A DNA stretch of 64,000 nucleotides, from contig CAUYUJ010000232.1 in NCBI GenBank assembly GCA_963575745.1, positions 1-64,000 of the forward strand, given 5' to 3'. The DNA is from Prorocentrum cordatum (lineage: Eukaryota). Below, in pieces: positions 1 through 64,000 of this stretch. Each line of letters starts with the position of its first letter. Positions within the stretch are counted from its first letter, which is position 1. Position numbers and translations under genes: made by a program. Below the pieces are notes generated by a model. The model was not told the DNA's origin, did no database searches, and was given only the letters and a program-made list of their open reading frames with translations.

Positions 1-14
1 CAAGGCGCGGACGC

Positions 15-1097
15 ATGGAGGGAGGAGATCCTCCACCACCGCCGCAGCCTCAAGCAGAGCCGAGGCCAAGGCCAAGGCTCCCTGATTGGACTCGCTTCGA
101 CGTTCAGCTCAGCCTCCAAAACCTGCGCAGCTTTGACCCAGCTGTAGTGCAGCGAGAACTCCGCAAACTCCTCTTGAGATGGTTTCATGCCAAGGAGCCA
201 AAAATGCGGATGATTCTAACTAAGGTTGGTCTGGGTGAAACCCGTTTGAGTCTGATCAAAGGCATTTGCGACTCGTGTAGAGAATGTCGAGCCTGGGACA
301 AACCAGGCAACACGGCGATGCCTTCTGTGTCACTGCCAGGACGTTTCAACGAGGAAGTCGAATGTGATCTTTTCTTTTACAAACAGGAACATATTATTTT
401 TCACATCATCGACCGTTGTATTCGCTGGGCAGCTGGCACAGAGATTCCTGATAAGACCATGCATACTGTTCTCGATGCCTATCACACAACTTGGATGCAA
501 CACGGCCCTGCTAAAATCTTATACTCCGATGGGGAAGGAGCACTGAATAACGATACAGCAAAGGCCATCCTTATGGCTAAGGGAACAGAGCTTCGTATCC
601 GAGCGCGTGGCCAACACGCCACGACTATCGAAGCTAGGAACGGCATCCTGCGACACCTCATACACGTGATGGGAGAAGAATTGAATAGATTAAATATTCC
701 TCTGAATTTCACTCGTATTTTACATGAAGCCTTGTTTGCCAGCAACGCATTTACCTTCTACAATGAAGTGTCTCCGTACAATGCGCTGTATGGCAGACAA
801 CCAGCTATGCTTCCCGATTTCCCTGTCTTGGATCATGATCAGTCCGCTGAATCATCAGATCACTCAAGGGAGGAAACAATCAGGAGGGTTAGTCTGGAGG
901 CAATCACGCAGGCCACTGCGGTTGCCAAGACGAACAGGGCTCTTCGTACGAAGACTACTGCTACGGGTGAATTTCACTACAAAGAGGGAGATCTCGTGGA
1001 CTATCATCGCCCGACCACCACGAAAGACGACTGGGTGGATGGAGTGGTCCATACCCGGTCATCCGCAACGAACCTGACCGAGGCCAGGTCATCGTGA
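15..1097 (+). pseudogene. Copia pol, integrase part (HHCC zinc finger plus DDE core), broken by a frameshift near 1033-1036
   Basis: RWFHA..CDSCREC zinc-binding region; ECDLFF, HIIDRCIRW, LYSDGEGA and IEARNGILR give the D-D-E core; SPYNALYGRQP downstream. The frame is open to the window start, so the true N-terminus lies upstream. Confidence 0.85.
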
Positions 1098-3913
1098 AGG
1101 TCGGCAATCGCGAAGTGCGAGTACAGTATCCTGACTCACGACATACGCTGTACATCGAAGCACTGATGGTCCGCGAGATAGGATCGGACAATACGGCCCT
1201 TCGGACAGTATTGGCCTTTATTGCCGGTCTGCCAGCGGGGAAACCCGCCATGACTTTCGGATATCTACCAGCGAAACAGGGTCGGCTGCAGATGACTGCT
1301 GCGAGCCGACTTTCGCCTAAGGTGAACTTGGCTCTTCAGTACCTCATACGCAACTACTTTCGTATTGAAAACGTTGTTGCTGTACGACTTGCCAAGAGCC
1401 TGACGAAGTTGCCTGCTGCACCCTATGCAGACAGCTGTACACTAGTGCACTATGATAATGATGTGACCCCTGGTTTTCATTACTATGAAGCTGATGGCAC
1501 TGCTTTGAACATCTATGACATCACAGGATCTACACACTCACGCATCATCCAGTGTCTTAAATCCAGGAAGCCGTCTGCTGGATTTGACCAAGACCTCACT
1601 AAGTTTGAGGAACTCGTTGATGGTCCACCACCAAGCGAATCACCTCCAGCAGCTGCTCCTGAGGAGCCTCCTACGGATAACGATGGTCGGCTCCCGACCA
1701 TCATAGAGGAAACAGAAGAAGATCTGGATGCTTTTGTCTTGAAGTCGTGGTATGCTGAACTGATGGATGACAGAACACTCCTTGAAGCTGACACAGAGGA
1801 AGTCATGCATACAGTTCCCACATACATGACAGACACACCGTGTGTGTTAGTCTCTACGACCTGTGAAGATGTGCAAGGCCACTTGCCGGAGCGGGGGCAC
1901 CCGCCAGGATACGACATGGACACTTCTTACTACGTTCCTTTATGCTCCACGGATCCGGATAGCAAATATGATCTGGACTCCGATGAGCACGGGAAGTACA
2001 TCGAGCTCTGCTTCACTGCAGACATGTCCAAAGTCGTCCTGTCCGAGCAGCAACACCGATTGTTGGATGACAGCAGCGTCACAACCATGCGAGTATACGT
2101 CAGTGCTGCCTCCAAACGCGCCGTGGTCGTCAAGGAAGACGATCTACTCACGAAGGCCGACATTCAAGCGAATCCGGTCAAAGTTTCCAAAGCCCTTTAC
2201 ACAGAATTGAAGACTTGGCTTGACAATAAATGCTTTCAGATGACTGACTTGAGCAAAGCGTCTAACATCATGACTTCACGCTACGTATACAAATGGAAGT
2301 TTGTCAAGAACGAAATGGGCGAAATGGAAAGGACGATCAGGTTACGCTTGGTACTCCGTGGCTTCATGGACCTTGAAGCCTTTGATGTCGAAACCTTCTC
2401 TGGCACGGCAAGGAGGTCAAGCCAGAGACTGCTCGCAAGTTCTGCTGCATGCAACAAAGCTTGGATCATCTCTTCCCTGGACATCAACATGGCTTTCTTG
2501 AAGGGACTGACCTATGGCGAGCTCGCCGCGGCAACTGGCGAGAAAGAGCGTGTGGTGTGCTTCACACTACCTCCTGGGTCAGCAGCTGTCCTTCGCATAC
2601 TGCCAGGCTTTGAGTCATATGACGAATCAAAGCATTGTCTTCGGTGTCTGAAGCCGGGGACGGGCACGAAGGATGCTCCCAGGGCATTCTCGTTGAAGCT
2701 CAGGTCCATCACTAGGAGCTTTGGGCTACAGCCTACTTCATACGACGAAGAGTTCGAGATGAGCCCAAACCTCTTGACTGCCAAACACGTCGATGACATC
2801 AATATGACCGGGAAGGAAGATGCTATTGACAAGTATGTCAAGTGTGTTGAAGATACGTTTGGAAAGTGCAAACTGAACAAGCACACATACACAAACTGTG
2901 CCGTTCGGTACAACAAGACCGATGGTGGGAGCGTCACTCTTGATCAGGACGAATACATCAAACAGCTCCGTCCTATCACACATCCAGAACTCACGGGAGC
3001 TGATCCTGAGAGCAAAGCGACAAAGACGATTTCTGACATGTTCGTCAGTCTTCGTGGCGCTCTAGCCTATGCGTTGATCACGCAGGTATGGCTGATGGTC
3101 TATGTTGTCTCACTACAACGTATCCAGGAACCGACAAACATCCAGGTACGACGACTAAACGCGGTTACCAGGAAACTACAGGCAGGTCCGAAGAAGATCG
3201 TGTATCAAGCTATGACTCCAACAGGCGAAGTTGACCTGCATAGCGATTCTGGCTATCGCCGTCTCAATGGAGATGAAGACGACGAAGTCAAAGGCTATGG
3301 TATCCGCGGGGCTAACCTGCTGAGGCGTGGCCACACGCAAGCGGGGAAACCCGTCGTGCACCTGGTGGACGCATACTGCAAGTCTCATCGACTGCAGGTG
3401 CGTTCGAGCTACTCTGCGGAAACACTGGCAGCAGCCCTCAACTTGGAAGACTGCTACCCGACCATTGTAACGCTCCACGAGCTACACTCGGGACCATTGA
3501 CCCCCACACAGTTAAAGAACATATTGGAAATGGGTGGTCTATGTATCAAAGTCACTCTGACTATTGATGCCGAGTCTGTCTTCAAGTCTTTGTCTAGCAA
3601 AGATCTGAAGAAGTCCACAGAATGTACTCTGCTTGGGCACATTAGCTGGATCCGCCAGATGATGGAGCGCGGAATCGTTGAAAGCGTTCAATGGTGTGAC
3701 ACGCGGGATATGACTGCCGATGGTCATACCAAAGGTAGCATTGACCGCGCGTTGCTCCTACAAGTAATGGTCGGCCAGCAATCCTTCAAGCACGAGCTGA
3801 AGAAACATACGCCGTATAGGGCGGGCAGGTCGTCTCAGGACGGCCCTGCCTCCCGAGCCAGCGGGGAAACCCGCGGGCAGGTGCGCTCTAGTAGCGAGGA
3901 AACTCGCCGGTAG
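1034..3913 (+). pseudogene. Copia pol, RT (RVT_2-like) and RNase HI part
   Basis: RT motifs SRYVYKWK..IRLRLVLRGF, SLDINMAFL, LKPGTGTKDAPRAF, AKHVDDI. RNase H motifs HSDSG, RSSYSAETLA, IDAESVF, WCDTRDMTADGHTK. The frame is open upstream of 1094 (GGWSGPYPVIR). Confidence 0.9.
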
Positions 3914-5389
3914 CGAGGCTACTCGCGCGCCCTTGCCTTGTAGGCAGCCGCTGCTGCTTAGCACTGTTTTTCCGCATAATGTAGAAGTGCGGTTGTGCTG
4001 TCTCTACCCAGCGGCCTTTAAACGGAGAAGTTAAGGCGAGGTTTATAATCGAGCTATGTGTTAAGCTTTGGTTGGTGGTGGGGGGTTTTGATTGTTTTTT
4101 TTTTATTTTTTTTGCTTTTATTTTTTTTTTTTTTTTATTTTCTTCTTTTTTGCCGTATGCCTGGCTCAAGCGGCTCGGCCCAATATATTTGGACTCTTAT
4201 CTTATTGTATATCTTTTTTACTTATTCAGGATGTGACTATCCCCCCCCTCCCCCCCCCCCCCCCCCCCCCCCTTGTTTGTGTGCCTCACGAGGCGCAACG
4301 ACTAGGTATCGGAGGAATCGGAAAATACCTTTTCCATTGAAGATGCCTTCTTTATTTTATTCTCTATTTTCTTTTATTTTTTTTCATTCATCTTATCCTT
4401 TACTCCAGATAATTCCCATTGCTTCGTCTCGCTTGTCTTTGCTCATGCGGATATGGAGCGGGGGGGGGGGGGGGGGGTGCCAAAGCCTGGGATATGGCAA
4501 CGCTTGAAGCGTAACACATACCTAAGCTTACCAGCATGTTTTCGACTTCTTGAGCGTCTTGGAGCGATCTTTCGGCGACTCGGGGCCTCTTGGGCAGTGT
4601 AGGGGGCGTTCGGCGCCCTCTTGGCGCGCTCCTGGAGCGCCCCTGGGGAGTCGGCCAGGCATCGGCCGGGCATCGCCCGTGGTACTTTTCGTCCGGGGGT
4701 CCCCAGGGGCCGCCACGCGCGCGCGAACTAGAAATATCGTTAACCTGTTATCGGAGATCTTAGCACGCCTCTGGCCCGTTGGGCCGGTGAGTTGAGAAGC
4801 ATTAGTGGAGTCGGAGGCGGAGGAGTAGGATGATGAGGAGGACGAGGCAGGAGGAGGGTCATGGGAACCGAGGAGCCTGTGACGCTCCTCGACATCGACG
4901 TGTGCAATGCTACGGGGGGCCTGGCCGATTGGCGAGGCGGCCCAAATAGGCGTCGGCAGCAAGTCCCACCCCCCAAGGTCAGCCACGTCTCTCCGGGCCA
5001 GGCAGGTCATAGACATCGGGCCAACCGCGGCCAGGCGAGCGGCTCGGAGCAGGCGGATAGAGGTGCTGGAAGTAGCCTTCAGAAGACACTTCATCGGCGA
5101 CGCCATCAAACCTGACGTCCCACATGACACCAACTACGGCCGCACCGCCAAGTGCATCGTCAGAGAGGTCCCCAAGGTTTTACCAGAGCGCCATGGAATA
5201 CAGCTGCCGCCTGCCAGGCCACCGCGAAACTGGGCCAGGACCCATCGCAACGCCAACGACGCTTACGGCGATGATGGGGTTTTCCGCCTGCCTCCCAACC
5301 TCCCGACGTGCGCCTTCTACGTGTACCCACACCACTCCTTACCCCATTGCCCCCACGACAGACCCCACGCCCGCCCAGCCACGCTCCGA

Positions 5390-6290
5390 GTGGCCGCATG
5401 CCCTGAGGGGGAGCCCGCGGGGGGGCATACCCGTGGAAACGGCCATAGGGCTGCTGGCCATGCCAAAGCTGGCGCCGCCTGCCCCGCGGCGGGCTCGGCA
5501 TCCCGAGTGGCCGCATGCCTGGAGAGGGAGCAGGCGGGGGGCATGCTTTGGAAAGCGGCCATGGGGACAGCCGAAACCACTCCCCAGAACCCCCCACCCG
5601 ACCCACCACTGGGTGGCCTTTGCGGACCGCCGCTCGGCCCTTGGCAAGGCTGTCAATCGGCGGGTGCCGCGGGCCCAGCGCGGCGTCCGCGGGCGGCGCC
5701 GCCTTGCGTGCGGCCGCTCGAGGCGTCCCCTGCCTCGGGCAGTGTGGAAGGCGGTGGCCGCGGACCTATGCCTGCGGGGGCACGGGCTGATGGCCGTGGC
5801 GATGCCGCTGGGCGTTGGGGCCTACCTCAGGCCGCGCGAGCCGATGGGGGTGCAGCCCGAGGACCTAGACCCCCTGCGCGAGACGCGTCGGGGCACTGGT
5901 CTCTGATCATCTGACTGCAGACGAGAGGGGTGACCGCCGAGACAGGGGCGATGGGCGACAGCGTGATCCTGGCTTGCAAGTGGCAGCACTGGATGACGGC
6001 ACTCTGGATGGCCCTGGCGGGGGCTCGTCGTGGAAGGCCAGGCTGGACGTTCACGCGCCCTGAGCTGGTGAAGCAGTTCCACGAGACCTGCAGCCGGCGT
6101 AACATCCCCGCGGTGCCGTGCGTGATGGGACGCAGCGGGCCCAGCATCGACAGGGCCCAGCAGTTTCGGCCCCTCGACGAGGTGCGGAAGAGAGGGCGCC
6201 GGGCGAGCCACGAGTCGGTCGCCAGGTGCGAGAGGGCGGCGAGGCCCAGCAGTGCGTGGCGCGACCTGCCGCTGGCGGCCCAGGGAACTG
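5390..6290 (+). pseudogene. Tyrosine recombinase, frameshifted
   Basis: Across frames: SRRPLPRAVW, GAYLRPRE, GHWSLII, ETGAMGDSVIL, RSGPSIDRAQQFRPLDEVRKRGRRASHESVARCE. This resembles the DIRS YR pattern (YLRPxE ... RHSG ... RGRW ... SVxRY) with catalytic residues mutated. Confidence 0.75.
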
Positions 6291-6384
6291 GTGCGAGGCG
6301 CCCGACGCGCGCCTCGAGGAAAACTGCTGCCGCGGGGCGCAGGCCGCGCGGCGGGCGGCGCGGGGCGCCTCCGAGGAGCCAGCG

Positions 6385-6850
6385 CCTCGGCGACCTCTTC
6401 TCGGGCGAGGGCGGGGTCGCGCGCGCCTGCCGGCGCCTGGGCGCCCCCGCGCGGTCCCGGGAGGTCCGCGGGTCGCCCCGCGGGCGACCTCGCCCGGCAG
6501 CCTGTGCTTCAGTGTGTCCGCCAGGGTGTCGGGGCAGGCAGGCTCCTGGGCGCCATGTTTGCGCCTCCGTGCCGAACCTTCGCGGTGGCCAGAGACCGCG
6601 CTGCCGTCGGTGCAGTAGTGAGTGATCTCTGCCAGGTCGGAACTCCCTGGAGGGGGCGAACCCGTTTCGTCTGCGGGGGAGTCCCAGCGCCAGACCTAGT
6701 GGCCTTCAGCCGTAGGTGCACTGGCAAACATGGTCTCTGCAGCGTCACAGGTCTTCGGCACTGCCAGCTAGAAGGGTCAACACTGACACGGGAAACCCAG
6801 CCTTCCAACGGCAATTGTGCAGGATGTTTGCTCACACTCTGTTACATAGA
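6385..6850 (+). pseudogene. C5 cytosine DNA methyltransferase remnant
   Basis: Motif I DLFSGEGG (6392); motif IV APPCRTF (6561-6581, next frame); DLCQVGTPWRGRT and a Cys/His-rich segment after it. Motif VI (ENP) is absent, suggesting an internal deletion near 6600. Confidence 0.72.
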
Positions 6851-6967
6851 GTACGGGGCGCACATGTCAATTATTCCTACCTTGCTCTCACGACCCTTCA
6901 TCCCTCGATTCCGCTTGCCCCGATCAATCCTTGCTAATTCGAGAACTTCCATTTTCGGGCTTCTTCG

Positions 6968-7343
6968 GGACTTTTTATTGCTTGGTCCAGGGGTGCTGGC
7001 CCATCTTCCCATTGGCGGCCGGGTCGCTGCGACCAGGGCGCGCGTGGTTTCTACGAGACGTATCTTATCCGTTGAAAAACGAGGTCCCCTAGATAGAGGG
7101 GCGCGTGCACATAGCTATCTTTTGGGGACTCGTGAGTATCGACGTGCTTTACAGAGGGTTTCGTCCGCAACCGTCCTCTCTCAAGTCTGCTTCTTCGGCC
7201 CCCCCATTCCACTACCAGGACTTTTGATTGCTTGGTCCAGGGGTGTTGGCCCATAATCCCATTGGCGGCTGGGTCGCTGCCGCCAAGACGCGCGTGCTTT
7301 CTACGAGACGTATCTTATCCGATGAAGAACGAGGCCCCTTAAA
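6968..7343 (+). repeat. Split direct repeat: two ~126-bp copies separated by ~124 bp
   Basis: ggacttt..attgcttggtccaggggtg..cccattggcggc..ttctacgagacgtatcttatccg..aacgagg at 6968-7093 and 7218-7343. Confidence 0.9.
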
Positions 7344-7540
7344 TATAACTTTATTTGTTCTGCCGGATGTGCCCATGGATCGTATATATTTTAGATGAAC
7401 AAAATTTGTGTTACATGACGCATGTTGTATTACTAACGGAATCCCTCATCACAAAACAGTACATGTGTCTTCGTATGGTTATTGTTTTCCCAACCAACCT
7501 GTTGCTGTGTCCCCGTTTTGAAAGAGACAACGCCCCGCGT

Positions 7541-7800
7541 CTCCTCTCCTCCTTTCCTTTCCTTTCCTCTCTTATCCTCTCCTCTCCTCTCCTCTCCTCT
7601 CCTCGCCTCTCCTCTCTCTCCTCTCCTCTCCTATCCTCTTCCTCTCCGCCCTCTCCTCTCTCTCCTATCCTTCTCCTCTCTCCTCTCCTCCTCTCCTCCT
7701 CCTACTCTCTCTTCCTCTCTCTCTCTCCTCTCCTCTCCTCTCCTCTCCTTCTCCTTCCTTCCTCTCCTTCCTGTCTCTTTCTCCTCCCATCCTGCCTCTG
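7541..7800. repeat. (CTCTC/CCT)n pyrimidine tract
   Basis: Read directly from the sequence. Confidence 0.9.
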
Positions 7801-8054
7801 TCCTCCGCATCCCATTCCGGCACCACCCCTCACACGTTTCGTCGGCCCATGGCCCCATGGTGAGCTCTACCGAAGGCCCCAGTGGCGGTGTTCGAATGCG
7901 TTTCCCCCGCCCAGTACAGCGTTTCGTGGCCCCATTAGGAGCTCCACCGAAGGCCCCAGTGGCAGTGTTCGCCGCATGCGTCCCTCTTGTCCTCCCTCCT
8001 GTTCTTGCTCCATCTCACCTCCTCTTCCCTCCTTTCTTTGCTCCTCCACGCTAG

Positions 8055-8393
8055 GCCAGCAACGTGGACGACTCCTTCTTCGAGGAGTGGGGCCAAGAGG
8101 CGGCTCCCGCCCAGGACAACAGGGTGCGGCCACCGCAGCCGATGGGAGGACTGCCTCCCTCCTTCGTTTTCCCAGCCCTCCCTTCGATCGGGCATCGTTT
8201 TGAACACAGCACCTGCCACTACCTTCTCGTCCCTCCTCTCCCGTCTCCTTTCCTTCCTTCCTCGTCCCCCTCCGTGTCTCACGTTTCTCTCGTCGCCTCT
8301 TCTTTCACTCTCGCTTCCTCTCGGGCTCAGGAACAGCCGCTTTCCCGCGCATCGGGGCGTCCGGCGAATTGCCGACTGACGCCGACCCGATGA
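8055..8393 (+). CDS. Possible last two exons (8055-~8123 and 8331-stop) of an unidentified host gene
   Basis: Both segments follow pyrimidine tracts ending AG|G. The first reads ASNVDDSFFEEWGQEAAPAQDNR with GC3-rich codons and is followed by GT. Unique UTR-like sequence continues to ~8830. No homology recognised. Confidence 0.3.
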   Translation, partial: ASNVDDSFFEEWGQEAAPAQDNRVRPPQPMGGLPPSFVFPALPSIGHRFEHSTCHYLLVPPLPSPFLPSSSPSVSHVSLVASSFTLASSRAQEQPLSRASGRPANCRLTPTR

Positions 8394-9603
8394 GACGTCG
8401 CGCTTTCTACGTGCTGCAAGGCGCACGCGACACCCAGCTTTTCTGCGCCACAAGGGTTCAGCGGAGCTGCGCCCTACGTAGATCCAAGGCAGACCTTGCC
8501 TCCCCTGGAAGTTGCCAAACGACACCGTTGCGGTGGGTACGTCTCGTACGTAATTTGCACACGCCGAACGCGCATCTTCTAGAGGAAATCGATCTTCCCA
8601 GCTTGCAGGTGGTGTGCACTACATGGGCCAATTCAGGCTCAAGCTTATTGACCCGCCGAATGTGGCGAAAGCTAGCACACTCGCCTCAGCGCCTCGTAAA
8701 TTCGTCCATCTTACCATAGTTACATTGTCTGTTCTAAAAAACGACTGCACATCGCAGAGGGTATCGCATATGCATTTTCAACGACTGCAGCCTGCGTCGT
8801 GACATGGGGTACACCTTGAAATTCATTCAGACTGTCAGTTGCACTAATACATCCTTGGCGTTTAGTGTTTTGTTGCTGTTGTCGTTGAGTGTTTGGTTGT
8901 TGTTGTCGTCGTCGTCGTCGCTGTTGCACTTCCATTTCTAAAGATGATGATTATTGATCCCCTCTGCCCGGTGTTTTTTTTTGTTATGCAATGAAAGTGC
9001 TCCTCCCGGGGCTCGTACCTTGTTGTTTACAAGGGGAAGTGTGGGGCCACCAAAATGTGTTGTTGGCCCCTGGTTTGCAACACCAGCGGCTCCCGCCTGA
9101 TACTTCCTTACAATGTATTGAGAAATCGTGCTCTCGCGCGAGATATCCTCACAACTTACGCAGGAGTCGCGCTCTCGCATTGGACTTCTTCGCAACTCAT
9201 TCAAACGCCGCGCCCTTGACGCACAGGAGTCGCGGTCTCGCTTTGGGTTTTCTCGCGATTTACTTGGGAATCGCGCTACTCGAGACTTCCTCGCGGTTCA
9301 TGCAGTACTCACGCTTCAGCAACCCGCCTGCTCGATCTGCCCGCTTGGGCCCACCTTCCGACCTGCCCGCAAGGATATGCCCGCCCGATCAGCCCGTTTG
9401 GTTCGGCTACGTGTTTTCTGCTTCTAGCCCTCCTTCTGTTAATCCCGTGCTGCATCCATTTCCCTCGCCTTTCCATCCGTCCTCTCTTTCTTTGTTTCAG
9501 GGGCTGCACCACTTACGCGCGGCAGGTAAGGAAGATATACCCCCAAGGGGGAACGATCGACGACGAAGACGACGACGAGCAGAAAAGCGAACATTATCAA
9601 ACT

Positions 9604-9777
9604 GTTTATTGTTGTCGTTGTTGTTGTGGTTGATGTTGTTGTTGATATTGTTGTTGTTGCTGTTGTTGTCGATGTTGTTGTAGCTGTTGTTGTTGCTGCT
9701 GTTGTTGCTGCTGCTGTTGTAGTTGTTGCAGTTGTGGTTGCTGTTGTTGTAGATGTTGTTGTAGCTGTTGTTGTAGC

Positions 9778-9823
<46 letters not shown>

Positions 9824-9840
9824 GCTGCTGCTGCTGCTGC

Positions 9841-9886
<46 letters not shown>

Positions 9887-9888
9887 GG

Positions 9889-9979
<91 letters not shown>

Positions 9980-9996
9980 GCTGCTGCTGCTGCTGC

Positions 9997-10039
<43 letters not shown>

Positions 10040-10065
10040 GGTTGTTGTTGTTGTTGTTGTTGTTG

Positions 10066-10119
<54 letters not shown>

Positions 10120-10175
10120 GGTTGTGGTTGTGGTTGTTGTTGTTGTTGTTGTTGTTGTTGTTGGTGTGGTTGTTG
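9604..10175. repeat. (GTT)n microsatellite
   Basis: Read directly from the sequence. Confidence 0.97.
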
Positions 10176-10319
10176 AGTGTTCATTACCAAACAATTATTA
10201 TTGTTGGACACCTTAAAGGCGCCCTGGCGCTCTCGCCGAGGCGCCGGCTACATTTTCATTGAAAATGAGGCTCACGCTCGAGCGGTTTGGGGGACCGCCC
10301 AAACTGGCCTCCCAACAAC

Positions 10320-10750
10320 AACAACAACGCTCCCGCTCGAGATTTCTTCCTTTTTTACTCAGGGCTGGTGTTCTTGCTCGCCGCCGAAAGCCGCCGTCCT
10401 AACAAAACAAGCGCTCCCGCTCGAGACTTCCTCCCGTTTTACCTTGGACTGGCGCGCTAGTCTTTCTCTCATCGGCGCCGCCCCCAGCAAAAACAACGCT
10501 CCCGCTCGAGGCTGCCTCCCTTTTTTTCTCAAGGCGGTGCTCCTCCTCGCCGCCGAAAACCGCCGCCCCGACAAAACCAGCGCTCCCGCCCGAGACTTCC
10601 TTCCGTTTTACGCTGGACTAGTGGTGCCCAACTCTTTTTGAATTGGCGCCGCTACCAGCAAGAATAACACTCCCGCTCGAGGCTTCCTCCCTTCTTCTTG
10701 AAGACGGTGCTGTTCCTCGCCGCCGACAACCCCCGTCCCGACAAAACCAC
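10320..10750. repeat. Diverged ~85-bp tandem repeat (core cgctcccgctcgag), ~5 copies
   Basis: Core recurs near 10328, 10412, 10497, 10581 and 10669. Confidence 0.75.
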
Positions 10751-11460
10751 GTATGGCAGAACGCACAGGAGCGCGGCTGATCACACAAAACACATAGAAG
10801 CAAGGCAGAACAACCAGCAGCACGGCAGAACACACAGGAGCACGGCAGAACAAACAGGAGCACGAGGAGCACGGCAGAACACACATAATGTATAGGAGCA
10901 CGGCAAAACACACAGGAGCACGGCAGAACACGCAGGTGCACGGCAGGACACACAGGAACACAAAACATACAGGAACACGGCATAACACGCAGGAACACTG
11001 CAGAACACAGGAGCACGGCAGCGCACAGGAGCAGGAGGAGCACGGCAGAGCACGGCAGAACACGCAGGAGCACGGCAGAACACATAAGAGCACGGCAGAG
11101 CAGGACCATGGCAGAATATACAGGAGCACGGCAGAACACACAGGAGCACTGCAGAACACGCAGGAGCACGGCAGAACGCAGAGAACATTTTTCACACAGC
11201 CGCACCCGCAGGCACACGTATATAGGCACACGCACATAGGCACACGCACACGCACACGCACACACAGACACATACACACACGCACACGCACGCACACACA
11301 GAGATGCAATTTACGTTCACGCAGACCGCAGGAGCACGGCAGGGCAGCACGGCATAACACTGCAGTGCCGCAGACCACCACGCACGGACACGCATGCACA
11401 GATTCCACGCACGCACGCGCACGCGCAAACGCACGCACGCCACGACAGACTTGCGCAGCG
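10750..11460. repeat. ~20-bp minisatellite (cacggcagaacacacaggag) followed by (CA/CACG)n
   Basis: Read directly from the sequence. Confidence 0.9.
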
Positions 11461-12793
11461 CATACTAAGAACGTAGGATATCTCATAAGCCCAGGACACA
11501 ACAGGACGCTTCCCGTTCTTGTCTGGTCAGGTTCTCGCAGCCTGATGGCCCACAAGGGGGCCGGTGGATTTTTGTTTTCGGGGCACTCGATTTTGAGATC
11601 TTTGCGGCGCCGATGTTTTTTGAGGGTTTCGGCATGCGTGCGCGACGACGCGCGCGTGTGCCCATCGTCCCGATTTTTGCAAGGGGTTCTCGAATGCTGA
11701 TGATTTTTGATACACGCGTGCGCGCGTAGTACTCTTTTGCAGAGGATGAGGGGGGGCGATATTGGCCTGGCTGGCGTGGTCTGCGAATGCATATTTCGCA
11801 TGGACGATGGGGCAGAATCGCATGTACATTGCAGTACGAAAAGGAATATTGTTAATTTCGGGCATGGGGGATCGGGGGGTTAGATCCTATTATTTTCAAG
11901 AATGGAGCATCTATGTCGTGCAATGTGTGTGTGTGTGATGTGACTTATGTTGTACACAGCGCAAACCAACGCGCCGCAAAACAGTGCGCATCAAGACGTG
12001 ACCGTGCAAGCGCATGCGTGCAGTGCAGAGCAGCGCAAACGAATGCTGAGCGGTGCAGAGCAGCGCGAAGCCGTGCACATATGGTGAACTCTGGCGGTGG
12101 CGACGAGCGGCGACGGCGGCGACGGGGCGGCGACGGTGATGACATCGTCGCCAGACCGACAGCGCAGGTCCAGCTCAGAGGGCGGCGACGAGGCGGCGAC
12201 GGGGCGCCGGCGGCGCCAAGCTGGCCGCCAGACCGACCGGCAGGCCCCAGCGACGGGGCGGCGACGGCGCGGCGACGGGGCGGCGACGGCGACAGCACCG
12301 CCGCCAGGCCGACAGACCGGCCAGGTCCTCGTGGCATGAGTTAGAGGCCCGAGGTGCAAGCCTTGCTTCCTGGGATCTCACAGGGATTCGTATTGAGAGC
12401 TCCATGGGACCCGAAGGCACTCCAGCTCGCGGCCCAGGGCACGGTGGCGCAATTTTTTTTAGCAATTTCATGTGGCTGTGGCCGTGGATGCGCAATTCAA
12501 AACTAAGACGGCTCCCGACGTGCAGGTCCAAGGCGCGCTGATGTTTCCAGCGGGCGCCCGCCGAAGTGGAACGAATCGGTAGAGAAAGGGGGTACTTTGG
12601 ACGGCATGTTGCACTGCAGCACCGGTGGTGCTTGCTAGGGTCAGTCATGTCCTGCTCCCTCCTCGCCCCGCCTCTCATTTCCGAGACTTCCGAGTACCTC
12701 TGTACCTCGGCGAAAACGCTGCTCCTCCCCTCTCCCCTCCTCCCCCTCCTCGTCTCCCCCTCCTCACTCCAGCTCTCCGACATTGGTAAATTG

Positions 12794-12833
<40 letters not shown>

Positions 12834-13309
12834 CGCCTGAGGGTCTCTAGTCCCTGGCGTACGTGTTGCTGGCTTCTTGTGCTGTTCCACGCTTCAGGAA
12901 GCGATCCCTCGCTCTCCTTTCGCCCGTCGGCGGGGGACTCAGGTCTGGCAGGCCCCTTTACCAGCCCTGCACACCCCCGACGGTAGTCCCCTGGCTGGAA
13001 CTCTTTCGTGGACGCTCCGTAGTCCCCAGTCCGTAGCCCCCCTCTCCCCCGCTTTCCTCCAATGTCCGTGGACCTCCCCGTCTGGAGCCTCTCGAGGCTC
13101 CCGAGACGTGCCGGCCGCGGCCCTCCGCTCTTCCCGCCGCAGGCCGCCGCTGTTCGCCGTCGGTCCGGCATCCGCGCGAAGCCCCCCCCCGAGCGTGCGA
13201 GGGCCGCCCGTCGCCGCGCTGGCGCGGGAGGACCGCCGTGCGCCTGTCCCTCTGTCTGCTGCACGCGCGATCCCAAGGCTCTGGGCCTCCTGCAGCGAGA
13301 AATCAGAGC

Positions 13310-13510
13310 TTCCCCACCCTCCCCCTCCCCCTCCCGCGCTCCCCCCTTCCCCCTCCCCCCCCCCTCCCCCTCCCCCCTCCCCCTCCCCCTCCCCCCCCCC
13401 CTCCCCCTCCACCTCCCCCTCCCCCCTCCCCCTCCCCCTCCCCCTCCCCCTCCCCTCCCCCCCCCTCCCCTTCCCCTGCCCCCATCCCCCCCTCCCCCTC
13501 CCCCTCCCCG
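13310..13510. repeat. (CCCCCT)n tract (G-quadruplex-prone on the minus strand)
   Basis: Read directly from the sequence. Confidence 0.9.
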
Positions 13511-14154
13511 CGCTCGGCGGCTCCCAGTGCAGCCGCCCGGGCCGCTCGGGGGAAGCCACTTCGCGCAGCCGCCGCAGCCGCAGGCGAGCTAGCCGCGCCC
13601 GGAAAGGGCCGTCGTCGGCGTCGTCGGCGGCGGCGACGTCGGCAGCAACGTCGTCCTCGTCTTCCTCTCTGTTCTCTCCCTCCTCTCCCTTTTTCCCCCA
13701 GAGTCCATGTCCTGTCGTGTCCTGTATCGACGCCTGTCAAGTCTTGTCCCACTTAGCACCCCCGGCATCTCTGCCTCTCTCTTCCCTCCCGCTCCTCACG
13801 CTCCTCCCCCCTCCTCCGTTTCTCCTTCCTCCTGCCTCCCCGCGCTGCCTCGTGGCGGACCCAGCAAGCCGGCACTGCGGGCTGACGCGTCCCCGCGCCC
13901 GTTGGCGCGCCTATTACGCAGTCGGCGGGTCGGCGGATCCCGCCCACTGGGCTCTCCCCGCTGTGCACGCCGCTGCGTGACAGGCGGTGTAGCCAGCGAC
14001 GTCCGCCCCGAGGCTCTCGCAGGGCTCGCGGCTCGCCGCGCCCGCCCCGTGCCCGTCGGGATGCGCGGCTGCCTCGTCGGCCGCGCAGGCCGGCTTTGCC
14101 ATTTCGCGTGGTGCTTCTTGGCAATTCGGTTCGCTCTGACCACGCCGTTGCTGC

Positions 14155-14996
14155 GAACTCTTGACGCTTCGCGTGTGCCCACCAGCCCCACTTTTGGCTG
14201 CGCCGAGCCCAGTTCCGCTCTGAGCCGGGCGCTGCTCGCTTCGTTGTTTTTTCCTTTGCTTCGGCGCGGCCCGCCCTAGCTTGCACGGCGTTCGACTCGT
14301 CTCCGCGCGCCCTCGTACCAAAAGGTGTCCCCACCAGCCCATCCAACAACATACACCAGGCGAGTTACTTTGATCATAGAGCGAGGACAGGCAACCACTC
14401 GACTAAAGCAGCCACAGGCTCCCTGTGCGTTTGGTGGGTGGCCTCCGCGTCATTGCGTGCGTTTCGCGGCCCCTCGTGGTAGCCCTAGGTGAGTGGTTGC
14501 TTGTCGTCGCCTGCGGGTCTTCTGCTCATGGTGCCTCTTGGATGCCTCTTGGAGCCATGATGGAGCTGGAGCCATCATGAAAACTTTGGGGGCCTCTTGA
14601 GGCTCTCTTGCGGCCCTCTTGGGCCTCTCGTGGGGCCCTCTTGGAGGCCCTCTTGAAACCATCTTGGAAGCCATCGATCAAAGAAAAGAGGGTATTCAAG
14701 TAGGCTCCCCCGTCTGGGCCCGAAAATTGGCCTCTTGGGGCCGGCCGTCTTGGGGTGCTCTTAGGGTGCTCGTGGGTGCTCTTGTGGCCGTCTTGGGGCC
14801 ATTCTGGGCCCTTCTGGGGGCCCTCTTGGGCCATTTTGGAGCCATTTTGAGGCCACTTGGGGCCAAAAAGAACCCGCTCACACCTCGCGGGGCGTCTTCG
14901 GGGAGGGGGACCCTCCTCCCCGAAGCCCAAACGAGAAGAAGGTGGTTGGCAGAACGAGCTCCCAGGACCACTCAAGCCCTACAGGGCTGGCGGGAT
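14155..14996 (-). mobile_element. Non-autonomous Helentron-like element A
   Basis: Stem-loop acgc-ttc-gcgt (14164-14174) beside cccaccagccc (14178-14188). Inverted counterpart gggctggcggg at 14984-14994 overlaps a hairpin. Interior of ggcctcttgg repeats. Confidence 0.55.
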
Positions 14997-15363
14997 GACA
15001 CAGCCCGCGCAGGGGTCCGCGTGCCCCGTGCCCGCGTGGGGGTCCTGCCCCGTGCCCGCGTAGGGGTCCGCGGCGCCACGCGCCGTCGCCTCGGGCGGTT
15101 ATGGCTCAGCCCCGTGCCCGCTCTGGGGTCTGGCGCACACCTTCGCACTCCGCACCCACGCCTTCGCCGCTCGGTGGCGCCTTGCGTCCCCGGCGTCCTG
15201 CATCCGCTTGCCGCTGCGCTCGGGGGGCAGCCCCCCCCCCCCCCAGGCCCAGCTTGCTACGCGCAGTGGCCGCCTGCTGGCCCGTCGTGCAGTGATAAAC
15301 TGCGTCACCGCCGCGATGTGCGCCGTGGTGCCGAGAATGGCCCTGGGGTGCGGCTGGGTTTGT

Positions 15364-15530
15364 CAGGAGGGAAAGAAACACACAGACACAATGAATCGTC
15401 GATTCCCCAGAAAAATAGGCAAGCATATGGGAATTGGGGGGGAAGACGAAAACCCAGAAAATATTGGGAAAATATGGGGGCTCTCTTTATTTGTGTGTAT
15501 CTATTTGTGTGTTCCAGGGCCCCTTCATTG
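15364..15530. repeat. Dispersed ~165-bp repeat, copy 1
   Basis: caggaggga..aaacacacagacacaat..aatcgtcga..tttgtgtgt.ccagggccccttca; second copy at 61561-61724. Confidence 0.8.
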
Positions 15531-16749
15531 TTTCGCAGCGTAGCGCGGTGCTGCGGACCGCTCTCGCCCCGCCGTGCCACGGTGGGCGGAGCCCCGTGCT
15601 CACCATCCGCTGCTGCGCGCGCCCCGTGCGTGGCTCGAACGGCCGCGTGAAAAAGCATGGGTTCTGAGAGCCCCAGCTGCCCAGACGGACGCGACACCGT
15701 CAGGTCCACGCGGCTTCCTCCCTCTTCTTCCTCTTCCTCATCCCCTTCCCTTTTCCCTCGCGCTTCCTCCCTCCTCTCTCTTCTCGTCCCCCCCTCCCCC
15801 TCCTCCCTTCTCCTCCGTCCTTCTTCGTCCCTCTCCTCCGTTCTCCCTTTTTTTCCATTTGCTCAGCATTCATGCTACTCTCCTCTCTCCCTGGATCCAG
15901 GCTGAGCCGGGCTGATTGTCTCCAGCATGTTGGTGTTCAACGCAGATGATGTCAACTTTGCTTCTTTGTCTATCGGAGCGCTTGTGTTTTTCAAGAGGCA
16001 GTTCTCGCTGCAGCGTTGGCCTCATTTCGGGATCGGCGTTTTACTCCCGCCTTTCAGATTGGGGCTCTCGCCCGCGGGCCTGATTTCTGGGTCGGAGTCC
16101 ATTTCTCCTCGTTGTCGCCCCCTTTTCCTCCTCAGCCTTCCCCTGGTCCTCCAGCTCCTTCCACCCTTCCTACTCTTGCTCCTGATGTTGCGGCCGCTCC
16201 TCCTCGTCCTCCTGCTCCGTCCTCGTCCTGCTCATCCGCCACCTTCTTCTCTTCCACCTCTTCCGATGTACACAGGTCTCCTTGTCTTCCCCTTCATGGC
16301 TTGGTTCAATGCCCACCAGTAGAAAAGCGTAGAAGATAAGTTGGCGATGGACACTGGGACCTCGACGACGAAGTTTATGATCAGTTCGATCGTGAGGATG
16401 AGGATGACGGTGAGGATGTGCAGCATGAGCGGGGATAATGTCAGCAGTACGACGAAGATGATGGTAATGACGGGGACAGATAATTTGCAAACACAGCCAC
16501 AGCAAGGGGAGGATAAGGAGAATAAGGAGGACGGAAAGAGCGTGTTCTACCGCTGCTGGCGGAAAACCAGGGGGGGTGGTCACTGGGGGTTCCCAACCCC
16601 CCCCCCCCTGGAAACAGGGGGGGGTCACTACCGGTTCGACCCCCCCCCCCCAAGTCCATCATGAAAAGGGGGGGGGGGGGAGGGGGCTCCCCCCCTGAGA
16701 TTTCCTTGCAATTCACTCACAGACGAGGCCCCCGCCTGATACTCCTTTT

Positions 16750-18288
16750 ATTGCGAAGGCCTGACGGCCGGTGCCGCCGACCCTGTTCGCAATGCGCAGC
16801 AAGAGATTACGAGGTTGCTCAAGGTCGGCTTGGCTGGAGCCCAGGGGAAGAGGAGTCCCAGGGGGGGGCGTCGTATCTGACCCGGGGGGGGGGTCGCTAC
16901 CCCCCCCCCCCTCCCGGCGGGGGAGGGATCAAAGGGAAGGGGCTTCCCTTCGACTCAATTACGAGGTTGCTCAAGGTCGGCTTGGCTGGAGCCCAGGGGA
17001 AGAGGAGTCCCAGGGGGGGGCGTCGTATCTGACCCGGGGGGGGGTCGACACCCCCCCCCCCCTCCCGGCGGGGGAGGGATCAAAGGGAAGGGGCTTCCCT
17101 TCGACTCAATTACGAGGTTGCTCAAGGTCGGCTTGGCTGGAGCCCAGGGGAAGAGGAGTCCCAGGGGGGGGCGTCGTATCTGACCGGGGGGGGGGGTCGA
17201 CACCCCCCCCCCCCCTCCCGGCGGGGGAGGGATCCAAAGGGAAGGGCTTCCCTTCGACTCAATTACGAGGTGCTCAAGGTCGGTCTTGGCTGGAGCCCGG
17301 GGAAGATGAGCCCCAGGGGGGGCGTCGTAGCTGAACCGGGGGGGGGGGTGGTCGACAAACACCCCCCCCCCGCTCCCGGCTGGGTAGGGATCAAAGGGAA
17401 GGTGCTTTCGCGCAGCAAAAGATTACGAGGTTTGCTCAAGGTCGGCTTGGCTGGAGCCCAGGGGAAGAGGAGTCCCAGGGGGGGGCGTCGTATCTGCCCC
17501 GGGGGGGTGGGGTCGCTACCCCCCCCCCTCCTCCCGGCGGGGGAGGGATCAAAGGGAAGGGGCTTCCCTTCGACTCAATTACGAGGTTGCTCAAGGTCGG
17601 CTTGGCTGGAGCCCAGGGGTTGCTCAAGGTCGGCTTGGCTGGAGCCCAGGGGAAGAGGAGTCCCAGGGGGGGGCGTCGTATCTGACCCGGGGGAGGGATC
17701 AAAGGGAAGGGGCTTCCCTTCGACTCAATTACGAGGTTGCTCAAGGTCGGCTTGGCTGGAGCCCAGGGGAAGAGGTCTCCCAGGGAAAGGGAAGGACAGA
17801 GACGACAAGTACAAAGAATGACGGAGATGACGGCTCGAACGGAAAAGCCCCTCACACACGCCGACAGGGTCGGCGGAAGAGGAGTCCCAGGGGGGGGCGT
17901 CGTATCTGACCCGGGGGGGGGGTCGACACCCCCCCCCCCCCTCCCGGCGGGGGAGGGATCAAAGGGAAGGGGCTTCCCTTCGACTCAATTACGAGGTTGC
18001 TCAAGGTCGGCTTGGCTGGAGCCCAGGGGAAGAGGAGTCCCAGGGGGGGGCGTCGTATCTGACCCGGGGGGGGGGTCGCTACCCCCCCCCCCCTCCCGGC
18101 GGGGGAGGGATCAAAGGGAAGGGGCTTCCCTTCGACTCAATTACGAGGTTGCTCAAGGTCGGCTTGGCTGGAGCCCAGGGGAAGAGGTCTCCCAGGGAAA
18201 GGGAAGGACAGAGACGACGAGTACAAAGAATGACGGAGATGACGGCTCGAACGGAAAAGCCCCTCACACACGCCGACAGGGTCGGCGG
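16750..18288 (-). mobile_element. Non-autonomous Helentron-like element C, inserted in the T-run of a 160-bp satellite unit
   Basis: Perfect 13-bp inverted pair ccgccgaccctgt (16774-16786) / acagggtcggcgg (18276-18288). Outer stem-loop ggcc-tgac-ggcc at the left, hairpin cgccgac-agg-gtcggcg at the right. The flanks rejoin into one satellite unit at TTTT. Confidence 0.7.
16806..18190. repeat. ~151-bp tandem array (~9 copies) inside element C
   Basis: attacgagg..gctcaaggtcgg recurs near 16806, 16957, 17108, 17261, 17421, 17577, 17727, 17987 and 18139. Units carry G-run/C-run hairpins. Confidence 0.93.
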
Positions 18289-18289
18289 T

Positions 18290-19090
18290 TTTTCAGGCCT
18301 CACGGGCCCACAAGTGACGACAGTTGCAGGAGTCCGATGACCCGCCGCGGATTATTCATATGAACTGCAAGCCCCATTGGGAGGGGGCTCCCGCCTCAGA
18401 CTTCCTCGCAATTCACTCACAGACGAGGTTCCCGCCAGATACTGCCTCCATTTTCAAGCTTGAGGAGCCCAAAAGTGACGACAGTTGCAGGAGGCCGATG
18501 ACCCGCCCCGGATTACTTGTATGAGCTGCGGGCCCCGTGGGGAGGGGGCTCCCGCGTGAGACTCCCTGGCAATTCACTCACAGACGAGGTTCCCGCCAGA
18601 TACTCCCTCCATTTTCAAGCCTCAGGGGCCCAAAAGTGACGACAGTTGCAGGAGGCCGATGACCCGTTCGGATTGCTCATATGAGCTGCGGGCCCCACAA
18701 GGAGGGGGCTCCCGCGTGAGACTTCTTCCCACCTCGCTCACAGACGAGGCTCCCACCGCCTGATATCGCCTCCATTTTCAAGCCTCAGGGCCCAAAAGTG
18801 ACGACATTTGCAGGAGGCCGATGACCCGCTTCGGATTGCTCACATGAGCTGTGGGCCCCACAGGGAGGGGGCTCCCGCGTGAGACTTCCTAGCAATTCGA
18901 ACACAGACGAGGCTCCCGCCTGATACCTCCTTCATTTTCAAGCCTCAGGACCCAAACGTGACGACAGTTGCAGGAGGCCGATGACCCGCCTCGGATTACT
19001 CATAGGCGCTGCGGGCCCCCATAGGGAGGGGGCTCCCGCTTGAGACTTCCTAGCAATTCACTCACAGACGAGGCTCCCACATGATACTTT
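18290..19090. repeat. ~160-bp satellite, diverged array (~5 copies)
   Basis: aagtgacgacagttgcagga..ccgatgacccg..gggggctccc..ttcactcacagacgagg with ~161-bp spacing. Confidence 0.92.
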
Positions 19091-19139
19091 CTCAAATCTG
19101 GGTGTGAGGGAGGGAGTGACTGAATGAATGAGTGCGTGA

Positions 19140-21519
<2,380 letters not shown>

Positions 21520-21520
<1 letters not shown>

Positions 21521-23310
21521 GACCAGTGCACACCCAAGGGTCCTCAACAATGTCGGAGTAAACCCTCCTTCCAAGCTCTTTTTTTCGCAGGCCCCTACAA
21601 GGGTTCATTTCCACTGAGGAAACAGCCTTGTTGGAAGACAACCGTGTGAAGACCTTGAAGCATTCTGAAACATCGTTCTCGGGATTCCAACGCCATGGAT
21701 CAATCTGACTGTTGCGTCTTGACGTTTTTGAATCGTGCCAGAACGCCATTCCTGGGACTCCAACACTGCGGACCATCGTAATTGTTGTACCATCATAATC
21801 CTGAATCCTTCCAATACGCCAATTCTGGTACGCTGCTCATGGGAATCCGTAGGACTCTTGCGAACTTGTAAAGCGAATGTAAGCGGCGCTTAGGCGAAAA
21901 TCAAATTTTGAAAACCACCCGCCCTCAATCCGTGAATCTCTTGCAAATGTTGATAACGAATGTGCGCGGCGCTAAGGCGAGAGCCACATTTTGAAAACGA
22001 GCCGCCTTCAATCCGTGAAACTCTTGAAACTGTTCAAAACGAATGTGCGCGGCGCTAAGGCGAGAGCCACATGCTGAAAACGATTCGCCCTCAATCCGTG
22101 AAGCTCTTGCAGGGGGTTCTAAATTGTGGGGAGGTTTCAGGCGAAAGGCCGGCCCGCCCTAAAAACTGGCCTCGGGGTGCGACAGGGAACAGTTGTTTAT
22201 AAGGAACAGGAATGCAGGAAAAGGAATGGAGGATCAAGAGGAGGAGGAGGAGGAGGAGGAGGAGGAGGAACAGGAGGAGGAGGAGGAGTAGGAGGAGGAG
22301 GAACAGGAGGAGGAGGAGGAGGAGGAGGAGGAGGAGGAGGAGAAGAGGAGGCGGAGGATGACGAGGAAGACCAGTGCAAACCCAGGAGTCATCAACGATG
22401 TTACAGTAAACCCTCCCTCCAAGCTCCCTCTTCATATGCCCCATACAAGGGTTCATTTCCACTGAAGGAACTGTCTCGTCGGAAGACGACCGTTTGAAGA
22501 CTCTGAAGCATGCCGAAACATAGTTCTCGGGATTCCAACGCCACGGATCAACCTGACTGTTGCGTCGTGACGAACCTGAATTGTGCCAGAACACCATTTC
22601 TGGGACTTCAACGCCGCGAACCAACGTACCTGTTGCACCATCAAAATCCGGAATCTTCCAGAACGCTAGTCCTGGTACGTTGGTCACGGAAATCCGTGAA
22701 CAATTTGCCAATGTTATAAACGAGTATGCGCGGCGCTGAGGCGAGAGCCACATTTTGGAAAGGAGCCGCCCTTAATCCGTGAAGCTCTTTTCTAAATTTG
22801 TGCAACGAATGTAAGCGGCGCTAGGGCGAGAGCCACATATTGAAAACCACCCGCCCTCAATCCGCGAATCTCTGGCAATTTTTAAACATGAGTGTGTGCG
22901 GCGCTGAGGCGAGAGCCACATGTTGGAAAGGAGCCGCCCTCAATTTGTGAAGCTCCTGCAAATTTGTAAAACGAATGTGCGCGGCGCTGAGGCGAGAGCC
23001 ACATGTTGAAAGCGATTCGCCCTCAATCCATGAATCTCTGGCAAATTTTCGAAACGAAGGTGCGCGGCGCCAAAGCGACAGCCACGTTTTGAAAACGATC
23101 CGCCCTCCATCTGCGAAGCTGTTGCCAATCTTTAAGCTTCAGGGGGTTATAAATTGTGAGGAGGTTTCAGGCGAAACGCCCGACCCGCCCTAAAACTTGC
23201 CTCGGGGTGCGACAGGGAACAGTTGTTTGTATGGATAAGGAGGAGGAGGAGAAGGAGGAGGAGGAGGAGGAGGAGGAGGAGAAGGAGGAGAAGGAGGAGG
23301 AGGAGGAATC
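21520..23310. repeat. Higher-order composite repeat, two units: ~330-bp head + (83 bp)n + tail + (GGA)n
   Basis: Head gaccagtgca.accca at 21521 and 22369. Subrepeat gaatgtgcgcggcgctaaggcgagagccacat at 83-85-bp spacing. Tail cctcggggtgcgacaggga before each GGA tract. Confidence 0.88.
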
Positions 23311-23325
23311 ATCGAACTCTCCCCC

Positions 23326-23448
23326 AGGGGCAGTTCCAGCAGCCGGGGCAGTTCCAGCAGCCGGGGCAGTTCCAGCAGCAGCCGGGCCAGTTCCAGCAGC
23401 CGGGGCAGTTCCAGCAGCAGCCGGGCCATTTCCAGCAGCCGGGGCAGT

Positions 23449-23481
<33 letters not shown>

Positions 23482-23483
23482 TC
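23326..23483. repeat. 18/21-bp minisatellite (ggggcagttccagcagcc), reading GQFQQP repeats on +
   Basis: Read directly; about 7 copies ending in a CAG run. Confidence 0.85.
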
Positions 23484-25689
23484 GCCGGCCAATGCCTCAG
23501 GCGTCCTTGATCCGCTTGCCGAAGGTTGGTCGGGATGCTTTGTCTTCGCGCTGATGTTTGGCAGAAGCTTCTTGGCTCCTGGGGGGATCGTCGCAGCGAT
23601 ATCTCGATGACGCGGATCGAATAACCAGGGACCGTCCTTTTTTTGAGCGGATTCTGGATCGAATATGTAAGCAGCGTAAATCCGTCCAGTCAGGACTGCT
23701 GAGTAGAGGCCAGCTTCTCGGTTTGGCGGGTGGAAGGGGTCCGGGCTGTGGAGCAGCACGACGCCCAACCCGATGCCCAGTTCGACGGTATGCAGGAAGA
23801 CGACCGAGCCACCTGCAAGCAGCAGCATGCATCTGCAGCGGCCAGCGCGGGACTGCCCTGGAGCGGGACCGAGCAGATTACTCTGAAGACCGATGAATGG
23901 GTGTGACCCGTCGGGCTCTGGCCATCGCTCGCAACGCCAACACAGGGCCCTGGCTTGCTAGGGGCCGCGGCAGCGGCGGCTGTTGGCACGGCGCCAGTAG
24001 AGACGGCTTGGCCCGTGGCCAAACCCGACGCCCAGCATGACGCCCCGCACGACGCCCTGCGCGGAGACCGAAATACGGAAGGCCACTCTGTGGCTGGCGC
24101 AACTGCAGCATCGGCGGCGACGGCACTGGCTTTCGGAGCAGCCTAAGGAATGGAAGGCTGCACCCAGCTGGCGCGGCTGCGGCCACAGCGGCGACGGCCT
24201 CGGCTTTCGGCGAGGGCTGCACGGAGCACGACGCTCAGCCCGAAGCCCAGCCCATTGCCATGCTCTTACAGCACGAGGCTTCCCTGGAGGCGAGGAGGAT
24301 GGCAGAGGCGGCACCGACTTCGACCGACGCCCTGCGTGACGCTGCCGCCCACAGCGTTGCGCTCGAGGCCCGGTTGGAGCGCTGCGTCAAGGCACGCACG
24401 GCTGCCCAGAGCGGGGGCTGCCGCGGCTCAGCAATGCGGCAAACAGGCTTGGTGCTTAGGGCTGCCAGGCTGCAAGCCGCCGCATGCTCCCTGCGGCTCC
24501 TGCTCGAGTCGTACAGGTGGTTCCGCGGCCGCCGCCAGCGCGGCTGCGCCCAGCTACATGTTGTAAAGGAGCCAGGCGCGGCAGGCAAGCCGTTCCGTCC
24601 CGAGGGGGCGTCGAGCAGAGACGGCTGCTGCAGTCGCTGCGAGATGAGACGGCGGCGAACCTCCACTTGGCGCCCGTCGGACCCACAGCGCCGCTGCCGT
24701 GGCGGCGGGCGTTCAGCATGCCTCGGGCACGACCCCACCCAGGCAAGCCGAGTAGTCCATCCGTTTTGTGTGTGAGGCTCGAGGCGGCCTGGGCTGTGGA
24801 AGGGGGAGACCTTGGCGAGGCTCGATGAGGCCGCTCCCGACCTCTCAGAAGCTGCGGCGAGCATGCTGGGGCCAGGCCCTGGACCTGGTCGCACCACCCG
24901 CCCGGCTTGCCGTTGTGTTGGGCGTATGAAAAAAAATACTCCGACGGAAGGACCCCACATGAGAATCTCTTTAGCTTGCATGGGGGTATCCTCCTGCCCC
25001 TTCCCTTCTCCCACCTACTCTTGCCTCCTCGTTCTCCTCCTGTCTGCTCCTCCTCCTGCCTCAACCCCTGCCTCTTCCTCCTCTTCTTGCCTCCTCCACC
25101 TCCTCCCCCTCCCCCTCGTTATGCTTCCTCCCCCCCATTCCCCCTGCCCCTCCTGCCTCCTGCCTCCTCCTCCTGCTCTCCCTCTCCCTTCTCCCCTCCT
25201 CCTCCTCTCCTCCTCCTCCTCATCCCCTGTCCTCCTCCTCTCCCTCTCCCTCATCCGCTTCCTCCTCCTCCTCCTCCTCGTTTCCATATTCCTCCCCCCT
25301 CCTCCCCCCCCCCTTCCTCCTCCTCCTCCTCCTCCTCCTCCTCCTCCTCCTCCTCCTCCTCCTCCTCCTCCTCCTGCCTCCTCCTTAGGCCTCCTGCCCC
25401 CTCCTGGGGCCTCCTGGGGCCTCTTGGGGCCTCCTGGAGCCTTCTGGGCCTTCCGGGACCTACTGGGGCCTCCTCGGGCATTCCTCCTCCTCCTTTTCCT
25501 CCTCGTCCTTCCTCCCCTCAGCCTCTTCCTCTTCCTGCTTTCCTGTCTCGTCCTGCATCATCCCTCTTCCTTTTCCTGGCAATCCTCCTCCTCCTCGTCC
25601 TCGTGCGGAACACGACCCAGAGGAAGCGCACGACGTGCGTCCCAGCCGATACGCGCCGGAGGACGACCCAGAGGAAGCGCGAGCCGGAG

Positions 25690-27090
25690 GATGACCCGGA
25701 GGAACCACGTGAGCTGCGGGACCCATAGGAAGGCTCCCGCCTGACGCGTCCTCACAATTCACTCACAGACGAGGGTCCCGCTTGATACTTCTTCCAAATT
25801 CAGACCTGAGGAGCCCAAAAGTGAGGACAGTTACAGGAATCCGATGACCCGCTCGGATTAGTAACATGATCTGCGGGCCCCATAGGGAGGGGGCTCCCGC
25901 CTGAGACTTGCTCGCAATTCACTGACAGACGAGGCTCCCGCCTGATACTTCCTCCAAATTCAGACCTGAGGAGCCCAAAAGTGACGACAGTTACAGGAAT
26001 CCGATGACCCGCTCGGATTAGTAACATGATCTGCGGGCCCCATAGGGAGGGGGCTCCCGCCTGAGACTTCCTCACAATTCACTCACAGACGAGGTTCCCG
26101 CTTGATACTTCCTCCAAATTCAGACCTGAGGATCCCAAAAGTGACGACACTTACAGGAATCCGATGACCCGCTCGGATTAGTAACATGATCTGCGGGCCC
26201 CATAGGGAGGGGGCTCCCGCCTGAGACTTCCTCACAATTCACTCACAGACGAGGCTCCCGCTTGATACTTCCTCCAAATTCAGACCTGAGGAGCCCAAAA
26301 GTGACGACAGTTACAGGAATCCGATGACCCGCTCGGATTAGTAACATGATCTGCGGGCCCCATAGGGAGGGGGCTCCCGCTTGAGACTTCCTCACAATTC
26401 ACTCACAGACGAGGCTCCCGCTTGATACTTCCTCCAAATTCAGACCTGAGGAGCCCAACAGTGACGACAGTTACAGGAATCCGATGACCCGCTCGGATTA
26501 GTAACATGATCTGCGGGCCCCATAGGGAGGGGGCTCCTGCCTGACGCGTCTTCACAATTCACTCACAGACGAGGGTCCCGCTTGATACTTCTTCCAAATT
26601 CAGACCTGAGGAGCGCAAAAGTGACGACAGATACAGGAATCCGATGACCCGCTCGGATTAGTAACATGATCTGCGGGCCCCATAGGGAGGGGGCTCCCGC
26701 CTGAGACTTGCTCGCACTTCACTGACAGACGAGGCTCCCGCCTGATATTTCCTCCAAATTCAGACCTGAGGAACCCAAAAGTGACGACAGTTACAGGAAT
26801 CCGATGACCCGCTCGGATTAGTAACCTGATCTGCGGGCCCCAAAGGGAGGCGGCTCCCGCTTGAGACTTCCTCACAATTCACTCACAGACGAGGCTCCCG
26901 CTTGATACTTCCTCCAAATTCAGACTTGAGGAGCCCAAAAGTGACGACAGTTACATAAATCCGATGACCCGTTCGGATTAGTAACGTGTTTTGCGGGCCC
27001 CATAGGGAGGGGGCTCCCGCCTGAGACTTCCTCACAATTCACTCACAGACGAGGCTCCCGCCTGATACTGCCTCCATATTCAGGCCTCAA
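25690..27090. repeat. 160-bp satellite, homogeneous array (~8.5 copies)
   Basis: cagac(c/t)tgag at 25801, 25961, 26121, 26281, 26441, 26601, 26761 and 26921, an exact 160-bp period. Confidence 0.97.
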
Positions 27091-27101
27091 GTCAGCGAGT
27101 A

Positions 27102-27390
<289 letters not shown>

Positions 27391-29709
27391 GGAGGAGGAA
27401 GCAAAGAGGAGCAGAGGAGAGGGAGGAGGACGAGAGATCCTGCGCGGAGGGTGTGCAGAGAAAACAAGAATCCCACTTGGGATGTGGGGAAAAACCAGGC
27501 GGGCGTTAGCCTGCGTGCGGCGCATCGTTCAGGCCGCGCACAAGGGGTCTCCTCGCGAGCCCCTCCGCAGTCCCGTGCGCAGACGCGCCGCTGCTGCGGC
27601 ATATCCCAGGGACATGCTCCTCTCCCCTTCCGCTCGTTCTCACCGTTGTCGCTCATCTCCTCATACATACTTCTTGCTCATCATTCGATCGGCCGTCTCG
27701 TTCTGGTAGAGTGCTGACGCGGCATCCGTCGATAACAAAGTGCTATATTGCGACTTGATGACATTAGCGGGGGGCGCGTGTACACAAAACAAACAACATG
27801 ATATTAGCATAGCCTCGGGGGCCTCTTGGGGGCTGTTGTGGGGATCTTGGGGCTGCCTTGGGGGATCTTGGGGCTATCTGGAGGATCTTGGGGTCCTTTC
27901 TGGGGTTGTCTCGGGGTCGTCTTGAGCCATTCTTGAGCCGTCTCCGTCTTGAGCTGGCCTTGAGGCCGCCTCGGTGGGCCTTTGGGTTGTCTCAGGGTCA
28001 CCTTGGGGTCCTCCAGGGGCTACCCAGACCGCTGGAGCGCAGCTTGGAACGGCCCCAAGGCCGTCCAGAGGGGTCGGAATGAGAGGTGATGGGAGGGGAG
28101 GTGTGATAATTGAAGGTATTATATCTTATGGAACAGGAATCCTGGGGAGGCTTGTCCAAGGGGGGTTGTCCGGGGGGGTTGTCCGGATTCTTGTGGGGTT
28201 GTCCAAGGGGTTGTCCGGGCCGCGTCGTGTCAGCACGTGCGCATATCATTATCATGCATACCATCAAAAGCATGGCACAACCAGGGAAGCCCAGTTGGAA
28301 CTGTTGACTTTTTTCCCCACTTTTCCTTGCTTCGGCTCCCGTTTGCACGCCCTTCTTTATCGCGCTTCCCCAAACAGCTATGCTGAGTGGGGTCCTGTTG
28401 CGGTAGAAGCTAGTTCTGGCCAATGGGTCAGCGCTCAGAGACATCCTCCATCATCGGGGGTGACCTGGCCAGTTTCGCCAGAGACGTCCTCGCAACTCTG
28501 GGTTCGGAGATGCCCTGAACTGAGGTGGTCTGGTCAGTTCGGCTTGACACATTTTCGCAATATGCCGGCGTTCCCGCATCTCTGGGCTCGGAAATGCAGC
28601 GCGCGAGGTGGTCCAGCCAGTTCATCCAGAGACATCAGGGCGCGGAGATGTAGCGCGCGAAGTGGTCCAGCCAGTTTCGCCAGAGACATTCTCGCAATTT
28701 TGGGTTCGGAGATGCCACGCGAGAGCTGGTCTGGCCACTTCTGCTTGAGATATCCTCGCAACACTGCGCGCTGGCCACGTCCCTGATTGGGAACGGTACT
28801 CTCGCCTCAACCCTTGCGACATCCTTCATTGGGTACTTATGGTGTTGCGGCTCGAGTGCCAGCAACCATCCGTGATTGGGAATGGTGCTCTCGCCTACAT
28901 CTCCGTCTGGTATTGGTGCTGTCGCCTTCGCGCTGACCACATGCTGCCTCATCATTATGCGTGATGCTCTAGCCTCAGCGCCGGTCACTTCCCTAAGTGG
29001 GTATTGTGCTGCCGCTCGGGCGCCAGCCACAATCACGTGCTGGGACGCAGGGGTTGTAGGGGTTGTCCGGCGGGTTGTCCCAGGATTTTGTTGGTTATGT
29101 TTTTTTCCATTTGACATAGTAGGGGAGGGTACGGAGATGCGGGCCGGTGAGCGGGAAGGGGAGGGAAGAGGAGGGGCACGGGAGGGCTGGGTGCGTTGGA
29201 TGGGGCGGGGCAGGGGGAGGAGAGGGAAGCACGGCAAGAATTCTTCGCTGACCTGGGCCCCTGGGGATCTAGCCCCCTTCCCCGAAAGCATGCTGCCGTC
29301 CTGAGCTGCTCTCTGACGGCCTCTGGGCTGGTAAGCGGCCTCCCTTGGGGGAGCGCGTCAGAACAACCGCCGTGAAGTTTTTCGGTTACTTGAAGGAGGA
29401 GGAGGAGGAGGAGGAGGAGGAGGAGGAGGCGTAAGGAGGATCTGCAGTGATGACCTACTCGTCGAGCCGAGCGCCTTGGGTTCGAGGATCGACGAATCGC
29501 GGGGATCGCCGCGGCGGGAATGCCGAGGCCCAGGCGCGCCCAACCAGGGCGTGCCGAACCCTGGCCAGGCGTTTGCCAGCGGGCTAGGCGAGCTCCCCCC
29601 CTTGTTGGGGTGCCAGGAGGAGGAGGAGGAGGAGGAGGAGGAGGAGGAGGAGGAGGAGGAGGAGGAGGAGGAGGAGGAGGAGGAGGAGGAGGAGGAGGAG
29701 GAGGAGGAA

Positions 29710-30948
29710 GGCACATTCGAGCAGCAGATCTGCAGGGACTTCGCAACCAAACACTTTTGTGGCGGAGGCCTCGAGCACGGTGTCGACCTCACCGTGCTCT
29801 CAAGGCTCATCCGTGGCCATCGACGTGCGCAACGCCACGGACATGCAGCACTGCTCGAGCGCATAGCTACAGGAGCCGTGTGGCCAGGATATCGGCGTTA
29901 CCCTGACGAGCCTGATCGACAAAAATGCCCTCGGTGTACAGCTGCACGCCTCCATCCCCTGCCCGTCGAAGACATACTACATCAACAGTGGAAGTTCCCG
30001 TGCCTTAACGCGACAGAGCACACAGCCTTTGACCTCCTCCCGCATATAGAAGGTCAACATGAAGACGGGGCTTGTTTTTGGCATCGAGGAATCGTCCCGA
30101 TCCTCTCTGGATTTACCCGCACATTGACAAGTTCCCAGAATGGAAGTTTTGAGTGTTCAGGAGGCGTTGCTCAGGAACAGCGTCTCCAGCTCCCCCCGGA
30201 TGCCCTGGTAGGTACTGATGGAAGCGGAGGCGACCACACTAATGACCCAAGGCTCCGTAGATGTGGCTGGGGTTTTGCCATTCGTTCCCAGGGTGCCATC
30301 CTTAGGGAAGCCTGGGGCCCGCTCCTCGGACGGCACCAGGCGGTGCCCTTGGCGGAGCTGGAGGGCCTTACGCAGGCCCTCAAGCATACCCAGGGACCAG
30401 CCACTTTTGTTGTAGACTGCGCCTGCGTCCTGAAAGAATTGCATGCTGGCCCTGGCCAGACCCCGCCCTTGCATGCTGCAGCATGGGCTCGTTTTGGAAT
30501 GAATGTAACGTCAGGCCAGGAGAAGCGCAGTTTATCAAGGTGAAGAGCCACCTCGCAGAGACTGGCATCGGCCGATTTGTCTCCGAGGGCGGGTTCCGAT
30601 GCAATGAGGCTGCTGGCGAGGCGGCTAAGAGAGGAGCTGCCTTCGCCCAGCTTCCCCCAGTCCCTCGCCGAGGTTGCCCGAATCGACTCCCTGGCCAAGA
30701 AGGTTTTGAAACTCTTGCTCGAGGTAGGTTTGGCGGGGGTCCTGGCCAGGCAGGCTGACGCCACAGCCCCAGGAGCCCCGACCCCAACCGATTTCGTTGC
30801 CGCCCGCAGAGAGCGGCGTGATGGCCGAATCGCTGCTAGATTGGACGCCCGCCAAGCTACCAACCACCAGGTGGTTCCACGCCGGAGCACCTCTTTTTGT
30901 TCTGTCCTTGCATTTGTACCAAACTCAAGCCCTCTTGTAGTCGCTCTG
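29710..30948 (+). mobile_element. 5'-truncated, frameshifted LINE fragment (post-RT zinc knuckle plus RNase H) between GGA tracts
   Basis: ATGAVWP, KCPRC..EDILHQQW, CFWHRGIVP, VGTDGSGG..DPRLRRCGWG, QAVPLAEL, VVDCACV; after a frameshift IKVKSH and NEAAGEAAKRG. Confidence 0.85.
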
Positions 30949-30949
30949 A

Positions 30950-32160
30950 GAAGGAGGAAGAGGAGAATGATGAGGATGAGGAGGATGAGGATGATGATGA
31001 GGATGAGGATGATGATGCTGCTGCTGATGACGATGACGACGAGGATGATGATGACGATGATGATGATGCTGGTGATGATGATGCTGATGCTGATGATGAT
31101 GCTGCTGCTGATGATGATGCCGATGATGTTGATGACGATAATGATGCTGATGATGATGATGATGGTGATGATGATGAGGAGGAGGAGGAAGAGGAGGAAG
31201 AGGAGGAGGAGGAGGAGGAGGAGGAGGAGGATGAGGAGGAGGAGGAGGAAGAGGGAGGAGGAGGAGGAGGAGGAGGAGGAGGAGGAAGAGGAGGAGGAGG
31301 AGGAGAAGAGGAGAGAGGAGGAGGAGGAGGAGGACGAAGAGGAGGAGGAGGAGGAGGAGGAGGACGAGAGGAGGATGAGGTGGAGGAGGCGGAGGGGGAG
31401 GCGGAGGGGGAGGCGGAGGAGGAGGCGGAGGAGGAGGAGGACGAGGAGGAGGAGGAGGAGGAGGAGGAGGAGGAGGAGGGGGAGGAGGAGAAGGAGGAGG
31501 ATGAGGACGAGGAGGACGAGGAGGAGGAGGAGGAGAAATAATAAGAGGAAGAGGAAGAAGAGGAAGGGGAAACAATTTAATGATAATGGTAATACTAACG
31601 CGAAAAACAATCTTTGTAATACTAGTAATAGTATGAAGAATAGTAATAATAAGAAGAAGACGAAAAAGACGAATACGACGAATCATTATATTTGTTATAT
31701 GAAAACTACCAGTAATAATACGAAGCAGAATAATCATATTAATAATAATGATAAGACGTAAATGAATAATAACATTGCTTATAGGAAAATACTAAGACGA
31801 CCGATAAGAATAATGATAATAATGAGAAGAACCAAGCGACTAATCATATTTTTTAATAATACTAGTAGCAATAATAATAAATATAACAATTCTTGATACT
31901 ACTGCTAATGATACTAGGAATAACAATAACCATAATAATAAGGCGACTGAGAAGAATAATAAGAGTAATACATACAATCCTATTACTAATGATACTAAGA
32001 GTACTATGAACATTACGACGAATAATAAACCGAATAAGAAGCACACGAATAATACGAATGATAATGCCACGACGAGTAATACGATACTAAGAAAACAAAT
32101 GATAACAACACAACGAAGAATAGTAATACGAATAATAAGAAGACGAAAATAATAATATCA
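30950..32160. repeat. (GAT)/(GGA) microsatellites and AT-rich low-complexity sequence
   Basis: Read directly from the sequence. Confidence 0.93.
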
Positions 32161-33693
32161 ATTCTAGACGCTTCGCGTATCCCCACCAGCCCGTCCAGAA
32201 ATGAGCCCCAGAGGAGTGGAGGTGATGAGGGAAGCGGGGGAGCATGCAGAAGAACAAAGAGCGGGTTAAGCCGCCATACGTTCCAAGAGGGGGAGGATGT
32301 AGGAGGAGTCGTCGTCGTCGGAGTAGGAGGAGGAAGACGAGGAGCAGGAGGAGGAGCAGGAGGAGGAGGGGGAGGAGGAAGAGGAGGAGGAGGAGGAGGA
32401 AGATGAGGAGGAGGAGATGGAGGAGGGCGAGGACGAGGAGGACGAGAAGGAGGAGGAGGAGGAGGAGAAGGAGGAGGAGGAGGAGGGGGAGGGGGAGGAG
32501 GGAGGAGGGAGAAAAAGAGGAGGAGGAGGAGGACAATGGCGAGCTTGGGGGCCTCTTGGGCCGTCTTTGGGGCCTCTTGGCGGTCCCGGGGGCCTCTTGC
32601 GTATCTCGGGGAGCTTCTTGTGTCCTTTTGGGAGTCTCTTGGAGGCCTCTTGGAGGCCTCTTGGGGGCCTCTTGGGGCCTCTTGGGGCCCTCTTGGGGCG
32701 CTCTTGGGGCGCTCTTGGGAGCCTTCGGGGCGCTCTTGGGGCCATCTTGGAGGAGATCTATCAAGAAGGGGGGGTTGCTTATTAGCGTTGCCCCTCTAGA
32801 GTGCCTCGAATCGCCTCTTGGGCCTTCCTAGAGGCCAAAATCCGTCCAAAACCTAAGGAAAATCAATGTTTTTTGCTTTCTCGCCTTTTCGCTCTTGGAG
32901 CCGTCTTGGGCCATCTTGGGAGCATCTTGGGGCCTCTTGGGGGTCTCTTGGGAGCCTCTTGGGGGCATCTTGGGGGCCTCTTGGGGCCTCTTGGGGCCCT
33001 CTTGGGGCGCTCTTGGGGCGCTCTTGGGGCGCTCTTGGGAGCCTTCGGGGCGCTCTTGGGGCCATCTTGGAGGAGATCGATCAAAGAAGGGAGGGTCGTA
33101 TATTAGCGCTGCCCCTCTAGAGTGCCTCGAGTCGCCTCTTGGGCCCCCCAAGAGGCCAAAATCCTTCCAAAACCTAGGTAAAATCAATGTTTTTTGCTTT
33201 CTCGCCTTTTCGCTCTTGGAGCCGTCTTGGGCCATCTTGGACTCTCTTGGGGCCTCTTGGGGGTCTCTTGGCAGCCTCTTAGAGGCTTCTTGGGGGCCTC
33301 TTGGGGTCTCTTGGGGCGCTCTTGGGGCGCTCTTGGGGCGCTCTTGGGAGCCTTCGGGGCGCACTTGGGGCCATCTTGGAGGAGATCTATCAAAGAAGGG
33401 GGGAGCCTTAATTAGCCTCGCCCCTCTAGAGTGCCTCGAGTCGCCTCTTGGGCCCCCCCAAGAGGCCAAAATCCGTCCAAAACCTAGGTAAAATCAATGT
33501 TTTGTGTTTTCTCGCCTTTTCGCTCTTGGAGCTGTCTTGGGTCATCTTGGACGTCCCAACGCGTCGCGGAACGCCTCGTCCAGGTCAGTGGGGAGGGGTA
33601 AGGGGAGGGGTAAACCCCTCCCCGAAGGGGAAGAAGGGGGTTGGCAGAGGAAACTCTCTAGACCACCTACGCCCTAAAGGGCTGGTGGGATAC
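32159..33693 (-). mobile_element. Non-autonomous Helentron-like element B with an internal ~310-320-bp triplication
   Basis: Stem-loop acgc-ttc-gcgt (32168-32178). gtatccccaccagccc (32177-32192) is inverted to gggctggtgggatac (33679-33693). Hairpin ggggagggg-taaa-cccctcccc near 33602-33623. ccatcttggaggagatc at 32742, 33062 and 33371. Confidence 0.62.
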
Positions 33694-33699
33694 TACTGG

Positions 33700-34341
33700 T
33701 GCGACAGTTAAGAACAATAAGGATAAGACACATAATACTACCAATCAGAAGAATAGTACTAAGAAGAATAACGATACGAGTACTACTAATATTATGAATA
33801 AGAACAATGAGAGTACGCATGGTACTAATACTACTCATAAGAATAATGATAAGAAGAAGCAGGCGACAACGAATACGACGAACCATAATAATACCCATAG
33901 TCTTACTAATATTACTAATTAGAAGAATACTAAGAACAATACTAATATCAAGACCAATCCTAATCATACGAGTAGTAATACCAGCACTAATGCTACGAAT
34001 AATAGTAGTACTAATGATACTAGTCCTACTACTAATATCAGCAATCATAATACTGATAATAATAATGATGATAATACTAGTAGTAATAGTGATAGTAATA
34101 GTAATAGTAATACTTATAATACTAATACTAATACTAATACTAATACTAATACTAATACTAATACTAATACTAATACTAATACTAATACTAATACCAATAC
34201 TAATACTAATCCTAATACTAATACTAATACTAATACTAATACCAACACTAATACTAATAATAGTAATAACAATAGTAATACTGATAAAACTAATAATACT
34301 AAAAATGATACTAATCATATTCATGATCATAATCATACCAA

Positions 34342-34388
<47 letters not shown>

Positions 34389-34650
34389 TTATTAATAACA
34401 ATAACAATAATAATAATGATAATACTGATCATGATCATAACCATGATAATAATCGTAATAGTAATATCCAATATACTACGAATAATAAGAATACTCATTA
34501 TCATACTACTACTAAGAAGATGATGAGGAGGAGGAAGAGGAGGAGGAGGAGGAGGAGGAGGAGGAGGAGGAGGAGGAGGAGGAGGAGGAGGAGGAGGAGG
34601 AGGAGGAGGATGAGGCGGAGAAGGAGGCGGAGGCGAAGGCGGAGGCGGAA
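33700..34650. repeat. (TAATAC)n, (TAC)n and (GGA)n low-complexity block
   Basis: Read directly from the sequence. Confidence 0.92.
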
Positions 34651-36303
34651 ATGAGGCCAGCGGTGCAGTGGGAACACGATTCGGAACGAGCGGTGGCCCG
34701 AGAATGAAACCAACGCTTCAGCGAAATTCGTTTTCTGGGAATCCTGTGTGTAAAACGCTAGTGCGCGGAGGGGGGACGACCATTTCCTGGACGTCACCAA
34801 GGGAGAGAGGAGAGTTGTATTCATATTGTGTATTGTGGAGGGGTCAAGCTACCCACCCGCCCGCAATCCGTCTAGCTCACTCCCACCCACCCTCCCTACA
34901 CATAAGTACCACCCAGCCTGAACATTATCAGCGGTCGTCATTGGATGGACAGCTACTGGGAACCAAAGCCGACCCCAGGTGCGCGACGCTCGGGCGAGGT
35001 GCGTCACGCGTGCCAGGGGTGCCACGCGCGCCAGGCACCCCGAGGCCCCGGGCGTGCCAGGCACGCCTGTTGCGCCAGATGCGTCACTTGCTCCGAGTGC
35101 ATTAGGTGTGCCGCACGCTCCAGCCGCGCCAGGTGCGCCCCATTTCGGGGCACGTGCAGAGCGTCACGTGCGCCTCCGCACGCGACAGCACACATCGGGA
35201 AACATGTCGGCCCCCACCATCCCCGTCGAAAACCAATGCGCATCATTGTGCCTGATGGGCCTGCGCACAACAGGACACGCGCTACCACTCCTGTCAACAA
35301 ACACTTGACAGTGATGGCGGGGTGGCCGCGCATGATCCAGATTGAGCCGCGATCAGCTTTTTGTACTATTCTTTGTTCGGGATGGTAACCCTGCACACAG
35401 CAAGGAATATGCTGACACCCCCGCCGTCCCTGTCAAAAACAATACAAGGTGCTCGAGGGCCTCACGAGCATGACGCAAGACGTTGCCCCAACATGTATTT
35501 TGTATTGTTTTTTCTTGGTAGGGATCGTGGGGAGGGGGGGCGCATCGGGTTGGCCGCGCATGCTCCAAATGTGGAGGCAGAGTGCGTTTTGTATTGTTTT
35601 TTGACGGATGGGGGGGGTGGCCCGCATGGGGTTGGCATGGTTACGGGTTGGCCGCCGGCTGGATGGGTCAGGGTGTGTATATTACCAGGGAGCATTGATA
35701 AACCCCTCCCCAGAGCAGGGCAGGGAGGGGTTGTGGAAAGAGAGAAGACACAGTTTGTTCAACCACCTACGCCCAGAGGGCTGGTGAGGAGGTATCGAGC
35801 GGGAACCATGGTCGTCTTAACTGGGCTTCTACATAACTCAACGAATTGAGGACATTTCGGGCGAGAGCACCGCTCCTGAGCGCGATGATTCATACGACCA
35901 GGGCGTCTCGGAGTAAACTGTAAGCGAGAAAGTCTCGAACGAGAGCGCTGTTTCTGAGTGTTCGTGCTCTCGCTGGTCAAGGGCGCTTCGGAGTAAACCG
36001 TGAGGAAGTATCGAGCGGGAGCCGTTGTCGTCGTACTTGGGCCGTCACCAAGTTGACTGAGGTGCGGGGTAGTCTGGGGTGAGAGCGCCGTTCCTGAGTT
36101 TGGGGGCCTCTCTGGCCATGGCGTCTGAGAGTACATTGTGAGGAAGTATCGAGCGGGAGCCGTCGTCGTCGCGGTTGGGCCTCCAGCAACCCACAACTAG
36201 AGCAAAGCCAGCGAGCGGGAGGTAGACAAGAGCGTCCGGAGCCGTCTCCGTATATCAAACGTATTGAATGTTCGGACATTTGTATCCCAGCAGGAAGAGG
36301 CAG

Positions 36304-37690
<1,387 letters not shown>

Positions 37691-38469
37691 ATGCGATGTG
37701 ATGCGACGCGGCCACCGTTGCGGACAGCGTCCTGGCCTAGCTCAGATCAATTTGGTTAGGCCGTGGCCTCGAGAGTCTAGCTAGGGGAGGAGGAAGAAAC
37801 ATAAGAAGAGTAAGTCCTTAGTGTCGTTGTCGGCGCGGGCTGTGTGTGTCGTCTCGACTTTCTCTGGGCGTTCTGTTTATGGGTCTTGGTTCTGGGTGTT
37901 TGCTGGTGTGAGGTCGGGGTAGTGATGCTCGAGCACTGCCCATGTTTCGGTACCTTTGGCTGCTTGTGTCTATGTGATGTCGATTAGTTGTCCTCTTGAT
38001 TTGGCCTGAGGTGGAGGAGAAGGAGGCACAGGATGATCAAGCTGTGCTGGTCCTTTTCCCACTGTGAAGCTGCGCGTTGGACGTCTCGTCTCTCCGTTTA
38101 CCCCCGTCTAGACTTATCTTCTTGTGCGATCAACGAACGACCGCATAGTGTGAGTGCCAGAGTGCGACCAACCTTGCTGTGCTGGCCACTTAGAATGCGC
38201 GACCGACAGGGCGAGGTGATGTATCTCCCTTGGTCCCCTGCGCCTGGCTCGGGAGGCGGAGGCAGAGGCGGGGGCATGGGCGGCGGCGGATTGGACGCAG
38301 AAGGAGGGTGTAGGAGGGGGAGGAGGAGGAGGAGGGGCGAGATGGAGGAGGAGGGGGAGGAGGGTGTAGTAGGGGGAGGGTGTAGGAGGGGGAGGGTGTA
38401 AGAGGGGGAGGAGGAAGAGGAGGGGGGAAGGTGAGGACGAGGAGGAGCTTTCTAAGCAGCTCGGAGCCT

Positions 38470-38681
38470 AATGATGATGATGCTGCTGACGACAATGATG
38501 ACGATGAGGATGGTGATGGTGGTGATGATGATAATGCTGATCGTGATGGTGGTGATGCTGATGATGCTGCTCATGCCTATGATGATGACGATGATGCTGG
38601 CGATGATGACGATGAAAGGGATGATTAGAAGGACACTATTGCTGCTGATGGCGATGACGACGACGATGATGTTGATGACAC

Positions 38682-38719
<38 letters not shown>

Positions 38720-38998
38720 CTGATGATGATGATGATGAGTTTGATGATGATGCTGATGGTGATGATGGTGACGACGATGATTGTGATGGTAATGATGATG
38801 ATGAGGATGATGATGATGATGATGATGAATGTGATGATGATTATGATGATGATGTTGCTGACGCTGATACTGATGATGATGATGATTGTGACACTGACTG
38901 TGATGCTGTTGATGGTGATGCTATATTTGATGGTAAGTCTTATGATGATGGGGAGGATCAGGATGATGCTGCTGCTGATGATGATGACGACGATGGCA

Positions 38999-39029
<31 letters not shown>

Positions 39030-39399
39030 CGACGACGAGAAGGAGGAGGAGGAGAAGGAGGATGATGATGATGACGATGATGACGATGCTGATGATTATG
39101 ATGATGATGATGCTGATGAGAATGCTGCTGTTGCTGCTGCTGCTGATGATGATGACGATGACGATGACGACGACGACGACGACTAGTATTAGGATGACGA
39201 TGAGGCTGTTGCTGCTACTGATGATGATGCTGATGACAATGATGATGATTGCGATGATGATGATGATAGCAATGATGATTATGATGATGATGCTGTTGCT
39301 GCTGCTGCTGATGATGATGATGATGCAAATGGCAATGATGATTATGCTGATGGTGATGATGATTATGCTGATGGTGATGATGATGATACTGACGATGAT

Positions 39400-39433
<34 letters not shown>

Positions 39434-39488
39434 GCGACTATTAGTATGATGATGATGCTGTTGCTGCTACTGATGATGATGGCAATAC

Positions 39489-39523
<35 letters not shown>

Positions 39524-39524
39524 C

Positions 39525-39562
<38 letters not shown>

Positions 39563-39577
39563 CTGATGATGCTGATG

Positions 39578-39609
<32 letters not shown>

Positions 39610-39845
39610 GACGGTGATTCTGTTGATGGTGGTGATGATAATGCTTGTAACGATGCTGATGCTAATGATGATGTTGATGACGATGGTAATGCTGATGGTG
39701 ATGACGATGACGATGACGATGACGATGGCGACTAATATTTCTATGATGATTCTGATGATGCTGTTGTTTGCTACTGGTGATGATGATGCTGATGGCAATG
39801 CTGATGACGATGATTATGATGATGCTGAAGGCAGTGCTGATGGCA

Positions 39846-39898
<53 letters not shown>

Positions 39899-40163
39899 AT
39901 TGTTGCTGCTGCTGATCGTGATGATGGCAGGGCAATGATGATGATTATGCTGATGGTGATGATGATGATGATGCTGTTGCTGCTACTGATGATGATGCTG
40001 ATGGCAACGCTGATCATGATGCTGATGGTGATGACAATGATGATGATCACGATGGTGATGATGATGATGCTTATGCGGATACTGATGCTGATGACGATGA
40101 TGATGATGACGATGACGATGACGACGACGACTAGTATTATGATGATGATGCTGTTGCTGCTAC

Positions 40164-40197
<34 letters not shown>

Positions 40198-40210
40198 CAT
40201 GCTGATGGCA

Positions 40211-40249
<39 letters not shown>

Positions 40250-40418
40250 CTGATGTTAGTGATGGTGATGATGCTGTTGCTGCTGATGATGGTGCTCATG
40301 GCAGTGGAGATGTTGATGCTGATGAGGATGATGATGATGCTGTTGCTGCTTCTACTGGTAATGATGATTCTGATGGAACTGATGATGATGCTGATTATTT
40401 TGATGATTTCGATACTGG

Positions 40419-40456
<38 letters not shown>

Positions 40457-41008
40457 CTGTTGCTGCTACTGATGATGATCATGCTGATGGCAATGATGAT
40501 GCTGCTGCTGATGATGCTGATGATGATAATGACGATGATGATGATGGTGATGATGAAGACGATGACGATGACGACTACTATTGTGATGATCATAATGCTG
40601 TTGCTGCTTCTGATGATTATGCTGACTGCAAAGATGATGATGCTGATGGTTATGATGATGCTGATTATGATGATGATTATGATGCTGTTGCTGCTACTGA
40701 TTATGATGATGCTGATGGCAATGATGATGTTGCTGATGACTAAGCAGATGGTGATGGTGATACTGATGATGATGATGCTGATGGCAATGATGATGATGCT
40801 TATGATGATGATGATGATGATGATGATGATGCTGATGATGCTGATGATGATGATGATGCCTCTGCTGATGATGATGCTGATGATGATGACGATGATGATG
40901 ATGATGATGATGATGATGACGCTGATGCTGCTTATGATAATGATGATGATGCTGATGATTGATGATTGATGATTGATGATTGATGATTGATGGTTGATGA
41001 TTGATGAT

Positions 41009-41106
<98 letters not shown>

Positions 41107-41113
41107 CTGATGC

Positions 41114-41187
<74 letters not shown>
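38470..41187. repeat. ~2.7-kb degenerate (GAT)n tract
   Basis: GAT with GCT/GAC/GGT variants; (GATTGAT) 7-mers near 40957-41010. Confidence 0.96.
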
Positions 41188-41819
41188 CCGGTCTCCTTTG
41201 GGACGGATTCGGCGCACGGCCTCGCAAGCTGGCTAGGGCCAATGTCGGTGGTGCTGGGAAGCAGGGCATTTTCCCGTTGATTGAAAGTTCTTTTCCAGCC
41301 TGACACCCCTGGAAAAATCATAGAGTCCAGCATGTTCACAACAAAGTTGGGAGGCGGATAAAGTGGCAGGGAGGAGGGACGGGAGGAGGGGGTTGTGGGT
41401 GGGATAGGGGCAGTAGGACACAGGATGGGGTAAGAGGAAGTGGGATGAGGCACGGGGAGTACACGTTGCAGGAGGCATGGGGGGTTTAGGAGGCAAAGGC
41501 GGCCGCTGGAGGCGATATGGCTGGCAAGATGGGCATGGACTCCACCCAGGCCATGATGGCTGGCGTCGTGGGCCAAGCAGGAAGAGGGGGGGGTAGAAGC
41601 AGGGGGCGAGCTTCGGGATTTACAGTCGCTTGGACGTTTTTGTCGTTTCCCTAATAGCATCTCGCTAGAAGGTTCTCATAGGTATCAAAGATCCTACAGG
41701 CTTATGCCACATCCGCTGCCCCCACTCAGTGTAGATTGTTTCCTATAGTTATTGGGGGCGTCCAGGGTGATGGTGATATAAACGAAAGCGAGAGGATGAC
41801 GTGGGAGAAGAGGGATAAT

Positions 41820-42498
41820 GAGGAGGAGGAGGAAGAGGAGGAGGAGGAGGACCAGTGTAAACGCACGACTCATCAAAGATGTCGAAATACACCTCCCTCC
41901 ATGATCCCCCTCACAGGCCCCTACAAGGGGTCATTTCCACCGAGGGAATGGCCACGTTGGGGGGCAATCGTGTGAACATCTTGAGGCGTGCCGGAATAGT
42001 ATTCTCACGACTTCAATGCCACGAGTGAACCTGACTGTTACGTCTTGATGACCCTGATCCATGCCAGAATACCATGTCTGGGGTTTCAACACCGCGAATC
42101 AAAGTAAATGTTGCGCCCTGGCAGCCCCGAATCGTTCCGAAACGCCATTCCTGGAACAGTAACCATGAGAACCAGTACCATTCTTTCACATTTGTATGAC
42201 CAGTCTGCGCGGCGCTATGGCGAGAGCCACCCTTTGGAAAAGGACCCGTCCTCCACCTGTGGAACAATTGCAGATCTTAAGCTTCAGAAGCATAAGTGGT
42301 GAGGACGTCTCAGGCGACACGCCCAGCCCGCCCTTCCGACACGTCAGAGGGGCGCGACGTGGGTGGGGAGTCGTTCATAAAAGGAGAGGGAGGGAGGAGA
42401 AGGAACATGATGATGACGATGACGACGGTGACGGTTCCGATGCCGATGATGATCATGATGATGATGATGTTGCTGCTGCTGATGCTGATGCTGCTGCC

Positions 42499-42535
<37 letters not shown>

Positions 42536-42589
42536 CTGCTGATGCCGATGATGATGATGACGATGATGATGATGATGCTGATGATGATA

Positions 42590-42631
<42 letters not shown>

Positions 42632-42633
42632 CA

Positions 42634-42688
<55 letters not shown>

Positions 42689-42707
42689 CTGATGCTGATG
42701 CTGATGC

Positions 42708-42739
<32 letters not shown>

Positions 42740-44868
42740 GTGTTGCTGACGATGAGGATGATGATGACGACGGCGACAGCGACGACGATTTTGACCATCT
42801 TGCGCGCATGTGATCTAACATTTGCTTTGGCATTCATTCGTTTCTCCCTGTCCCTTGTACCCGCCCAATAATTCTAAGAACCAGCCCCCTTCCAGTGGAA
42901 ATTCTTTTCATACCGGCTGCTGGAAAAGTCCTCAATCTGTGAAACTCTTATAACTTTTTAGACCGAATGTGCGCGGCGCTACAGGGAGGGCCACTATTTG
43001 AAAACGACCCGCCCTCAATCAGTGAAACATTCTGCACATTCGTACAAAGAATATGCGCGGCGCTAAGGCGAGAACCAAATTTTGAGAACAACCCGCCCTC
43101 CATCCTTGAAGCGGTTGGAAGCTGTCAAGATGCATGTGTACGGAGCTAAAGCGAGAGCCGCATTTTGAAAAGGAATCGCTTCATCAGTGAAACTCTAACA
43201 CTTTGTTAGAACGGTTGTGCGCGGCGCTACGGCGAGAGAAACATTTTTGAAAACGACCCGCCCTCAATCTGTGAAGCTCCTGGGGAATGTTTAGCATGAA
43301 TGTGTGCGGCGCTAAGGCGAGAGCCACATTTTGAAAACGCACCGCCCTTAATCCGTGAAGCTCTTGCAAATTTTACAAGCGAGTGTGCGCAGCGCTACGG
43401 TGAGAGCCACACTTTGAAAACGACCCGCCCTCAATCCGTGAAACTCCTGCAATTTTTTGAAACGAATGTGCGCGGCGCCAAGGCGAGAGCCACATCTTGA
43501 AAGGGAGTTGCCCCCAATCTGCGAAACGCTTACAACTTTTGGGACGAGTATGCGCGGCGCTAATGCGAAAGCCACACTTTGAAAACGACCCGTCTTCATC
43601 CCGTGAAACATCTATTACATTAAAAAAAAAACGGATGTACGCGGCGAGGGCCACATTTGGAATTTTGGAAACGGCCTGCCCTCCATATGTGAAGCTGCTG
43701 CCAAGTGTAAAGCGCGGAAGTCTCAGGCCAAACGCCCGGCCCGCCCTTTCGACCGGCCTCGGGGTGCGACAGGGAGGAATCATCTGTAAGGAAAACGAAT
43801 GGAGGAGGAGGAGGAGGAGGAGGAGGAGGAGGAGGAGGAGGAGGAGGAGGAGGAGTAGGAGGAGGAGGAGGAGGAGAAGGAAGAGGAGGGAGGGAGGGGG
43901 GAGGAGGAGGAGGAGGAGGAGGAGGAGGAGGAGGAGGAGGAGAGGAGGAGGAGGAGGGGAGGAGGAGGGAGGAGGAGGAGGAGGAGGAGGAGGAGGAGGA
44001 GGAAGAGGAGGAGGAGGAGGAGGAGGAGGAAGAGGAGGAGGAGGAGGAGGAGGAGGAGGAGGAGGAGGAGTTGGAGGAGGGGGAGGAAAAGGAGGACCAG
44101 AGTAAACCCACGAGCCATCAACGATGTTGGAATACACCCTCCCTCCAGGCTCCTACAACGGTTCATTTCCATTGAGGGAACAGCCTCGTTGGGAGGCAAC
44201 CGTTTGGAGACCCTGAAGCATGCCAAAACATTGCTCTCGGGATTCCAACGCCGCGGATCAACCTGATTGTTGCGTCATGACGCTCTCGGATCGTGCCAGA
44301 ACGCTTTTCTTGGGATTTCAACACCGCGAATCAACGTAACTGTTGCGCCTGCAAAATCAGAATCCTTCCAAAACGCCGTTTCTGGTACGTTGATCACGAG
44401 CATCCGTGAAATTCTTCCAAGTTTTTACGAGCGAATGTGCGCGGCGCGAAGGCGAGAGCGCCACATTCTGAAAAGGAACCGCCCTCAATCCGTAAATCAT
44501 TTGCAATTTTTTAAAACGAATGTGCGCGGCGTTAAGGCGAGAGCCACATTTTGAAATCGGGTGTTCTTCAATGCGTGATGCTCTTGCAATTTGTTAGAAC
44601 GAATGAGCGCGGCGCCGAGGCGAGAGCCACATTTTGGAAACGGGTGGTCCTCAATCCGTGAAGGTCTTGCAGTTTGTTAGGACGAATGTGCGCGGCGCTA
44701 GGGCGGCAGCCACATTTTGAAAATCACCCGCTCTCCATCCGTTAAACTGTTGCCACTTTTAAGTCTCCTGTGAAACGCCCGGCCCGCCCTAAGCACTGGC
44801 CTGCGACAGGGAGAAGTTATTGATCAGGACAAAGGACTGGAGGAGGAGGAGGAGGAGGAGGAGGTGGA
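41820..44868. repeat. Second cluster of the composite head + (83 bp)n + (GGA)n repeat, with a (GAT)n tract at 42405-42790
   Basis: Same head (gaccag.gtaaac at 41850 and 44095), 83-bp subrepeat and gcgacaggga tail as 21520-23310. Confidence 0.88.
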
Positions 44869-45479
44869 GGAACTATTTGGAACTATTTGATCGCGGACCC
44901 CAGTCCGTCAGTCCGCTGGTTCGTCGGACTTGCTGAAACTTCTCAAGAGTCGTCAGGGTGACTTGCAGCACGCTGTGAAAACCACCTCTGACCCCTCTGT
45001 CTGCTGCTGCGGCGGACTGGCTGCTGGTGGGATACACTTGAGCCCGACGCCTCTGAAACTCCGCCCCCCTGGACCACCCGCTCCTCAAAACGGGGGCCAC
45101 TCGCCGCCCTCAATGAGCGCTGGGCTATGGCCTGCACCCGCCGATCCTCGACCTCCTGGCGCAGAGCCTGTCTCCCTCGCCAGCCCTTGCCGGCGCCGGT
45201 GACCACATGGGGGCTCGGCGGGGGGGCCGCCTGGCTGGCCACTGCTCTCTCCTCCGTTCCCGTCCGACGACTCCAGACGACGGCCTCCCCGGGCAGCCAT
45301 GGCCAGACCGATGGCCCTCCCCCTCCCCCTCCCCCTCCTCCTCCGCCTCCCCCTGCCCCTCCCCCTCCCCCTCCTCCTCCTCCTCCTCCTCCTCCTCCTC
45401 CTCCTCCTCCTCCTCTCCTCCTCCTCCTCCTCCTCCTCCTCCTCCTCCTCCTCCTCCTCCTCCTCCTCCTGGGTGGCCC

Positions 45480-48400
45480 CTCCCGCCGAGGAAGCGAATT
45501 CTGCTGGATGCGCCGCGGGTTCTCGACTCCGTTCGGAGTGAGCCCGGGGCAGCTCCTCCTGAGGAAGCGTGCATCGACGGTAGCATGCATGCCGCAGGCC
45601 GTGCAACTGTGCAGAGACCACTGCGCGACCAGCGTGGTCGAGCGCGACGGGTGGATTTCCAGTGGGGCCCCCGAAGCCGAAACAAGTTCCCTCGGTCCCT
45701 GGGATCTGGCACCTGGGGGGCCCTCGCAAGGGGTGGCCGCGAACAGAAAAGAACTTGGAACTCGGGACCACCATCTCACACTTAGAGCACCACCATTTGC
45801 GTTCAGTTCTGCCGAGTTGGTGAGAGGAGTCCCTGACCGTACGCTCTAGCTTAGACAACTTCTTCACAGGGGGTTGGGCGGCTGGATCGTTCTCCCGTCT
45901 CAGACGAGGCGGCCAACGTCAGCGCCCTACGTGCTCTCTTGCGCACCATTAGCGCAATGGAATCGATCCGATCCGTGTCAGGCGCCGTACCCACCAACCC
46001 CTCCTCCACGCCAGCTCCTCCCCAACTCCCGCCCGCGTATCAGCGACGAGGTTCCCTGCCGCAAGGAACAGCTGCTCGGGTGAGTTGAGGTCTTCTGGCC
46101 TCTCATCCAAGTGGGAAGGGGTCCAGATGACCTCTTATCTCCTTGCACAGGCGGTTGCTCCAGGCGTCTCTGGCGCGTGCCCAAAGGTCCTCATTGGATC
46201 CCGTGGCCCTGGCGTACTCCAAACGTGCTCTCCAGGTTCTCGCGACCGTGCGATAGTCGGTGACAAACGCAACACTTGAGCGAAGTTGCTCGAGCGCGAG
46301 CACAAACTATATAATCTCAGCTCTAGGTGCAGTTTGCCTGGGGCCAAGGGGAGGGGCGGCTGGGGCAGCGCCCGCTCAGGGTCTCCTTTGCTTCTCTGCG
46401 TCTGTGGCACATCCTGCTGGGTATCAGGTATCCGCCGTCCGCTGCCCTGGTCTTGTTCCACTGCCCGCCTGCCACCGCAGCCATATTTAGTCCGATCTTA
46501 TCCAGCGGACCTTTCTCCTCGAAGCGTTTGTGCTCAGCTCGGATCTGCAAAACGTCAGCTCCACGGTGTAGTCCGACTCCTTCAGGATGCTGAGCTGCTT
46601 TCGCCGGCAACTGTTTGGAAGTATCCTCCGCGAAATCGTCGATGAGCGGCTGGAAGCAGCCGTTAGCTTCGAAGGTCCCGTCCAGCGACGAGGGGGCGTC
46701 CCATTGTTCCGCCGTGTTTTCGTTATCTCCGACGGCTCGGGACCACCTCGTCGCCGTCGGCGCATGCCGGCCCGCGTCCAACTGTGTCGCCTGCGCTGCT
46801 CCATCTTTGAGGTCCCAGTCCAACCGATCTCCTTCTTATGTGGGGCCATGCTTTCAGGGCTCTGTGGTGAATCTCTGGAAAGCGTTGCCAAAGGTTGATC
46901 CATCCCTTGATGATTGCCGTCCATGGCTGGATCTCCTTTCCACATCTCCACCGCCAGCGTCGTGGTAAGCCATCGCCCTCTAGCCATGCCTCCAGCTACT
47001 TGCCCTGCTTGTCGGCGTAGTCGCTGAAGTTCGTGAACCGCCATGCCGAAAGCCTGGTGTCCGTAGACTGTCCGCGGTATGGCTTCCGTTGTCCATCATC
47101 CTTCACTTTCTCGTGCCAGTGCTGCAACTCGGCGCAATCCGATCATTTTGGCGAACCTCTTCTTGGCCTTCTGCCGACGAAGGCCCGCTCTCGCCGTTAT
47201 CCGCTCGCGTCCTGCCGAGGTGTCCATGCCCGAGTCCACCGCCACCGTAGCAGCCTGGATGGGGGTCCCTTTACTGCGCAACTCCTCCGCGGTCCTCCCG
47301 ACATCCCTGGGGTGGGGGCCCGAGAGCACCGACTGGCTGGATGCCGTCATCCTCTGCTGCCCGAGGCCGTCCGTGGTGAGAGAGGTGACCTCCTTGATAG
47401 CATCGCTCGCTCGGGATCTGGAGCCCTCCACCCTCGCGGCAGTGTCGCCCACGACAGTCCACGAAGACGAGGTGGGAGCTCGACGGTGTGCTCGGTCCAA
47501 CACGGGGCGGAGACACGACTGTGTCAACCCCGCCCCACGTGCAGAGCCCGCCACCAGCGATCTGGTAGGCCAGATGGCCTCGCTCCTGCAGGAACCTCGG
47601 CCCGATGAAGGCCGCCACTTCTAGGGCCACCACGACCGATGGGAAGCCCACCTTGACTGCAATGCGCATCAGGATGATGAGCGAGACCGTGTCATAGCGT
47701 TTATCGATGTCCAATGATAATGTCATGGCTGATGCTCCCAGCTCCGCCCCCACCTCGTCCAGGCATGCCCTCGACAGGGCCGCTCTGAGGGCGGAGCTGC
47801 CCTTGAGCGTCGTGTCCCAGTGTGCCTCCAGTCCAGCGCTCCAACGATCGCAGTATCCTCCTCTCGCTCTCGACCACAGCTTGATCGGAAGCGTCAACAT
47901 ACCAAGAACACGGTCTCCTCCTTTGGGTTTGGCTGCCAGTGCACACTTTGTGGCTGCCAGTTGCCTCGGCCAAGTAATCTCCTGCTCACAATATTGTGAT
48001 AATTGAAGAAGCCATACTCGAGCCTCCTTCGGCGCCCTCTTGATATCTTGCGGTCCCAACTGGTCGACTCCTTTCGCCTTCGAGGCGGACGATGATCTGA
48101 TAGCGCCGTCGAGGTCTTCGAGCGTGAGCTGCTCCATGTCTTCCTCCCCTGCCTTGGCCCTCATCAGGTTGAGCTGCTCTGCGATGTCCTGCTTGGTGTC
48201 CACTGGGTCCGTCCATCTATGCTTCCAATCCGACTTCTTGATTGATATCATAACATGTGGGTCTGCCATGCCCTTGCAAGTGTCAGTAACCATCTCAAGC
48301 CTGGGGCACTGCTGCTCTTTTTTAACGTGCCGGTGCAAGAGTCCGACTTTGCCTTTCCACGCAGTTTTGGCCCATTTGGTGAAGCTCCTCCTCTGGTTGG

Positions 48401-49940
48401 TGAAGCTTCTCGCCATAGCCGTCGCTAAGTGTCCTTCTTACTGGTTGACTAAATTCTGGATTTGGCCGACGCCCAGATCCCTTAGGTCTCCCAGCATCTC
48501 GTAGTCGTTGTTGCGTGCTTCTTGCCCGTGCTTTCTGCCGGAAAGCTGGTCTTGCTCCAGCTGCTGGAGCGCTTTCATCTGCCCGAGCGAGTCCGTCAGG
48601 CGCTTGGCTTGCTGGCCAGGATCCGTGTCATTGGAGCGGAGGGCAAGGTACCTGATCAGTATCGCGTTCATGATGCCCCAGTGCTCCGCCATATTGAGCT
48701 TCATGCGGGCACGCCCTGGCGTGGATCGGGCCTTGACCCACCTGGTCTCGAAGCCAGCAGCCCTGCCTCTGTAATGTTCTGCTTCATCTGCTTTGATGCC
48801 GTCCGTGATGATGGCCGCCGCCTCCAACCTCGTGACCCACTCTCCGTAGATCCTGGTGGCTGTCTCCGTAGATCCTGGTGGCTGTCTTTTCTGCTAGCTC
48901 ATGTCGGTGGTCTTGAATGATGAGGTCTGTGTCCCAGGCCTTCATCAGATGTCTCAGAAGGACTCCAGTCCGCTGCCATCCCCTCCTGCCACGTGTGGCT
49001 CGTGATACTGAACTGCTTAGCCGTGGTGCTCACCACCGTCTCCTCTGGCATATCCTGCTCCTGGAACGCCTCCTACAAGTGTGTCTCCAGGCGCTCTTTG
49101 GCACGTTGCCGTTCTTCTCGTCTTTTCTTTGTGCGCTTGCTCTCTGGGTCGGGTGCCTTCTTTGGCTTCGGCGGGGTGGCGAGCCCTTAGGGATGATCAA
49201 CTTCCTGTGCCACCATGTGCTGGATGCGCCTTCGATGGATAAGGTGAGCCCGCAGTGTGTTCCCCACGGCGCCGTCCTGACCGCTTCGAGCTTGACATGT
49301 CAACACAATCCGTCCTTGCAACTCCGAAATCTATCAGACTACCCCTCCCCTTCACACACGTGGCTTCCACATCTGGCCTGACAAGGGAGCCTCCGATCTG
49401 CTGCAAGAAGCCTGTGGTCTGAAACTCTGTGAACGGGATGTTTCAATCTGCTAATATCACTCATGGGTCCGCAAGCGCTCGCACGAACCCCGCTAGTGAT
49501 CGGACGCGTTCGCAGTTCACTCCATTCATGCCTGCACCTGGGAGTCATTATGCTGCAATCAATATCACGTTGCCAGCACGAGTGTGTAAGTTGACTGCTG
49601 TGAAACCGAGTAAGGGGTCCTTACCTCCCCGTCTGGGATGATGCGCTCTCGCAGCGTGTCGTGCGTAGTGCGCGCCACGTGGGATTTGACCAACATGAGC
49701 TCTCCGCCTGAATTCCCTCGATCAGACCGACCGTTTGGTGTCGCTGGGATACCTGTGAATTTTCAGCCGTCTTTCGCCACGTCACGTCCACTTTGGTCTG
49801 GCCGAGGGTGTCGCTGTCTACGTGCGTCTCGCACATCATGATCACGTCCATGTCTCTGCCCTGCTCGTTGATACACTTGTGGGTTTTGCTGCCCCACTGC
49901 GTGATGCTCGGGCAGAAGATCTTGCTAAAGAGGAGGATGG
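45480..49940 (-). pseudogene. LINE ORF2 (APE endonuclease, RT, partial RNase H), with multiple frameshifts and stops
   Basis: APE: IFCPSITQWGSK..DVIMMCETHV, GGELMLVK, GSLIDFGV, PWGTHCGL. RT: KAKGVDQ, KPKGGDRVLG, LDIDKRYDTV, AGSARG, WTVVGDT (decayed xxDD). RNase H: PRQTAPRAE, FVTDY, NEDLW, GNLVAD. C-terminal WWCSKC and SCTACG. Confidence 0.88.
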
Positions 49941-49959
49941 TCATCGCCAGCCGCAGGAG

Positions 49960-50928
49960 TGGAGGGGCCTTTCCCTCGAGTCTGACCTTGACCTTCGCTT
50001 CCTCCTTGAGCCTGTCGAGCCTGTCCTTCTTCTGCTGCACTTCCTCGGCTGATGGTGGGGCGACGTCAGCAGGCGCTGGTGCCTCCTGAGCCACTGGCGT
50101 CGCTGGCCCTGGGGCGACCGAAGCGTCCTCCGCCGCCTTCCGCTTCTCGGCCTTGTGGGGCGCGTGGATCGCATCCGCAGCCCTCTTCGCCTCGGTGAAC
50201 GCCCTGCACTGGTTCTGGGCGTTGTCGAGCAGGGTCGCGAGTGATTCCATCTTCTTCTGAAGCTGCCGTAGGCGCCCGCGGTCCCCCTTCGTGTGGTCCT
50301 CGAGGGGTTGGCGAACAGCTCCGAGTCCACTGGCGGCGCCTTCCGCGTGGTGTCTTCTTCTGGAGGTGCCGCATGGAGAGTCGAGTCATGGCAGGCTCGA
50401 CGTGCTGCCTCGTTCTCCTCCTCTGCGTCACCTGCCCCCTCCAGGCCCTATCGTGCTTACCCTGCGCCCTCTTGAGCCCGTTCGCTGCCCCGATGAGCTG
50501 GGCCGCCGCCTTGCCGAGCGCTGCCTTTGACGTGTCCAGCTTGTGGATCGCCGTGCGGAGCGCGGCCGACTTGGACGCCTCCGCGGGCTTCGGGTCCTTG
50601 GCCGCGAGCTGGGCCTGGAGAGCCTGCAGCGGGCCCAGGTCCACGTTCGTCTTGGCGAAGGCGCCCTTGCCCGATTGGACCTTATCAGGGATCTGCTGGA
50701 TCCCATCGGCGGGCGCGAGTGCAGGTGGGCTTCTGCCCCACGGGGGTGTCGCACCTCGCTGGCTCCCTCCCGAAGCCTGTGCCCCCGAGTCGTTCCAGCC
50801 CGTGATGCGGTCCTCACACTTGTTGCGCCAGCCTCCTGACTTTTCCAGCTTCCAGTTGTAGACCCATCCTCTGCAAGTCCCGCACACCGTGTACTACTGC
50901 CTCTGTGGTTTTCCCATGGTGGCGCCAT
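49960..50928 (-). pseudogene. LINE ORF1-like protein, frameshifted
   Basis: ATG at 50928 (MAPPWENH), ~170 nt after the SL. N-terminal CGTC..NKC zinc-finger-like motif, then Ala/Lys/Glu-rich coiled-coil-like sequence directly upstream of the APE domain. Confidence 0.65.
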
Positions 50929-51100
50929 CTCTGGAAGTGCGCTTGCTCCAGCAGGAGCTCACAAAACCGAACGCCAGGATGCGGCTGCCCACCCGCGGGC
51001 GCGGGAGGCAGCAGCAACTGGGGCGCACCAGCTGCTGAGAAATTTTGTGGTCGAGCCGCGGACTAGCGGTATCCACGTGGTTCGTTGTGAACGTCAAAAC

Positions 51101-51137
51101 CTTGAGCCAAAATGGCTTGAGCCAAAATGGCTACGGA
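51101..51137 (-). other. Complete 22-nt dinoflagellate spliced leader plus tandem 15-nt relict SL
   Basis: The reverse complement of 51116-51137 is TCCGTAGCCATTTTGGCTCAAG (exact DCCGTAGCCATTTTGGCTCAAG). The reverse complement of 51101-51115 is CCATTTTGGCTCAAG. Confidence 0.97.
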
Positions 51138-51249
51138 GGAGGAGGATGAGGAGGAGGACGAGGAGGAGGAGGAGGATGAGGAGGAGGAGGAGCAGGAGGA
51201 GGAGGAACAAGAACAGGAAGAGACCTGTGTCAGGCGCCCATATAGTCAA

Positions 51250-54200
51250 ATTTCGAATGGCCTTCGGCGCATCCGCCACCGTGCGTGGGCTGTGGGTGAG
51301 GGGCCACTCGGATGGCTGATGGGGTCTCGTGGCAGGCAGTTGTTGGGCCTCTTGGGGGCCTCCTGGGGGCCTCCGTTGCCTTGGGGACATTTTGGGGCCT
51401 TTGGGGGATTTCTTGGGGACTTCACAGGGCCGAGGACTGGGAATGTCCGTTCGGGTTTCCCCTCTGGGCCCCCTCTCGGGGCAGTCGTGGGACCGCCTTT
51501 AGTTGCCTTGGGGGCCCATGGGCCGTTTTGGTGCCTTCTTTGGCCGCCTTGGGGCCCTCTTGGGAGCCTCTTTGTCCATCTTGGGGCCGACTTCGGGGGC
51601 GTCTTGGGCCGTCTTCGACGCTGCTAGGAGCACAGCGGGTGATATGCAAGCTACCGAGACGGGAACGCAGACGTTTTCCTAATGTATCGGCTCTGAGAAG
51701 CCAGGCTACCTTGTGCAACCTTGACGGCGGTCTGGGCCTTTTTGGATGTCATTTTGGGCCATCCTGGGGCGTCTCAAGGCGTCTGGTGTTTTTCGTTGGG
51801 AGTCTTTTTGGTAGCATCTTGGCGCCATCCTGTGCCGTCTTGCAGCATCTCCGCATGTGGCAAGCTGGGCCCAAGTTCTCGACTGCGCACGCCACCTCGA
51901 ACCAGGTCGGCTTGAGCCTAAGCCTATCGAAGACGCCTACGGCGAATCACCGCCGCCCCCTGCCTTTTTGGGAGCGCCTATGTGGCCGAACGTTGAGGCC
52001 AGACCTGCCAAGCTATCGGACCATGTGTTCCCCGAATCGGTTTGGAACGCCTTCTGGGAACACGTGGGCATCTTGAAACTCATCTTGGCCGCCTGGAGGT
52101 CATTTTGACCCTTTCGGGCCTTCTTGGAGGACGTCTTGGAGGGCTCCTGGGCTGTCTTGGCGTCTTGGAGGCCTCTTGGGCCGTCGTGGGGGCCTCTTGG
52201 GGCCGTCTTGGGCCTCTTGGGCGATCTGTTGGGGCACTTGGGCCGTCTCGGGCCGTCGGAAGACCGAAAACAAGTAAATGCCACAATTGAACAACTCATG
52301 GGAAATCTATGATTTTGGCATTTTCGGGTTTTCCTGGAGGCCCTCTTGGAGGCCTCTTGGGCCGTCGTGGGCCATCTTAGTGCCATCTTCGGTCGTCTTG
52401 GTAGGCCCCTGGTCCGTCCGACGCCGTCGGAAGCCGTTTGGGGGGCCTCTCTGAGCCGACTCGGGGCCCTCTTGGAATGCTCCAGGGCCGTCTTGGAGGC
52501 CATCTGGGGCGTCTTAAGGCCTCTCGGGGCCGTCTTGGGGGCCTCTTGGGGCCGTCTTGGGGGTCTCTTGAGCCGTTCTGGGGCCATCTTGGAGGCCTCT
52601 TGGGCGATCTTTGAGCGATCTTTGGGGGCTCTTGGGCCGTATCGGGCCGTCGGAAGGCCGAAACGAAGCAAGTGTCAGAATCCTTCGAAAACGCAGGGAA
52701 AATAACGGAATTTTGCCTTTTCTGGCCTTTCTGGAGGCCTTCTTGGAGGCCTCTGGGGCCGTCTTGGGCCAGCTTCGAGCCAACTTCGGCCATCTTGGTG
52801 GGCTCCTGGCCCGTCTGACGCCGTCGGAAGCTGTTTGGGGGGCCTTTCTGGGCCGACTTGGGGCCCTCTTGGGGTGCTCCAGGGCCGTCTTGGAGGCCAG
52901 CTTGGGCGTCTTGGAGGCCTCTTGGGTCGTCTTTGTGCCCTCTTGGGATCGTCTTGGGGGCCTCTTGGGCAGTCCTGAGGCCATCTTGGAGGCCTCTTGG
53001 GCGCTGTGGGGGCGATCTTGGGGGCCTCTTGGGCCGTCTTGGATCGTCGGAAAGCCGAGAAGAAGCGAATGCCAAAATCCTTCAAAAACCTTTGGAAACT
53101 CAATGATTTTGGCCTCTTCGGGCCCTCCTGGAGGACCTCTTGGAGGCCTCTTGGGCCGTCTTGGAGGCCTCTGGGGGGGCCTCTTGGGCCGTCTTGGACC
53201 GTCTAGGACTCTCTTGGGCCGTCTTGGAAGCTGTCTTGGACCATCTTGGGCGGACTTGGAGGCCATCTTGGACCATCTTGGAGTCCATCTTGGGCCAATG
53301 TGGCCATCTTGGAGGCCATCTGGAGCTGTCTTGGAGGAACAATTGGGAGAATTGAGCTCCCGGGCAATCCTCCCGGGACCCCAGCGGGACGGGCCGAAGC
53401 TCCAGGGGGAGTTCTTTTGGAAAAAGAACCAAAACCAAAACCATATCGTCCGGCACGCCAGGCACCACTTTGATAAATCAAAAGGGGGCGGCGGATTTAG
53501 TGGCTTTCGGCCCATCCCGACACCGTGCCTAGGTTGTGGGTATGAAGCCTGTTGGATGTTTGTTGGGATCTCGTGGGAGACCTCTCGGGGGCCTCTGGAG
53601 GCAGTTTGGACGCCTCTTGGGGGCTTTTTGGGGGCCTCTTGGGGCCTCTCTTGGGCCGCTCGGGGGCCTCTTGGGGGTCTTTTGGGGGCCTCTTGGAGCC
53701 TCCTGGGCGCCTCTTGGGGGGCCTCCTGGGGACATCTCGGGGCGGAAGGCTTGGATTTTCGGTTCGTGCTCCCTCTTTTGGGCCCCGTTTGGGGCCGCCG
53801 TCTTGGGGCCCTCTTGGGCCGATTTGGGCGCCTCTTGGGCCGTCTTGGGGCCCTCTTGGGCCGTTTGGGGGCCCGCTGGCGGCCTCCTGGGCCGTCTTGG
53901 GGCGGTCTTGGGGGCCTTTGGGGCCGTCTGGGAGCGTCGGGAAGCCGAAAAGGTGAGAGCGCCAAAATCCTTCAAGCACCGGAGGGAGACCAATGAATTG
54001 GGGCCTCTTGGGGCCCTCTTGGGAGACTTCTTGGAGGCCTCTTTGGGCATCTTGGAGGCCTCTTGGACCGTCTAGTGGCCATCTTGAGCGTCTTGGAGCG
54101 ATCGTTCGGCCACTCGGGGCCCTCTTGGTCAGTCTTGGGGGCTTCTTGAGGCCCTCTTGGCCCGTCTTGGGGCCCTCTGTGGGCCCGATGCATTCATGCG

Positions 54201-54360
54201 ACAGCACTGCCAGAGCCCAGGGGGCACGCGCCAGACCTCGGGAGACTCGAGAGCGTGCGGTCTGGATCCCTAACGGAATCCGCAGGAGTGAGGCTCAGAG
54301 GCTTGGGCAGAGGACCCGAGGACACGCCCGCTCCGTGCCCAGCGGCACGGTGGCGGATAA
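51250..54360 (-). mobile_element. Cluster of nested or adjacent Helentron-like elements (F, G, E) filled with ggcctcttgg / ggccgtcttgg repeats
   Basis: Inverted pairs: atccgccaccgtgc 51271-51284 / 54345-54358; ccgccgccccct 51950-51961 / 53483-53494; caccgtgcc 53521-53529 / 54344-54352. Each left end is preceded by a short stem-loop. Confidence 0.6.
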
Positions 54361-55249
54361 GCATACAGGCAGACAGACGCGCGCGCGCGAACGATCGCAC
54401 GACATAGTTATACGTGTGCGCATATTCTCACACCTGCTCGCGCACGCACGGATGTTTGCACAAGTGTACCTCCTTGTTCTTGGGAGCACGCACACATTGA
54501 AGAACCCGATCACGTGTACAGCCGAGTTTCATCGATGCATTTCCACGTCCTTTTTGCTTTTCGAGCTTCGCTGATTCTTTTCCCCCTCCGCGACTTCCTG
54601 TGCTCGGAATCAGGACTAGGTGTTGTACGGCAGGTTCGGGCCGCGTTGATTCGGCGGTTGATTGCCGTCAGTGATCTGCACTATCAGAAAACCGCGATCG
54701 TGCAAGGCTAAATATCCAGGTGGTGCCAGAAAGCAAAGCCCACGTCGTCGCGATGTGAGCCTGCCGTGCAGCTGCTGGGCTCCAGTGCTCATCCTCGCAC
54801 AGTCTTCCGCCGAGGTCGTTGCCAACCAGTTCGGCTCTGTGGTGAACAACAGCGGCGTTGCAAGGTGGCCAGCGCACGCTCCGCGGGTCGTCTGTCCCCG
54901 AGCTGTGACTGCACCTGATGGGTTTCCGTCCCCTCCCCTATCACCTACCCCGCCCGCATTTGCCCCCCTTGTCCCCGTTCTCTCCCCGTTCCCCCTTCTT
55001 CATTTATACACTATGAATTTCCTCTCTCTTCTGACCCTGTCTGGAGAGTGTCCCGTCCTCTCCGCGTATTGTTTTCACACCGGATTTCATTATTTGTTTT
55101 TTCCCATAATCCTAAGATGGGGTTCTTGTTATTCCCATATCCTAAGATGGGGTTCTTGTTATTACTCTGACCTCGCCGGACCCTTCTCACCCCTCCCCTC
55201 CCTCCTCCCTCTCTTCACCATGGTATGGTGAGAGTACGATGTGAGTATG

Positions 55250-59720
<4,471 letters not shown>

Positions 59721-60422
59721 ATTTTTTTTTCAATCCGGTCATTTCCAGTTCTTCTGAAATTGTGCTCCCGCTGCAGCGCCGCCCTCATTTCCGCGCGTCG
59801 GTCATTCAAAATCCTGCTCCCGCTGCAACGATGGCCTCGTTCCGGCGCCGCCGCTGGTTGTTCCAAATCGTGTTCCCGCAACAGCATTGGCGAGTTCGGA
59901 CCTTCCAAGTAGCGCTGTCGCTGTAGCGCTGGCCTCGTTCCAGTGCTTCGGTCCTTCCAAATCGTGCTCCCTCTGCAGCGGTGGCATCATTCCCGTTTTC
60001 GGTCCTGACCTCGTTCCCGCGCGCCAGTGCTTTTAAATTGTGCTCCCGCCTCAGCGCTGGTCTCATTTCCGTAGGTCCTGTCCTCCGCCGGTCCCATGCC
60101 GCGGCATGCAAATCGATGCTGTGTTGTGCTTCGCTGTGCGATGCCATGCGTTGCGTTGCTCTGCTTTGTGATGCAATGCTTCACAACGCAATGCCACGCC
60201 ATTGCTTTGCTCTGCCGTGCTCTTCTACGCTATGCTTTTACATCCATTGGGACCCGACTGTGCGAATAGATAGGATATATACGCCATGGTAAGGGATGGG
60301 AGGGAGGGGTAGGACGTCAGATGTGACATCAGCGCACCTGGCTTGAATCATCACCCCTCCCCCCATCCCCCGTCTTGCCCTCCTCCTCCTCGTCCATCCT
60401 CCTGACCCTCCCCCCTTCCCTT

Positions 60423-61040
60423 CTTGCTAAGGCCTTACGGCCGGTGCCGCCGATCCTGAAGACGGCGACGACCAGGACGACGAGGTTGTTGAGCACCTCT
60501 TGGATCCGTCTGGGTGCCTCTTGGGGCCCTCTTGGGGCGCTCTTGGGAGCCCCTGAGGGGGCGCTCTTGGGGCCATCTTGTAGGAGATCAGTAGAAAAAG
60601 GGGGTTCCTTAATCCAGGCGCCCCAAAGATCGCCTCTTGGGGCGCTCTTGGAGCACTGTTGGAGCGTTCTTGGGCGCTCTTGGGCTCGAACAAGGAGGGC
60701 CGAGGACAGGGGACGAACGGCGACAGAAATGGCACTCTGACCCGGGACCCCCCCCCCCGGGTCTCCCCTGGGACCCCCTTCCAGGACCCCCCCTCTGGCG
60801 GGGAAAGGATCAAGGGAAGGGGCTTCCCTTCGAATGAATTGCGACGTTCGTTGCTGTTGTTTGGGCCAGCACGCTTGAAGAGAAAGGCCCAGGGTAAGAG
60901 AGGCAACGGCTGGCGCGTTGGAGAAGGAGACCCAGGAGAAAGTTTGGAATGCCGAGGGCGACGACGACGACGAGGAGACGACGAAAGAAACAGCGACGAA
61001 TGAACAAGCCTCTTCCACCTGCCGACAGGATCGGCAGACT
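60423..61040 (-). mobile_element. Non-autonomous Helentron-like element D (related to element C)
   Basis: Stem-loop ggcc-ttac-ggcc (60431-60442). ccgccgatcctg (60447-60458) is inverted to caggatcggcag (61026-61037, 11/12) within a hairpin. Shares ggatcaa(a)gggaaggggcttcccttcga with the element C array. Confidence 0.62.
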
Positions 61041-61270
61041 TTATCTTGTAGCGGCGTTCCCGGTTGGGCGCGGCGCATGTTCCGATCGCCGAATCACATG
61101 AATGCGGCAGCGGTAGCGGGGCGAGAGCGGGCGACCTGCCGTTTTCGCCCGTACGCCGCGCAGTTGGTGCGTGGAGGTGGCAGTGCCTCTTCGGCGTGGC
61201 ACATGATGCGCTTCGTCTTCGTCGCAGTACATTCGCCCGAGAGCGCGGGATCCTGTGCTCGCGCCGCGCA

Positions 61271-61272
<2 letters not shown>

Positions 61273-61353
<81 letters not shown>

Positions 61354-61390
61354 TTTTTTTTTTGTTTTGTTCTTTTGTTTTTGTTCTTCT
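61273..61390. repeat. 80-nt poly(T) with a T-rich extension
   Basis: Uninterrupted T from 61273 to 61352. Confidence 0.95.
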
Positions 61391-61560
61391 TCCACATAGC
61401 TGTTTTAAGTTCGGCTCCCGCCCGCGCGCGGCCAGCGTTGCTCTCCCCTCGCCACGTCGGGTCGGCGGAGGCGGGACCGCGCGCGAGCGCCTTCCGTCTG
61501 CGAGGTGGGAGCGAGTTCCAGTCCCAATAGCACGTCGTGCCACCATCGAGTCTTATGTTT

Positions 61561-61724
61561 CAGGAGGGAACAAAAACACACAGACACAATTAATCGTCGA
61601 TCCCCAGGAACATATGGGAAAATATGGGCAGTGGGGGGGAAGACGAGAACCCAGAAAATATGGGAAAATAGGAGGAATCCCGTGATTAGTGTGTATTTAT
61701 TTGTGTGTCCCAGGGCCCCTTCAA
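61561..61724. repeat. Dispersed ~165-bp repeat, copy 2
   Basis: Similar to 15364-15530. Confidence 0.8.
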
Positions 61725-64000
61725 TGTTTTAAGGGCAGAATGGTGGGAATGGGCGGGGCCTCCTGACTGCTGACCCGTTCGACCTGGCCAATTGGGCTCC
61801 CACTTCTGCTCCTCCTGCTCCTCCTGCTCATGCTTCGTGGCTGCCACTCCTTCTGCCGCTGCTCCTCCACCTCCTCCTCCTCTCCCTCCCACTTTCGCTG
61901 CCAGGTGGTTCCCCGGCATCATCGCCAGCCTTCAGGGGCTGTTCAACGTGGGCCGCCGCCTCGGACGGGCGGGAAGCACAGGGGCCTTGGGTGACCAGCC
62001 CCGAACCTGGGCGAGCCCAGGGGCAGAGATGCCCGAAGCACAGCAGACACCGCACATCTGAACGGTTCACCTCTCAGGCAGGGGTTGAACAGAACATTTC
62101 GAGCAGCTTCGGCCTCTGAGAACCGCTCCACTCCGGAGTGCCTTCCATGCAACTTTCTCCTTCTCAGGGTGAAACACTCCTGAGGGAGGTTCTCAGAGGC
62201 GCGAATTTTCCCACCATTTCTATCTGCCACACTCCCCTATCCCAACTCAGCGCTTCTTAATGAGTACCAGGGGGCGCCACCCGCGCCGACCGTAATCCAG
62301 GTCTCAGCCCAAGAGGAGCAGGCGTTAGACGAGGAGGATGAGGAGGAGGAGGAGGAGCAGCTTGACGAAGAGGCGGAGGAAGGGGAGGAGGAGGAGGAGC
62401 AGGAGGAGGAGGAGGAGGAGGAGGAGGAGGAGGAGGAGGAGGAGGAGGAGGAGGTTTGCGAGGGGTGTGTGTGGATGGATGGTCGGATGGAAGGCCAGAG
62501 GACGGAGTGATGTGCAAACCCCTTTGGCCTGGTTGTCACCCGGGCCCTGCATCGAAGAGCGTGAGGGCGCGGAGCCCGCGCTCTCGCGCACCTGCCTCCT
62601 CCTCCTCCTCCTCCTCACGAGGGATTCGCACGAGAGTGCGGCGAGTTGAGACAAGCCCTGGTCTTCGAGGGCGAAGGCCGCGACGCAGGCGCGCGCGTCT
62701 GCGGGGAGGGCCTGACGCAAGATGCGAAGTGCCTGGGCACCCCACGTGGGCGCGAAGACCGCAGCGCGCTTCGCGCCTTGCCATTTGGGCCCGAGTGGTT
62801 CGGGAGGAGGGAGGGAGCCCGCGGGTCTGAGGGGCGCTGAGGCCATTCGTACGTGATGCGGAAGCTGCTGCTGCTGATGTGCCCGTTCATCAAGCGCCCT
62901 GGGCGCTCTCTTCAATCGTACCTCCCGCCGATCCGTCGCCGCCTCGGCCTCATGCTCTTCCTCTCGCTCCTCCTGCAATTTCTCCTCCGCCTCCCCCGCC
63001 CCCTCCCACTTCTCGTGCCAGTCGTGCTCCTCCGCTTCATCCGCCGCCTCCGCCTCCTCCTCTTTCCCCTGGCAGTTTCAGTCGCTCATATCTCCCGCGA
63101 CACGATAACTTGCATAATCCAGAGGCCACGGCCTCGTCCTCCTGCTCTCAGCCAGGTCCGGTCCCCTGCCCTCGAAGAAGAGCAAAACCTCCCGAACAGC
63201 AACTTTCGGAGGTCCGCGCGGACTTCTCGCATCGGCGCTGGACCCCCCTGGCGGCGCCTCCAGCGCCGCCACTGGCGCGCTCCGCGCGACAGGGCGAGGG
63301 GTCCGGCGCGGCTCCGAGGAAACCGCGCTCGAAAGTTTATGTCTGTGCCGTTTTTTGTATCTCCATGCCCGCAGAGGTGGCCGCTCGCCCGCACCGCGCC
63401 CCCCGACCCCCTGCCTGGCCGGACGAAAGGGCGGGATAGGGAAGGGGGGGGTATAAAACGACGCGAAGATCGGGACAAATCGGATCGGGATAAATCGAAA
63501 TCTCTGAGAATCGGCGGGTTTGGAGGATGTATTGGGCGCCGCGGCCGCTCCAGAGCGTTCCGGAACGCTCTGAGAGCGCTCCGGAACGCTCCAGAGCGAT
63601 TTATCCCGATCCTAGCCCTGTTTTAGGGTACGAAACCTGCAGCATGCAGCCAATTTCCGCCCCGCCGCCTCGCCCATTCCTCGACACATGGGCGCCAGGA
63701 GGCGCCAGGAAAACACAAGCTGCGTGAGCTGATTCTCTACAGTCGGCCCGGATTCGTAGGTCGACCCTGCCAGCTCAAGGGTACCCCTGTGTCCTGTGCC
63801 TCGCGACACGTGCCTTCTTACACTCCTATGGCGATGCGGCCCTCGGAAGGGTCTTGTGTCCTCTCGCGTGTCCTGTCCAATCGAGTCTGACTGTACTGAG
63901 TTTCCACTCTACTAGGGGTGGATCAGAAGGCCTGCCTCGGTCGGGTCCTTCCGCGGTTCTTTCCTCTAGCGCTCCTCGGGCACCGAGTCGCTCCCGTGGT

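What the first reader, a model, noticed from the sequence alone, without database searches (positions are those of the whole stretch)
44869..51137. Full-length LINE capped by a dinoflagellate spliced leader: a candidate trans-splicing-dependent, promoterless retrotransposon
Seen: the minus-strand element begins exactly with the 22-nt DinoSL, then a 15-nt relict SL, ~170 nt of UTR, ORF1 and APE-RT-RNase H. Established: DinoSL is trans-spliced onto nuclear mRNAs, and genomic SL relics mark retroposed mRNAs. Inference: this copy is the complete cDNA of a trans-spliced LINE RNA. The integrated SL contains an internal AG (CCGTAG|CCATTTT) that can act as the next trans-splice acceptor. Each insertion could therefore be cut out of read-through host transcripts and re-capped without an internal promoter, so the 5' end regenerates itself. 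This differs from SLACS/CRE and NeSL elements, which insert into SL RNA genes and use restriction-like endonucleases; this one has an APE endonuclease and sits in a microsatellite.
Basis: partly seen in the sequence, partly recalled or inferred. Interest (0 to 1): 0.88.

Follow-up and report, generated by a model that had tools for sequence, protein, structure and literature searches.

The report
Spliced-leader-capped, decayed dinoflagellate LINE copy
A broken 6.3-kb copy of a dinoflagellate jumping gene (a LINE) starts with the short leader that these algae splice onto their messenger RNAs plus a remnant of an older leader, so it was copied back from processed RNA at least twice; whether the whole family depends on this trick cannot be told from one copy.

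Summary
On the minus strand, 51137-51116 is an exact 22-nt DinoSL and 51115-51101 is the canonical 15-nt relic. It is the only DinoSL in the 64 kb. Downstream lies one non-LTR retrotransposon with a coiled-coil N-terminus, APE, RT, RNase H and a C-terminal domain. It ends in (CAAATAGTTC)x2 without poly(A). Both flanks are (CCT)n.

Corrections:
- Pfam sees no domain in this copy. Identity rests on relatives, the nearest named ones from Prorocentrum cordatum, and on family profiles.
- The copy is dead. It has at least 9 frame changes and at least 6 in-frame stops. RT motif C reads VGD where relatives have VDD.

The best reading is a full-length cDNA of an SL-trans-spliced LINE RNA whose parent copy already carried an integrated SL. 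That is the known relic-SL recycling model applied to a LINE. "Promoterless and trans-splicing-dependent" stays untested: no genome is held and no other 5' junction could be retrieved.

There are partial precedents. DinoSL-tagged retrogenes are enriched for RT functions (PMC5585692), and SL exons are fused to retrotransposons in Schistosoma (PMC5832876). Interest is moderate.

The parts
51138..51206 (-). 5' flanking (CCT)n microsatellite on the element's strand, with interruptions. It is pyrimidine-only sequence directly upstream of the SL-internal AG.
   Evidence: TRF reports (GGA)24 at 51135-51206; sequence read.
51116..51137 (-). Complete 22-nt DinoSL (TCCGTAGCCATTTTGGCTCAAG). The first 3 nt are shared with the microsatellite register.
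   Evidence: Exact 21-mer match, 0 expected in 100 shuffles; sequence; consensus quoted in PMC7245778.
51101..51115 (-). 15-nt relic SL (CCATTTTGGCTCAAG): an SL truncated at its internal AG.
   Evidence: The same relic sequence is given in PMC12014239.
50918..51100 (-). 5' UTR, 183 nt. No similarity was found anywhere else.
   Evidence: No other copy in the window. The first 22 nt are absent from metagenome contigs.
49909..50917 (-). N-terminal ORF1-like coiled-coil region. It starts at ATG 50917, has an in-frame TAG at 50896-50894, has at least one frame change (frame 1 to frame 0; a weakly supported intermediate frame would make it two), and runs without a stop into the APE domain.
   Evidence: P0002 (Prorocentrum cordatum, partial) aligns at 50596-50444 (74.5% over 51 aa by tblastn; 73% over 52 aa by BLASTP) and at 50304-49783 (53%, E 4e-45). 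Frames.
49135..49908 (-). Apurinic/apyrimidinic-type endonuclease (APE) domain. It is collinear but split over up to 5 pieces in different frames.
   Evidence: A family APE profile matches five minus-strand pieces in order, covering hmm positions 5-253 of 263. E-values are 5.8e-6, 0.023, 0.24, 8.5e-7 and 4.2e-6. The best plus-strand control has E 4.0. P0019 and P0001 give supporting HSPs.
46922..48839 (-). Linker plus reverse transcriptase. There is a frame change near 47580 and in-frame stops at 48438 and 47096. Motif C reads VGD instead of VDD. A perfect 22-nt tandem duplication lies just upstream of the part, at 48841-48887.
   Evidence: for example P0003 E 5.6e-73; P0004 82% over 111 aa. 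Motif C in alignment A4. Duplication.
46015..46348 (-). RNase H domain remnant in two reading frames, the first interrupted by an in-frame stop.
   Evidence: A family RNase H profile matches three pieces in order, at hmm positions 50-61, 67-118 and 121-158 of 177. E-values are 0.013, 4.2e-7 and 9.1e-5. The best plus-strand control has E 2.5.
45522..45870 (-). C-terminal domain of the ORF2-like protein. It reaches residue 1530 of a 1553-aa relative, so the copy is 3'-complete.
   Evidence: P0114 residues 1412-1530 align in two frames.
45316..45470 (-). Internal (AGG)n microsatellite on the element's strand, in the C-terminal/3' region.
   Evidence: TRF reports (CCT)52 on the + strand.
44871..45315 (-). 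3' region ending in (CAAATAGTTC)x2, with no poly(A). No significant RNA structure in the last 152 nt.
   Evidence: Fold z-score -1.28.
44839..44870 (-). 3' flanking (CCT)n microsatellite. Same repeat type as the 5' flank, so a target-site duplication cannot be delimited.
   Evidence: TRF reports (GGA)11 at 44839-44871; sequence.

Best explanation
This is a decayed, full-length insertion of an APE-RT-RNase H non-LTR retrotransposon from a large dinoflagellate LINE group with the same layout as the published SymbioLINEs.

Proposed sequence of events:
1. The template was a LINE messenger RNA that had received the dinoflagellate spliced leader by trans-splicing.
2. Reverse transcription started at the element's own non-polyadenylated 3' end at a nick in a (CCT)n/(AGG)n microsatellite. 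It ran to the capped 5' end, so the leader was written into DNA.
3. The 15-nt relic behind the full leader records an earlier round. A parent copy already carried an integrated leader, was transcribed from a start upstream of it, and was trans-spliced again at the AG inside that leader (CCGTAG|CCATTTT).

The lineage therefore went through at least two leader-capped retrotransposition cycles, and a leader-bearing copy served as a source element.

Shown: the SL+relic in DNA, the LINE identity and completeness, the microsatellite flanks, the absence of poly(A), and the decay of this copy.

Inferred: upstream or read-through transcription of the parent, re-splicing at the integrated AG, target-primed reverse transcription, and any preference for (CCT)n.

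The present copy cannot make its own proteins.
For: SL and relic:
- Exact DinoSL plus canonical relic lie on the same strand, 183 nt upstream of the in-frame ATG. This is the only DinoSL in 64 kb.
- The relic is the form the recycling model predicts (PMC7245778 passages; PMC12014239).
- PMC5585692 section 11 states that multiple DinoSLs arise only when a retrogene is transcribed from upstream of its recycled DinoSL.

LINE identity:
- The RT piece has 1503 relatives at E<=1e-3.
- Of 17 long relatives, 10 carry Pfam RNase_H, 8 carry RVT_1 and 3 carry Exo_endo_phos.
- Family profiles place APE and RNase H collinearly on the minus strand only.
- HSPs run from the N-terminus of ORF2 relatives to residue 1530 of 1553.
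- The only PDB profile hits are five LINE-1 ORF2p entries, all weak (E 0.045-0.13).

One continuous element:
- The ORF1-like region is continuous with APE. Another copy, P. cordatum P0002, covers both.
- There are no LTRs and no other copy in the window.

Ends:
- Both flanks are the same microsatellite type. Such arrays cover only about 3% of the window.
- The lack of poly(A) matches the published SymbioLINE description: TSDs, conserved UTRs, no poly-A (PMC5890265 legend passage).
Against: - Only one copy could be examined, so nothing shows that other full-length members begin with the SL.
- The 5' UTR and the first ~100 codons have no detected relative. A chimeric 5' end cannot be excluded.
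- The copy is heavily broken: at least 9 frame changes, at least 6 stops, VGD for VDD. If those defects were already in the template, it was mobilised in trans.
- A perfect 37-nt SL+relic next to such decay is compatible with neutral decay by my rough estimate of about 0.8 expected substitutions. That estimate is my own inference and not a tool result.
- No host gene or transcription unit was identified upstream on the minus strand.
- Pfam itself does not recognise any domain in this copy.
Confidence: 0.65

Rival explanations
1. One-off by-product. The family normally uses its own 5' UTR or internal promoter and its genomic copies normally lack the SL. This copy and its parent descend from occasional read-through transcripts that were trans-spliced like any other dinoflagellate RNA. 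The SL is then a passive tag with no role in the life cycle.
For: - Trans-splicing is near-universal in dinoflagellates, and SL relics tag very many retrocopies (PMC11453091, PMC12014239 passages).
- SymbioLINEs are described with conserved 5' UTRs and the paper never uses the term 'spliced leader' (0 occurrences).
- This copy is dead.
- The other LINE fragment in the window (29713-30576, +) is 5'-truncated and has no SL.
Against: The relic implies that an SL-bearing copy was itself a productive source, so two successive events occurred in one lineage. No internal promoter is known or testable here.
Confidence: 0.3
2. Chimeric 5' end. The LINE reverse transcriptase switched template at the 5' end of the LINE RNA onto an unrelated SL+relic-bearing mRNA. 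The SL, the relic and part of the 183-nt UTR would then come from a host transcript.
For: No relative of the 5' UTR or of the first ~100 codons was found. Template switching by LINE RTs is established knowledge (recalled, no call).
Against: - The ATG at 50917 opens the same frame that runs into the P0002-homologous region, so any junction must lie within the 183-nt UTR.
- Weak only: one contig of run X1, at depth 5.8 against about 2-3 for other pieces, matches the UTR in two blocks. This hints that the UTR is repeated, but the tool warns that such joints are unreliable.
Confidence: 0.1
3. The integrated SL works as a basal promoter and not as a splice acceptor. Its TTT(T/G) motif would start transcription of new copies, so the element is not promoterless but carries a portable promoter.
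For: PMC5585692 section 11 proposes this for DinoSL-tagged retrogenes and reports higher conservation of DinoSLs at -50 to -100 and of the TTT(T/G) motif.
Against: The same section states that SL-promoted transcripts would lack the old SL and leave no relic. The relic here therefore shows that the parent was transcribed from upstream of its SL.
Confidence: 0.1
4. The SL+relic arose at the RNA level. An already SL-capped LINE mRNA was trans-spliced a second time at the AG of its own leader, so only one genomic round is recorded.
For: The acceptor AG is present in every SL-capped RNA. Nothing in this window distinguishes an RNA-level from a DNA-level origin of the relic.
Against: The literature read here attributes relics to re-integration and re-expression (PMC7245778 and PMC5585692). 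An acceptor 7 nt from a capped 5' end is an unlikely substrate; this is my inference.
Confidence: 0.08
5. The SL belongs to an SL RNA gene, or the element is a SLACS/CRE/NeSL-like insertion into an SL gene.
For: The relic is followed by GT (CTCAAG|GTTTTG), which superficially resembles an exon-intron boundary.
Against: - The full SL is followed by the relic and not by a GT donor.
- The sequence after the relic does not match the SL RNA intron start quoted for Amphidinium carterae (GTACACATTGGG; PMC12584245).
- There is no Rfam hit.
- There is one SL in 64 kb and no tandem array.
- The 3' flank is microsatellite and not the rest of an SL gene.
- The endonuclease is APE-type.
Confidence: 0.02
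6. Assembly artefact that joins cDNA-like or unrelated sequence.
For: The region is repeat-rich and both junctions lie in a microsatellite. The Schistosoma authors raised chimeric assembly as a caveat for their SL-retrotransposon fusions (PMC5832876).
Against: Both flanks carry the same repeat type. Contigs of run X1 agree with internal parts, including a frame-change region, without gaps (46255-46517, 3 differences, 0 gaps). X1 may not be independent of the assembly.
Confidence: 0.03

Closest known systems
Recycled (retroposed) dinoflagellate cDNAs with relic spliced leaders. This is the Slamovits & Keeling model, seen here only as described in PMC7245778, PMC12014239 and PMC5585692.
   Same: A genomic DinoSL at the 5' end followed by the 15-nt relic truncated at the internal AG. 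It implies re-expression and re-splicing of an integrated cDNA.
   Different: The retroposed RNA encodes the retrotransposition machinery itself. There is no poly(A) tail and the ends look like a LINE insertion. The element is a transposon copy and not a host retrogene.
SymbioLINE / Symbiodiniaceae LINEs (de Mendoza et al. 2018, PMC5890265)
   Same: Exo_endo_phos - RVT_1 - RNase_H layout, no poly-A tail, defined UTRs, dinoflagellate host.
   Different: No DNMT was detected in the N-terminal region (no Pfam hit). The N-terminal coiled-coil region runs into APE without a stop. Nearest named relatives are from Prorocentrum cordatum. That paper does not contain the term 'spliced leader'. No RT tree was built here.
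SL-gene-specific LINEs: SLACS/CZAR/CRE of trypanosomatids and NeSL-1 of nematodes (features recalled, not read here)
   Same: LINEs physically joined to spliced-leader sequence in organisms that trans-splice.
   Different: Those insert into SL RNA genes using a restriction-like endonuclease. Here the SL is a cDNA-derived 5' cap sequence, the endonuclease is APE-type, and the target is a (CCT)n array.
Genome-encoded SL exons fused to retrotransposons in Schistosoma mansoni (PMC5832876)
   Same: [quoted passage not shown]
   Different: Different phylum and different SL. That paper reports no relic and makes no full-length LINE 5'-end claim, and its authors could not exclude misassembly.
L1Tc/ingi LINEs of trypanosomatids with the Pr77 internal promoter (PMC1874656 and PMC8190864, search-listing abstracts only)
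   Same: LINEs living in a genome where mRNAs are trans-spliced. They face the same problem of making a capped, translatable full-length RNA.
   Different: Per those abstracts, Pr77 gives unspliced transcripts from an internal promoter. The copy here shows the opposite solution: an SL-capped RNA.

Membership tests
Non-LTR retrotransposon (LINE), APE-RT-RNase H type | LINE-type reverse transcriptase | tested here: met
   The RT piece has 1503 relatives at E<=1e-3. P0001 and 8 of 17 long relatives hit Pfam RVT_1. The five PDB profile hits are all LINE-1 ORF2p, but weak (E 0.045-0.13). Pfam does not hit this copy directly, and motif C is VGD.
Non-LTR retrotransposon (LINE), APE-RT-RNase H type | N-terminal APE (Exo_endo_phos) endonuclease | tested here: met
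   The family APE profile is collinear over five minus-strand pieces, hmm positions 5-253 of 263. Exo_endo_phos is found in 3 of 17 long relatives and weakly in P0001.
Non-LTR retrotransposon (LINE), APE-RT-RNase H type | C-terminal RNase H | tested here: met
   The family RNase H profile hits three collinear pieces with E 0.013, 4.2e-7 and 9.1e-5. RNase_H is found in 10 of 17 long relatives.
Non-LTR retrotransposon (LINE), APE-RT-RNase H type | No terminal repeats; target-site duplication | tested here: inconclusive
   No direct or inverted self-match of the element in the window. Both flanks are (CCT)n, so a TSD cannot be delimited.
Non-LTR retrotransposon (LINE), APE-RT-RNase H type | Multicopy family | tested here: inconclusive
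   There are diverged relatives on two P. cordatum contigs and in ENA/EukProt data, and one X1 contig about 86% identical. There is no second copy in the window and no genome is held.
Dinoflagellate retroposed cDNA with relic SL | DNA-encoded DinoSL at the 5' end, followed by a relic truncated at the AG | tested here: met
   The relic is identical to the DinoRL quoted in PMC12014239.
Dinoflagellate retroposed cDNA with relic SL | 3' poly(A) remnant of a processed mRNA | tested here: not met
   The 3' end is (CAAATAGTTC)x2, directly followed by (CCT)n.
SL-gene-targeting LINEs (SLACS/CRE/NeSL) | Insertion inside an SL RNA gene, with SL-gene sequence on both sides and a tandem SL array | tested here: not met
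   One SL in 64 kb, microsatellite at the 3' junction, no Rfam hit.
SL-gene-targeting LINEs (SLACS/CRE/NeSL) | Restriction-like endonuclease downstream of RT | tested here: not met
   An APE-type domain lies N-terminal to RT. The defining feature itself is recalled, not read here.
Microsatellite-specific LINEs | Consistent insertion of many copies into one microsatellite type in one orientation | not testable with these tools
   There is a single copy. (GGA)n/(CCT)n arrays cover about 3% of the window. The other LINE fragment abuts (AGG)31 in the opposite relative orientation.

The most novel reading that the evidence does not exclude
The subfamily is obligately trans-splicing-dependent. The integrated leader is a heritable 5' module whose internal AG, placed behind the pyrimidine-only (CCT)n target, forms a portable trans-splice acceptor. 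Any read-through transcript then yields a capped, precisely 5'-complete LINE mRNA without an internal promoter. A preference for (CCT)n would supply the polypyrimidine tract at each new site. The same machinery, copying SL-capped RNAs to their 5' ends, would be the long-sought engine of mass retrogene formation in dinoflagellates.
Probability: 0.2. Interest if true: 0.8.

Novelty: new variant of a known kind. Interest (0 to 1): 0.5.

Why it matters
LINEs must rebuild a complete, capped 5' end at every generation, and the known solutions are internal promoters. A LINE lineage that inherits a spliced leader and is re-capped by trans-splicing would be a different solution.

It would also tie a specific class of reverse transcriptase to the SL-tagged retrocopies that fill dinoflagellate genomes. 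The papers read here call the responsible enzyme unknown (PMC5585692 section 11; PMC6050394 passage).

This locus shows that a LINE-type insertion with no poly(A) and microsatellite flanks can carry a full SL plus a relic. It does not show that the family relies on it.

Tried and rejected
- Whole genome: none is held, so 5' junctions of other copies could not be tabulated.
- Copies in the window: blastn of the element against the window gave 0 non-self hits. The repeat finder was swamped by microsatellites.
- Pfam on 26 minus-strand pieces: no RT, APE or RNase H.
- PDB with the RT piece: only two unrelated weak hits. PDB with P0001: none.
- Sequencing runs: one DNA(?) metagenome run, X1, with a 0.06 share of the words; no RNA holder was listed. 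Laid contigs cover a few internal pieces at low depth and say nothing decisive about the 5' junction.
- Viral contigs: no relative of the RT piece and no SL+relic match.
- Metagenome contigs: the 22-nt start of the UTR gave 0 matches. With peptide patterns from alignment A3, 594 stretches matched but none was confirmed by tblastn.
- ORF1 searches: the 'near' search found only P0002. The 5' UTR plus ORF1 read through the stop with X, 'longer', found nothing.
- SL-derived peptides (AILAQ, SHFGS, PFWLK and similar) in the 152 stored proteins: none at an N-terminus. One internal chance ILAQA in P0116.
- Rfam: nothing relevant.
- 3'-end RNA fold: z-score -1.28, not significant.
- Earlier scan notes: none for this genome, these words or this sequence.
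- Literature: searches found no paper stating that dinoflagellate LINE copies or transcripts begin with DinoSL. One search failed on a syntax error. Supplementary tables, for example the retrogene lists of PMC5585692, were not opened and could hold such cases.

Full report
**What is in the sequence.**
- Read on the minus strand, the region opens with an interrupted (CCT)n array at 51206-51138.
- Next comes TCCGTAGCCATTTTGGCTCAAG at 51137-51116, then CCATTTTGGCTCAAG at 51115-51101, then unique sequence.
- The 21-nt core of the dinoflagellate spliced leader matches exactly once in the 64 kb. No match occurred in 100 shuffles. The only other hit, with 3 mismatches, is the adjacent relic.
- The 15-mer occurs exactly twice: inside the full leader and as the relic.
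- The leader agrees with the consensus DCCGTAGCCATTTTGGCTCAAG quoted in PMC7245778 (passages). The relic is identical to the 'DinoRL' quoted in PMC12014239 (passages).
- One nuance: the first three leader bases (TCC) continue the register of the (CCT)n array, so only 19 nt of the full leader are unambiguously leader-derived. This microhomology is typical of LINE 5' junctions (established knowledge, recalled).
- At the other end the element finishes with CAAATAGTTC-CAAATAGTT at 44889-44871, without poly(A), and runs straight into (CCT)n again at 44870-44839.
- (GGA)n/(CCT)n arrays of 12 nt or more, merged into blocks, cover about 3% of the window (1631 + 316 nt). Landing in one is mildly non-random, but it is a single event.

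**Is it a LINE?** Not by direct annotation.
- Of 26 stop-to-stop minus-strand pieces, none hit Pfam RVT_1, Exo_endo_phos or RNase_H at E<=0.1. The longest open stretch is 388 aa.
- Homology settles it. That 388-aa piece finds a 1591-aa protein, P0001, carrying RVT_1 and a sub-threshold Exo_endo_phos.
- An exhaustive HMMER search finds 1503 relatives at E<=1e-3, 393 at E<=1e-10 and 11 at E<=1e-30.
- Of 17 long relatives scanned, 10 carry RNase_H, 8 carry RVT_1, 3 carry Exo_endo_phos and 6 carry no Pfam hit.
- tblastn of all 152 stored proteins against the window gave 267 HSPs. Of these, 242 lie at 46344-50596 (-), 2 at 45522-45870 (-) and 23 at 29713-30576 (+).
- I built profiles from the relatives' APE and RNase H regions. 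They match minus-strand pieces of the element in the right order. APE covers hmm positions 5-253 of 263 over five pieces. RNase H covers positions 50-158 of 177 over three pieces. Plus-strand pieces serve as a control and reach no better than E 2.5.
- The C-terminal HSPs reach residue 1530 of a 1553-aa relative.
- A profile of the RT region hits only LINE-1 ORF2p chains in the PDB, and weakly (five sequences, E 0.045-0.13).
- The nearest named relatives are 'unnamed protein product, partial [Prorocentrum cordatum]'. P0003 covers the RT (44% over 283 aa by tblastn). P0002 covers the coiled-coil plus the APE N-terminus (74.5% over 51 aa and 53% over 182 aligned columns by tblastn; 73% over 52 aa by BLASTP).
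- Closer fragments come from unnamed ENA contigs and from a EukProt transcriptome labelled Pyramimonas sp. CCMP1952.
- The layout matches the SymbioLINEs of de Mendoza et al.: Exo_endo_phos, RVT_1, RNase_H, TSDs, conserved UTRs, no poly-A (PMC5890265 passages).

**Is the leader attached to the LINE or to something else?**
- The ATG at 50917 opens the same frame that, after an in-frame TAG at 50896-50894, runs into the stretch shared with P0002. P0002 continues into the APE N-terminus.
- The LINE coding region therefore begins 183 nt behind the relic, and no other ORF or gene fits in between.
- What could not be verified is whether the 183-nt UTR and the first ~100 codons are shared by other copies. 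No relative was found for them.
- The only hint is one contig of run X1 that matches the UTR in two blocks, at a depth above that of the single-copy pieces. The tool warns that such joints are unreliable.
- An SL RNA gene is excluded. The full leader is followed by the relic and not by a GT donor. The bases after the relic do not match the intron start quoted for Amphidinium carterae (PMC12584245 passage). Rfam finds nothing. There is no SL array.

**State of the copy.**
- Chaining only the well-supported segments gives at least 9 frame changes. The count rises to 12 if weakly supported pieces are included.
- There are at least 6 in-frame stops: 50896-50894, three within 49517-49135, 48440-48438 and 47098-47096 (using).
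- One frame change is explained by a perfect 22-nt tandem duplication at 48841-48887.
- In RT motif C, five of seven aligned relatives have VDD. This copy has VGD (alignment A4).
- An X1 contig covers 46255-46517, a region with a frame change and a stop, with 3 differences and no gaps. At least that defect is therefore not peculiar to this assembly, although X1 may not be independent of it.
- The copy is a pseudogene. A perfect 37-nt SL+relic beside this decay is not evidence of selection. From about 6 stops in roughly 1800 codons I estimate about 2% divergence and about 0.8 expected changes in 37 nt. This is my own rough inference.

**How it most likely arose.**
- The papers read here describe the accepted model. 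Transcripts carrying DinoSL are reverse transcribed and integrated. If the copy is expressed and trans-spliced again, the old leader is cut at its internal AG and remains as a relic behind the new leader (PMC7245778).
- Applied here: a parent LINE copy with an integrated leader was transcribed from upstream and re-spliced at CCGTAG|CC. The resulting RNA was then copied to its very 5' end and inserted into a (CCT)n array.
- The missing poly(A) and the LINE-style ends indicate that the element's own 3' end was used for priming. That points to retrotransposition and away from generic retroposition of an mRNA.
- I add one inference of my own. The pyrimidine-only (CCT)n tract directly upstream of the integrated AG resembles a 3' splice-site context.

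**What is not supported.**
- 'Promoterless' and 'trans-splicing-dependent' are claims about the family. They need many 5' junctions and transcripts.
- No genome is held and there is no second copy in the window.
- No RNA run was listed (this blank is no evidence either way).
- The only other LINE piece in the window, at 29713-30576 (+), is a 5'-truncated member of a different subfamily. It abuts a perfect (AGG)31 and has no leader.
- Rival readings remain open: a one-off read-through product, a template-switch chimera within the UTR, an RNA-level double splicing, and the SL acting as a promoter (Song et al.).

**Novelty.**
- Six full-text searches found no paper stating that dinoflagellate LINEs begin with DinoSL.
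- The idea has partial precedents, however. Song et al. found 'RNA-dependent DNA replication' enriched among DinoSL-tagged retrogenes in two Symbiodiniaceae genomes (PMC5585692 passages).
- In Schistosoma mansoni, six genome-encoded SL exons are fused to (retro)transposable elements. The authors suggest these are trans-spliced, retro-transcribed elements, with a misassembly caveat (PMC5832876 passages).
- In an organism where essentially all mRNAs are trans-spliced, an SL on a full-length LINE cDNA is expected. It is not startling.
- What is new here is a clean, full-length example whose relic shows that an SL-bearing copy acted as a source.
- I rate it a new variant of a known kind, of moderate interest. 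The bolder reading, an obligate and heritable SL acceptor module replacing a promoter, stands at about 20%.

Noticed in passing
window 971-3910 (+): A 980-aa open frame with a Pfam RVT_2 hit (E 6.8e-11). It is a Ty1/copia-type LTR retrotransposon polyprotein, apparently far less decayed than the LINE. It was the only clear domain hit among the 90 ORF pieces scanned, out of the 157 I had listed.
   Followed up: no
window 29713-30576 (+), with 29615-29708 and 30952-31535: A second, 5'-truncated LINE fragment. It covers the region between RT and RNase H of relatives and is in one frame over about 860 nt. It starts directly behind a perfect (AGG)31 and is followed by long (GAG)/(ATG)-rich arrays. 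It has no DinoSL.
   Followed up: partly
window 44402-44723: An 83-bp tandem repeat (3.8 copies, 78% matches), 150 nt downstream of the element. Related sequence is very abundant in the metagenome run X1: summed word depth is about 9800, against about 2-5 for the element.
   Followed up: no
window 48841-48887 (-): A perfect 22-nt tandem duplication inside the LINE linker region. It accounts for one of the frame changes.
   Followed up: yes
proteins P0007, P0052, P0078, P0092, P0124: Short fragments 50-82% identical to this dinoflagellate LINE RT come from a EukProt transcriptome labelled as the green alga Pyramimonas sp. CCMP1952. Either that data set holds dinoflagellate sequence or the family is wider than dinoflagellates. 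Their presence in a transcriptome also shows that relatives are transcribed somewhere.
   Followed up: no
window 51345-52254: A block of G-rich tandem repeats with periods of 11, 21, 29, 32 and 41 nt (units like GGGCCTCCTGG), immediately upstream of the element on its strand. No gene was recognised there.
   Followed up: no
window 20800-44100, many sites: Very dense trinucleotide arrays, mostly (GGA)n on the + strand, including (GGA)99 at 43801-44096. They form long imperfect inverted-repeat pairs such as 34009-34380 with 37283-37654.
   Followed up: no
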